Part shown: positions 1 through 64,000 of the stretch, piece after piece
Position numbering within the stretch: position 1 is the stretch's first letter
How the letters are laid out: each line of letters begins with the position of its first letter
Assembly (NCBI GenBank): GCA_004431415.1
Contig: QPMI01000537.1
Location: forward strand, 1 to 64,000
Length of the DNA stretch: 64,000 bases
Direction: 5' to 3'
DNA from: Cyanophora paradoxa CCMP329
Lineage: Eukaryota > Plantae > Glaucophyta
Notes under the pieces: generated by a model
Database searches by the model: none
What the model saw: only the letters and a program-made list of their open reading frames with translations
Told to the model about the DNA's origin: nothing
Translations under genes and position numbers: made by a program

Positions 1-15
1 GGCCGGTGCGCGCAG

Positions 16-2768
16 CCGCCGCAGCTGCTTCGATGCCCGCTGATCCTGCGATTAGGTGGCTCGACGACGCGTACACAGTCGCAAAAAGCCGGTTCGAGAT
101 TCGCCTGCGGTCCAATTTGATCCAGCTGCAGGCTCTTAATCAGGCCCCTCCGCGCGCAGGCCCACCCTTCGGCGCCCTGCACATAGTGTACCGGAACTGG
201 ACGAACGCCTCCACCGCGGAGCAGATCCGCTCCAAGCTCCTGACGGATGAGGAGGGCAGCTCGGAGGCCGCCACCGCGAGCAACGCCCGCCGGGCTGTCC
301 TCCGCGCCGCCTTCGCGCGCATCGCCGTCCACTGCCTCCCGCCGCCGGCCGCCGACGCCGTCATTCGGGATAGCCAGAGCCTTCCGATCGCCTCGGCGAC
401 GGCGGACTTCCGGCGCGAGCTGGAGGCGCTGCGGCTGGACGTGGAGGAGGACCTGCGGGCGCCGGCTCCGTCCAGCGGGCTCCCGGCCTCCCGCTGCAGC
501 GGCCCCATGGCCGCAGGCCTCCTCGAACACCTCGCGGTGCGCACCCGCCGCCGCCGCCGCCGCCGCCGCGCGCTCTCTGATTTCTCACGCGCGCGGAGCA
601 GGCCGACGCCGGCGGGGCTCTCAGCATTCCGACGGCGCTGCAGGCGGCTCGGGAGGGGGCCGCCCGCGCCGCCGTCGAGAGCGTCGCCGCACAGCACTTG
701 AAACCGCTCCCCGCCGACCGCCTGTTCGCCTCGTACGAAGCGGAGCCACAGATCCGCGCATGCTGCGAGGCCGCCGCGACAGCCCTGAGCGCGGAGGTGC
801 CTACCCCCTTCCTCCTACTCCCCTCCCCACTCCCCCCCCCCCACTCCCCCGCTCCATCCCCACCCGCTTCCCCTCCCCTGCTCGTTCCGCTCTCAGGCGC
901 CCCGGTGTCCGCAGCTCGCAGCGATTTTCGAGGGGGGTAATCTTCAGGCCGTCACACGGTACGCACGACTTTTTCCCCTCCCCCTCCCCGCTCCTCCCGC
1001 CCGCCCCCCCCTTCCCCCCCTTCCCCCCCCCCCCCATCCCCTTCCCCCCCCCTCCCCATCCCCCTCTCCGCCCCCCTGTCTCCCCCACCCCCTCCTTTCC
1101 CCACACCCCTTAACCCGACTCCCCTACTCTCCTTTCTCTTGACTATCTCCCCCCTCGTCTCCCCCCACGCCCCCCCCCCCCCCCCCGCCCCCCTTCTTCT
1201 CCCCCCCCTTCACCCTCCCCCTTCCCCCTTCAACCCCCCCCCTCCCCCTCCCTGTCCCCGTCCCCATCCCCTTCAACACCCGCTCCGCCCCACCTTCCCT
1301 TCTCATTCTGTACGGCCGCGATCGGTGCAGGCACAAATCCGAACTGGCGAAGCGGTGCGAGGCCTTCCGCAAGCAGGAGGCGGCCGCCGCCTCCCAGCGC
1401 CTTGCCGCCGTCGCCGACAAGGCGCGCCCCGTACCCCGCGTGTACATGTCCGAGGCGCGAACTATTCTCCAGCTCACATTCGCGGACAGGTCGAGAAGGA
1501 GGTCGCCGGTCTGGCGCGCTCCATCGCGCATGATCTGAGCGCCGCCTTCTTTTCGTTCGAGGCGCCCGCCGGCGGCGGCCCGCTGCGCCTCCAGTGCACC
1601 GTCCGCGTCGGCAGCGGCAAGAACCTGGCGGACCTGACTCTGCCGGCCCCGGCATCGAAGTTAGTGGACCGCATCATCAGCTGGGCAGTGTTCTACGGCA
1701 TCGAGGCGTCCACCGCAGCCACGGACAAGCAGAACAGCGTCGCCATCAGCGACGCTCTCGGCGCCAAGTACGGGGTACGCAAAGTCTAATTAAACATTAT
1801 ATAAGCCGTCTGCAGCTTCGAATTCGAATAGCTTCTCACGCCCCCTCATGATCAGGCCTTCTCCAGTCTCATCCAGACCGCCGTCGAGGCGGCGAACGAG
1901 CGGGCGACCGAGGCGGCCCGCCACGCCCTGGACAAGCTTCTAGGTGCGAGTATTAATCTTGCTCCGCGCGCATTTCTTTCCCGAATTCGGCTCACTTTCC
2001 ACAGCCGCATCGCGGGAGTCGGTGGCGAGGGCGGAGCGGGAGCTGGCCGCCCGCCCGCCGGCGGGGCGGGAGGAGCTGCGGCGGGCGCTGCAGCAGTGGC
2101 CGGGCGTCGCGTGGCCCAGCATCGAGTCTCCCCCATCCGCCGACCTCTCCGTGCACGCGGAGCGGTGCAAGCGGGCGGCCGCAAAGGCGGCGGACGACGC
2201 CCTCGACCGCATCGCGGCGGTGCACGCCGGGAAGGCGAGGGAGGCTCTGAGGCGGGCGGCGGCCGAGGTCAAGCGGCGCATCGAGCAGCAGCCGATGGCC
2301 GACTTCGATGTGGAGCGGCTGCTCCGGGAGATCGGCGGCCAGGCGGCGGCGGCGGCGGCTCCGGAGGACGCGCGGGCGGAGCTGGCGGCGGTGAAGAGAT
2401 TCGCGCAGGAGGCGCGGCGCAAGGAAGAGGAGCGGCGGGCGCAGGAGGAGGCGAGGCGGAGAGCGATGGAAGAGGCGGAGCGGCAGCGGCAGCGGCAGGC
2501 GGAGCTCCAGCGGCAGGCGGAGGCGGCCCAGAGACAGAGGGGGGAGGAGGCGGCGCGGCTCGCGATGCAGCTCGAGAATTTGAGACTCGCTGCAGCATAT
2601 GCACACAGCGGGTACGCTGTGCAGCCTAGCTACAGCAGGCCAAGCAGCAGCGCCAGCAGCTCATCCGGGTACGGGTACGGATTCCAGCCACGTGTCTTGC
2701 AGACCGGGCCGCGGGGCGGCCAGTTCTACTACACCGAGTGGGGCACGAAGGTGTACAAAAAGCGTTAG
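16..2768 (+). CDS. 3' part of a spliced guanylate-binding-protein/atlastin-like (GB1/RHD3) gene with helical/coiled-coil region and a C-terminal GPRGG..YY...GTKVY motif
   Basis: The segment 'FGALHIVYRNW...SNARRAVLRAAFARIAVHCLPPP...DFRRELEAL...CSGPMAAGLL' resembles the C-terminal half of the GBP GTPase domain. An E/R/Q/A-rich coiled coil lies at ~2370-2580 and the stop is at 2766-2768. The P-loop is not in the window; the gene begins upstream (acceptor cag ends at 15). Confidence 0.55.
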
Positions 2769-3305
2769 CGAACGTAATCTCCTTCATTGTTGTATTGTAT
2801 TTTGTGAGCGAGCGTAGTCTGCTATATTTATTTATAGTTATTAGCAAGCGTAGTCTCCTATATGATCATGATTATTTTTTATCATGATAGACTCGCGATG
2901 ATCGTACGCATGATCATGATCATGATAAACTCGCGATAGATCATGATAGACTTACTCGGTACTCGCCCCCCTCCCCGCTTTTATTTTCATCCTAGAACTG
3001 TTTACATCGGTATCAATATTTAATATCTCATAGTCTGTTACGTACGTTTACATCGTCGTTCAAGTCTGTTACGTACGTATACATCGACATCGATTGGTTT
3101 GCGTGTGTTATCCCTGCAGATCTTAGATTCTTGACTCAATGAATGGGTTGGGCTCTCATGATTATACTATGATATACGGTCGACGTCATGAAATTGATCA
3201 GACTTAGCTAGAAAGAGCTACAGCAGGTGCGGCCACTGCACATGCGGCGGCGCAGATGCCGCAAGTGCATCGTCGTCGACAGCGGCCGCGGCGTCGGCGT
3301 CCAGA

Positions 3306-3716
3306 TCAGAACCGTCGAACTCGATCGCGAGAAGCGGCCCATACGCATGGCCAGCCTCCGTGCCGGCGTCCGCTCCGTCGATGTCGACCTGCGTCCACAT
3401 CATGGCATGTCAGCCGCATGGGGCGCATGCGCACGCGCAGCAGCGGAGGATATTCGAATTGATCGTAATCAGAATTTTCGAAAATTGCGTCCAGAGGATA
3501 TATACAAATAGGACGCACGTGCGCGGGCCCCTCGAGCTCGGATGCTGCAGAGTACGGTTGAATATTAATGACGTCGTCGAGCTCGCGGGCCACGGCGGTA
3601 GGCTCCGACCCCGCGGCGTACTGCACGCCAGGCTTGTACACCCACTTCCCCAGCTTCTTGTCGTACGTGTTCTCGCGGTGGAAGCAGTTGTAGGACTTCC
3701 CGCCGAATATCTGCAT
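3306..3716 (-). CDS. hypothetical protein (MQIFGGKSYNCFHRENTYDKKLGKWVYKPG...)
   Basis: ATG-initiated ORF whose first ~90 aa have globular-protein composition rather than the R/A/P/G bias of GC-driven ORFs. No family recognised. Confidence 0.35.
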   Translation of the reverse strand: MQIFGGKSYNCFHRENTYDKKLGKWVYKPGVQYAAGSEPTAVARELDDVINIQPYSAASELEGPAHVRPICIYPLDAIFENSDYDQFEYPPLLRVRMRPMRLTCHDVDAGRHRRSGRRHGGWPCVWAASRDRVRRF

Positions 3717-3875
3717 GGCGCCGGCAGTGGGCGATGCGCCGTTTCAGTGAGTCAGTGAGATCAGATGATCGAGAGACTCATATATATGCATGGTCGATGG
3801 GATCCGATGATTTAAAGAAAACAATTAGAGGCTAATTCGAGGCTTCAAGCGATGATCATGATCATGATCATAATC

Positions 3876-4762
3876 TAGAGCTCGGAGAATCTATTATTAC
3901 TCTTGATCACCTTGGCAAAGAGATTGACGATGGGGCGATCGGTCGCGTGCGTCGGCTGCTCGCGGGGGCTGACTGTGCCGCCGTGCTTGAATTCCGGACA
4001 GCAGGCGAAATTGTTCTGCAGGATCCGGAAGAAATAATCGAATTACATTTGGAAGCTACGTTTCAATGCCTTGTGATATTTATAAAGAGGCTCGAGCTCA
4101 GGGGATGTACCTCATCATAGAGATGGATGGGGCGAGGGCACGACCTCAGGACCTTCTCCGGCCCCCCTGCTGGGGCCACCTTGTAATCCCTGCGTATGCG
4201 AGCCGCCCCCAGGCCGCCTCCTAGCTTAGAAAATGCTGAGAATGCCATGATGTTTGATTGATTGCAAGTTAGAGAGTTATAGGACCTGCAGGGATATTTT
4301 AATTCGTCCAGAAACTCCAGGAACCGCTCGTGCGCCTCGTTCTCGTAGACGAAAAGCTTGTTGCCTTTAATCTCCAGGTCGCCGTTTGATATCTGCGCCG
4401 ACCACGTTTTCAGTTTTTCAACATCATGAATCCGAGGATTGCGGCTTCATGTACAATTATAATCAACGTTTCTAGGGCTGGCCATATGCATGGGGGCGCG
4501 CGCGCACGTTCGTCAGGCTGGTGCCCGCGGGGCACTTCACCATCCCCTCGTAGTGCTTCAGGTGCTCCGCAAAGTCGCGGCCGACGCTGGGGTGCCGCCC
4601 CGCCTCGACGAGCTTGCGCGCGGCGGGCGAGGCGTCGCTCGTGTAGTGCATGTACACATCGGCCCCGTGGCCCTTACCCTTCAGGAAGTCGTCCCGCTTC
4701 AGCGCCTCGTCGTAGGTCAGGGGCCACGAGCCGACCCGCGCCACGAACGGGTTCAACGCCAT
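3876..4762 (-). CDS. hypothetical spliced protein (MALNPFVARVGSWPLTYDEALKRDDFLKG...ETLIIIVHEAANPRIHDVEKLKTW...)
   Basis: ORF 4472-4762 appears to join, via a short intron, an open frame running ~4470-4110 and a probable last exon at ~4016-3876. Composition is realistic. No family recognised. Confidence 0.45.
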
Positions 4763-4889
4763 GGCTGCAGCTGCAGCTTCCGCAGTGCAGCGGGATGTGC
4801 AGATGCAGCTGGAGCCGCGGCGGCCGCCCGTGCGCGCCCTCGGCCTGTTGGCGTTTGAGCTCGCGCGCTAATGCTCCAGATCAGCGGCC

Positions 4890-5355
4890 GCGGCTCCCGG
4901 AGTCCCGCAAGATCAAGGCACGCGCCTAGGCTATTGTAAATTAAAGCGGGACAGAGCAGCGGACTGTAGCAAACTAGGACTGTAGCCGCGCGCGGAACAG
5001 AGCTATAGCGCGGCGCTCATTTGATGTCAACGTTAACGTGAACGTTACTCCCAAGAGTCCCAAAGTGACTCCCGACTCCGAGTCCCGAGTCCCAACCGGC
5101 CGGGTTTGAACCGATCGCGATCCGGGTACCCAGGCCGGGTTTGAACCGATCGCGATCGGAACCGGTGCCGCGCCGGTCCGACGGTCCACGTGCTGAAACG
5201 TCAGGTGCTGTACCCCTGATGGCTTAGGGGCCCCTGGGAAGCGCTAGCCTCGGAGTCTCCGCTCCGACTCCGGACTCCCGAGTCCCAATCGCGAGTTCGA
5301 ATTCGAATTGCAGCCTCCGGCGTGAGTCCCCGGCGACTCTTCGCGTCCGGGACGC
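4890..5355. repeat. cluster of GACTCCC/GAGTCCC motifs plus a 25-bp direct repeat; possible DNA-transposon/MITE subterminal region
   Basis: Repeated gactcc/gagtcc motifs at 5047-5093 and 5252-5332. ggccgggtttgaaccgatcgcgatc occurs at 5098-5122 and 5133-5157. Confidence 0.45.
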
Positions 5356-5540
5356 GCGCGCGCGCGGCGATCGGGCGCTGCATTCCGCTGCTGATTTCCG
5401 CATTCCCCTGGCCCGGGGCCAGTGCAGCCCGGCCCCGGCAACGCGATCAGATCTCGTTCCTTCGCGCTGAACTACGTATACGGCTAGAAGCAGAAATCTA
5501 GCTGAAGAAATGAAATAAATGAGCTGAAGAGGGGCGCGGA

Positions 5541-8475
5541 TCATGATGCGGACCCCCTCGCTTGAGAAATAATAAGCAGCACATAGATGAGCTCGAGCGG
5601 GCGCCCCCCGATCGCGATCGACGTCGGCTTCGGGTCCCCTGCAGCTGGCGCCCCGGCCCCCTCCCGAGGCGGCCGCGGCCCGCACGCGCCCCCCCGAGAG
5701 GTCGAGGCCTGAAGAACTGGGCTATGCCTCCTCCTGGGGGACCCCCCCGGCAACGTCGACCCCCGCCACGGCGATGGCGTCGCCCGCGCGCTCCGGCGCC
5801 TCCCCGGCCGCCGGCTGCGCGCGCGCGCGGCGCCATCGATATCAGTGTCGACGGCGGAGTGGAAGGCTCAAGAGGGCGCGAAAACCGCACGCGAAAATCG
5901 CACCTCGGCGACCTCGTACTTCCGCGCCGTGTGGGGCCGCAATATCGACTTGCCCCGCAGCGTCTGCGAGCCCCCGCTGGCCGGCGCCGCCGGCGCGGGC
6001 GCCCCGGGCCCCGCCTCCTCGCCGCGGAAGACGATGCTCCGGCGGCGCCCGTCCCCGTCCCCGGCCTCGCCGCCGCCCCAGTCCGCCTCGGGCACGCTGG
6101 AGAGGGAGGGTATGCTGGCCGGCCTCTGCTGCTGCGGCTGAGAGCCGCCACCGCCGCCCGCGGGCACTAGTGAGTGGAAGCCCGCCGCGCCCCCGCCGCC
6201 GCCGTTGCTGCCGCCCTCCCCGCCCCCCCTCGAGCTCGCCTCGCTCGCATCGTTCCCGCCCGAGCGGTCCGACCCGCCCTGACGAGAAAGGCTCAGATGA
6301 AGAAACAAAGGGCGGGAGGGGGGGAGGGGAAAGCGGGCAGGGGGGTACCGCGAAATTGAAGGAGTTCTGGCGGGAGCCGCCGCGCGACGTACCCCACTTG
6401 CCGGACTGCCGCATCATCTCCCGCTTCTTGTTCATCTGCGAACGAAGTGAGCCTCGAAGGAAGAGGAGGAAGGGGGGGCGGGGGCGGGGAGGGGGGGTAC
6501 GCTCGCTCGCCTGCTGAAGGACCTTGCGTGTCTCGACGACCTTTCGTCCGGTGAGAAGAAGAAGACAAAGGCACGGATTAGAATGCTAGCAACCGCGTCA
6601 GATTTACATATCGAGCCTGCACCTTCTTGATGGTGTTCATCCAGGCCCCGGCGTCCTTGCGGTCGGCGGGGGCCTCGCCCCCCTCGGGCCCCTCCGCCCC
6701 CGCCTCGCCCGCCTCCTTCGCAAAGCGCGCGTTCACCACCGGCGGGCTCGGGCGAACGTTCACCTGTGTGTGCGTGCGCGCCCCGCATCAGCGAGCCTGC
6801 AGGAGTCTAGGCGAGGCTTGGGCGGGGGTCTAGGCCCAGTTCTAGGTCGCGAGAGCGATGTGCAAAGGCCGGGGGCGGCGGCGGCCGGGGGTGGGCGGTG
6901 AGGGGCGCGGGCCTTGTAGCGGAGGTTTGCGACGGCCCAGTCGGCGGCGAGGTAGCGCTCCCAGAGCACCATCACCACCACCAGCTCCCGCCGCATGATC
7001 TGAGGGGAGGGGGGGGGGAGGGGGGGGGTGAGCGGGAGGGGAGGGAGGGAGGGAGGGGCCGAGACAGAGTGGAGGGCGCCCGGAGCGCAAAGCTGGAGCC
7101 AAGGCAAGGGAAGCTAGCTATCTATACAAGGGAAGCGGAGGGGCAAAGCAAAGCGGCGCGCCTCGAGGTTTGTGGTGATGTGCTTCCACATCTTGTGCCG
7201 GGCGATGGCGTCGTCCAGCGCGATCTCCCGCTCCTGCAGCGGGTCCTGCGTGCGGCGGGGCGGGGCGCCGCCTCTTGTCGGCCGCCCGCTGTAGGTTTCT
7301 AGCTTCTAGGATAGGTTCTAGGATCTAGGATCTATTACGGGCTGTCTTGTTTCTAGGTTCTAGGATATCCCGCTCCTGCAGCGGGTCCTGCCCCGCCGAC
7401 CTCGTCGTTAGATCCTAGTGCCGAAGCTGGGGCGGAGCTTTGATACAATCCTAAATCTGCTGGACTCCCGCTGGATTCTCGCTGGGTTCTTAGATTCTTA
7501 GGATTCTATTGGATTCTTCCTAGGTTCTCTTGCTAGGCCGGACCTGGAGCTCGTAGTGCCAGAGCTCGGCGGCCGCCTCGCCCTCACTAGGTTATCTCAC
7601 GGGCTTCTTTTATAATTACTAGCTTCCCTTAAAGAGACTATTTATAGAGCGGACCTGGAGCTCGTAGTGCCAGAGCTCGGCGGCATCCTCGACGCTGTTC
7701 TTGACGTCGGCGAAGATGGTGAAGAGGCGCTCGAGGTAGTGGCAGTTGGGCGCCGCGGGGGGGAGGATCGCCCCGCACACCTAAGGGCGAGTTGTTGGGT
7801 CAGGTCGAGTTAGTTGGGTACGATAGAGTAGATTATAATTAGGGTACGGGCGGGTCACGTCTAATTCTGGAGTAGGGTAACTAATCAGCGGGGTCCGGGG
7901 CCGGGACCAGCGAGGCGCACGCCGGGCCAGGCGCGGTCCTTCGATTAGCTATGGGCCCCCGTCCAAAAGGCTATAGGCTACATAGGATATAGATAAGCTA
8001 GATAGAACAGTTGGACCTCGAGTATTGAAGTACTAACTAACTAGTTAGTTGGTTAGTTCGTTAGTTAGTCTAGATCTTAGTCGGCGGGCCGGCCGGGCGC
8101 ACGTCGAGCCAGGCGCGGTCGAAGTCGCCGCCGAGGCCGCCGACGTCGGCGGGGCGGTCCAGCCCGTGGAAGCGCAGGATCACCTTCGAGTTCGAGGAGT
8201 CAGCGGTCAAGGCGAGATTTACGCGGCAGGGCGCAGGCTGGGCGCCGCATCACTAGAAGGCGGGGCGAAGGCAGGGCGTCTTTAACGTTGCTATCCTGTT
8301 AGGTACTTTATTCAACTAGGTTCTTTGTTCTGTCACCTTGACGCGGGCGGCGGGGGCGATCTCGTCGGTGCCGCGGAGGAGCGCCGCCTGCTGGAGCATG
8401 CGCCCGTGCCGGTTCTCCCCGCTGAACATGTCGTACCTGCCCGGGGAGAGAGTCGGAAAAGAGTAGGCGAAAATG

Positions 8476-8506
<31 letters not shown>

Positions 8507-11500
8507 ATATATATAGGTTATATAGAGAGTTCTATCTAGAGAGTTCTATCTATCTGTCTTAGATAGATAGAAAGCGAGCGAAAGAAGGGAGCGGGCGGGC
8601 GTTTAGATAGAGAGATAAGCAACAGACTGAGTTCTAAGCGATGAGATCACTCATGGTCTTCCTCTTCTGAAACTGGGGTCGGCGCGGGGGCGGGGAGGGG
8701 CGCACGGGTTGCCAAACTTGCCGCCGCCGCCGCGCATGAGGCCCTCGAGGGGGAAGAGGACGTCGTCCTGCTGCACGGCGACGACCCGCCGCAGCCGCTT
8801 GTCCACGAAGTCCCGCAGCATCAGCTCTGCGGGGGAGGAGATGAGAGGGGGGGGGGAGGGGGGTCTGTGCGAGATTCATTTGTTTGGAGCTAGATAGGTT
8901 CTTGATAAATAGATAGAGGAACGTGCTGCGCTACATTCCTTATTATAATAATGACACTTTAGGTTGGCGGGGAAGGAGGGAGGGGCGGGGCGCGCCGTTG
9001 GAGGAGGTGCGGTTGTCGCCGAGGAGGACGTTCACGGGGTTGAACTCCTGCAGCAGCCGCTCCATCTGCGCGTGCGCTCCCCGAGGGCGAATTCGAACGG
9101 GGTCCAAGGTCAGAGGGAGGAGGTCCGAGGGGCCGCGCGCGCGGGTCGGGCCGGGCCGGGCCGGGCCGGGTGCAGGCGCGAAGGAAGCTAAGAAATAAAA
9201 CCAAAGCTAAGGGCAAGGTATAAGTCCACGGAGGTCAGGAGGAGGAGGAGGAGGAGGAGGTCCGAGGGGCCGCATGTGGGCGCTAACAAGGTTAAGAAAT
9301 CAAAGCGAAGGGCAAGGGCCGTAAGATCCAAGTTCTAAATAGGATCAGATAGGACCCGAAGGGCGCACGTTCGAGCGGTCGCTCCTGCGCTTCTTCTCGA
9401 TCTGCTCCTTCTGGCTCTCCAGCCGCATCGCCCTGCGAATCGAAGGCGAATCGAAGGCGCCCGCCCAGGGTCACTCATAATCAATGACGCTCGGCGCACG
9501 TGTCTATGCTATTACGCTATTATCCTATCCTCTAATGTTATGCTATTAGGCCGCGCGCGCGCCCGCGCGCACGTGTGCTCGGTGCGGAGGAGGCGGATGA
9601 CCATCTTGGCGGACATGGCGCCGAGGAGGCCCATCCCCGCCACCGCGAGCGCGATCGCGAGCAGCCGCGCCACGATGTTCACGGGGACGATGTCCCCGTA
9701 CCCGATCGTGCACACTGCGAACGAAGCTTAAGCGTGGGAAGAGGCGCGTCGAGAAGGGGGGCCGCGGCCCGAGCCCGAGCCCCCGCGGCGAGCTCGGGCT
9801 CGGGCTCGAGCGCGCGACAAAAGCGCGCACGGGTGACGAAGGAGAACCAGAAGACGTTGGAGATGTCCTCGAAGGCCGGCGTCGAGTCCTGCGCGCGCGC
9901 GCGGGGTCAGCAGAGGGCGAGATCCGAGGTCTGAAGGCCGGGCCCTGGACCCTAGGGTGGGCAGGCGGGCGGGCGGGCGGAATACACTAGGGCAACGAAG
10001 CACTAGACCTAGATCTAGATCTCTTTGGGTGCGGGGAAGAAGCTCCGGGGCGGGCGGGCTTCAGGAAGCCTCTAAGGATTCTAAGGATTTAAAGCTTCTA
10101 GGCAATAAGATGGGCGTCCGAGTTCTTTCTTTCTTTCTCTCTTTCTTCGGGCTCTCGCCTGCTCGAGGATCTTGATCCATATGGAGACGAGGACGATGAG
10201 GAGGGAGGTGAGGATGGAGAGGAACGCCATCGGCCGCTCCATCAGCAGCAGGATGAAGAAGTTCTGATGAAGGAGGAGGCGAGGAGTGAGATGAGGAGGA
10301 GGAGGAGGGGGGGACGTCGGACCTGGTGGGTGAGGCGGCGGTAGAGGCGCATGACGCGGACGACCTTGAGGATGCGCAGGATCCGCATGATCCGCCCCAG
10401 GCCTGCAGGCAAAGGAGCGCGAGTCAGGATCTCTACAGTTCTTCTACAGATTCTTGCGGCGTTGCGAGATTTTATTTTCAGTGCGCACGCATGAGGACGG
10501 CGAACTGGAGGACTCCGACCGTCGTGCTGCGCGCGGGGCGGTTTCTGCGGGGGCGGGGGGGGGGGGGGGGGGGGTACGGGGCACGCACACGGCGGGGATG
10601 TCGGTGATGAGGGAGGGGATGTCGTACCAGTTGGCGCGGAGGAACTTGAAGACGGAGGGGTACAGCTCGCGGTCGCGGTACACGCAGCGCATGACAAGGT
10701 CCACCGCGAAGAGGCTTGTCGAGACGAAGTCGAACCTGCGCCCTCCCGGTCGGTGCGCGCGGGCGGGTAGGGAAGGGTGGAGGGGGGGGGGGAGGAGGGG
10801 GGGAAGGGGGGGGAAGAAGGGGGGGGAGGAAAGTGGAGCGCATCGTAAGAAGAAGCTCATTGGGTTCTTAGTGGACTCGTAATGGTTCGCTAGGCGACTT
10901 CGCTTGGGCCGGCTCGGTCCGGTCCCCGCGGGGCCGGGAGGGGAGGGGAGGGGTACCGCACCACATGAGGATGCGCTGCTGCTTCGGGGGGAGGGGGGAC
11001 TGCAAGGGAACGTGTCTCGGCGGAAAGGAACGGGGTACGGGTGACGGGGGGGGGAGGGGGGGGTAGAGCGCACGGCGTTGTAGAGGGGTATGATGGCGAT
11101 GATGACGGATACGAACACGAGGAGGAGGACCAGGGCCTGGCGTTGGGGGAGGCGTCAGCTCTAATTCTGAGAAGGGGGCGGGGGGGGCGGGGGTGTACCT
11201 GGCAGATCCAGGCCACGGCGTCCCAGCGGGACTGGAAGAGGGGTACCGAGCGGGCGATCTCCTCCGCCTTGGCCCGCAGCTCGGGCTCCGACTGCGCGGG
11301 CGAGCGGGGCGGGATCGATGTCAGATCAGCGCTGCCGCGTCCACAGCTAATGGGAGAATGACTCTAGTGAGAACACAAGAATGCGCACCGTGGAGACGAC
11401 GGAGGTGCGGCGGCCGCCGATGCTCGAGGAGCCGTCCGTGACCGAGTAGCCGGCGCTCGACCGCGAGTCGTCGTCGTCCCCGCGGCTCCGCCCGTAGCGC

Positions 11501-11606
11501 GAGTTGCTGCGAGGCCGCCCCCTCCGATCAGATTCTCATCGATTAGCCTCTCACTGGACTCCTATTATCGTGAGGACTCTCAGGACCGCATGCGCGTGGA
11601 CTCGGA

Positions 11607-11639
<33 letters not shown>

Positions 11640-14600
11640 GTCGAGGGGCGGCGGCCCGCCCCATTGGGCTCTTCTTAGCCTTTTCGTCGGCCCCTCTACG
11701 ATTCTGATCTGGGGCCGGGGGCTGTCTGGAGCTCGCCTGGAGCGGTCGGTCCATGTCATGGAGGAGGCGAGGGTCGAGGAGCGGCGGTCCCGGGCCACGC
11801 GCGCCGCCAGGTCCGCCTCCGCCTGCTTGCGCTGCGGAATGCACAATAAGAATCTATAAGAATAAGAATCCGATCGAATCCGATCGTAAGGATCTAGCTC
11901 TAGAGTATATAAGAATCTGACGGTAAGAGCTCTAGCTCTGCTTCCGCGGCGGGGCACATAAGAATCCGATAGTAGAATCTAATCTGATCTGATAGTAAGA
12001 ATCTAATGATAGTGAAAGCTCTAGCTCTAGCTCTAGACGCGGCGGCGCCCCCCGCCTGCTCCCGCTGCGGGAGGCGGTCGGAGGGGCGGCAGGGCGGTCG
12101 GAGGGGCGGGCGGGCGGGCGGGCGGGCGCCGACGCGTCAGCGGGGCCGGAGGCGGGGGCAGGGGCGGAGGAGACTATTAGTTAGATTGCACTATCTCATT
12201 TTAAGCTCGTTACCTTGCGGAAAGAGCGCTCGAAGAAGAAGTAGAGCTTTTATGGAGCTCTTACTATCAGATTCTCATGCAATATAGAGCTAGATAGAGC
12301 TCTAGAGCTCTTATTATCAGATTCTCATGCATTCTAGAGCTAGATAGAGCTCTAGAGCTCTTATTATCAGTTTCTTATATATAGTTACCTTGCGGAAGGA
12401 GCGCTCGAAGAAGAAGTAGACGGCGACGCCGGAGACGAGGAGGGACATGAAGAGGCCGTAGGCGATGTACAGCACCACGTTGTCGTCCATGCACGCCCCT
12501 GCGGTAGATAGATCGGAGTCGGCGAGGCCGGGCGTCAGTAGCGGGCCCAGGGAGCTGATCGGGGCTTCTGCTCGATGCCTAGGAACAGCTAGCTGGCTAG
12601 GAAGCCTTCATAGCGCACCGCGGGTCGGGGAGGTGACGCAGGGCCCGGAGGCCTCGATGATGTCGGCGTCGTCGGCGATGCCGTCGTTGTCCGAGTCCCA
12701 CGCCGAGTCCCCGTTCAGCGGGAACGCGTCGTTCGCGTCTGGTGCGCCGCGCCGCTCGTTCGTGAGGAGAGGAGGAGAGGAGGAGGGAGAGGGAGGAGGG
12801 AGCGGGGGCGGGGGCGGGGGCGGCCGTGAGCTAGCTAGCGTGCTTGCTTGTTTGATGAGAGGCGGGTTGGCTAGGCTTTGGCTTTTTCTTCTTCGAGTCC
12901 AGGGGAATGGGACTAGGCGGTGGCTGGGCAACGGGGGCTGCGGGTAGGCCAGTCTATGGTTTCTAGGCTATGGGGGAGGGGGACAGCCGTGCGCTCGCTT
13001 GCTTGTTTGGTGAGAGGCGGTCTAGGCTACGGTTTCTAAACTATAATTTCTAGCTATAGGCTATGGGGAAGGCGGGCGGTCGTTCTCGGGCGGTCGTTCT
13101 CGGGCGGGGGGGCGGGCGGGTCTAGGCTACGGTTTCTAGGCTATAGTTTCTAGGCTATCTGGAAGGCGGGCGGTCGTTCTCGGGCGGTCGTTCTCTAGGC
13201 TACGGTTTCTAAGCTATAGTTTCTAGGCTAGTTTTTTATTAATACCTGAACAAATTTATATAGTTTCTATTTTATATAGTTTCTAGGCTATCTGGAGGGC
13301 GCCCGGGCGCACCGAAGACGCGATCGTTGTCCTTGTCGAGGTCGAGGCGGTAGAGGGTGCCCCGGCCCCCCGGCACCGCCCCCGGCGCCTCCGCGCTCCC
13401 GTCCGCCTGAGGGGAGGGGTGGGGAGGCGGCGTTAGGGGGCGGGCGCAGGCGAGTTGTGAAGGAGCCCCGGCGCCGGACGCGGCCTAAAGCGTTAAGAGG
13501 CTTGAACACTTTCCGACTTAGTGCATCTTATAAGCCTCTTAGTTTTCCGGTTATTAAAGGGCACCTGTGCGAAGAGGAGTATGTCCTTGTAGAGGGCGGC
13601 GGCGAGCGGGTAGGGCGCCGCCGGCAGCGCCACGCAGTGCGCCTCGAACCAGGGGTCCTCCGGCGTCCCGGCGTACTTGATGAGGTGCAGGGCCCACGAA
13701 GTGGAGGAGGAGGAGGGGGTAGAGGAGGGTGATGGGGCCCAGTACAGGAACCCGTCTTCGGAGCAGTCGCCCAGGACTAGGGGGCCGGGCCCCTCCGTCC
13801 CGGGGGCCTCGCGCCACGTCCCGTCGACGAGGCTCCGCGTGCGCAGCGCGTAGCCCGAGCCGCCGGGGCGCGAGACGACGACGGCGATTCGCCCCCCCGA
13901 GATGGCGGCGCCGTGGAGGATCGTGAAGGGGCCGCGGGACCACTCGGCCGGGCGGACGGCGGCGCGCTCCTTGGCGGGGAAGGAGAGGAGGTGGATGACG
14001 ACGTCGTCGGCGGGGCCCTGGGGCGTCAGGAGCCAGTCCGGGTCCAGCGCCAGCGGCCGCCGCGTCTCCAGCCACATCGCCCGGCACCCGGCTGCGCTCA
14101 AGCTTGAGCTTGAGCTCAAGCTTCCGGGACGCTCTCTAAGGGCGGGCGGGACGCACCGGGGCCGATGGCGATGGAGGGGGAGAAGTAGGAGGAGGAGGAG
14201 GAGGAAGAGGAGCGGGCGGGGGGGGCCGCGGCCGCGGGGTCGCCCCCCACGAGCTCGGCCGAGCGGGTGCGGAGGTAGTAGACCCACACGGACGAGGCGT
14301 TCGTCGCCGGGTCGTGCTCCCGGTAGGTCACGTACCGCTCGCAGAAGGAGGGCTCCAGGCGGTGCACGCGCCGCTGGGACGCTGCAGGGAGCGACAGCTG
14401 CGGAGGCGGGCGTCGGCTGGGGCGGGGCGGGGCGGGGCGGGGCGGGGCGGGGCGCACGGGGACGAAGGAGAGCGTCGCCGTGTCGAACAGCTGCAGGTCG
14501 TACCTTGCGAACGAAGTGAGGCGACGCGGGGCGCGGGCTGAGAAGGGAGGGAGGGGGGGAGGAGGGGGGGGCACCAGCAGCCGGCCGCGGCGGGGGCGGA

Positions 14601-15355
14601 GCGGTCGCAGTCGACCCAGACGGCGTAGTGCGAGTCGTCGGCGTGGAGGTGCATGGGCGCCGCGCCGGCCTGGAAGAGCGCGAGCGCGTTCTCGGGGTAG
14701 ACCTGCCGGTACATATCCTCGGGCGACGTGCCCACGCCCTCGAAGATCGAGAAGAGGCTTCCCCGCAGCGAGCGAGAGAGTTCGTCCCACGAGGCGTACA
14801 CGCCCCCGAAGCTGCGGCCGGCGGCCGTCAGCCACCGGAGGCGCGCGCGGGGCCCGCAGAGCGGAGCGGCAGGCGCTGCTCGGGCGCAGGCGCACCCTTG
14901 CTGGCGAACGGCGATGGGCATTGGATCGCCGTCCTGATCCACATCCCTATAGTACACGGACTCGTTCATGAAGCGGAGGGAGAGTTCTGCGGGCGCCCGG
15001 TGGCGGTAGAGCCGTGAGGCTCAGCGCGCGCGGGGCCGGCCGGGCGGGGCGCCCTCCCGCTTCACCTTTGCGGAAAGGGGAGAGCGGGACTGATGAGATG
15101 GCTGCGGCGGACTTGATTGGGGTTGCGAGCGCCACGGGATTGTAGCGGCTCTGGCCGCGGGGGTGTCAGAGGGAGCGCTAGCGGGCTAAGCTACGAGACC
15201 AGGGTGCGCACTGCATCCAGCTGGAGGGAGCACGCGGGCAGACTTTGACCCGCGGCGCTAACTAAACAGGCGATGAGGGAGAGGCCGACGAGCAAGACCA
15301 CGTGCTTAGTGTCTGCTTCTGCCCTCCGCCGCCGCTTGCGGACGCCGGGCGCCAT
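5541..15355 (-). CDS. multi-exon 6TM voltage-gated potassium channel with N-terminal signal peptide, large ectodomain, TSP type-3-like motif and extra TM helix
   Basis: ATG 15355 MAPGVRKRRRRAEADTKHVVLLVGLSLIACLVSAAG (signal-like). DANDAFPLNGDSAWDSDNDGIADDAD at ~12660-12740. TM LYIAYGLFMSLLVSGVAVYFFF at ~12410-12475. S1 ALVLLLVFVSVIIAIIPLY, S2-S3 FDFVSTSLFAVDLVMR...NWYDIPSLITDIP, S4 GLGRIMRILRILKVVRVMRLYRRL (~10330-10400). Pore FWFSFVTLCTIGYGDIVP (~9680-9855), then S6 and a long C-terminal tail. The 3' end is uncertain (5868 or 5541). Confidence 0.8.
8477..8503 (+). repeat. (GATA)n microsatellite in intron
   Basis: Run of gata units directly visible. Confidence 0.9.
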
Positions 15356-15541
15356 CTTTGCTCAAATTCGCACGTACCCCTAGGCCACCTGACTCGGACC
15401 TTTGCCGACAGGTACCAGGCCAACCCTGCCGTGACGTGCGAAGTTGCTGGAGCCAGGCCGCTTGCTGCTAGCACAGTCGCAGCATGTGGCAAGCTCTGGG
15501 TCACAACCCTTCCGCCCTCAGGCGAACGCTCGGTCCGAGGA
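15356..15541. promoter_or_regulatory. short divergent (head-to-head) intergenic region between the channel and F-box genes
   Basis: Opposing ATGs at 15355 (-) and 15542 (+), ~190 bp apart. Confidence 0.4.
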
Positions 15542-18314
15542 ATGTCAGCGAGCAGCGAGCTTGAAGAGCTGCGGCGCGAGAACACGCGATTTCAGGAGCT
15601 CTATCTCAGCGCCGTGACTGGGAAGGCCGTCCGAATCGCAGCCGTCCAGACGGACAACATTCCGATCCATAGAAAGCGAAGCCGGAGGGAGTTCGAGGAT
15701 GGCGCGATGCCGCAAGAGAGCGAAGGCGTGATGCAGGAGCTTCGCGTCTCGCTCGCCCGCGCGCGAAATCAGCTGGCCGCGGAGAAAATCCTCCCGCAGC
15801 GAGTGTTCGCGTACGCGGTCCAGATCCCCGCGGCGCTGCGGTGCGTCGACCGTGGACCGGCTTTTCGAGACCACGTACGCGGCTGACGCCGACCACGTGC
15901 ACATGCACGCAGACCTCAGCAACAGGCGAAGGCGAGCGCTGCATCGCAGACAGACGGCACGGATGAGCCGCGCGGAGAAAGGGAAGAACTGCTCAATGAG
16001 TTGCGCGCGACGGAGCGCGCGCGCCGCGACTGCATGTGGCGGCGGACGGGCGTCTTCTGCGCGCTCGTGGCGGGAGACGAGGAAGAGCCGGCGCCGGCCG
16101 CACTGTCCGATGACGTCCTGCTGCGCGTCTTCGAGCTGATCGTGGAGGTCCGCGCCCGCGAACTCGAACCAGCCGCTCTCTCCATCGCCTGCCGCTGCCG
16201 CGCCTGAGATCGCATCCGCGATCGAACTCGCAGAGAGGGGAGGCGGCTGGGGCGCTGCTGGAGGCGCACCGATTCCTCTGCTCGGCGATGCGTGTCTCCC
16301 GCCGCTGGCGCCGCCTCGCCTCGCACCCCTGCCTGTGGTCCACGTTTCACCTCCGGTGCGCGCGCCCGCCGGGCCCGCCCGCCCTCGCGTGTCCCCGAGG
16401 CCTGCTCCCGTCTCATCGCCTTGCGCAGCGTGCACGCGCTGCAGCTGCCGTGGTCCTCCCACGCGCTCGCGGTGCTGCCGCGGTTCGCCTCCCTGTCTCA
16501 CCTGAGCCTGGACGTCGTGGTCGGGGACGGCGGCGGCCGGCGCATCAACACGCGCGTCGATGAGGAGGCCACGCGAAGCCTTGCCGCCCTCTCCGGCCCC
16601 AACGGAGACGGCACGGGGCCGCCCCCGCTCCCCAGCGTCCGCAGCCTGAACCTCCGCATCTTCACGGTGCACGCGCCCGTCCTCGCGCCTCGCGTCATTC
16701 CGCGAGCATTCTGACCAAGCGTGGCACCACCTAGACGGATAGAAGCTTTCTCGTTGTGGAACCGGTACCCGGCTTGGCGTCGGCATCGGCGCGTGGAGGC
16801 TGCCCCCATGGTCAGCAGCTTCTGCCCTGGATTCCGGCGTGTACCCAGGCGGAACTGGAGGTTGCCGTGGGCCCACGCCCCTGCGATCCAGGCACGATGG
16901 TCTTCAGCCACACCGGTTCGAACAATCCGGGCTCGGATCCCGCGCGCGCCGAAATCCGCCGCAGTGGCTCAGCTGCGCGTCGCGGACCGCTTCCCGGGGC
17001 TGCGGCGCCTCTCGCTGCCCGTGGCCGGGTACCGCGCCGGCTATGCATGCGCGCCCGCCGTCGCCGTCCGCCTTGGCGCCGCATCCAGCGGCGTGGAGCG
17101 GTGCGCGCAGGCCTTTTCGCCCCCCGCCGCCGCAGCCTCCGCCTCCGCCGACCGCCCTCTCCCGCCCGCAGGCTCGACGTGCACGTACCCCTCGGATCGG
17201 TCCACGCTCGTGACATCACGGCCTTCCGCCACGCGGTCCGCTCTAACCCCCCTCCCCCGATTCTCCCCTAGTCGTATTCACGTGTACCCCCCTGCAGTTT
17301 CCGCGGCTGCGGCACCTTGGGGGCGCCTCGGCGCGGGGAGCGCAGGGGCTCGAACAGGTCCTGGCCCTCCTGGCTCCCCGCGACGAGCCGGCGGCGGGGC
17401 CGTCGGCGCCGTCGGCGCCGGCGCCGCACGCGGAGCTGGGGACCCTCGAGCTCATCTGCGTCGGCTTCGACGAGGAGGCGTCCCGGCGGCTCCTTCGATC
17501 CTGCCTCGAGCGCGCCCGGCCCCGCGCCCTCCGCCTCACCGCCTGCGCCGCCCCCCGCCGCCTCGGCGCCTCCCTCGGCCCCTCCGTCCAGTGAGCCGCG
17601 ATGATCACGTACCCCCGGCCACCGCCCTTGACACCGGTACCCCCCTTGCAGGGCGCTCTCGCTGGGTCCGGGTACCCTCGCCCGCCTGCAGCCCGAGGAC
17701 CTCCCCTGGCTCGCCGTTGCGGTGTACCCGGACCCCCCCCCCCCACCCCCCCCGTCGACCCGACGCGTACCCCGCAGAAGGCCCGGCCTCGGTCCGCGAG
17801 CCGACCCTCGAGTTCGAACCCCTGGTACTGTGCGCGTAGCGCCCCGGCCCAGCTGGCCCCGGTGCCCAGCTTTTGATCTCATTTTGCCCGCACTAGGTAC
17901 GACCCGGGGGCGGCTCGGCGGCTCGGAGAGGCGGCGGCGGTCCTCCCCGGGCTCCGTCGGCTCGTCGTGCGGGGCACCCGCGGCGCCGGCGCCGGCGCCG
18001 GCTCCGCGCTCCTCGGCGGCGCCGCCCACCTGGCCGCCCTGCGCGCCGGCCGCGGCCTCGGCCCCCTCGAGATAAGCGAGGAGCGCGGGTTCGCGGGAGC
18101 CGGAGCTGCAGCCGCGGGCGAAGCGTGGCCCGAGCGCCCGCCGGGGGCGCCCTTCCTCGTGGCGCGTCCGCGTCCGGCGCATCCGGTCATTGATTTGGAC
18201 GCGTACGACGGCGACGGGCCTCTGCTGGGGATTCTCGACGACGCCTTTATAGAGGCCGTCGTAGATCTCGAGCCCGATGACCCGTTTATGGTGGCTCTAA
18301 ATCTAGATCTGTAG
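15542..18314 (+). CDS. spliced F-box/LRR-like protein
   Basis: F-box-like 'ALSDDVLLRVFELI...RCVSRRWRRLASHPCLWSTFHL' (~16100-16350), followed by LRR-like segments (LPRFASLSHLSLDV, LPSVRSLNLRI, FPGLRRLSLP). Exon structure is approximate. Confidence 0.65.
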
Positions 18315-18422
18315 TTCCTCCGGGATCCCCGGCCGCGGCCGGGCCGGGCCGGGCGGGCCGGGCCGGGCGGGCTGGATCATAATCGATATCATGATCATGA
18401 CACGCCACTGCGCGTGGGAGGC

Positions 18423-18546
18423 GCGATGCGCGATATCGCGCTACACTGCGGAAGGCGCGGCTTAGGCGCCGGCAGCGCTTTAAATTTCGCCACCCGTCGA
18501 CGTCTATCATAGTATTAGGTATAGCTACATGTCATGTCGCAAAATT
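18423..18546 (+). repeat. left copy of degenerate direct repeat bracketing the island (partner 48721-48799)
   Basis: Shared collinear blocks: gcgaYgcgcgatatcgcgMtacactgcggaaggcg, ccggcagcgc, ttcgccac, tcatgtcgcaaaatt. The left copy carries AT-rich insertions. Confidence 0.75.
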
Positions 18547-18953
18547 CCGTGCTCGTTCTCCTTATTCGCTGCGTCCCCGTGCTCCTCGTCGTTCTAGTGT
18601 GACTAGTACTTCTGCGTCGACGTCCTTGAGCTTTTCTACTCCTTCTCCTCGTATGCCATACCAGGCCCCGGGCCCACCCCCCTTGAAGTAGGGGTATAGA
18701 AATTTTTTGGACCCGCACCAGGGCTGTCTAAGGCATCAGGGGGGCCCCCCCTCGCCTCTGCTATTTTTAGTGCTGTATAACAGTCGTGTCTAAATCCTGT
18801 CGATCGCGACCAAGACGGGTACCAGGGCCCCCAGGCTGCCCGAGGGGGGCGGGGAGGGGATGGAAATTCAGCATCTGGGGCCCCCGGCAGCTCTAGTGCA
18901 GAGCGCTCGCGCAGCGCCTCGCACAGGGCCCAGGCCCCCCAGCGATTCCAGAG

Positions 18954-18973
18954 TCAGATCAAATTTGATCTGA
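18954..18973. other. perfect 20-bp palindrome tcagatcaaatttgatctga
   Basis: Self-reverse-complementary as read directly from the sequence. Confidence 0.85.
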
Positions 18974-19067
18974 TCCCATCCGGGCGGGAGCCGATGGAGA
19001 AGGGACCCAGCTAGATTCGAACCCCGTCGTGGCAGACGGCCGGGATGCAGGCTTAAAGGAAGGCCGG

Positions 19068-19084
19068 ACGGGGCAGGAAAAGAT
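19068..19084 (+). repeat. target-site duplication, left copy (acggggcaggaaaagat)
   Basis: Identical 17-mer at 38247-38263. It abuts the poly(T) run (the element's poly(A) tail). Confidence 0.9.
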
Positions 19085-19393
19085 TTTTTTTTTGAGTTTT
19101 CCGTAGTTTATTAGGGGACAGAGCCCCTGGTACACAAAAAACATCGTTTTCTGTCTACCCTAGGCCTAGGTCTACCCTAGGCCAACTAATATACTTTAGC
19201 CTAGTCTACTCCCCACTATTGGGTCTCCGACTAGGCGCCCCAAGGGCTAAACCCTATTGCGAGCCCCACCCCCTCTACCCTTGAGGCGGCTCTCTTGGAG
19301 CCTCCCCCCGCGACGGGCCCGGGCCGGTCACGATGGGGTGGGGTAGAGAGGTGGCAGGGGGCTGGGGCCGGGGAGATTGTTGGGCTGGCAAGC

Positions 19394-22300
19394 TCAGGGT
19401 TTAAAGCCAAGCGGCGAAATACCAAAGATGAGAAGAGAGAGGAGGAGATCTCCGCGGTGGTACATCGCGTGTTCCCGTGCAGGACAGAGAAGCGGGCGTG
19501 GAAGGCGGAGGAGGCGGCGGTGTCGGTGGAGCGACAGGGAGCAGATGGGACAGGTTGCTGGGGGGGCGAGATGGGGAGGGTGCAGCTGAAGGGCCCGTTT
19601 CGAGAAGGGGAAGGGTGGGGGAGGGGGGGGTGCGGGGGAGGAGGCTGGGGCGAGGGCCGGGCCTCTTCGGTGGGGAGGGCGGGGCGGCGGCCGGTCTTGT
19701 GGGGGAGGCCGGTCTTGAGGTTCGGGAAGAGGCTCGGGCACAGCTGATGCGGCTGCGGGCGGCGCTCCGTCCCGCCGCTGGGCGTGACCGTGATCAGCAG
19801 CAGGGGTGGAGGAAGCTGCTGCAGCTGTTCTAGATCTGCGGGGGCGAGGTCCGGGTCCGGAATTATTGCCTCGGGCTGCACGGAATCCCGCCGACTCTTG
19901 AATTTCTCGAAGGAGGCGCGGGCGTCGCGTCCGCACTGTTGCCATGCCATCGGCTTGTGCCGCTGGTGGGTCAGGCGGGGGCACTTGTGCCGGCGGACTA
20001 TCCTGTGGACTCTGGGGCCTGGCTATAGGTGAGCTCGAGATCGGCCAGGGGGGCGTCGTGGAGGTCGGGTTGGCTGCAGGTCTGGCTATAGAGGTGTCGT
20101 TGACGACCGACGGGCGCGAGCGGGGCTGGAAGAAGGTACGGATGTCTGCTCGCGAGTGCCAGGCCGCAGGCCTAGGGGCAGTCTGCGCGCTCGGCGGAGC
20201 TCGAGGCCGGTATTGGGGTTCCGGCGCGAGCGTGACTATTTTGGGCCTGGATGGGCCTGCAATGGCTTCGTCTTGGGGGGCGCGGTCTGTCTCGCCGGTT
20301 TTGGGGGGCGACGGTGGAGCGGTACATTTTCCTTTGCGTTTGTGCTGCGCCAGGGCTTCGGGGGAGGCAGCAGCGTAGCCGCACGTGCAGCTGAGGGGGG
20401 CATCCCTCGGCAGTTCTCCCGGAGCCGGCGCAGCCACCGGTATTGCCCGGGGCGGCTCGGGCTGAGATCTAGAGGCGGTGTCCGTGGGCATCTCCGTATT
20501 CAGGGCCTGCGAGCCTAGAATCCGAGTAAGAATGAGGCCGCGCCAGGTGGCACAGTTAGACACAGTGCCCGTGAAGGGGGGCGTGTAGGCCGTGAGGTCA
20601 TGTTCCAAGGCGCGGACAAGCATTTCGGCAAAGGCGCAGACGAAAATCCCGCAGTTAAATCTGTCCTGTTGGGCCGGAATGGGGAATCGGGTGGCTGAGG
20701 GGAAGGGCCAGGTGAGAGCATTGTCGGCGCCAGTCAGGGGGCCTGGGGCTTCTCGTTCGCGCTCCATGTTGAGCCATTGAAGGAGGGGCAGGAGTTGACG
20801 GCGGGCTGCTGCTGGGCCCGGGAGATTGAATCCATCGTATAATTCAGCACGGCGAGCACGGAGGTGGAGGGCTGCAAGGATCCAGTGGCCCGGGGTGTGG
20901 ATAGGGAAGAGTAATAGGTCATAGTCAAGGACATTAATTCCGCGCCCGGTGGTGCGACGGCGCAGGCGGGCGCTGCCCGCCGGCGTTATTGTCTGGGGAA
21001 TAGCGTCATAGAAAGTATGCGGGAAAAGTAAGACGCGGCGGCGGGGGTTTGTTTCTCCGTTCGCAAGAAGGTTTAGTCGGGCGAGGTAGTAGTTAATGAC
21101 GTCGGCGTTCACCCAGGACGAGCCGTTCAGCGTGGCTAGGTCGTGGAGCGATACGGAAGCACTGCCAAACAGTGCGGCAGGGCCGCTGCGGGCTGCCGGG
21201 AGCTCTCGGACTGCGCTGTTGGGCAGAGCGCGGGTAGGGGAACGGCGTACTTGGGCCCAGGCGGCACGTAACGTGGGTGGGGACGGCGGGGCCGGCCACC
21301 CTGCATTACTGGCAGAAGTATTGGTGATGCTGTTAGCAGCGTCGGGTCCCGCGGTCGGCCTAGCTACAGGTCTAGGTCTCGGGTTCGAGCTCGGGGCGGC
21401 GTTAGGGGGCACTAGTACTGGCGTTGCGGGTATCGCTGTCGTAGGAGGGGCCGTGGCCGGCCACGGTGCTGGGGGAGCAGCGCGAGTTCGAGAGCGGCGC
21501 GACTGGCTGACTAATTTGAGGTCTGATGAGAGGGTGAGCTGGCCGTTGGGTATCCGTCGACGCTGGGCTGGGGCTGCCGCGGTCGAGGGGCTCGTGGGCT
21601 CGTTCCTCATCCTGGCTGTCATATGCATCGACCTCGCCTGTGAGGGCTCGGCAGGGCGTGAGGGTCGAGATGCATGAGTTTGGCTGCGAGTAATCCCGTG
21701 TCGGCGTTGCCAGGACTGGACTTCGCTATTGCGAGCCTTCCAGATTGCTTGAGTGTAGTCTAGGATGGTGGCCATAATGGCGTTGGCGCATTTATGCGCC
21801 GCCGGTCTACGTACATCTAAGTAAATCAGGGCGGGGATGAGGCTACGCGGGAGTAGGAGCCTGACGGTGTGGCGGGGAGAGTCGCAGGCAAGGTCGGCGA
21901 AGAGTTTGCTGCCGAGGCTTTGCCACTGATCGGGCAGGCCATACAGTGGCTGCGTGAGGTGCGGGGGAAGGGGGCCCGGCCGTTGGCGCTGATGCTCTGA
22001 CCATCCCCAGTTTGCATCGTCAGCCAGCGCAAAGGCCGGGAACAGTTGGCGCAGGAGCAGTCCGTCCTGGCGCAGGGCCGGGGGCAGCTTATAGGCTGGG
22101 TCGCCAGCTGCCGCCGCGTCGACTGCAGTTTTTAGGCGTTGAGAAGATATGGTTTCATACAATAGGTTGAATATCTTAGTTTGGGTCTCGATACGGAGGG
22201 TGCGTGTTGCTGGGCAGAGACCAAAGGCATGGTCGTGGGTTTCAGGCGTCCCGCTAACGATAGGGGGGGGCCGCGGTGCATGGCGTGCGTTTCGTGCGGC

Positions 22301-25300
22301 CGAGGTGCCGTCGCCGGTGGGGCCGTTCCGGACCCCACCGTTTTCCTCGGGGTCAGATGCAGGCGGTTGCCATGGCGGGGCTGGGGTGGGCCGGCCGTCC
22401 AGGCCTAGCACTGACGCGCATCCTGAGCGGACACAGAGTCCAGTTGGATTTATTGCACTGTAGAGATGGGGGGCGTCCCGGGCACGTTCACGCATGAGGG
22501 GTGCGAGTCCGGAACTGAATTTTGTGATTTGAGCAAGCCTCGCATTCAGGGGGTGCGATGCATCGCGGGAGAGCCCTTTCTTGCGGTATTCGCGGGCGAG
22601 GCGCGCACGGTCTACCGGACTGCCCAAATGGCATTTTTCGGTTGCAAGGAGACGGGCGAAGTTCCGGAATTCGCACGTATTTTTAACGTGTGCTCGCGGG
22701 TCAGACTCGACTCTGTAGACTCTGCGAGTGTCGTAGTTCTCGTTCCAGCAGCGCGGGGGCGAAAATAATAGGACCATGTCAAATCCGCCAGGGGGGAAGA
22801 CCGGCTCTCGGCGGGCATGCCACGCGCGTTTTGATGCAACTGTTGCTGCCGGGGACGGGTCTTCGGGGTCAGATTGCCAAGCTGCTTCCTCAGGGTCAGC
22901 CCAGGCAGAAAGGTCTCGGCCGTCAAGTGCCTGCCGGGAGAGGTCTGCGCTGGGGTGCAGAGCCAGTGCCGCAGCAGCTAGGCGGTCGGCTCGTGCGTTG
23001 TCCCGATCAAATGCGCGGTTTGGAACCCTTTCTTCTTCCACCAGCAGGGGCAGGCGCGGTAGTCTTGGTTCATGCAGACCTAGTGCAGCCCGGGCTTCGC
23101 GCCGCCTCTGTCGTTCTGCTCGCCTGGAGGCACGAGACGCTTGCTGCATTTGGTGGACGGCTCGGCGGGCGTTCCGACGGTGGATATGGGCAGTGCCCGC
23201 GCGGAGGTGTTCGGAGATATAGTTGTAGGCTCCGGTTAACGGGTTCGCGCGCCCTTCGTATACTCCCGTGCCAGGGCCATATAGAGCTATCAGTTCCGCC
23301 TCCGTAGGTTCGGGAGCGACCGGGTCGCGGTCAGAAAGGTAAGATACGTATGAGTCTGCGTCTGATTCCGAGTCGTGGTCGGCCATGTCAGCGGGGGCGG
23401 CAGCCGGGCGCGGGCGGCGCCGAGTTATATATTCTTTCTGGTGGGCTTTGACTTTGACAAGACGTTCTTCGTATAGCATTCTGTCGGGTGCCACGGCACT
23501 TGCTAGTGCGAGCCGAATGCGCTGCACCTCAGCATACGCTTTAAGGTGGTGGGAGTACGAGGCTCGGATGCAGCTGCGAAGGGTGGCGGTGGCGCGATGC
23601 GAGACGTACTTGGAGTAGTCCGCCATTGCGGTAAAGCTGTCAGTTTTCACTGTGCAGCCTTCGGGAGAGAGCAGCAGGGCGGACAGGACGGCGAGGAGCT
23701 CGCCTTTGTTATTGTTCACTGTGCCAGGGCACGGGGCTACGAAAAAATCGCTGCCGTCGGTCGGGATGGCGTCTGCAAGGCCGCGAAGTTTCGCTACCTG
23801 GTCAGTATCGACGCCGATTGTGCCCAGCCGGTCAGCTAATGCGTGAATTTGTTGGCGGAGGGCTACGCCTCGCTGCGTGCGGGCAGCTTCGTCAGCTAGT
23901 GAGGCCGGGTTGCTCTCACGGGGCCAGACGCCAGCGTAGGCCGTGAGTGCAGCTTCTGAAGCGGCGTCCATGGTGCTGGCATCCGTGGCTGCGAGTCGGC
24001 GCTCGCGGTCAAGCGGGAGAGAGGTGCGGCCGAGCTCCGCGGCAATCAGGTTCCAAAATGGGTCAGCAAAATCTGACGAGGGGATGCAGAAGTCGCTCAG
24101 CTGACGGCGTTGGGGATAGGCCCGAGGCGCTGTCGGCGGGGGGACGGTCCCAGGGTCCCGAGCGGCGACTCCGTCTGGCCGCTGGGGCGCCTCGTGATCA
24201 TCTGGATCGTAATTCCAGTCCTGTTCCCACGGGGGGAGGAAGTGAGTATCACGGAACTCGGGCCACCACGTTATTTTATCTTCAAGGAAAATGCGAGCAT
24301 GCTCGGCAACACGGCCTGACCGCGACTCGGGGACCAGGCTCTGAAGTCGGGCGGGGTAGATATAGGCTGTGTCTTCGGTCCAGCGGCACCGTTGGGAGGC
24401 CGGGTCTGAGTGGTCACATGCGCGGCGGAGAGCCTCTGCTTCCGGCGTTTTCGCTGTGAAGCGGCTGTCGCATTCTTTGGGATCCATTATGCAGCGGAAG
24501 AAGGAGACGGGTTCACCAGTGGTGTCATAGATGTGGTCCTCTCGGTCGTCCTGGCCTTTGTCACGGCGGACCCAGTGTTCGAGCTCAACGAGGACGCGTT
24601 CTCTGCCGTCGTCGGCGTCAGTTGTCCGTCGAATATTGCAGATGCGCCCTAGGTACGCCTCCGTTGTCCAAACGAAGCCACCTATTTTATATGGGGGCGA
24701 GAGCAGGCCGGATTCAAGAAGGGTACGTTGGGCCGGTGTTGCGCGGTTGTCTAAATTTTGCGCAGGCTGCAGGTGCATGGGGAAGCGGAGACGACGTGGG
24801 ATGGCCCGCGGGCCGACGGGCTGACATATTGCTCGAGTGAACGACGGGAACCAGGAGGGAGGTCTGCTGAGTCGCTGCTTGATTTTCCCGCTGCCCCATA
24901 AGCTAGTCCAGTCTAGCACACTCACGCCGTCGGGCCCCGTGACGTCAGCAGCTGTGAGGATATCGTGGCGCCAAAGGAATGGTGCAGCCTCGCGCATAAG
25001 GCGCGGGGGGAGCAGTGTTGTGAGCACAAAGCGGCGTTCGAGCTGCGGGTGAGGCAGGGCCGGCACGAGATATTCTTTTCCTGAGTCGAGTTTGTAGCCG
25101 GCGCGGGTCAGATTTCGCGCTACAGCTAGTGCAAAGTTGTCTCTGTATGCTGCGGGGCCCAGCTGTAAGTTGGGGTAGCAGTATGGGGGGAGGGGCAGCC
25201 CAAATTGCTCCTGAGCTGCGAATATTCGGTGTGTTATATACGGGAGGAGCAAGGGGTGGTTCGTCCGGATAGTTTCATCAAGCACATGAATAGCGAGCTG

Positions 25301-28300
25301 CTCATCCTCCGTTCGTTTGAGGCCGTAGAAGCCTCGGCTCCACATGAGCGCGTTGGGCGTGGACCCCCGCAGCCGGGCATGGTGCTTAGTGAGCGTCATC
25401 CAGAGGGTGTCAAGCTGGGCACATTGTCTCTCAGTAAAGGAGACAATCTTGCAGGCGTAAGTGACGCGAGGAAGAAGAACGCTATTTACAATGTATATCG
25501 TCTCTTTGGCGGTGAGTTTCTTACGACGTAGGATCGCGCAGGCGGCACGAGCTGTCGAGTAGACAGTCTCGAATTGCCGACGCCAGTCTAGATTTGCTGT
25601 CATCCAGACCCCGAGCACCTTGAACGGTTTGTTCGGCTCAAGAACTTTGTCTGCCGGTTCTTTAGCACCGGGCGGACCTAGTAGCGGCGCAGACGGGCGT
25701 GGGGAGACATTGTTGTAAGTGAATTCAGTTTTCTTCGCATTCAGGGCGATGTCATGTATCCAGAAAAATTCGGAGGCTAGGTCTGCGTGCAGCTGGATGC
25801 CCCGGGCCGTACCGCTAATAAGTACGGTGTCGTCTGCGTATGCTTGCCCCGGCGAGGTCACCCGAGGCAGGCGCGCTCTCAAGCGCCGAGTGGGCGAGGG
25901 CAGATTTGCATCCGATGCAGGGGCCGGCGGGCCCATGGAGTAGTGGGTGCCCTCGGCATCGCTGACTTCGCGTAGGGCCGATAGAAATATGTCATAGAAG
26001 ATAAGCCAGTGGATGGGGGACTCGGTCCCTCCCTGCGGAAGTCCACACTCGACGTCGAAGGGGTCAGTAGGGCCGTACCCGGTCGCAACGGATGCCGTGC
26101 GTGACGTGGATATTTGTCTATACAGGGATATGTACCGTTCAGGAATTTTCAGGCGGCGGAGTGCCATTTCCATGCTGGGCCAGCTGACGCTGTCGTAGGC
26201 CCTTCGAATATCTAGCAGTAATAGGTAGATCGGTTTCGAGAATTGTTTTGCATCCTCCAGGAGCGCACGCAGCATATAGAGGGGCTCGTCGGTAGACTTG
26301 CCCCGTGTGAAGGCAAAGTTTGCTCCCTGTAAAATATTGTGTTTGCTTAGGATGCGCGAGAGTCTGTCGGTGAGGACGGCGGTCACAAGTTTCAGCGTAC
26401 ATTCTTGTAGTGTGATGGGGCGGACATTATCGGGGTGTCCATCCCACTCCCCACCCTTAGGGATGAGACATATATTGCCATGGAGGAGAGGTGTGGGGAC
26501 GGAGGAGAGTTTCAAGGTCAGATTTACGGTAGTGAGGATGACCTGGCGGCACATCGGGAATAAATTGTCAGGGTTTTGGAGCGGCTCCGGGTCCAGACCC
26601 GCTTTGCGCAGTTCCTCGCATGTTTTCTTTGACAGTACCGGGGCCGCCCACAGCATTTTAATCATTTCATGAGAGAAACCCGAGGGTCCCGCTGCACCAT
26701 TTCGTAGAGAGCCGATAATTCGGTCCAGTTCGGCTTCGCTGGTGGGTTCCATTAGGTACGCATAAATTGCATCATCAATATCCTGGCGCGGGGAGTGGAG
26801 CCGGCGCCATATTGAGGCCTCCTGTGCACATGTACTAGGCGGCAGCGCGCCCGGGTCTCTGTTCGCTGTGAGCGGGCTACGTTGCCGTGTCCAGGCGTGC
26901 ATGTGCTGACGTGCAAACCGTTTTACCTCGTCCGCATTGCTGTAAACCTGGTATTCGCCGTCGTGGCAGAGGGAGAAAGAGGTGATGGGCCTGCGCTCGG
27001 GGGCTTCGAGTGTTTGACGAAGATATTGAGCCAGGTCTGTCTTAAACATTCGCTGCGAGCGCTCTCGGTTTGCTTTAATTGTCGATGCTTCGAAGCGTTT
27101 AACGTGAGCCTGGACTCTGGTCTCCAGAGCTGAGACCCATGTGACGAAGCTCGGGAAATAGTCAAGCCAGCGCGGCTGCCGAGCCGAGAATGGTGGAGCT
27201 ACCGGGGGGAGCTGGAGTTTGAGGTAGCTTGGTCTCTTGTCGACGGGCAGTTTATCGATCCGGCGGTTGTGATTGGAAATGGCCTTGCGCAGGTCGGAGA
27301 GGGAGTGCCGTATTCGGCGTGGGGTGGGGTCGACGCCATGGCGCGCTGCCTCCCATGCCTTTCGCAGTTCCTGGGACCGTGTGAGGAGGTTGGATTCTGG
27401 GCGGCCTCGGCGGGAGAATTTCTGAGGAATTTTCGGGGGAGTGTAGATCCCGAATACTGGCGACTGTCCAAGCTCACGGATATGAGTGAGCGTATATTTG
27501 AGGGCTGCATGCAGACGGGCCAGGCGGTCTTCCGGTGGCGAGCTGTCTTCTTCTTCTAGGGAGGCGAGTAGCTCTTGCACACTCGTGGACGCATCCTGGG
27601 ACGGCTGTCGGAGTCGCTCTTCCAGGAGCTCTTTGAAGCGAATTTTTGTAAGCGACGCTTGGGTTGCGTACTTGAAGCGCGGGGGGCCCGGCGTTCGCAG
27701 CGGAGGGCCCTGTTTGCATTCTATGGCAAGAGCCTTTTTGCTGTATTCAGCGAGGAGCGGGAAGTGGTCCGATGAGAAGGGGGCATTTCTGGGCGACACC
27801 TGAGCCGCCCGAAGGGCGTTTTTCGCGACTGGAGAGTTTAGTATGTAGTCAATTCTGGTGGCATGGCGGAGCGTGCCGTCCGGGGCGATACCGCGGGGGT
27901 CAGGGTTATCAGGGGCGTCAGGGAAAATAAAGGAGATTTGGTCGTCGGTGCCCATATCTGTCGCGGCGTCTGAGAGATGCCAGTCGTGGAGCAGCTCATG
28001 CCACCAGCGGTGATCGGGATCTTGTGCTGTTGCGTACAGCCCCCGTCGGATTTTTCCTGTCGCAGGGCAGAGGCAACTGTTAAGGTCCCCAAGTAGGAAA
28101 AAGTGCGCCCGCGGGCGGAGGGCCCAGTCTGCGTACATGTTCAAGCGGAGATATTCTATTATTTTTGCGCTTTCCGTTGATCTCGCAGTACGGCTCTCGC
28201 CGGGAGGGAGGTACACGCTGGCAATAAAGATTTGGACGTTATTTGCAAATCGCAGCTCGCAGCCGACCACACGACCAGGCATGGAGTAGGTTTTGAAGCA

Positions 28301-28768
28301 GTGCTTGGCCATGTTTTCCGAGAGGAAAAGAGCTACGCCGGAGCCGCGAGGGGAGGCTCTTTTTTGGTGGAGTTTTTTCTGAGAGAGACCCGTTTTTTCG
28401 CTGTGCGCAGCGGTGTCGGCATGGACGGACGTGAGCATAAGCCCCGTAGTGACGGAGCGCCGCATCGCTCGCACTGTCGCCTGGGTGCAGTTTAATGACT
28501 GGACTGCGAGGACACTCAGGCCCCAGTCGCACATATATTTTTGAATCTGCCCGACATGATTAACACTGGAGCACGTGCGGGCGTTCCAGGTCGCTATCCG
28601 CCAGTATTGGTTTGAGTCAAACCGGCGGCGTATTATTCCCGATTTGTGTTGGGCGGCGGCAGGCCGGGCGCCAAGGCGATTGTGCGTGAAATGGTCGAGC
28701 GGGAACAGCGTTCGGAGCAGCGGGGCGGGGCGGCCGTTAGCAGGGCCAGGAGCACTAGCTGCACTCAT
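19394..28768 (-). CDS. LINE ORF2 polyprotein (~3120 aa): AP endonuclease, reverse transcriptase, RNase H, CCHC zinc finger, Ulp1/SENP (C48) protease
   Basis: APE motifs IATWNA, LLGDLN, RIDYIL, SDH (~28600-27750). RT motifs RPITL, LDIRRAYDSV, GLPQGG..SP, AYADD, FKVLG (~26430-25600). RNase H motifs ATDAS, NNKGELLAV, KTDS, KVKAH, NARADRLA (~23990-22980). CVRSGC..ETHDHAFGLC and IWKARN. Ulp1 motifs WVNADVINYY, GHWIL, YDG, QQDRFNCG (~21130-20620). First ATG is at 28768. Confidence 0.95.
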   Translation of the reverse strand: MSAASAPGPANGRPAPLLRTLFPLDHFTHNRLGARPAAAQHKSGIIRRRFDSNQYWRIATWNARTCSSVNHVGQIQKYMCDWGLSVLAVQSLNCTQATVRAMRRSVTTGLMLTSVHADTAAHSEKTGLSQKKLHQKRASPRGSGVALFLSENMAKHCFKTYSMPGRVVGCELRFANNVQIFIASVYLPPGESRTARSTESAKIIEYLRLNMYADWALRPRAHFFLLGDLNSCLCPATGKIRRGLYATAQDPDHRWWHELLHDWHLSDAATDMGTDDQISFIFPDAPDNPDPRGIAPDGTLRHATRIDYILNSPVAKNALRAAQVSPRNAPFSSDHFPLLAEYSKKALAIECKQGPPLRTPGPPRFKYATQASLTKIRFKELLEERLRQPSQDASTSVQELLASLEEEDSSPPEDRLARLHAALKYTLTHIRELGQSPVFGIYTPPKIPQKFSRRGRPESNLLTRSQELRKAWEAARHGVDPTPRRIRHSLSDLRKAISNHNRRIDKLPVDKRPSYLKLQLPPVAPPFSARQPRWLDYFPSFVTWVSALETRVQAHVKRFEASTIKANRERSQRMFKTDLAQYLRQTLEAPERRPITSFSLCHDGEYQVYSNADEVKRFARQHMHAWTRQRSPLTANRDPGALPPSTCAQEASIWRRLHSPRQDIDDAIYAYLMEPTSEAELDRIIGSLRNGAAGPSGFSHEMIKMLWAAPVLSKKTCEELRKAGLDPEPLQNPDNLFPMCRQVILTTVNLTLKLSSVPTPLLHGNICLIPKGGEWDGHPDNVRPITLQECTLKLVTAVLTDRLSRILSKHNILQGANFAFTRGKSTDEPLYMLRALLEDAKQFSKPIYLLLLDIRRAYDSVSWPSMEMALRRLKIPERYISLYRQISTSRTASVATGYGPTDPFDVECGLPQGGTESPIHWLIFYDIFLSALREVSDAEGTHYSMGPPAPASDANLPSPTRRLRARLPRVTSPGQAYADDTVLISGTARGIQLHADLASEFFWIHDIALNAKKTEFTYNNVSPRPSAPLLGPPGAKEPADKVLEPNKPFKVLGVWMTANLDWRRQFETVYSTARAACAILRRKKLTAKETIYIVNSVLLPRVTYACKIVSFTERQCAQLDTLWMTLTKHHARLRGSTPNALMWSRGFYGLKRTEDEQLAIHVLDETIRTNHPLLLPYITHRIFAAQEQFGLPLPPYCYPNLQLGPAAYRDNFALAVARNLTRAGYKLDSGKEYLVPALPHPQLERRFVLTTLLPPRLMREAAPFLWRHDILTAADVTGPDGVSVLDWTSLWGSGKIKQRLSRPPSWFPSFTRAICQPVGPRAIPRRLRFPMHLQPAQNLDNRATPAQRTLLESGLLSPPYKIGGFVWTTEAYLGRICNIRRTTDADDGRERVLVELEHWVRRDKGQDDREDHIYDTTGEPVSFFRCIMDPKECDSRFTAKTPEAEALRRACDHSDPASQRCRWTEDTAYIYPARLQSLVPESRSGRVAEHARIFLEDKITWWPEFRDTHFLPPWEQDWNYDPDDHEAPQRPDGVAARDPGTVPPPTAPRAYPQRRQLSDFCIPSSDFADPFWNLIAAELGRTSLPLDRERRLAATDASTMDAASEAALTAYAGVWPRESNPASLADEAARTQRGVALRQQIHALADRLGTIGVDTDQVAKLRGLADAIPTDGSDFFVAPCPGTVNNNKGELLAVLSALLLSPEGCTVKTDSFTAMADYSKYVSHRATATLRSCIRASYSHHLKAYAEVQRIRLALASAVAPDRMLYEERLVKVKAHQKEYITRRRPRPAAAPADMADHDSESDADSYVSYLSDRDPVAPEPTEAELIALYGPGTGVYEGRANPLTGAYNYISEHLRAGTAHIHRRNARRAVHQMQQASRASRRAERQRRREARAALGLHEPRLPRLPLLVEEERVPNRAFDRDNARADRLAAAALALHPSADLSRQALDGRDLSAWADPEEAAWQSDPEDPSPAATVASKRAWHARREPVFPPGGFDMVLLFSPPRCWNENYDTRRVYRVESDPRAHVKNTCEFRNFARLLATEKCHLGSPVDRARLAREYRKKGLSRDASHPLNARLAQITKFSSGLAPLMRERARDAPHLYSAINPTGLCVRSGCASVLGLDGRPTPAPPWQPPASDPEENGGVRNGPTGDGTSAARNARHAPRPPPIVSGTPETHDHAFGLCPATRTLRIETQTKIFNLLYETISSQRLKTAVDAAAAGDPAYKLPPALRQDGLLLRQLFPAFALADDANWGWSEHQRQRPGPLPPHLTQPLYGLPDQWQSLGSKLFADLACDSPRHTVRLLLPRSLIPALIYLDVRRPAAHKCANAIMATILDYTQAIWKARNSEVQSWQRRHGITRSQTHASRPSRPAEPSQARSMHMTARMRNEPTSPSTAAAPAQRRRIPNGQLTLSSDLKLVSQSRRSRTRAAPPAPWPATAPPTTAIPATPVLVPPNAAPSSNPRPRPVARPTAGPDAANSITNTSASNAGWPAPPSPPTLRAAWAQVRRSPTRALPNSAVRELPAARSGPAALFGSASVSLHDLATLNGSSWVNADVINYYLARLNLLANGETNPRRRVLLFPHTFYDAIPQTITPAGSARLRRRTTGRGINVLDYDLLLFPIHTPGHWILAALHLRARRAELYDGFNLPGPAAARRQLLPLLQWLNMEREREAPGPLTGADNALTWPFPSATRFPIPAQQDRFNCGIFVCAFAEMLVRALEHDLTAYTPPFTGTVSNCATWRGLILTRILGSQALNTEMPTDTASRSQPEPPRAIPVAAPAPGELPRDAPLSCTCGYAAASPEALAQHKRKGKCTAPPSPPKTGETDRAPQDEAIAGPSRPKIVTLAPEPQYRPRAPPSAQTAPRPAAWHSRADIRTFFQPRSRPSVVNDTSIARPAANPTSTTPPWPISSSPIARPQSPQDSPPAQVPPPDPPAAQADGMATVRTRRPRLLREIQESAGFRAARGNNSGPGPRPRRSRTAAAASSTPAADHGHAQRRDGAPPAAASAVPEPLPEPQDRPPPQDRPPPRPPHRRGPALAPASSPAPPPPPPFPFSKRALQLHPPHLAPPATCPICSLSLHRHRRLLRLPRPLLCPAREHAMYHRGDLLLSLLIFGISPLGFKP

Positions 28769-28772
28769 TTGA

Positions 28773-30192
28773 TTAAAATGTTGCACTGGCTCCCTCGATC
28801 CTCCGGCGCAGGCCGGCGGTTGATTTGGCTGTGCGGGCTGAAGGAGGGTGTAGCGTGCTCAGTGAACCTGGGGCTAGCCCTAGGCCTGTGGCGGGGGCGG
28901 GGGGTTGGGGCTGGGCCCTGGGGCCTGAGCTGGTGAGGCGCGTGTCCGTGCGACGCGGCAACCTGTGCATGTAGGGTCGGCAGTACTGCCCCCTGTCCCA
29001 GCCAGTGCCGGCGCCGCGGCCGTGATGGAGGGCATGCTCAGGGGGTCCGGAGCGCCGGCGGCTCGGCGTCGGCTGCGGGTGCCAGGAACATCTGGCCCGA
29101 GAGCGGAGGTCAGAGTCTTCGGACTCGCGGGTCACACTGTTCCGGGCTCGGGGTTCGAATTCCGGTCCCGTTGTTGCTGTGGCCTGCATGGCTAAGCCGG
29201 CACTTACAGCTAGCACTGGTCCGCTCCGGCGGCTCGGGCCGCTCCGGCGGCTCGGGCCGCGGCGCCGGCTGGAGTCGCCTTCGGTGTTGACGTCTGCGCT
29301 TGCCGCGGCCGGTCGCGACGGCCGGGGCCGCGGCGGCGCCTGTGGCAAGAATGCGCACAGGCCAGCTTTGGGCCTATAGCTAGGGCGGCCGGCTTTCGGA
29401 CCCGGTTTGGCGGTTCGTAGATCGGCAGGCTTGTGGGCCCGATTTGGCCGTTCGTGACGGATTGGGTGGTTCGAGATGAATAGGGAAAGGAGCTCGAGGT
29501 CGGGCGATCTAGAGCTCGAGAGTTCGATGTTAATTTTAATCGCAGTTGCATGTCGGTCGCCGTCCGGGTAGGCTCGGTCGGGTAGCGTAATTAAAAATAT
29601 TAATGTGGCATGCCGGGGGTGCCGGCCGCGGCGCCGGCACCGGTGTCGTCTACGTATATATGTATGTGTATATATACCGCTAGGCCTAGGCGCCGGCGTG
29701 TACATGTAGTGTCTGGCAGGCCCCACGGCCTGCTGGGGCCGGGTCCTATGGGTAGCGGTTGGTGCTGGCGGGTTATGCTGTCCGGTCAGGTCGGCGGTGC
29801 TGTCATAGCTAGACTTGTCTAGGTGTGCTAGCGTGGCTGTCAGGCGTGCGCGTGCCGGCCGGGGCCGGGTCCGCGCTGTTGCTGGGTACGTTGTCCACCC
29901 GCGTACCCCCCTCTGCGCATGCATCCCCGTGCGCATGTTCCCCCTTAAATCTATAGCTAGGCTTGCATTTGCGAGGGTGCTGCATATGCATGCGCAGCTG
30001 GTGCTGGATGCAATTGTCCGTTGGAGGGGACACTCACGGTGCCGGTTGATTATTATATATATGGACCCGGTCGGCTCATCAGCTGGCGGTGCAGGCTCAT
30101 CCTCAGGGTCTATGGGATCTTCCCTGCCGTCAGCCGGGCTCCCCATCCGGCTGCCCAGTGAGTTGAGCGGCGCGAATGGGTTGCGGTCCGGC
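28773..30192 (-). CDS. probable 3' remnant of LINE ORF1
   Basis: Open frame (NPFAPL near its start) ending in TAA four bases before the ORF2 ATG (TAATCAAATG), a typical ORF1/ORF2 junction. No gag knuckle or RRM recognised. Confidence 0.45.
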
Positions 30193-33100
30193 TTTTTTTT
30201 TTTTTTGTTTTTGAGTTTTCCGTAGTTTATTAGGGGACAGAGCCCCTGGTACACAAAAAACATCGTTTTCTGTCTACCCTAGGCCTAGGTCTACCCTAGG
30301 CCAACTAATATACTTTAGCCTAGTCTACTCCCCACTATTGGGTCTCCGACTAGGCGCCCCAAGGGCTATACCCTATTGCGAGCCCCGCCCCCTCTACCCT
30401 TGAGGCGGCTCTCTCGGAGCCTCCCCCCCGCGACGGGCCAGGGCCGGTCACGATGGGGTGGGGTAGAGAGGTGGCAGGGGGCTGGGGCCGGGGAGATTGT
30501 TGGGCTGGCAGGCTCAGGGTTTAAAGCCAAGCGGCGAGATCCCAAAGATGAGAAGAGAGAGGAGGAGATCTCCGCGGTGGTACCTCGCGTGTTCCCGTGC
30601 AGGACAGAGGAGCGGGCGTGGAAGGCGGTGGAGGTGGCGGTGTCGGTGGAGCGACAGGGAACAGATGGGACAGGTTGCTGGAGGGGCGAGATGGGGAGGG
30701 TGGAGCTGGAGAGCCCGTTTCGAGAAGAGGAAGGGTGGAGGAGGGGAGGGTGCGGGGGAGGAGGCTGGGGTGAGGGCCGGGCCTCTTCGGTGGGGAGGGC
30801 GGGGCGGCGGCCGGTCTTGTGGGGAGGCCGGTCTTGAGGTTCGGGAAGAGGCTCGGGCACAGCTGATGCGGCTGCGGACGACGCTCCATCCCGCCGCTGG
30901 GCGTGACCATGAGCAGCAGCAGGGGTGACGGAAGCTGCTGCAGCTGTTCTAGATCTGCGGGGGCGAGGTCCGGGTCCGGAATTATTGCCTCGGGCTGCAC
31001 GGAATCCCGCCGACTCTTGAATTTCTCGAAGGAGGCGCGGGCGTCGCGTCCGCACTGTTGCCGTGCCGTCGGCTTGTGCCACTGGTGTGTCAGGCGGGGG
31101 CACTTGCGTTGGCGGACTGTCCTTTGGACTCTGGGGCCTAGCTATAGAGGTGTCGCTGACGGCCGACGGGCGCGGGCGGGGTTGGAAGAAGGTGCGGATG
31201 TCTGCTCGCGAGTTCCGGGCCGCAGGCCTTGGGGTAGGCTGCGCGCTCAGCGGAGGCCGGTATTGGGGTTCCGGTGCGGGCGTGACTATTTTGGGCCTGG
31301 ATGGGCCTGCAATGGCTTCATCTTGGGGGGCGCGGTCTGTCTCGCTGGTTTTGGGGGCGACACTGGAGCGGTACATTTTCCTTTGCGTTTGTGCTGCGCC
31401 AGGGCTTCGGGGGAGGCAGCAGCGTAACCGCACCGGCAGCTGAGGGGGCATCCCGTGGCAGTTCTCCCGGGGCCAGCGCAGCCACCGGTATTGCCCGGGG
31501 CTGCTCGGGCTGGGAGGCGGTGCTCGTGGGCGCCTCCGTATCCAAGGCCTGCGAGCCTAGAATCCGAGAAAGAATGAGGCCGCGCCAGGTGGCGCAGTTA
31601 GACACAGTGCCCGTGAAGGAGGGTGTGTAGGCCGTGGGTCATGTTCCAGAGCACGGACAAGTATTTCGGCGAAGGCACAGACGAAAATCCCGCAGTTGAA
31701 GCGATCGTTTTGGGCCGGGATGGGGAATCGGGTGGCTGAGGGGAGGGGCCAGGTGAGAGCGTCGTCGGCGCCGGTCGAGGAGCCTAGGGCTGCGCATTCG
31801 CGCTCCATGTTGAGCCATTTTAGGAGGGGCAGGAGTTGACGGCGGGCCTCTTCGGGGCCCGGGAGATTGTATCCATCGTATAGTTCAGCACGGCGAGCAC
31901 GGAGATGGAGGGCTGCAAGGATCCAGTGGCCCGGGGTGTGGATAGGGAAGAGTAATAGGTCATAGTCAAAGACATTAATTCCGCGCCCAGCGGTGCGACG
32001 GCGCAGGCGGGCGCTGCCCGCCGGCGTTATTGTCTGGGGAATAGCGGCGTAGAAAGTGTGCGGGAAAAGTAAGACGCGTCGGCGAGGGTTAATTTCTCCG
32101 CTCGCAAGAAGGTTTAGTCGGGCAAGGTAGTAGTTGATGACGTCGGCGTTCACCCAGGACGAGCCGTTCAGCGTGGCTAGGTCATGGAGCGATACGGAGG
32201 CACTGCCAAACAGTGCAGCGGGGCCGCTGCGGGCTGCCGGGAGCTCTCGGACTGCGCTGTTGGGTAGAGCGCGGGTAGGGGAGCGGCGTACTTGGGCCAG
32301 GCGGCACGTAATGCAGGTGGGGACGGCGGAGCCGGCCACCCTGCATTACTGGCATTAATATTGGTGATGCTGTTAGCAGCTGCCGGCCTAGCTACAGGTC
32401 TAGGTCTCGGGCTCGAGCTCGGGGCGGCGGTAGGGGGCACCGGCGTTGCGGGTATCGCTGTTGTAGGGGGGCCGTGGCCGGCCACGGTGCTGGGGAGCAG
32501 CGCGGGTTCGAGAGCGGCGCGACTGGCTGACTAATTGTAGGTCTGATGAGAGGGTGAGCTGGCCGTTGGGTATCCGTCGACGCGGGGCCGGGGCCACCAC
32601 GGTCGAGGGGCTCGTGGGCTCATCCCTAATCCTGGCTGGCATCGACCTCGCCGGTGAGGGCTCAGCAGGGCGCGAGGGTCGAGGTGCATGAGTTTGGCGG
32701 CGAGTAATCCCGTGTCGGCGTTGCCAGGACTGGACTTCGCTATTGCGAGCCTTCCAGATTGCTTGGGTGTAGTCTATGATGGTGGCCATAATTGCGTTGG
32801 CGCATTTAAGCGCCGCCGGTCTACGTACATCTAAGTAAATCAGGGCAGGGATGAGGCTACGAGGAAGGAGGAGCCTGACGGTGTGGCGGGGAGAATCGCA
32901 GGCAAGGTCGGCGAAGAGTTTGCTGCCGAGGCTTTGCCACTGATCGGGCAGGCCATAGAGTGGCTGCGTGAGGTGCGAAGGAAGGGGGCCCGGCCGTTGG
33001 CGCTGACGCTCTGACCATCCCCAGTTTGCATCGTCAGCCAGTGCAAAGGCCGGGAACAGTTGGCGCAGCAACAGTCCGTCCTGGCGCAGGGCCGGGGGCA

Positions 33101-34644
33101 GCTTGTAGGCTGGGTCGCCAGCTGCAGCCGCATCGACTGCAGTTTTTAGGCGTTGAGACGATGTGGTTTCGTACAATAGGTTGAATATCTTAGTTTGGGC
33201 TTCGATACGGAGGGTGCGTGTTGCTGGGCAGAGACCAAAGGCGTGGTCGTGGGTTTCAGGCGTCCCGCTAACGATAGGGGGGGGCCGCGGTGCCTGGCGT
33301 GCGTCTCGTGCGGCCGGGTCGCCGTTGGGGCCGTTCCGGATCCCACCGTCTTCCTCGGGGTCGGACGCAGGCGGCTGCCATGGCGGGGCTGGGGTGGGCC
33401 GGCCGTCTGGGCCTAGCACGGACGCGCAGCCTGCGCGAACACAGAGTCCATTTGGATTTATTGCACTATAGAGATGGGGAGCGTCCCGGGCACGTTCACC
33501 CATGAGGGGTGCGAGTCCGGAGCTGAATTTCGTGATTTGAGCAAGCCTCGCATTCAGGGGGTGCGATGCATCGCGGGAGAGCCCTTTCTTGCGGTATTCG
33601 CGGGCGAGGCGCGCACGGTCGACCGGACTGCCCAAATGGCATTTTTCGGTTGCAAGGAGACGGGAGAAGTTCCGAAATTCGCACGTATTTTTTACGTGTG
33701 CTCGCGGGTCAGACTCAACTCTGTAAACTCTACGAGTGTCGTAGTTCTCGTTCCAGCAGCGCGGGGGCGAAAAGAGTAGGACCATGTCAAATCCGCCAGG
33801 GGGAAAGACCGGCTCCCGGCGGGCGTGCCACGCGCGTTTTGATGCAACTGTTGCGGCCGGGACGGGTCTTCGGGGTCAGATTGCCAGGCTGCTTCCTCAG
33901 GGTCAGCCCAGGAAGAAAGTTCCCGGCCGTCGAGTGCCTGCCGGGAGAGGTCTGCGCTGGGGTGCAGAGCCAGTGCCGCAGCGGCGAGGCGGTCGGCTCG
34001 TGCGTTGTCCCGATCAAATGCACGGTTTGGAACCCGTTCTTCTTCCACCAGCAGGGGCAGGCTTGGTAGTCCTGGTGTATGCTGACCTAGCGCAGCCCGG
34101 GCTTCGCGCCGCCTCTGTCGTTCTGCTCGCCTGGAGGCACGAGACGCTTGCTGCATTTGGTGGACGGCTCGGCGGGCGTTCCGACGGTGGATGTGGGCAG
34201 TGCCCGCGCGAAGGTGCTCGGAGATATAGTTGTAGGCGCCGGTTAGCGGGTTCGCGCGCCCTTCGTATACTCCCGTGCCGGGGCCATATTGAGCTATCAG
34301 TTCCGCCTCCGTAGGTTCGGGAGCGACCGGGTCTCGGTCAGAGAGGTAGGATTCGTATGAGTCTGCGTCTGATTCCGAGTCGTGGTCGGCCACTTCAGCG
34401 GGGGCGGCAGCCGGGCGCGGGCGGCGCCGAGTTATATATTCTTTCTGGTGGGCTTTGACTTTGACAAGACGTTCTTCGTATAGCATTCTGTCGGGTGCCA
34501 CGGCCCTTGCTAGTGCAAGCCGGATGCACTGCACCTCAGCATACGCTTTAAGGTGATGGGAGTACGAGGCTCGAATGCAGCTGCGAAGGGTGGCGGTGGC
34601 GCGATGCGAGACGTACTTGGAGTAGTCCGCCATTGCGGTAAAGC
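30193..34644 (-). mobile_element. non-LTR retrotransposon copy 2 (defective; mid-RNase H to poly(A)), head-to-tail with copy 1
   Basis: Collinear with 19085-23637, with many substitutions and several frameshifts. It has its own poly(A) at 30193-30212. Homology stops at 34644. Confidence 0.93.
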
Positions 34645-34904
34645 CATTGCGGTCCGGCTCCAGGGCTGCAGATGTTGTACCCCTGAGCCCTCGGAGGTTG
34701 TCACTGTGGCGTCGGCAGAGGGGCCGCTGGTCGGTGCAGCTGGCTGCCGCCGCCACCCAACTCTCGTGCAGCCCAAAATAAAGTTTTTCCCTGGCCTTCC
34801 GGGCAGGTGCAGCTGCAGCTCTGTACGTGCAGGGGGCTTCGCGTGCATGCGCTGAGTGCAAAGGGGCTTCGGCGGTTTCTCGGCATCGTCGCCACGCGCA
34901 TCCT

Positions 34905-37900
34905 GCGCGTCCCCTCGCCTCCTCGACTCCCCGCAGAGGCGCCGCGCGGCCTCCTGCGGCGGGGCGCGCAGCGGGCGCGCGGGGGGCGCGGGCGGGGCTG
35001 CACGGCTCGCTCGGCGGCGGTGGAGGGCGTCGGCGGCGCCCCGGCGTCGTCCCGTCGCCTCCTCGGCTCCCCGCGGCGGCGCCGCGCGGCCTCCTGCGTC
35101 GGGGCGCGCGCGGGCTCGGGGGGGCGCGGGCGGGGCTGCACGGGCTCGCTCGGCGGCGGTGGAGGGCGTCGGCGGCGCCCGGCGTCGTCCCGTCGCCTCC
35201 TCGGCTCCCCGCGGCGGCGCCGCGCGGCCTCCTGCGTCGGGGCGCGCGGCGGGCTCGGGGGGCGCGGGCGGGGCTGCACGGGCTCGCTCGGCGGCGGTGG
35301 AGGGCGTCGGCGGCGCCCCGGCGTCGTCCCTCGCCTCCTCGGCTCCCCGCGGCGGCGCCGCGCGGCCTCCTGCGGCGGGGCGCGCGGCGGGCTCGGGGGG
35401 GCGCGGGCGGGGCTGCACGGGCTCGCTCGGCGGCGGTGGAGGGCGTCGGCGGCGCCCCGGCGTCGTCCCGTCGCCTCCTCGGCTCCCCGCGGCGGCGCCG
35501 CGCGGCTCCTGCGTCGGGGCGCGCGGCGGGCTCGGGGGGGCGCGGGCGGGGCTGCACGGGCTCGCTCGGCGGCGGTGGAGGGCGTCGGCGGCGCCCCGGC
35601 GTCGTCCCGTCGCCTCCTCGGCCCCCGCGGCGGCGCCGCGCGGCCTCCTGCGGCGGGGCGCGCGGCGGGCTCGGGGGGGGCGCGGGCGAGGCTGCACGGG
35701 CTCGCTCGGCGGCGGTGGAGGGCGTCGGCGGCGCCCCGGCTTCGTCCCCTCGCCTCCTCGGCTCCCCCGGCGGCGCCGCGCGGCCTCCTGCGGCGGGGCG
35801 CGCGGCGGGCTCGAGGGGGCGCGGGCGGGGCTGCACGGGCTCGCTCGGCGGCGGTGGAGGGCGTTGGCGGCGCCCCGGCTTCGTCCCGTCGCCTCCTCGG
35901 CTCCCCGCGGCGGCGCCGCGCGGCCTCCTGCGTCGGGGCACGCGGCGGGCTCGGGGGGGCGCGGGCGGGGCTGCACGGGCTCGCTCGGCGGCGGTGGAGG
36001 GCGTCGGCGGCGCCCGGCGTCGTCCCGTCGCCTCCTCGGCTCCCCGCGGCGGCGCCGCGCGGCCTCCTGCGTCGGGGCGCGCGGCGGGCTCGGGGGGGCG
36101 CGGGCGGGGCTGCACGGGCTCGCTCGGCGGCGGTGGAGGGCGTCGGCGGCGCCCCGGCGTCGTCCCGTCGCCTCCTCGGCTCCCCGCGGCGGCGCCGCGC
36201 GGCCTCCTGCGTCGGGGCGCGCGGCGGGCTCGGGGGGGCGCGGGCGGGGCTGCACGGGCTCGCTCGGCGGCGGTGGAGGGCGTCGGCGGCGCCCCGGCGT
36301 CGTCCCCTCGCCTCCTCGGCTCCCGCGGCGGCGCCGCGCGGCCTCCTGCGGCGGGGCGCGCGGCGGGCTCGGGGGGGCGCGGGCGGGGCTGCACGGGCTC
36401 GCTCGGCGGCGGTGGAGGGCGTCGGCGGCGCCCCGGCGTCGTCCCGTCGCCTCCTCGGCTCCCCGCGGCGGCGCCGCGCGGCCTCCTGCGTCGGGGCGCG
36501 CGGCGGGCTCGGGGGGGCGCGGGCGGGGCTGCACGGGCTCGCTCGGCGGCGGTGGAGGGCGTCGGCGGCGCCCCGGCGTCGTCCCGTCGCCTCCTCGGCC
36601 CCCGCGGCGGCGCCGCGCGGCCTCCTGCGGCGGGGCGCGCGGCGGGCTCGGGGGGGCGCGGGCGAGGCTGCACGGGCTCGCTCGGCGGCGGTGGAGGGCG
36701 TCGGCGGCGCCCCGGCTTCGTCCCCTCGCCTCCTCGGCTCCCCCGGCGGCGCCGCGCGGCCTCCTGCGGCGGGGCGCGCGGCGGGCTCGAGGGGGCGCGG
36801 GCGGGGCTGCACGGGCTCGCTCGGCGGCGGTGGAGGGCGTTGGCGGCGCCCCGGCTTCGTCCCGTCGCCTCCTCGGCTCCCCGCGGCGGCGCCGCGCGGC
36901 CTCCTGCGGCGGGGCGCGCGGCGGGCTCGGGAGGGCGCGGGCGGGGCTGCACGGGCTCGCTCGGCGGCGGTGGAGGGCGTCGGCGGCGCCCCGGCGTCGT
37001 CCCTCGCCTCCTCGGCCCCCGCGGCGGCGCCGCGCGGCCTCCTGCGTCGGGGCGCGCGGCGGGCTCGGGGGGGCGCGGGCGGGGCTGCACGGGCTCGCTC
37101 GGCGGCGGTGGAGGGCGTCGGCGGCGCCCCGGCGTCGTCCCGTCGCCTCCTCGGCCCCCGCGGCGGCGCCGCGCGGCCTCCTGCGACGGGGCGCGCGGCG
37201 GGCTCGGGGGGGCGTGGGCGGGGCTGCACGGGCTCGCTCGGCGGCGGTGGAGGGCGTCGGCGGCGCCCCGGCGTCGTCCCGTCGCCTCCTCGGCCCCCGC
37301 GGCGGCGCCGCGCGGCCTCCTGCGGCGGGGCGCGCGGCGGGCTCGGGGAGGGCGCAGGCGGGGCTGCACGGGCTCGCTCGGCGGCGGTGGAGGGCGTCGG
37401 CGGCGCCCCGGCGTCGTCCCCTCGCCTCCTCGACTCCCGCGGCGGCGCCGCGCGGCCTCCTGCGGCGGGGCGCGCGGCGGGCTCGGGGGGGCGCGGGCGG
37501 GGCTGCACGGGCTCGCTCGGCGGCGGTGGAGGGCGTCGGCGGCGCCCCGGCGTCGTCCCGTCGCCTCCTCGGCTCCCCGCGGCGGCGCCGCGCGGCCTCC
37601 TGCGTCGGGGCGCGCGCCGGGCTCGGGGGGGCGCGGGCGGGGCTGCACGGGCTCGCTCGGCGGCGGTGGAGGGCGTCGGCGGCGCCCCGGCGTCGTCCCG
37701 TCGCCTCCTCGGCTCCCCGCGGCGGCGCCGCGCGGCCTCCTGCGTCGGGGCACGCGGCGGGCTCGGGGGGGCGCGGGCGGGGCTGCACGGGCTCGCTCGG
37801 CGGCGGTGGAGGGCGTCGGCGGCGCCCCGGCGTCGTCCCCTCGACTCCTCGGCTCCCCGCGGCGGCGCCGCGCGGCCTCCTGCGGCGGGGCGCGCGGCGG

Positions 37901-38246
37901 GCTCGGGGAGGGCGCGGGCGGGGCTGCACGGGCTCGCTCGGCGGCGGTGGAGGGCGTTGGCGGCGCCCCGGCGTCGTCCCTCGACTCCTCGGCTCCCGCG
38001 GCGGCGCCGCGCGGCCTCCTGCGGCGGGGCGCGCGGCGGGTTCGGGGAGGGCGCGGGCGGGGCTGCACGGGCTCGCTCGGCGGCGGTGGAGGGCGTTGGC
38101 GGCGCCCCGGCGTCGTCCCGTCGCCTCCTCGGCTCCCCGCGGCGGCGCCGCGTGGCCTCCTGCGTCGGGGCGCGCGGCGGGCTCGGGGGGGGCGCGGGCG
38201 GGGCTGCACGGGCTCGCTCGGCGGCGGTGGAGGGCGTTGGCGGCGC
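34905..38246. repeat. tandem array of 24 extremely GC-rich units of ~139-140 bp, inside the TSD-bounded insertion
   Basis: Period is 140 (ggcctcctgcgtcgggg at 36061 and 36201), with 24 'tgcacgg' anchors. The leftmost unit is the most diverged, and the array ends exactly at the right TSD. Confidence 0.95.
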
Positions 38247-38263
38247 ACGGGGCAGGAAAAGAT
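38247..38263 (+). repeat. target-site duplication, right copy
   Basis: Identical to 19068-19084. Confidence 0.9.
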
Positions 38264-38281
38264 GCGCCCCCCGCGCCCGCG

Positions 38282-40003
38282 ATGGCGGCGCTCTCGGCGG
38301 TGACCGACACCCACGAGCTCTGCCTGTTCGAGGGGCCCTACGGCCCCGCGCGCCTCGCGGTCCTCCGCACGGACGCGGGCCCCGGCGTCTGCGTGGCCGA
38401 GCTGGCCCGCCTCGTCGGCTTCGCCGGCGACAACGCGCGGTTCGCTGCGGAGTACGGGGTCCCCGTCCGGCCGCTCGCCGACTGGAACGCCGTGCTCCTC
38501 CTCGAATGCCTCGGGGCCGTCGCCCGCGGCTTCTGCAACGCCCAGGAGCGCCCGCCGCACGTCCTCGCGCTCCGCTACGTCGAGGAGGTGGTGAGCGGCG
38601 CGTGGGAGCGCTCGGACGACGCGCGCATGCACCGGGCGGCGGCGAGCCTCTTCGCGGGCCTCGAGCGGCGGCGGCAGGCCCGCCTCGAGCGGCTCGAGAT
38701 GGGCGTCCTCTGGGCCGCGGGCGCGCGGTTCCTCGCCGTGCGCGCGCGCCGCGTCGAGACGCCGGAGCTCCAGTGGTGGGTGCCCCTCGCGAGCGTCGCC
38801 CAGGCCGTCTACGGCGACTCGCGCTCCACGAACTGCGTCCGGATGGAGATCATGAGGCGCTGCCCCGACCTCGCGGTGGGCGGGCCGCACCGCTTCGAGG
38901 CGAGCACACGGACGGTGGGGCGGGAGCGGCTCGCCCTCCTCACCCGCACCCTCGTCTACTACGGCGGTCTCGGCGCCGACATCGCCGCCAACGGCTCGGC
39001 GCGCCGCTGGGCCTTCCTCTCGACACTCGGCGTCGAGAGGCTGCTCGCGGGGCTGCCGGACCGCGACGGGGCGCGCGCCGCCGCCGAGTTCAAGCGCGCC
39101 CGCCTCCTTTTCGAGGGGGCCGACCCCGCGTCGCTCGAGGGGGCCCCCTCGCTCCCGCTCGCCCCGCCCCGCCGCATCTGCCTCTTCGGGCGCAAGTCCT
39201 GGCTCACGGTGAGCGACGGGAGGCCCGCGCGCGCGCGCGAGGCGGCGGGCGCTCACCTGAGCGGCGCGCGCGCAGGACACGGAGATCGCGAACGTGATGA
39301 CGCTCCAGCTGCTTCGGGCCGGCGCGGGGCGCCGGGTGGTGGCGCTGTACCCCATGCACGTCGAGATCTTCGGCTCCGTCCTCCGCCGCTACGCGCGGCT
39401 CGACGAAGCGAAGCGCGAGCGCCGACCTCTCGGGGCCGCCGAGCGGGGCGCCTGCGTCCTGTGCCCCCTGAGCCTCGGAAACTTGCGGCGCGGGGCGGAG
39501 CGTACCCCGGGATGGTCCGCGGGGGGCCACTGGTGCCTCCTCGCCGTCGACGGGGCCTCGAAGCTCGTCCGCTGGTTCGACTCGCTCGGCGGCGCGCCGG
39601 AGACGGGCCTGGAGCGCGCGGCCAAGGCCGCCTTCCCGCGGGGGGCCCCTTTGTCAGCGAGACGCGGGGCCGCCTCCAGGTCGGGGACGGGTACCAGTGC
39701 GGGCCGTGGACGCTCTGGTTCGCCGAGGCGCTCACGATGGAGGTGCTGACTTCGTTCCCGTGGTCGGACGAGATCGACAGCGGCTCCCTGGCCTACGTGC
39801 GCGCGGGTGAGCCGGTGTCGGCGGCGATCGCGGCGGAGAACGGGCGGTTCATCACGGAGAAGCGCGAGGCGTACCGCTCGCTGCTCGAGGGCGGCGTCGT
39901 GGACCAGGCCGTGGCGCTCTTCGACGAGGATTCGCTGCCGGACGCCGAGCGCGTCGTCCTCCCGCCCACCGGCGAGAGGGCGGCCCGAAAGGGCAGCAAG
40001 CCC

Positions 40004-40037
<34 letters not shown>

Positions 40038-40965
40038 GTCCGCCACCCTCGCCGTCCTCGTCCTCGGCGACCTCGTCGGTCGAGGGGGGAGGCGTCGGTC
40101 GTCAACGACGTCGGCACCGTCGCCCGCCTGCTGGGGTACGTCAATCAGCGCGAGCGGGGGATCAGGCCGCTCGACATGGGGCTGCTCACCCGCGCCGACT
40201 TTGTCAAGATCTACCTCCGCTTCCTCCGCTACCTCCGCGAGGAGCGCCGCCTCGCGCCGGGGACCCTCGCCGGGTACACGCAGAGCGTCATGCAGGCGTG
40301 CGCCTTTGTCCATGCCCGCACGGGCGGCGAGGCGGCGGGGGCCGAGGGGCCGCACGCGAGGCCCCTCCGAACCTGAAGACGCAGCTCGAACGCGAGAAGA
40401 AGCAGCGCCGGGGGTGGAAGGGGCGGGGACCGAACTGGATCTCGCTCGAGACGGTGCTGAAGGCGCGGTCCGACGCCCTCGCGGCGCACGAGGCGGCGCC
40501 GCTCCCCATCGACAAGGCCAAGGCCCTCCGGGAAGCGATCCTGATCGGGTTCTTGAGCATCACGCCGGCGCGGGTCGGCGTCGTGAGGCGCCTGCGCATC
40601 GGTCAGACGCTGCGGCGCGACGGCGGGGCCTGGGCGATCTCGCTCACCGAGATGCGGCACGAGACGGGGGAGCTGGTGTCGAAGACGGCCAAATCGCACG
40701 GCGCCATCGTCTTGCCGGTGGCGGGGCCGCTGCAGGGGCCGCTCGAGGCGTACGTCTCCAAGTACCGGCGCCTCCTCCTCCCCGAGGGCGGCGCCGACGA
40801 GGGCTGGCTCTTCGCCTCCTCCTCCGGCGGCTGCCTCTCCGAGTCCGGGTGGGCCGTCTTCTGCCGCAAGGTCGGCGCCCCGCCGCGCGCACGGGGCCCC
40901 GCGGCCGGGCTCACGCGTTCGGACCATGATCAGGTGATGGTCAAGTACACGGGGGTCCCCGCTGC
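38282..40965 (+). pseudogene. intron-containing gene: Bro-N-like N-terminus + Ulp1/C48-like cysteine protease + tyrosine recombinase (C-terminally truncated, frameshifted as assembled)
   Basis: ATG 38282. Intron 39209-39275 joins SWLT|DTEIANVM, followed by GHWCLL, WFDSLG and QVGDGYQCG (protease H/D/Q/C). SAM-like FLRYLREERRLAPGTLAGY. YR core ALREAILIGFLSITPARVGVVRRL, SKTAKSHG, LEAYVSKYRRLL, WLF. Intron 40871-40933 is followed by VMVKYTGVP, with no HxxR/Y afterwards. Frame changes fall at homopolymer runs ~39640, ~40085 and ~40365. Confidence 0.8.
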
Positions 40966-41778
40966 CGGGCGCGCGCGAGGCGCCCGAAAGTGCTGTACTA
41001 CGTCCGGAAAGAGCGTTGGTCATGCTAGCCGGTCGGCGGACGTGACAGATGCGCCGCTGGTCTGAGGCTCGGTGGCTGACGATTCTGTCAGAACCAGCTG
41101 CCCGGTTGCGCAGGTTAAGAGAGTGAGTAGCAGGTCAATGTTTACCAAGAGCGTTCAAGCCGCCGCGCGCTGGTTCCGCTGGGACCTCGCGCTGAAGCTG
41201 CCTATAGCTAGGAAACTTGGCTAGCTATAGCTAGTTATTTTGCTTTTTTGTCTTTATGCCCCCTGGGCAGCCCCCGCAGTGCTGGTGTCTAGAGACTGTG
41301 GCCGGTAATTCACCAAAAAAAAATATAGCTAGCGCTCCCTGGCAAAAGGGACTTGAACTTTTCTGTACCCCCCAAAATGGAAAGTCGCGTCATTTCGAGT
41401 CTCAGAGAGTCTTGAAGCCTTGAAGCCCTATAGCTAGGCCTGTGTGAAGCCCTGTGGTTGCACATTGATAACACTGGCATACTAGCCGCGGACAACGCAG
41501 GCTAGAAGCGGCGGTGCTACCTACGGGGGCGAGAAGCCGCGGACGACGCAGGCAGGGCCCTCTGAAGGGGGGCGTGCACTCCCCCTGGGGTTCCTACAAA
41601 CTACGAGCCTCGGAGGCCCTGAGGGGGACTCCGGGACGAGGGGGGGAGCTCGAGGCCTGCCGCGGCGGGGCCCGCAGGCGAAGACGGAGGAGCTAGGCCT
41701 AGGGAGGAAGCCGGGGCGCCGGCCGCCGCCGGGGCATGCGCAGCTGCAGCCGGCGCCGGATCGGAGAGCGGGGCGGGG

Positions 41779-42496
41779 CTCCCGGCGGGGTCAAGCCCTT
41801 GGCCGGCGCCGGCGCCGGGCTTGCGGCAATCGCATGCCTGAGGGGGGGGTACCCTTCCGCATGCCCTTAACAAAAGCTTAGCTAGCGCTTACTAAGTTAA
41901 GCTTAAGCTTGGCGCTGTATATGTACATGTACATGTACTACGGTAGCGAACCCACCCTTTAATTTCCAGCCTTTGCCGCCTTTTCACTGGGCCAGACCCA
42001 CGGATCATCGGATGCTCTTGCAAAATTGCCGCCTTTCCAGACCCACGACGGAAGCTTTCTCGCCTTGATGACCCACTGCTCCTGTGGCACTGCGGCATGC
42101 ATATGGGGCGGAACTCCGCCGGCGCCGCCGCTGCTGCTGACGTGTCGACGTCGACGTCGACGTCGCCCTCATGATCATCGCCTTCGAATTCGCTGGGCGG
42201 AGATCTAGAGCTCCGAGGCTCGAAGAGCTCGCTGCAGCTGCAGGCTGCCGTTGAAACGAGATGTTGCCGTCGGCCCCCTTGCCGATCAGCGTCTGCACGC
42301 TCTTGCTCTTGGGCGGCATGCCGCTGGCCTTAAGATTGCGAACGCAGGCTTCGGCCCCCCTCCCCCCCCCCCCCCCCCCCCCCCCCCCGCCAGGGCTTGA
42401 GCCGGCTTGAGCCGGCCAAAAGCCGGGCAAGGGCTTGACCCCCCAGCCCGGCTCAAGCCCTTGGCTCAAGGGCTTGACCGCAAGCCGCAGGCCTAG
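41779..42496. mobile_element. possible non-autonomous DNA transposon (hAT-like) remnant
   Basis: Clustered GGCTTGA/TCAAGCC motifs in both orientations at 42392-42486 and one at ~41790. Internal minus-strand fragments MPPKSKSVQTLIGKG and RKLPSWVW (BED-finger-like start). No clean TIR/TSD found. Confidence 0.35.
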
Positions 42497-42599
42497 TAGC
42501 CACCATGGCCAAGCGAGGTCTAGGGCTAGGAATTCGAAGTAGCTCTCAAAATGGTATACGTATACCCATCTTAGTTCTTCAATGACGTATACCCGTCCA

Positions 42600-45030
42600 C
42601 GGCTTCAAGTCCACAATTTAAGCGAACAGCGCAGGCCCAGATTCGAGCGCAGGCCCGTCCCGAAGCACATCTTCACGGCGACGCGGATCCACCGCATCGG
42701 ATTTGCGGAGCTCATCGGGGACGCGCTGAAGTCCTTCCCAATCATCGCCCGCGGCGTGTTTGCGGATGACCGCTCGCCGCCGCTGTTCGAGGTCACGAAC
42801 GCGCGGCTCCTCGGCCCGGTGGGAGACGCCCGCCGCGCCAAAGTGCTCTCCGTGGCGGCGAACCGCAGGGACCTGCGCCTGTGCGTGGATGGATATGCAG
42901 AGCAGTTTTTGCGCCCTCTCTGATTCAGATGCGCAGCTACGTGTTGTACACGGACGGCTGGCTCGAGGCGTACGACGCGGCGCTCCTGCGGCGGGTCTGG
43001 GGCGTGCAGGCGTTCGCCTTGAAGGGCCAGCAGCTCCCGCGGCACCGGTGCGAGCAGGCCGGCACCGAGCTAGCGTCGGTTAGGTAAGGCCCCTGCAGCG
43101 TGGTGGAGGCGGACGAGGCGACGGGCCTCATCATCGTCAACACATGCTTCATGGACGAGCATGTGCGTTGGGAGGAGAGCTTCGGTCAGCTCCTCTGAGC
43201 TCACCCTTCTCTCAGATCCGCTTCTACGAGCCTGTGGCGGGCCGCATGGCGTACCGCATCGAGCCGAAGCTGACGCTGCCGGCGCCGCCCTCGGCGACGA
43301 CGACGCCGCCGAGCACGGGCCGGGCGCGCCCCACTGAGGCCAAGGCGAACCGCTACGCGTCGGCGATCCAGCGGATGTTCCGCAAGCACCTGGCGCGAAG
43401 TGGGAGGAGCGCATGCGCTGCCTCGTCAGCGGCGGCGGCGGCGCGGCTGGGGCCGACGAGGGCCCGGATGGCGGCCTCGTGGACTCGACGGTGCGCGTGT
43501 GGGACGTCGAGGGGGAGCTGCGGAAGCCGCTGGCGGTGGGGGAGCAGCGCACGACGCCGCGCTGCAAGGCGGCGCGGGTGCTGCAGGGCCACACGCGGGC
43601 CGTCACGGGCGTCGCGTACCTGCCGCGCTCGGCCCTCGTCGTCTCGGCGTCGCTGGACCGCTCCATCCGCTTCTGGGACCCGATGGCCCGCCCCCACGCC
43701 CTCACCATCCCCGAAGCCCCGCCGTGCGCGCCCCCTGAGGGCTTCTTCCTTCTCGCGCTGATCCCATCTCAGGCACGTCCGCGTCTGGCCGGGCTACTAT
43801 GAGCCACTGAAGATGGAGTGGACCAACAGCAACCAGGTCCGCCTCCGTTGTCTCTGCCGCGCCGCCCCCGCCAAACGCTCCTCCCCACAGCCCTTCAGCG
43901 AGTGCCTGAAGCTCACCACGGCCCACGTCGCCCACGTGCGCGCCTCCCCTCCTCTACACCCGCGCCTCTAACCCCCCGCAGCGGCTGGAGGCGGTGGCGT
44001 GCCCGCTGACGGCGAGCGGGGAGGACCCGTCGGCGGTCTTCGAGGTGCTGCTGGCGTCGACGCGGGACCCCGTGCTGGGCGCCAAGAAGAGCGCCGTCTG
44101 CGCGTGGATCGTCTCCGGCAACGAGGTCACCGTCGAGGCGCACCGCTTCGACGACCCCGCCAAGCAGGAGGTCCTCGACGAGTGCGAGGAGTTCGCCCTC
44201 CGCGACTGGCACCGCCTCCTCGTCCGCTACTCGGGCGTCGCCACGCGGGCGCTGCAGGACGCCGGCGAGGCCGACCTGCGTCGCGAGGCCCGCCGCCAGC
44301 TGCTGGACAGCGCCTTCCGCAGCGCGTGGCTCGACCGCGGCGGGCCGCACGCGGCGCTCCGGCCTGACGCCCTCCAGCGGATCTTCTCGCTGGCGCAGGA
44401 GAAGGCCGCGGGGCTCTACCGCCGCTCGGCGCAGCCGCACCTCTCGGCGGACGAGGCCTACCGCCTGCTGGTCGACCACGGGCACTTCACGGGCCGCAAC
44501 CTCGCGACGCCCAGCGCCTTCTGCCGCTTCCTCCACCCGCTCCTCGCCCCCGAGAGCCGCACCGCGGCGGCCGCCGCCGCGGAGATCGCCGCCAAGCAGG
44601 GCCGGCCCTCCGCGGGCGCCCCCAGGAGCTTCAAGACCTCCCTCATCCCCGCCTCCTGTGCGTTTTCAACTCTCTCTCGTCTGCTCCGCGGCTCACCCTC
44701 GCGCAGCGGAGGTGGCGGGGGCGACGAAGACCTCGCTGGAGGCGGCCGTGCACTCCCTCGGCATGCCGCAGCCGCGTGCTGGACGACCTCGACGCGGAGG
44801 CCGCCGCCTCACCGGACGGCCGCGTCAACCCGGACACCTTTGCCCGCGCTGATGCTCCCTTTATGCTCTGTTCTTTCTACTTCTCGCTTAAGTGTCCGCA
44901 GTCGGGGCGATGGGCGAGCTGCTGACGGGCGCGGCGCCCGCCGGCGACGACGGTCTCGGCCCGGGCGAGCGTGAGCAGGCCCGCGTCCTCCGCGCCGTCT
45001 TCGAGGGGTACAATCTATTCTTAGAGATGA
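42600..45030 (+). pseudogene. WD40-repeat protein gene, probably a fragment
   Basis: DSTVRVWDV...VLQGHTRAVTGVAYLPRSALVVSASLDRSIRFWDP (~43480-43685) with several exon-like blocks around it. No clear start or stop; mobile-like sequence on both sides. Confidence 0.55.
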
Positions 45031-45105
45031 GATACGTACCCCCTGACGGCCCGCAGGCGGATGCTGGACCGGCCAGGCAGGTCAGGTGCCTAGCCCCCGA
45101 CCTGC

Positions 45106-45622
45106 CTGGCCGGACCTATCCGAGTAAATTTTTTTTCTGGTGGTCAGGTGCCTGCGGCAGCGCAGCCCCGGGGCCTCGGCGGCGCCCCTCTCCCTCCTCG
45201 CTGGCTCGACCCGCAGGCGGCGGGCCCCCATTGCCTCGACAGACTGGCGCCGCCGCCTCGACGGACTGGGGCTGGGGCCTCGCCCCCCGCGGCTACCCCG
45301 ACCCGCACCTGCTCGTGCACCCGCGGCCGTGGCGGCGCGTGGGGCGGGTGCTTCCCGCCGTGGACGAGGCGCGGCGGGGCTGGCTGCCCCCCGAGATGGA
45401 CGACGCCGCCGCCTACATGCTCGACTGGCTCCTCACTCGAGCTCTCTACGACGACTTCTGCGACGGGTCTACGGCCTCCAGACATCAACTTTGTCCTTTT
45501 CTCATAAGAGTTTAGGTTGCAGGACATGTCGTCGCCGTTTGCGCCCTTCATGGAGCCGATCGTACACATCGTGAGGCCTCCCCCCCCCTCCCAAAAAAAT
45601 TTGCTCGGATAGGTCCGGCCAG
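45106..45622. mobile_element. ~30-bp inverted repeat pair enclosing an exon-like fragment
   Basis: ctggccggacctatccgagtaaattttttt (45106-45135) versus aaaaaaatttgctcggataggtccggccag (45593-45622), one mismatch. Confidence 0.6.
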
Positions 45623-47514
45623 CCAGGGAGGGGGTTTCCCCCCTCCCCGCGCGCCGCTGTTTCCAGCGGCTCGGCCGGACCGGTCTCCCCCCCCCTCCCC
45701 TCCTCGCGCAGTCCTCCCCGCGCGCCTCACCCTCTGCTGTGAGAATTCGAAGGTGCCCTCAGCTTCTTTCGAGGTTCAGCTTTCGTGACTTCACCAGGTC
45801 CTCTGGCGCCGGCAGCCCCCTCCCCGATCTGCGCATGTCAGGCTGTTATAGACTGCTGTTATTGTACAAGTCAAAAACTACACTACATCCATATCCCTAT
45901 TCCTGGTCATCTCGAGTCTCGCGTCGCTTCTGGCGGCGTCCGAAGACGAGTGACCAGGGGATCACGAAGAGACCGAGGGCTTTCTGGAGGACTACCAGCA
46001 AAAATCTGAGAGGAATCGCAACGAAGGCTAGGGAGCTGGTCAGCTATGGCAACAGATAGAACGCGCTCTGTGAGGGCTACAAAAGGCTCGAAGCCGAATA
46101 TGCGAGAGAATGCGTGAAGCCACTCAGCTCGAAACCCCCATTCGCTACTTTCTAGTGGCCACCGTTTGAAGAATACACTTTGAGGCTTGTTGCTCGCGGC
46201 CTGAAACACGTGGCCGAACGCGTCCAGGATAAGAGACACAACGCCCAGTATTGCAATCATGCTCCTGGACCGTCGCTGTCCGGATGGATGCGGTAAGACA
46301 GCTCGACTAAGAGACGAGTGATCGGAAGAAGACGCGCCTGCACGACGTGGAAAAGGGGCGCACCGGCACCAAGTACAGTGAGTATCACACCACATGCAGA
46401 GGGACAAGACAGTCGCGCACCATCGTCTTCTTCACGCCCTTCTTCTCGGCCGTTTCGACGAGGGACATCACCCCATTCACATCACCGGATTGAACGAGCC
46501 GCATCACCTCCTCCGCCTTCGCACCGATCAGAAACGACGCTAGACGGGCGATGGGCGAAGAGCTTACCTGAGAACTTGTGTCCTCCTCTTTACCGCGACC
46601 GCTGCTAGTGCCGCCCGAATCCGGGCGACCGCCGCGGCCGCCAGTGCCGCCAGTGTTCGCCGCCAGGGCGACCGGCAGCGAAGAGCGTGCAGGAGCGAGT
46701 CCGCGGGACGGAGCCGCAAGGAATATGCGCATGCGATCGCCTGGTGCTCCGAGGAAATTCGAAGAAGCGAAGGAATGGGTGCGGAACAGCGCTATATAGC
46801 TAGCTGCAGCTGCAGGACGTCGACTAGCCATGGTCAATCTGGTCTGGTCTGGACCGTCTGGTACCGGTCGATCTGGTTCGAGCGCATGTCTTCCCCCCCC
46901 CCGTTGCATTATGAACCACGTATAAAGCAGGTCAACACTGGTTTCGCGGTCACATTCCATTCCGTGCAGCATCGCAAGGTGCGTTGGCGTCTTCCCGTCG
47001 TCTTCCCCCTCATCGTGGTCCGCATGCTCAGCGAATGCACGCGTCACAGGTCACCAGAATCAGCGGCGGGCCGCCTCCGCGCGGCCTGGCGAGGCTTCGG
47101 GCACATCCATCGTGCTCGAGCAAATGCCCAGTTCGTTCTGCGCCCTGGTCCTTCATGAAGTCCTGCACCTGACCCCGGAATGCAACCACGCAGGCGCTTC
47201 TCCGCCTCGGGATCTGCGCTTCACCGCGCAGGGGGCTCGTCAAAGCTGCCACCGGTCCTCGTGAGCACGCGCGCGCTCGTTTTGCCCGCGCGTCGTTCCG
47301 AAGTTCCTTGACATGTTCTCGTCGCTCGCAGCGGGCCGCCTCCGCCGCTTTCGAGTGCGCCCTCGCGCGCCTCGCGCCGAGCCCCCCTTCCTCACCTTCG
47401 CGTCGCGGCAGGCTCGTCTTCCCAACGAGGCAGAGGGCACACCGGGTTCGCGGCGCGCCGCGCCCGGGCGCCCACTCCGCGATGGTCCTCTGATGCATCG
47501 TTGCGCCCTTCGGC

Positions 47515-47643
47515 GCGCAGGCGCTCGCCTTTGGTGGGAGGCTCGTCGATCGAGTGCGCCCCCGTTCCCTTTGAAACCAAGGCTTTTTCGATATATCGAT
47601 CTGACCCCCTTTTTCGCCCTCCGGCGCAGGCTGACTCCATGTC

Positions 47644-47679
<36 letters not shown>

Positions 47680-47943
47680 AGGGTCCGTAGGGGCTCCCGC
47701 CCAAGACGCGCCCCAGGTGCGCACCGCGCGCACAGGTGCCCTGGAGCGTCGATCTGCTCGGCGGCTGATCGTCCTCCGCCCGCGCAGGCGCTCCTCTGGG
47801 TGGGAGGCTCGTCGATCGAGTGCGCCCCCGTTCGCTTTGATTTGGATATCGAGACCGTTCGATTTCGATCTGACCCCTTTTCGCGCCCCCCCGCAGGCTG
47901 ACTCCATGTCGGGCCCCCCTCAGGGCCTGTAGGGGCTCCCGCC
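47515..47943 (+). repeat. two imperfect direct copies (~47515-47702 and ~47782-47943)
   Basis: Shared blocks ggtgggaggctcgtcgatcgagtgcgcccccgttc, tcgatctgacccc, gcaggctgactccatgtcgggccccccc, gtaggggctcccgcc. Confidence 0.85.
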
Positions 47944-48720
47944 ACCGCCCCGAGACGACCCCCGCCGCCACAAGACGCGATGCAGCACCACGCCGCGCAT
48001 ACGGGCACCTGTAGCTATTTAGCTAGCCAGAGTGTCCGCGGGGAGGCGCATTACTCTCCTTAGGGGGCCACGCAGGGCCCGGCCGGCCGGTTCGCTGGTG
48101 GGCTGGGCCCGCGGCCGCGGCGGCCGCAGTGTACATTCCCACACTTGTAGCCCGGACCTGCGTTTTAGTACGTGTCCAAATGCTAAGAGTCATCGTTAAA
48201 AAGAAACAACGGATGCGGCGTATAAAGTCGCACTTCGGAGCCGATGAGAAGGAAGAACGGCTTATTGTGCACGTGAGAGCCTGGAGCGGCGTCTTCCCCG
48301 TTCCGCCAGATGGACGGCCCGCGATTAGCTGCGTTCTGGAAGAATTGCAACGATTGCACAGGCTGCCGCACCGATGCTCTCGAAGGACATTCGACGTCGC
48401 GATGGTAGCGGCGGGCACGGCAACAAATTAAAGGCTGGCATACTGACGGCGACCCTCGCTCGTACTTGCAGGGTCCAAAACGCTGCCTGGGTTGCTGGGC
48501 GCGCGAAGTCTCGCTGTGGCAAGCGGGCTGAGCTCGAGCAAGGCGCGCGCTGCGTTGCATGATCTGAGCTGCGCCGACTGTACCCTGGGGAACAAGCAAC
48601 TGCCTACGTACCCGCAAAAGTTCGGCGCAGCCGTTAATTTCCTACCCAACCGATCGCGACAGCTTCAAGCCGCGCAAAGTTTTGACTTCGACAGCGCAGC
48701 TGCGCGCGCGCGCGGGCGGT

Positions 48721-48799
48721 GCGACGCGCGATATCGCGATACACTGCGGAAGGCGCCGGCAGCGCATTCGCCACTGCACCGTGTTCATGTCGCAAAATT
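48721..48799 (+). repeat. right copy of degenerate direct repeat bracketing the island
   Basis: Same collinear blocks as 18423-18546. Confidence 0.75.
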
Positions 48800-48954
48800 G
48801 CGAAGTGGGTCTGGGGGTACAGCACTCCGCGCGTGCGCATGCGGCGGCAGTTACTAAGTTACTCGAACCATGATCCGCTCCTGCAGTACTAGTGCGCTTC
48901 TGTGCTGCGCAACAGAAACGGCACCCGCGCACATCGATATCAGCCCGCGACGAG

Positions 48955-49631
48955 ATGCCGGTCGGCCTTTCCGAGATCTGCGAGGCCTAGGGCGTCGCGG
49001 TGGCCGGGGCGGGCCTGTTTGCTGGGACGGCTGTCTCGATTAACATGAGTGATCTAAACTTCCTCCGACATGGTCATGACGGCTCGCACGCAGACGCTCG
49101 ACGCGCCGACCGCCCTGCGCCTCTGGCGCACCGAGTTCTGGCTCTACGCCAAGACCCAGCTCGGCTTGGTCCCTCTCCGGTTCGAATTCGGAACTCATAC
49201 CCGCGGCCGGGCCGCTCGTCCGCTCGTCCAGCCTCTCTGACTCTGAGCAGGCGACAAGCGGATGCTCGCCGCGGGCGTCGGCATGGGGGCCCTCACGCCG
49301 TGGACCCTGGGCGTGATGAGGCCGACGACCATCAAGTGAGCGCTCAGCTGAGCCGAAGACGGGCGCCGCACTCACCTGAGCTGCCGCTCGCCCCGTCCCA
49401 TCGCGCAGGCCGCTGCTGGACACGCCGAACCTGTCTGAGGCCGAGACCCGCCGCCTGATGGCCCTCTGGAACCGGCAGCACGCGGCCCGCACCGCAACCT
49501 CGCTGCTGGTCCGCCCGCCCGCCGGCGCCCCGGGCCCGGCTTCCCGCCTTCGCGCCCCGCGGCCGATACCGATTGGCGTCCGGCAGGCGCTCGGATTCGC
49601 GATCTCGGCGATACAGAGGCGCCAGGCCTAG
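48955..49631 (+). CDS. DUF1772/anthrone-oxygenase-like small membrane protein (in-frame TAG at codon 12; possible pseudogene)
   Basis: AGAGLFAGTAVSIN...WMLAAGVGMGALTPWTLGVMRPT...AETRRLMALWNRQHAART matches the family pattern. Several short introns. TAG at 48988-48990. Confidence 0.65.
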
Positions 49632-50139
49632 GCGCGCGCGTCCGATATGATGACCTCTCAGCGCGCGATCAAGCGTCCCGGGCTCAGTCTACAGAGACTT
49701 TGGCCCAGTGGCTCGCTTGTTGGATCCCCACATTGTGATTGCGAATAGATTCATCAATTGACCTCCGCCGGGTCTGCACGGCGCAGTGCCGCGGCTCGGG
49801 GCAGGGACTCAGGGATTCACAGGGAACTCGTGTGGAATCGACTCGGCGAAGGCTTGAAACCACGGGCGCCGGCGTATGAGCAATGAATTGGAGAGATTTC
49901 ATGTTTTTTGATACACCTCATTTCTGACATGATGGGGCATATGCAATCAGTTTTAAAGCTAGCCTGATCATCTCTAGGTTCCTGTCTAAACTGTAACTTA
50001 GTAAGGACGCATACGACACGAAACTGGGGAGCGAAAGAGAAAGCGGGAAAGCGAAGACCATAAGCTACAAGTACAGCTAGCGGAGACGGAGAAAGAGGAG
50101 AGTCCGGGACCGGCCGTAGCTCGGCGGATCAAATCCCGC

Positions 50140-50885
50140 TTAGGCGTCGAGCTGGCTGCTGGAAAGCAACTCGTGGCGCGGGCTGGGGCCGTAGCCGGGG
50201 ATGAAGCCTGAGGGAGACAAGTGAGAACGGGTTCCATCTGTGCGCGCGGCCTCCAGGGGCAACGGCGCACCGTCGTAGTTCTTGGCGTTCTGCCACGGCA
50301 GGCGGACCTGCGGCTCGCCGCGGAGAGCGGCCTGGTGGCCCTTGTGCGTCCACGCGATGTCGTTGGACTGCGTGAGCTGGATGCTGACCTTGTAGCCGAG
50401 CAGGCCCATGGCCGCGCCCATGACTGCGCAGGAAGGTCGTATTAGATGCAGAGAACACGCGCGGGAGCGTCGAAGCGGCGGGGAGGGTCTGCTGGCGGCG
50501 GGCCGGGACGGTGCGCATGCGGGATCGCTAATAATGGGGAGCGCGCAGCCGGCCCGAACGTCGGGGAGCGCGCGGGGCGTGCCCGGCGCTGCAATTTAAA
50601 TGCGCATCGATTGGGGAGGCCGCCCGGAAGCGCAATGATGCGGAAGTGCCCGGGACGGGTGGGCGACGCGGCGGGCGGGCGGCGGGTCCGGCCGGTGCGG
50701 GCGCGGCACGGGAGGCGCACCGGCGAACAGCGGGTACGCCGCGGCGTCCGAAAGCCAGATGTTCTTCGCGGCGGTGGCTGCGCGCAGCGGGTCAGTTCCG
50801 CCCAACCCGCAGCGTTTCGCGCCCGCCGACAGCGCCGTTCCGGGCGGGCGAGGCCCGGGGCAGCTGGGCGCTCACCCTTCGACAT
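50140..50885 (-). CDS. B12D/NDUFA4-like small mitochondrial membrane protein
   Basis: Spliced MSKATAAKNIWLSDAAAYPLFAVMGAAMGLLGYKVSIQLTQSNDIAWTHK..., showing the YPLF + TM + D.W.K family pattern. Confidence 0.75.
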
Positions 50886-51199
50886 GTTTGATGCGGCTGC
50901 TGCTGTAAAACTTTTAGGGCGCGTGAACGAACTGTGAGGGCTTGGAGGAACCTGGCAGAACTGGTGGCCAGAGAAAAAAGATGTAATACTAGCGAATAAC
51001 AGCCTTGGTGTTGCGAACTAGCACGGGGGGCGAACAGCACGACGAGCGTACCCCCTCCGCGAACGACAGTCAGGTCCCGCGAGCTCGAGGTGCTCGGCGC
51101 GTAACAGCATCGAGCCGTGCTCGAGAAAGGCGGTGTGCACCCCTGCGCGGCGGCAGGGCGACTAGCCCGTGCGGCTGCGCTCCCTCGCGCTCTTCTAGC

Positions 51200-54100
51200 A
51201 TGGAATCGACGTCGGGCGCGCCCCAGGAGAGCGCGGCTCCCGCTCCCGTGGAACCGGCGGAGACGGCTCCGCCTTGTCAGCCCCGATTTACAACGCCATG
51301 GCCAGCGCCGCGGCCGGTTGCCAGTACGAGCAGCGGGGGCTTCGAGCCGCCCAGCGGGGGCTCCGAGCCGCCCACGGCGGATTCGGCGGCCCTGAGCGCG
51401 GCGGAACCCGCTGCCCAGGAGCCGGCGCCCAGTGGCCCCGATCCATTTGACAGCCTCCCCGAGGACCTCCTATGCCGCATCCTCCATGCAATCGGGCCGC
51501 TCGCCTGCGTGAACACTCGTGTCCATCACGTGTCCCGCCGCTGGAGGTTCGCCGGGGACGTCGAGGGCCCTCGGCGCATGGAGCGCGCGAACGCTCACGC
51601 GCACCGCAGAGAAGCCTTCAGGTCGACGCACTGGGAGCTGCTGGACTTTACGCCGCAGGTTTACGCCTCCCGCAGGCCGCGCGCTTCGCGCCACCTGACC
51701 GCGCCGCGCGGCGCAGGGCCTCGCGGACGCTCGCGTCCCCGGGAGCGGTCTGAAGGCCATCCGCCGCATCAACCGCCTGGGGCCCTCCGGCTTCCATCTG
51801 GGTGCCGTTCAGAAGGTGCGTCAGCCGCCCGGCCGCCCGCCCAGGCCGCCGCCGCAGCGGGCCGAGCGTGCCTCCGCCAGATCAAATTCTACATCCGCAA
51901 CAAGGCGGACGCGCTCACTTCGCTGGCCCTCGCCCGCGCGCTCCCGGAGGGCGGCGCAATGCGCTACGCCGAAATAGCATTCGGGACGTTGCCGGCGGGC
52001 CGCACGCGACCCCGCGTCAAGGCGGCGGAGCTCATGACGGCTCTCCTGCGGCTTGACCTGGAGTCGCTCGAGGTGGCCTGCGAGCCGCCGGGGCGCCCGC
52101 TGCTCAACTGGTTCGAATCCGACGCCGCCGTTTCCTCGGCGCTCGGCGGGCTCGGCCGCCCTGCCCGCCTCCGGATCCTCGACGCGCCGCGCCTCCCCCT
52201 GCCCGAGGCGCGCATCGCGGAGCTGAGGGCGGCGGCGCCGCGCCTCGTCCGCCTCACGGCCGTCCTCCTTCACGTGCCGAGCGGGCTCCCGGCCCTCGCC
52301 GCGGCGCCCCTCGAGGAGCTGAGGATCCGGTACCCCTGCGACGACTCGGACGACGAGGGGGAGCAGGCGCCCGTCGAGTCGCTGCGGCCGCTCTCGGGCG
52401 GGCCCCTCGCCGCCTCCCTCCGGCGCCTCCGGTTCGACGGCTCGGAGCTGAACCCGCCCGCGTACCCGGACCTCTCCTCCGCCCTCTTCCCCCGCCTCGA
52501 GGTCCTGGAGTTCGCGGTACCCCCCCTCCCTCCCACCCCACCCCCGCCTCTACTCCCCCCTGATCCCGCTCAGGTGAGCGAGGAGGCGCTTCGGGACCGC
52601 GTGGTGGGGCGCCTGGCGGGCCTGGCGACGCTGCGGGAGCTCCGGCTGGCCTTCAGCGAGCCCGTCCTCTCCTCGGCCGACGGCGAGGAGGACGACGACG
52701 AGGCGCGCGACTTTTAACTCTACTTTCCTGACTAACTAACTTCCTAACCTTCCTAACTTTTAACTCCAACTCTATATAACTTATAGCTAGCTTCCTAACT
52801 AGGACGACGACGAGGCGCGCGGGCCCCTATAGCTAGGCTAGGCTGACAAGCCGGAGCCAGGCTAGCTAAGCTGGCTAGCTGGCTAGCTAGCTAGCCCCGC
52901 TTCCTACATCCTAGCGCCCCTATCTTCTTCTTCTGTCTCCCGCCCTCTTCTTCTAACTTCTTCGTACGTGCCGGGGCGCAGGAGGACGAGGAGGGGTTCA
53001 CGGCGCTCACGGGCCGCTTCCTGCGCGACGTCGCCGCCCTCTGCGAGAAGGTCCGTTAGGGTCGCCGCTTCGGTTAGGAAGGGGGCGTTGGGCGTTGGGG
53101 CGTTGGGCGTTAGTAGCGAGGAGCCGCCGCTGGGCCACCCCCGCCGCCGCCGCCGCCTCCCTTCACAACGCCCCTCACTTAGTTGTTTGCTTGGTTAGAA
53201 GGGACCCGCGGAGGGGCCCCGCCCGCCCGCGGGGCGCCGCTCGCCCCTCTCCCGGCCTCGCTCTGACGCGCCGCCCGCCCTACCTGCGAGCAGCTTCCGA
53301 CCCTCCGTGACGTCCGCCTCCGCCTCGCCACCCGCGACTGGTGCTGTGCGCCCGCTCTCGCCTCTCTTCCTCGTCTTCCGCTGGGCTCTATCTATCCATC
53401 TGTCTCACTCGCCCCAGACACGCCGGTGCCGTCGGGCGGGATCGAGGCGCTGGCGTCGGGGCGGGCGGCGGAGTGCGTGAAGGGCCTGCGGCTGCACCTG
53501 ACGCGGGCACACACGCTGGAGGCCCTCGGGAAGCTAACGGCACTCGAGGAGCTCGAGCTCTCCGTCGAGGTGCGTGGGCGCGCTTCTACTGCATCGAATC
53601 TAGAGTGAACTAGGATGGGTTCAGTTCGGTATAGTTAGCAACTAACCCCAAACGTGCTCTAATCTGGACGAACCTAGACCCCAGCCAGTTAGTTCAGTGA
53701 CCAGTTGCTTTAGTTAGTTAGTTGGCTCAGCTGACGCAGCTCTGACGCGCCGCGCCGCCCCCTCAGCCGGAGGACGAGGAGGACGTGACGCTGGGGCGCT
53801 ACGAGTGCCCCTTCTGCCAGGGGCGCCACCGCACCGAGAACAGCGCCGTCCTCCACCTCGTCCAGCACGCCAGGGCGCGCCCTCTTGCCCGCCCGCCCCG
53901 CCCCGCCCTCGTCTTAAGGCTAACGTAGACGATAAGCGGCCCGCCCCGAGCGGCCGGCGCTCAATCACTAGATATTATAGGAGCCAAACCATAGACTACT
54001 ACTGTCGGGAGCGGCGCTCATGGCCCTCGTCTTGGCGTCCGGAACTTGATGACTAAGATCGTACCGTAACACTATAAACCCTAAACCATTTTCCTTGGCA

Positions 54101-55168
54101 AAAGAAGCTTACGGCTCTCGCGGGGGCGCAGGACAAGGAGCGGACGTGGCCGGAGGTGGGCGAGGCGATCGAGTCGGCCGAGCAGCGCGCCGAGGCCGGC
54201 GTGCCGGCCCCGGGGCCCCTCTCCAGCGCCCTCTCCGCCCTCGGCGCCCTCCCGCGCCTCTCCCGCCTCTCCCTGAACCTGAACGGCAACTCTGGCCTGG
54301 CGGCGGCCGCCGTGGAGGCCGTCCGCGCCCTCCGCCGCGCCGCCGGCGCCGGCGGCGGGTCCCTTACGGAGTTCCGCGTGGGCGCCTCGTACGGGTTCCC
54401 GGCCGACGCGCTCGCGGAGCTCGTGGCGGCGGCCGGCCCGGCGCTCCGCGCGCTCGACTGCACGCGCCCCGTCTCGGGGCCGCCCGTGCCCCTCCTGGAC
54501 GCCCTCGCCGCCTCGGGCGCCCTGGCCGCCACCGTCCGGTACCGCGTCCGGCGGACGGCCGCGAGGCGGCGCTGCAGGCGGCGGCGCGGCTGCGGGCGGC
54601 GCGCCCGCACGCCGAGCTGCACCTGGGCGCGCGCTACGAGGACGGCGGGCAGGAGGAGGACGGCCTCAGCTCCTCGGGCTCGTCGCGGACCGCCTCGGAG
54701 AACGACGAGGACGACGACCTGCACTCTGGCGAGGAGGACGAGGACGATGAGGACGAGGAGGACGAGGAGGAGGAGGAGGACGAGGAGGAGGAAGACCTTG
54801 ATGACGAGGAGGAGGAGGACGAGGATGAGGAGGAGGAGGAGGAGGCGGATGGGGAGGAGTTGGTTGCAGCGCTTTTTGTGGGGGCGGAGGCGGCGGCGGC
54901 GGCGGCGGCGGGGGCGGCGGCGGCCGCCGCCGCCGCTACAATCGAGGCGGCGGCGCCGCCGGCGCCGTCGGCGGCGGTGGGGGCGCCCGCCGGCGCGCCG
55001 GCGACTCCGGCCCGGCCTCCCGCCCCTGTCCTGTCCCCGACAGCCTTGGAAGACGAGAAGGAGGACGAGGACGAGGAGGAGGACGAGGAGGCGTTCACGG
55101 ACGCCTGGCCGTGGCCCGACGAGAGCGGCAGCAGCGACCAGGACAGCGACGCCTCCAGCACCGCCTGA
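51200..55168 (+). CDS. F-box/LRR-like protein with acidic C-terminal tail
   Basis: DPFDSLPEDLLCRILHAI...VSRRWR F-box. Many LxxLxL repeats (LVRLTAV, LEELRI, LRRLRF, LEVLEF, LRELRL, LEELEL). Poly-E/D tract at ~54700-54850. Confidence 0.75.
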
Positions 55169-55473
55169 GGCCCAGGCTAGGCTAGGCTGGGCTAGGTCAG
55201 GCTTGGCTAGGCTTGGCTAGGCGCCTTCCATTAGTACTAGTGCTGTGATCCTAGTAGGCAAGACCCCTTCTTTCTTTTTGAAACAAAGCAGCCTTCGATT
55301 CCTTGAAAGACAAATGCGCCGCGGTGGACTGTTTTACGCGATCAAATTAAATCAAAGCAAGGCGACTAGCTAGCTAGCTGGCTACGGCTCTGCGCTTTAA
55401 AGACTGGGGCGGGCGAACGCGCGCGGGCGGGTATATAAAAATCGTACGCGTGCCCGAGGGCACGAGGAGGAAT

Positions 55474-57862
55474 TTAGTCGACGTCGCCTCGGGACGGGCC
55501 GGCGGCACCGGTGCCGCTGCCGGCGCCGGCGTTGGAGTCGCGGGAGGGCAGGAGCGCCTCGTTGCGGAGAAGGACATAGCGAACGAAGGCGTTGGTGCGG
55601 GGGGAGAGGCCCGGCACGTAGAACGCGCGCGCGAGGCCCGGCGAGCGCGCCGCGTGTAAGAACGGAGCCGCAAAGGCGACGCGCCAGGGGCCGCCCGCCC
55701 GCCGCCAGTCGTCCCCGTCGCTCGGGAGCTCCAGGTCCACGATGAAGTGGCAGGACGAGGGGGGTACGTAGCGCGCCGGGTCCTCGGCGTTGCGGTCATT
55801 GAAGTGGCGCGCGACGTCCGCCGCGGTGCCGTTGGGCCAGGGCTCGTAGGCGCGCGGCAGCTGGCCCTTGAAGCCCGAGCGGAGGAACTCCAGGGAGGCC
55901 CCCGGGGGGAGGAAGAACGAGGAGGGGAACCGGTACCACTCCTTGCCCACGCACACCCGCACTGCGCGTGTCGAGAGGGGGGCACGCGTGAACGGGAGTT
56001 CGAGCATTCTGCTAGGCTACGCAAAAAGGCGCACGGGGTCCCTGGGGGGCGGCGGGGACCTCCTGCTCCGAAAGGTGCCGGTACACCGCCATCGGGGCCC
56101 TGTACCCCGGCTCAGAAAGGATGGGGGAGAGAAGCGCCGGAAAGTCTCTTAAGAGGAGGGGGGTACCGGTAGTTTATGATGGTGCCGGAGGTGCGGGCGA
56201 TGCCGAGGATGAAGATGCAGGCGAGGAGCAGGGCCACGAGGAGGCGGACGGCCACGACCCGCCAGCCGCCCGGCGCCTTGAGCCGCGGCGGCGCCGCCCG
56301 CCGCGCCGCCACGCGCGCCGCCACGGCCGCCGCCCCGCCCGCCGCCGCCACCGGCTCGGGCTCCGCCGAGGGGATCCTGCCGGGCGCGCGCGCCTCAGGA
56401 GCGATCCCAGGGCGGAAAAGGGCGCGGCGGGGAGCCGAACCCGAAAAGACACGAAAGGAAGGCGTGCAGCAGGGACGTGGAGAACGCCGCCGCGAAGCAG
56501 ATGACGGGGTACACGGGGAAGATGAACCGCTCCTCTGCGAACGAAGTGTTGGGGGGGGGGGGGCAGCGCAGGGGGGGAGGGAGGGATGGGTACCCTTGTG
56601 GGGCTTTGAGCTCATGAACAAGACCCAGATGTAGAGGGGTAGAAGGTAGAAGCAGGCCTGCACGAACCCAGGCCGGTCCCGCTTCCACGAGCACGAAGCG
56701 ATGAGGAGCTGTGCCCCGCCCGGGCGTCGTCAAAACGGAGCCCGGGGGGGGGGGGGGCGGAGCGGGGTACCGGGAGGGAGAGGCCGGCGAGGCCGGCGGC
56801 CAAGTTGAAGTTGAGGAACAGGTTGCGGATGTAGAAGTTCCACGGTTCGACTCCGTAGAGTTCCGAGCCGCCCGTGTTCCCGAACACATTGTACCGGACG
56901 ATGTTCCAGGTCGGCATGGTCCAGTACCCGTACGCCCAGCGATCCGCGAGCGCCATCGGAACCACCAGCATGGCTCCGGAGAAGAGGGACCAGTTCGCAA
57001 GCTCCACGAGGCCGGCCCTGCGGGCCACGTCCAGAGCCAGGGGTACACCCACGAGCGCGCTGAAGGGCCATCCGACGAGCGCCCCCGCGGCCACGCAGAA
57101 AACGGCGAGGGGGTACGCCCTGTGCATCCAGGCGCCCCACGCCGCAGCGAAGCAGTACATCGCGAACGAGGACGGCAGGAGCGCTGCCGGGCTCCCCGGT
57201 GAGCGTGGGGAAGGGGGGGAGGAGGAGATGGGGGGTACGCTACCCGTGGAGGCCGCGAACATGCCGGGGGAGGAGGTGAGGAGGACGAGGAGGTAGTTGG
57301 CCGTGCGGTTCCCGAAGCGGATCTTGGCGCCCAGGTACAGGAGCGACTCGCAGAAGGCGCTCCATAGCCCCAGGGCGCACCGCACGTACTGGAACACAGC
57401 GACCTGTGGGCGCCGCCGCGGGTCGGGTCAGTCTGACGGGGGCGGGAGCGGCGGAGGCGGCTGAGCCCGCGCGGCGAGCGCGCGCGCGCGTGCGTGCGGA
57501 CTTTGTTGTCTAGGCCGACGAAGACTCCGGCGATGCGGCCGAGGAGCCAGTGCAGCCCGACGTAGAAGTAGGTCCGGAGCGCGTAGTTCGGGCTGCGGCG
57601 GGCGCCCGTCGGCGGCCGCCGCCGCGCGTCGCGCGGCGGGCGGCGAGCAGCGCGCGCACCTGTACTCCCAGGTCTGCAGGCCCGTGCCGTAGAGCAGGTA
57701 GTGCGCCGGTTCCCAGTAGTTGAACGTCTCGTCGCAGTCCGCGATGGTGTTCACGATCGCAGACCAGAGCCGGACGGCGCAAAGAATGTAGAAGGCCACC
57801 TTGAACGGCGGGGCCCAAGCCGAGGGCGCCGCCCGACGCCCAGCGAAGGTGCTGCGGAACAT
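55474..57862 (-). CDS. ALG9: alpha-1,2-mannosyltransferase (GT22), ALG9
   Basis: IADCDETFNYWEPAHYLLYGTGLQTWEY, ALLPSSF, GWPF, WNIVRYNV, ELYGVEPWNFYIRNLFLNFN, PHK-EERF.FPVYP, VCVGKEWYRFPSSFFLP, FKGQLP. Confidence 0.93.
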
Positions 57863-58320
57863 TTGGCGGGACCTTCGGATCCGACGCGGCGGGAGGCGAA
57901 CCTTGCGAGGCTTTCGAGATTCCAGCTGTCCTCGCGGGAAGAGGACGGCCGCGCGCTCTTGCGTGCGGGAAGGGGGCTCGTGTCGCCGTCATCGGATGTA
58001 GCCGGGGCTGCATCCGCGGCCGAGATCCGCGGCGTGGCTTCTGCACGACGCCGGGACATCCGGGTGCTGCGGCGTGGCTGCTCCACTTCGGCGAATGGTT
58101 CGCTCTACTTCGGCCCTAGAACACAGGCGCCCGCGGCGGCTGTTCGTTCGCGCGACCACACCGCCAGGTGCAAGTAGTAGTAGCTACCGGCTGCTGGCCA
58201 GGTGCTGTGGCAGACTGGTGGCTCTGCCCCTCGTCGAACCGGGTCGGTCGTGGGCTCGAACCCGTCGGGGTGCATTTGCCTTCCACGCCTGGAGCCTCGC
58301 ACGCCCGGGCAGCAGCGACC

Positions 58321-59094
58321 ATGGCGAAGCGCTCTCTGTACATCGGTGCGCGCCCTGGCGTCGCTGCACGAGCGCCGGCTCAGCCTCCCCGTCCGCAGGT
58401 GGCATCTCAGACGAGGCGACACAGGAGCAAATCGCGGCGCTCTTCGCGCCTTTCGGCGAGATCATGCACCTAGAGATGCCCCTGGACAGCGCAACGGGTG
58501 CCCTCCGTGACCGGAAAGGCTCCCCCGCCGCGAGGCTGACGGCCATCGGCAGGGCGGCACAAAGCCTTCGCGTTCCTGGAGTACGAGGACCACGAGGATG
58601 CCGAGGAGGCCATCTTCAACATGAACCATTCCGAAGTGCGCGGCCGAGCCGCGTCCAGAGCCATCGCCCCTCAGTGCGGGCCGCTGACGCCCGCTCCCGC
58701 CCCCAGTTCATGGGGAAGCAGCTGAAGGTGAACTACTCGAGGCCGCGGCAAGCAACGGGCAGCAGCGCACGAGCAAGTGCGTCTGGCGGCCCGCCGGACG
58801 GCGCCGGGCCTCGCCGCTCACTCGCCGCGCCTCCACAGTATGGGACGACGAGGACTGGATCCACAAGCGGCTCGCGCAGGACGCCGAGAAGGTTCGCTCG
58901 CCGAACCGAACGAGCCGCGCCCGCCCCAGCGCCGCCCGCCACCGCCGCCGCCGCCGACGCGGACGCGCCCGCCGTCGCAGGTCGAGGAGAAGATGGACGA
59001 GGCCGAGGTGCTGCTGAAGGGCCCTGCGCGGCCCGAGGACCTTGTTCCCAAGGGCCCCTCCGCCGCCGCCGCCGCAATCGCGGCCAAGTACTAG
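58321..59094 (+). CDS. RRM protein resembling the PPIE/Cyp33 N-terminal RRM, without the cyclophilin domain
   Basis: Spliced MAKRSLYIGGISDE...FAPFGEIMHLEMPLD...HKAFAFLEYEDHEDAEEAIFNMNHSEFMGKQLKVNYSRP...IWDDEDW. Confidence 0.85.
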
Positions 59095-59467
59095 CTAGCC
59101 CCGGCCCGGCGCCGGCGGCACAGCGGCGCGCTCGTCCCGTGCTTAGCGGCTTAGTCGATAGCTAGCTCGTAGGTAGGCTCTGCAATGCATAGGGACCAGG
59201 CATCGTCTCGCGGACTTCGATCCTTCTAAATCTCGTTCAGCTCAGCATCGCGGGCGAGGACACAAGTGCGCCTATGCGTTGGCCTAGAAACGACAGAAAG
59301 CGATATCTACGACTGCAGGCACATTGCTGTTGCGCAGCTGCGCAGCCGGCGCCTGGCTGGCATGCGCAGGCTTAGGGGGTTTCGACTCCCCGAATCAACG
59401 CGCTGGGACGCAAGATTCGAACGGAACCAGATGGGGACACGCCCGAGGGGCCCCTCCTCGCGAGATC

Positions 59468-62400
59468 TCACTGCGTGAAGAACGCCGACCCAATGCAGTC
59501 GAACCCTGCCGAGGGAGGGAGGAAGGAAGAGAGGGAAGGGAGTCAGCGGGCCCGGAGACGGGAGGGGCGAGGGGGGGAAGTATTGGGGGGGGGGTACCGG
59601 AGACGACGTCGAGGTCCTCGGCGAGGGCGGGCCGGGCGACGACCGTGTGCCCCACCGCCTCGTTGAGCGCCAGCGCCCCGGGCTTCTGTGGTATGAGAGG
59701 GGCTTCAGTGTGAGAGGGGCGGCTTCATTATAAACGTATGAGAGTAGGAGCAGAAGCCCTAGCCTCTGGCCCTGTGGCCCTCGAGCGGGCGAGGCTTCAG
59801 GGCGGGCGGGAAGGGCGGAGGAGTGTGGATGGAGGAGCGGGGGCGGGGGCGCGCGGCGTCTAGCCTAGGGGGGGTACGGACCGCGTGCTGGGTGGCGCCA
59901 GGTACCGGCGACGGGTTCGGAACGCTCGGCGTGCCCGCCAGCGTCGCACAGTGCACAGAGAGCTTCAGGATCACGTCCGCCTGCGCTCGGACTCAGGTGA
60001 GTCTGAGGCTTCTGAGACTCAGGTGATCTGAGCGGCCGGGGCGGGGCGCGCCGATCGGACGGCGCCGTCGCGAAGTAAGTGCGAGGGCACCACGGGGCTC
60101 TGCATCCGCTCCTCCAGCACGTACGCCTGCGCCGAAAGGAGGGTGAGAGGGGATGAAGCCGCGCCGGGGTACGGGGCGGGAGGGGGGTACGGAGAGCTCG
60201 GAGGGGTTGCGGGCGACGGTCGCGAGGCGCTCGAGGAGCCGCGGGCCCGTCAGCCGCTCCGTCGCTGCCGCGCCGCGCCGCGCCGTCAGAAGAAGAAGAA
60301 GGGGCGAGGGGTACAGTTTAGCGCACCGGGGCCGGCCACGGGTACCAGCATGAACTTGTCTGCAGCGCCGGCGCCGGCGCCGGCCCGGCCGGTTAGATAG
60401 CTATAGGCAGGAGCGGAAGGGGCTGGGCGCCGGGCCGGGCCGGGCCGCACGGGGGTTCTTGCGGGCCCTCCCGAGAACGTTCGCCAGCGCCTCGCGCTCC
60501 GCCGCCCCCGCGTTCGGCTGTCGTGCGACAGGAAATTAAGACAAGGGGAAGGGGGGGGAGGGGCTTCAAGGGGGGTACGTACCGGGAGGGAGAGGCCGTA
60601 ACGACCCATGAGGACGGCGCGGATTCGCTGCGCCTGCGCCGCGTCCTCCGTGAACCTGCAAACAAAAGCTCAGAAAAAAGGGGGGAAAGAGGGGCGGGGG
60701 GGTAGGGGCGGAAAGAACCGCTCGAGGAGCTGCGGGGTATTGAAGAGGACCCCGAGGACCCTCCGTGACATCACGAGCTGGTGCCCCAGCGGCGGGCACT
60801 GCGGCGCGCGCGCGAGACAGCTAAGAGAGACGAAGGCAGGGTGGGGGGGGGAAGGGGGGGGAAGCGGGGGGGGGGGGGTACGGTACCTTGATGGCCGAAG
60901 AGCGCTCGATAAGGGTCCGCGTGTCCCAGTCGCGCTTACTCGCGTAGTCCTTTTTCGTTCGCGGGGGGCGGGTCAGAAGGGGGGGGCAGGGGGGAGGTGG
61001 AGGGGGGGGAGGGGGGGTCGCACCCTTGGGTTGTACCCCGCCCGCATGAGCACGACGCCCACCGTCTGGCCCTCGCTGCCGCACGGATTCATCAGAGGGG
61101 TACAGAGCGGAAAAGGAGGGAGGGGTACGGGACGAACACGCGGAGGGCGCGGGTGGCGGGGTCGATGGAGGCGTGTATGTCCTGCATTGCGCGCCGCAGC
61201 ACCCGGATGCGGTACTGCGGGGGGGTACGCCGTTCGTTCGGAAGGAGGGGAGGGCGAGGAAGGGGGAGCACAGTATTCACCTGCTCCCAGAGGAGGTGCT
61301 CGATCCAGCGCTCCTCGCTCGCGTCCCACTCCTCGGGCAGCGACGATCCGGGCCCGCCCGCGCCCGCCGCGGGCGGCGGGGACGGCTGCTGCGACGGCTC
61401 CGCGGGACCGTCCCGGGGCGTGTCCCCGGCAGGCGCGCTCCGGATGGCGGGGCGGTCCGCGGGCCCGCCGCGGCCTGGCCCTGCCCCTGCCCGGCGCGCG
61501 GGGAGGCACCGATGGTGGCGCCCTTGTCCGCGGGGGCGGGCGGCCGCCGCGCCGTCGGGGCCGGCGGGCTCGACGAGTTGGGTACCACCTGCCGCCCCGT
61601 CTTACAACGAAAGGAAAGGAAGGAAAGGAAAGAGAAAGGGGAAAACGGACCATGAGGACGACGCTCTGGGGCTCCCAGCGCGCCGCCGACTTGCCGCCCC
61701 CGGCCTTGCCCTTCGACAGCTGCGGCGAAAGCTAAGAAAGGCAGAAGAAGAAGAAGAAGAGAAGGAGGAGGGGCGGGCCTTCTGCTGGTAGGGGGAGGAC
61801 CCGGCGCCGCGCTCGCGCTCGGCGGGCCCCTCCTGCTTCGCGAAGCTCGGCTCGTGCGACTTCAGCAGCCCTGCGCGCGAGGGGCGCGGGGTCGGGTTGG
61901 GCAGACGGCGCAGGGGGCGAAGGCGGGGCGGGGCCGACGCCGGGGCGGGGATGATTAGAGGAACGGTCTCTAGTAGGAGCGGTCCCTCAAAGGAGGAACG
62001 AGGAACCGTCTCTCAGAGGAACGGGCGGGGGCGGGGGCGGGGCGGGGCGGAGGACGCGGGAGGCCGGCGCCAAGGCTAGAGACTCTTCCCAACAACAAGC
62101 GGGCGACGCCAAGGCTAGGGATTCGCAGAGGAGCGGGCGGGGGCGGGGGCGGGGCGGGGGCGGCAGCCGCGGACCGGCGTCGTCCTCGAAGGCGTGGAGG
62201 GCGCGGGCGACGGCGGCGGGGAGGTTCACGAGGACGTCGTTCCCCGGCAGCACCACGTTGCTGAACATCTGCGGGGGAGGGGGGCGAGGCGAGGCTCGTT
62301 GAGACCAGGTGGGCGGGCGGCGCGGAGGAGCGGCGGAGCGGCGGAGCCGGGCAAGCTTGAGTTGGGTTAGGATTAGGCCGGCGGACCCTCCGGGGGCGAG

Positions 62401-64000
62401 GCGCGAGGTGGGTTCGTTAGGGGATGGGCGAGCGGAGGAGCAGCCGAGCGGGGTGGGCTTGTTGGGTCCTCCCCTCCACTTCTCCCCCCCCCCCCCCCCC
62501 CCCTCCCCCTCCCCTCCCGCGGCTCGCCTGGGGGTAGGCGCGGAGGGCGAGGTAGGCGTGGAGGCGGGCGACGAGGCCGCCGAGCACCCCCGAGGTCGAC
62601 GTCGCCTCCCACGGGCTCTGCGAACGAAGTTGGAGGGGGCGGGGGCGAATCGGATGAAGGCCAGAAGCCAGCATGATAGATGGATAGATAGCTTAAGATA
62701 CAGATAGAAAGATAGCTTTAGATATGGGGCGGATAGATAGATAGATAGATAGAGAAGAAAGATATGTTGAGATAGATAAAGCAGTTAGATATCTTAAGAT
62801 ACAGAGAAATAGCTGAGGGCACCTGCTGGACGAGCTTGAGCTCGGGGGCGCCGCCCCCCGCCTCGAGCATGAAGTCGTGGCGGAGGACGGCGAGCGCCAG
62901 CGGCTGCGGCGACTCCCGCTCGTACGCCACCCGGTACACCTGCGTCCGGGGGCCGAGCGGGCTCAGGTGAGGATGAGCGCGGCGCTGGTGTGGCGGAGGG
63001 CGGGGCTTGGGGGAACTAGGCTGAGAGAGGCTGAGGGCCGCTAGAGATCACTCTAGGGATCACTCAAGGTCTTAAAAGTTCCTTAAGGTCTTAAGGGAGG
63101 GCGGGGCGGGGCCGGGGGGCGGGGCGCCTTGAGGAGCTGGGCGAGGAACTCGTCGCTGCGGGCCTCCCTGCGCGGTGGAGGGTCAGCGGGTGGGCTGGAA
63201 TCTGGCGCGCCCCCCCCCCCCCCCCCCCCCGCCCAGACTCTAGGACCCGTCCTCGACTCTAGAATCCTGCCCTCCCCGACTCTAGGGGGGCGGGCCCGGG
63301 GGCGCACGGCTCGATGGCGCTGAGGACGAAGCCGAAGTCGGAGGCGGCGCGGTGCACCGCCGCGCTCAGGTCCGCCCCCGCCTCCATCGCCTGCGGGGGG
63401 AGAGGGGGGGCCCGGTTCAGAGAAGAAAGGTGGAGGAAAGGGAGGAAAGGTTGGAGAGGAGGCGGAGGGGAGGCGGAGGGGGCGGGGCTGGGCCTGGGCG
63501 AAGGAGGGGCGGGGGCTAATCTATCTAATCTAATCTAATCTCTAATCTAATCTCTAATCTAATCTCTAATTGGGGCGGGGGCGGGGCGGGGGAAGGCAAG
63601 CCGAGCCAAGCCAAGCTAATCTAATCTAATCTCTAATCTAATCTAATCTCTAATCTAATCTAATCTCTAATCTAATCTAATCTCTAATCTAATCTAATCT
63701 CTAATCTAATCTCTGATTGGGGCGGGGGCGGGGGGGCGGGGCGGGGGGGCGGACCTGGGCGAAGGAGGGGCGGGGGAAGGGCGAGGGGTGCAGCACCAGC
63801 GGCACGTGCCGCGGCGAGCTGCGCGCGCGGGGGTTGGCCGTCGGTCAGCGCACGAACGAACGAACGAACGCGAAGAAGCTCTGGCGGGCGGGGTCCTAAT
63901 CTAATCTCCTATATCAAGCCAAGCTAATCTAATCTAATCCGATCTAATCTCGCCTGGAGAATGTGAGGAGGCCGTGGTGGAGGGCCCAGGAGCGGGCGAC
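59468..64000 (-). CDS. eukaryotic glutathione synthetase-like protein, divergent (5' end outside the window)
   Basis: Collinear GSS motifs: WALHHGL, HVPLVLHPSPFPR, DEFLAQL, LAVLRHDFM, RAGYNPRDY, IERSSAIKCP..HQL, AYVLEERM, NEAVGH, ending GFDCIGSAFFTQ*. Confidence 0.85.
63517..63715 (+). repeat. (CTAAT)/(CTCTAAT) intronic microsatellite
   Basis: Runs of ctaat/ctctaat at 63517-63570 and 63616-63715, and again near 63897-63948. Confidence 0.9.

Follow-up and report, generated by a model that had tools for sequence, protein, structure and literature searches.

A Cyanophora paradoxa gene encodes a predicted beta-propeller ectodomain, an aspartate-rich stalk and an extra membrane helix in one chain with a putative voltage-gated K+ channel

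The window analysed here is a 64,000-nucleotide stretch of the Cyanophora paradoxa CCMP329 genome (GCA_004431415.1, contig QPMI01000537.1, positions 1 to 64,000, forward strand). On its minus strand lies a single gene whose reading frame, from the ATG at 15355 to the stop codon at 5724-5722, contains no internal stop (Table 1). The intron donors were GT in 27 of 33 cases and GC in the other 6, and all 33 acceptors were AG. GC3 was 0.71-0.75 in the first three exons and 0.80-1.0 from exon 4 to exon 34. The first-pass annotation had placed the feature between 5541 and 15355; its end point, 5541, falls within the 3' UTR.

Table 1. Position of the gene and its predicted parts in the window.
Feature	Residues	Positions	Strand	Remarks
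Whole coding span	1-1376	5722..15355	-	34 exons, 1376 aa
Exons 1-6		15355-15212, 15150-15066, 14986-14896, 14811-14575, 14503-14458, 14397-14157	-	
Exons 7-12		14091-13565, 13406-13313, 12738-12619, 12498-12389, 11831-11737, 11506-11389	-	
Exons 13-18		11291-11199, 11136-11074, 10999-10962, 10735-10589, 10526-10489, 10402-10323	-	
Exons 19-24		10263-10159, 9888-9831, 9714-9573, 9432-9369, 9065-8996, 8826-8706	-	
Exons 25-30		8436-8337, 8183-8103, 7780-7655, 7245-7162, 6999-6913, 6763-6623	-	
Exons 31-34		6540-6511, 6435-6349, 6278-5904, 5814-5722	-	
Likely signal peptide or signal anchor	1-36	15248..15355	-	Hydropathy; contig 5' end 15371
Predicted seven-bladed beta-propeller	42-480	13338..15232	-	Fold prediction; exons 1-8
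Stalk	481-531	12491..13337	-	Two Asp loops; cysteine pair C522/C531
Extra transmembrane helix S0	~536-558	12410..12478	-	Hydropathy
S0-S1 linker, presumably cytosolic	559-660	11220..12409	-	Ser/Arg-rich
Voltage-sensor domain S1-S4	661-788	10326..11219	-	D703, F710, D713, D739
Pore domain S5-P-S6	800-888	9581..10233	-	TIGYGD filter at 9709-9692
Conserved C-terminal domain, presumably cytosolic	889-1140 (~250 aa)	6749..9580	-	
Low-complexity tail	1141-1376	5722..6748	-	Basic stretch near 1172-1192
3' UTR, to contig limit		5449..5721	-	Contigs of runs X1, X2, X5 end at ~5449-5454

The gene model was compared with assembled contigs from two public studies. Spliced contigs of 3712, 3717 and 3710 nt (runs X1, X2 and X3 of study P1) extended from the 5' end, at 15371, through the pore to exon 33 and agreed with the model within a few bases. 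Study P2 contributed further splice joints (run X5) and a contig of 2397 nt (run X7), which by arithmetic reaches 89 nt into exon 7. At least 24 of the 33 introns were seen as splice joints, and the other 9 were placed by record positions. The evidence consists of assembled contigs rather than single molecules, and 13-55 nt within exon 33 are unbridged. The joints leading from the S0 exon into the linker (12389/11831, 11389/11291 and 11198/11135) were present in the public contigs, and the in-frame exon junctions proposed earlier are real. None of the runs is recorded as RNA; since X1-X3 and X5-X8 skip GT/GC-AG introns covered by run X12, they were regarded as cDNA, and none of the 10 listed GT/GC-AG joints was present in X12. 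An alternative acceptor for exon 17 at 10544 was ruled out by the length of the spliced contigs. The ectodomain and the channel are encoded by one gene, and the contigs unite both exon sets in runs of the two studies, rather than assigning them to separate genes. The EukProt annotation divides this gene into two proteins, g17612 (541 aa) and g17611 (333 aa). The public 541-aa model lacks exon 9 and ends on an intronic copy of exon 10; this duplicate of the exon 10 end, including its donor site, lies at 12245-12209.

The encoded protein begins with a basic stretch followed by a hydrophobic core at residues 19-31; by hydropathy, 9 of 12 alignment rows have a hydrophobic stretch towards the N-terminus. 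In P0010 this stretch lies at residues 84-96, which suggests an uncleaved anchor in that protein. The following region (residues 42-480) carries two N-glycosylation sequons and the conserved cysteines C42, C220, C284 and C434. What had been described as beta-rich sequence is a predicted beta-propeller according to AlphaFold2 (15-row alignment; pLDDT 80.5, pTM 0.79) and fold comparison, the seven blades being counted by eye from the predicted fold. The folded sequence was P0001, which lacks exon 9 and hence the stalk; its single-sequence prediction reached a pLDDT of 36.3. The best match in the fold search had a Z score of 20.3 (rmsd 4.3, 314 aligned), and the scores ranged from 20.3 to 17.2 across the best 50 rows, with no propeller family standing out. 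Among the top matches were a lectin as well as carbohydrate lyases (5c9o, Z 20.0; 3c5m, Z 18.9; 7esk and 5mul). The matches shared 6-14% identity with the ectodomain, and unrelated propellers tied. Among the fold matches listed, DPP6 and DPP10 were absent and DPP8 stood at rank 46. In the Atlas, the ectodomain retrieved bacterial clusters without names (best score 0.91) and a single PD40 lead (0.87). The PDB sequence search with P0015 gave nothing significant, and no Pfam family marked the ectodomain. The propeller presumably faces the outside or the lumen.

The Asp motif reported in the first-pass annotation is present in two copies, as DxDxDxxxDxxD loops at residues 481-492 (spanning exons 8/9) and 503-514; when the protein was shuffled 2000 times, only one shuffle contained even a single copy. 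Loop 2 matched DxDxDGxxDxxD exactly in 11 of 13 rows. In loop 1, each of the five sites was occupied by D or N in every row (13/13); all five were D in 6 rows, and 4 rows had the Gly. The Pfam TSP3 cut-off was not reached (TSP3_bac, 7.0 bits versus 25, in one of eight proteins), and the NCBIfam model throspo3_MtsC matched weakly in 2 of 12 proteins (E 0.015 and 0.038). In thrombospondin type 3 repeats, DxDxDGxxDxxD serves as the calcium core motif (available text of PMC13339868), and by this motif the loops of the present protein probably bind Ca2+. The cysteines C434, C522 and C531 were present in all 12 rows. The hydropathy of S0 ranged from 1.56 to 2.79 in 12 of 12 rows. Its outer end carries L-Y-x-x-aromatic seven residues past C531, kept in 12 of 13 rows with fixed spacing, and the rest of the helix is poorly conserved (4-10 of 24-27 residues identical). 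Counted in windows of 20 and 15 residues, K and R were more numerous after S0 than before it in 11 of 12 rows and equal in the remaining one. In comparison with the five non-Cyanophora full-length rows, the identity of the model was 47-67% in the stalk, 19-26% in the propeller, 32-49% in the sensor and 30-43% in the pore; judged by alignment, the stalk is the most conserved part of the protein. S0 would pack against S1-S4. The S0-S1 linker is 17-388 aa long in the relatives, the shortest being that of P0003 (17 aa).

The channel core shows the hallmarks of a voltage sensor: regularly spaced basic residues in S4, acidic counter-charges in S2/S3 and the S2 Phe. Its S4 has eight basic residues, one at every third position from R763 to R784. 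It also carries the K+ signature T-x-x-T-x-G-Y-G-D, with T843, T846 and G848-D851, and its S6 lacks the Pro-x-Pro motif of Shaker-type Kv channels. GYGD was found in all nine rows extending to the pore. Acidic residues at 703, 713 and 739 and basic residues at 775, 778 and 781 were present in 10 of 10 channel rows, and S4 with its counter-charges was intact in 8 of these. In P0010 the first half of S4 is absent, and in P0006 three S4 arginines are missing, so that, judging from these losses, not all family members need be voltage-gated. In Pfam, P0002 scored 42.7 bits for Ion_trans (cut-off 25) and 53.7 bits for Ion_trans_2 (cut-off 22.5). Both families were above cut-off in 8 of 15 relatives; P0005, whose chain is cut off in the pore, fell below. 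Among the solved chains listed, the best matches were Kv1.3, Kv1.2/2.1 and Shaker for P0002 (E 5.5e-12) and Kv4.2/4.3 for the family profile (E 3.2e-21). The product is very probably a voltage-dependent K+ channel, for which tetramer assembly, K+ selectivity and voltage gating would be expected. The layout proposed at the outset (signal-like start, large ectodomain, TSP3-like motif, extra transmembrane helix and six-helix K+ channel) is supported, the signal by hydropathy only.

The domain that follows S6, which was missing from the first-pass description, was present in 7 of the 9 fused relatives. It matched no known family in Pfam scans or in the PDB sequence profile search, where one unrelated sequence at E 2 was returned and nothing was significant. 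At the sequence level, neither RCK1/RCK2 (full-length relatives and C-terminal profile) nor a cyclic-nucleotide-binding domain, as in EAG, HCN, CNG and plant Shaker channels, was detected in Pfam and profile searches. A weak lead in the Atlas to an EF-hand/GPHH domain, as at the C-terminus of Cav-Nav channels (0.79-0.87, all below 0.9), had no Pfam or PDB sequence support. The basic stretch of the tail (~1172-1192) was shared with P0003 alone.

The fusion was also sought in other organisms. Nine of the 15 other HMMER hits carried the same ectodomain and channel in one chain, as independent records: four Cyanophora paralogues (counted in the protein library), one pedinophyte green alga and four further records. 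Two of the nine were complete transcriptome ORFs. All five Cyanophora copies, which are divergent and form one clade (97/98), retain the fusion, as do distant rows; the channel-domain tree was unresolved, with 0 of 7 inner branches starred. The chains of P0011 and P0015 stop shortly after S0, and four cluster mates of P0015 are also short entries (558-570 aa). P0009 was 92% identical to P0008 over 560 aa and then continued into unrelated TPR repeats; it was set aside as a likely assembly chimera joined to a TPR protein. P0012, an insect repeat protein judged spurious, and the fragments P0014 and P0017 were also set aside. P0004 starts with a peptidase M13 piece that probably reflects a join in the gene model. 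Of 7998 candidates, only P0007 was retrieved when alignment A1 was used in a word-based search. Locus scans, a method that finds close relatives only, returned no relatives for P0018 and P0016 in metagenome contigs or for P0007 in viral and prokaryote genome contigs. The relatives are annotated merely as 'voltage-gated potassium channel' or are unlabelled. No published description of this architecture was found in the literature searched, outside which most subscription journals lie.

We propose, at roughly even odds (about 0.5), that the gene encodes a voltage-gated K+ channel to which a single-pass accessory subunit is fused, operating in the manner of Kv4-DPP6 or Slo1-gamma1 and tuned from outside via a Ca2+-loaded stalk and S0. 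The outer beta-propeller would be seated on a likely Ca2+-bound, disulfide-tied stalk running directly into S0. This helix would lie against the voltage sensor, and occupancy of the stalk or propeller would cause it to shift gating. Ca2+ would be the first candidate for the outside cue and a propeller ligand the second. We consider it somewhat probable that S0 shapes gating, while an acute effect of the outside cue on gating appears slightly short of an even bet. More tentatively, the relatives may form an overlooked old family of receptor-like K+ channels of algae and further protists. The propeller and the thrombospondin-type Ca2+ stalk would then sense external Ca2+ or a ligand, gating the Kv pore via S0, so that each channel would be under outside control through a receptor domain of its own; a new cytosolic regulatory domain would come in addition.

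Alternatively, the outer part could be a scaffold rather than a sensor: the propeller, with a stalk that is filled with Ca2+ at all times, would help in folding, export, assembly or attachment to a surface structure or partner, while voltage and the cytosolic domain alone gate the pore. In the available portions of PMC10950684 and PMC9409431, the DPP6 ectodomain can be deleted with modulation retained and serves trafficking, being required for ER exit and stability; because it is dispensable for modulation, a large ectodomain need not sense anything. The propeller is moreover the least conserved outer part, many propellers match it about equally with no evident ligand site, the conserved C-terminal domain could be the real regulator, and a constant structural Ca2+ site would account for the strong conservation of the stalk just as well. 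Nevertheless, the stalk and the outer S0 end exceed the pore in conservation with a fixed spacing, which is more than a tether seems to require, and the fusion has been kept in the Cyanophora copies and distant rows; we regard the scaffold as rather unlikely. A receptor channel, in which a small molecule, glycan or protein bound to the propeller is needed for pore opening and voltage is secondary, is improbable. Its layout would resemble that of a type I receptor, a lectin and carbohydrate lyases are among the top fold matches, the five divergent Cyanophora copies in one clade recall receptor families, and S4 is weakened in two members. However, these fold matches tie with unrelated propellers at low identity, a shared fold shows no function, and S4 with its counter-charges is intact in most channel rows.

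The outer part might also act as a separate accessory subunit, released by cleavage of the precursor or made as a short ectodomain-S0 form, as the variable, basic linker, the short entries and the copied exon 10 end with its donor could suggest. Against this, the linker of P0003 has a mere 17 aa, the short entries may be gene calls halted at an intron, and the joints listed represent the long form only, the copied donor being unused, although contigs drop rare forms; this option seems highly improbable. The least credible view, that two or three adjacent genes exist as annotated and the fusion is a reading artefact, has the EukProt division in its favour, but spliced joints from both studies hold the parts together and are lacking in X12, which covers the introns, the 541-aa model skips exon 9 and stops on the intronic copy, and nine other records are fused, including the two complete transcriptome ORFs.

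If the accessory-subunit reading applies, a whole accessory module is part of the pore subunit, an arrangement retained in a glaucophyte, a green alga and several further lineages. With such a protein, the control of a voltage sensor by an outer domain and one helix could be studied in a natural single chain. The protein would also be a candidate algal sensor of external Ca2+ or ligands, and it brings a conserved, presumably cytosolic domain outside known families. The split public model, the lack of a Pfam mark on the ectodomain or C-terminal domain and the generic labels may explain how the family could be missed.

To our knowledge, known K+ channels begin in the cytosol, BK having only a short outer N-terminus, and we know of large K+ channel ectodomains only as separate subunits, e.g., DPP6 and LRRC26. 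In polycystin-1, too, a single chain joins a large ectodomain to additional helices and a six-helix unit resembling a channel; in contrast to the protein described here, it has a total of eleven helices, its ectodomain folds are different, it lacks a K+ filter, and it is not known to form a homotetrameric K+ channel. Shaker-type Kv1-Kv4 channels share the S1-S6 core, S4 arginines, S2/S3 counter-charges and GYGD filter. They own a cytosolic N-terminal T1 (BTB) domain, whereas no BTB was detected here in Pfam scans and S1 is preceded by the signal-like segment, propeller, stalk, S0 and variable linker; the C-terminal domain differs as well. The two DxDxDGxxDxxD-type loops are common to thrombospondin type 3 repeats (available text of PMC13339868), but here there is one pair, below the Pfam cut-off, between propeller and membrane helix. 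The likeness to BK/Slo1 drawn in the first-pass annotation goes no further than the presence of S0 before S1 (available portion of PMC10950684). Unlike BK, approximately 490 residues presumably lie outside before S0 and there is no RCK1/RCK2 match, and Slo chains were absent from the best 60 solved-structure matches listed in the P0002 and family-profile searches. DPP6 and gamma1 are described in the accessible parts of PMC10950684 and PMC9409431 as single-pass subunits with large ectodomains and a helix on the voltage sensor. In the former source, the helix of gamma1 (LRRC26) binds the voltage sensor, with an activation shift of ~-140 mV; like the outer part here, gamma1 is a single-pass part with a large ectodomain, but that ectodomain is built of leucine-rich repeats, encoded by its own gene and devoid of an Asp-loop stalk. 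In Kv4-DPP6/DPP10, as proposed here, a propeller ectodomain is carried on one helix beside a Kv voltage sensor (same sources, available portions). DPP6 is, however, a separate chain with an eight-bladed propeller together with an alpha/beta hydrolase domain C-terminal to its helix, whereas the protein described here has seven predicted blades, no hydrolase family in Pfam scans, and a propeller that lies N-terminal to the helix and is fused to the pore subunit.

The gene was read from the window as 34 exons on the minus strand, from an ATG at 15355 to a stop at 5724-5722, encoding 1376 aa with no internal stop codons; its donors comprised 27 GT and six GC sites. Single contigs of 3710-3717 nt from each of three runs of one study (X1, X2 and X3) spanned the 5' UTR, S0 and the pore up to the start of exon 33. 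The record positions of the contigs agreed with the model to a few bases, reflecting splice-site ambiguity. The S0 exon lay at record 2007-2115 of X2, where exon 1 started at record 3558, and the X3 positions were checked likewise. In a second study, joints (splice junctions seen in public contigs) from exon 7 to exon 15 were present in X5, a 2397-nt contig of X7 covered the stretch from exon 32 into exon 7, of which by arithmetic it took in 89 nt, and an X6 contig ended within exon 12. At least 24 of the 33 introns had a joint among those listed, and the remaining nine were set by record-position arithmetic. The 10 splice joints listed for the gene were all absent from the intron-covering run X12. 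The joint-bearing runs were taken as RNA by guess, and the contigs are assemblies rather than single molecules. The first-pass annotation had placed the ectodomain and channel exons in one gene, naming separate transcripts as the contrary finding; the contigs and second-study joints connect the two parts, and a split into separate genes is very improbable. As 13-55 nt inside exon 33 were unbridged by contigs, the last 150 aa depend on an exon whose frame stays open. A second transcript (contigs of 2512-2542 nt) starts 20-50 bp above the 5' end of the gene, from window position ~15391 upward, beside a plus-strand frame (15266-15883) whose scanned part matched nothing in Pfam. The two transcripts likely form a head-to-head pair, and this proximity leaves little space for extra upstream exons.

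The exon searches retrieved two public Cyanophora paradoxa models from EukProt. P0001 (541 aa, g17612) lacks exon 9 and terminates on a duplicate of the exon 10 end that lies within an intron, while P0002 (333 aa, g17611) starts in the linker, contains two incorrect segments and breaks off after exon 22; these errors hid the architecture in the public record. The copies in the gene's introns consist of 24-37 nt of a neighbouring exon end with its splice site. The exon 10 copy misled the public gene model, and none of the joints listed used any copy.

Intronic exon copies and other features of the window
Feature	Position	Strand	Remarks
Copy of exon 10 end	12245-12209	minus	includes splice site
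Copy of exon 26 end	7938-7914	minus	weaker; includes splice site
Copy of exon 27 end	7573-7539	minus	includes splice site
Copy of exon 28 start	7391-7368	minus	includes splice site
Tandem array	34908-38246		139-bp unit, ~24 copies, 96% matches, very GC-rich
Coding-like stretches	38282-41065	plus	adjoin the array
WD40-repeat exon	43575-43718	plus	
ALG9-like mannosyltransferase gene	55678-57781	minus	E 1.7e-16

The coding-like stretches weakly resembled Ulp1 protease (E 0.004) and an integrase SAM-like domain (E 0.013), each below cut-off, and are possibly a tyrosine-recombinase mobile element. Two near-identical short plus-strand stretches (19466-19531 and 30586-30651), ~11 kb apart with few coding-like segments around them, are probably a dispersed repeat.

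The beta-rich ectodomain noticed earlier was resolved by AlphaFold2 (15 rows; pLDDT 80.5, pTM 0.79) into a predicted propeller in which we counted seven blades of four strands each; strand 54-60 closes the last one. The fold matches listed were beta-propellers (Sec12, Z 20.3; S9 peptidase, 20.1; PLL lectin, 20.0), with Z falling to 17.2 at rank 50 and identities of 4-14%. As a prediction the fold is secure; function does not follow from it, and the propeller matched no family in Pfam or NCBIfam. The last blade leads directly into two Asp loops, followed by a pair of cysteines. In 11 of 13 rows the second loop fitted DxDxDGxxDxxD exactly, and in every row (13/13) the five sites of the first were each occupied by D or N. 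The loop motif is described in part of PMC13339868 as the calcium core of thrombospondin type 3 repeats; the TSP3-like motif noted earlier is present in the conserved loops, though the stalk fell below the Pfam cut-off. No other part of the protein was as conserved as the stalk (47-67% versus 30-43% for the pore). S0 starts seven residues past the second cysteine; its opening motif, L-Y-x-x-aromatic, was present in 12 of 13 rows, and the remainder of the helix is variable. Since S0 is followed by basic residues, and in channels of this class the chain enters S1 from the cytosolic side, we infer from the sequence that the propeller lies on the outer or lumenal side. The N-terminal segment may be a cleaved signal peptide or an uncleaved anchor.

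The 34-exon model retained the previously noted S1-S6 with TIGYGD filter and basic S4 (eight basic positions), along with S2/S3 counter-charges; the nearest solved chains were, weakly, Kv1 and Kv4. Residues 897-1143 scored 121.6 bits against a profile from seven relatives, the model excluded (best of 200 shuffles, 0.7). Sequence searches gave this C-terminal domain no significant Pfam or PDB match, and its EF-hand leads were sub-threshold.

A HMMER search with P0001 over 1.84 billion representatives gave 16 matches, including P0001 itself. The fusion, which the first-pass annotation proposed to look for in protist transcriptomes, recurred: nine of the 15 others carried ectodomain, stalk, S0 and channel as one chain: P0003-P0006 (Cyanophora paradoxa), P0013 (Pedinophyceae sp. 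YPF-701), P0008 and P0010 (complete transcriptome ORFs, EukProt) and P0007 and P0016 (ENA contigs). Seven of these nine had the C-terminal domain, P0005 and P0006 being truncated; the other six matches comprised two ending after S0, two fragments, one likely chimera and one spurious match. All five Cyanophora ectodomains formed one clade (support 97/98) in a 12-row tree omitting P0009, P0012, P0014 and P0017, indicating that the family expanded within that genome itself. In P0010 the first half of S4 is missing and the N-terminal hydrophobic stretch occupies 84-96, and P0006 lacks three S4 arginines; some members may be weakly voltage-dependent.

In single-pass partners with large ectodomains, the helix acts on the voltage sensor: DPP6 contacts S1 and S2 of Kv4, and gamma1 contacts S0, S2 and S3 of Slo1 (passages of PMC10950684 and PMC9409431). 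By analogy, this family would carry such a partner built in. Because the stalk and outer S0 are tightly conserved and the inner linker is free, a rigid path could run from the outside through stalk and outer S0 to the voltage sensor. The simplest input to this putative sensor would be Ca2+ occupying the Asp loops. Type 3 repeats hold several Ca2+ sites (part of PMC2289535), and the title of a work cited there names a Ca2+-dependent conformational change. We give a probability of about 0.5 to the reading that the fused accessory part tunes the channel from outside via stalk and S0, with Ca2+ as simplest input. The main rival, a purely structural or trafficking role for the outer part, is possible, and the ectodomain of DPP6 is itself unnecessary for modulation. 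Strict ligand gating appears unlikely, and a cleaved or separate subunit more unlikely still.

A literature search, mostly of open journals, found no description of the architecture; PMC3604715 has a general passage on S4, and mention in some genome survey table is possible. By its sequence, the product belongs to the 6TM K+ channel superfamily. It lacks the T1 that defines Shaker, the RCK that defines BK and the defining features of cyclic-nucleotide channels and DPP6; outside these subfamilies, it would, by analogy, work like a Kv channel with a fused accessory subunit.
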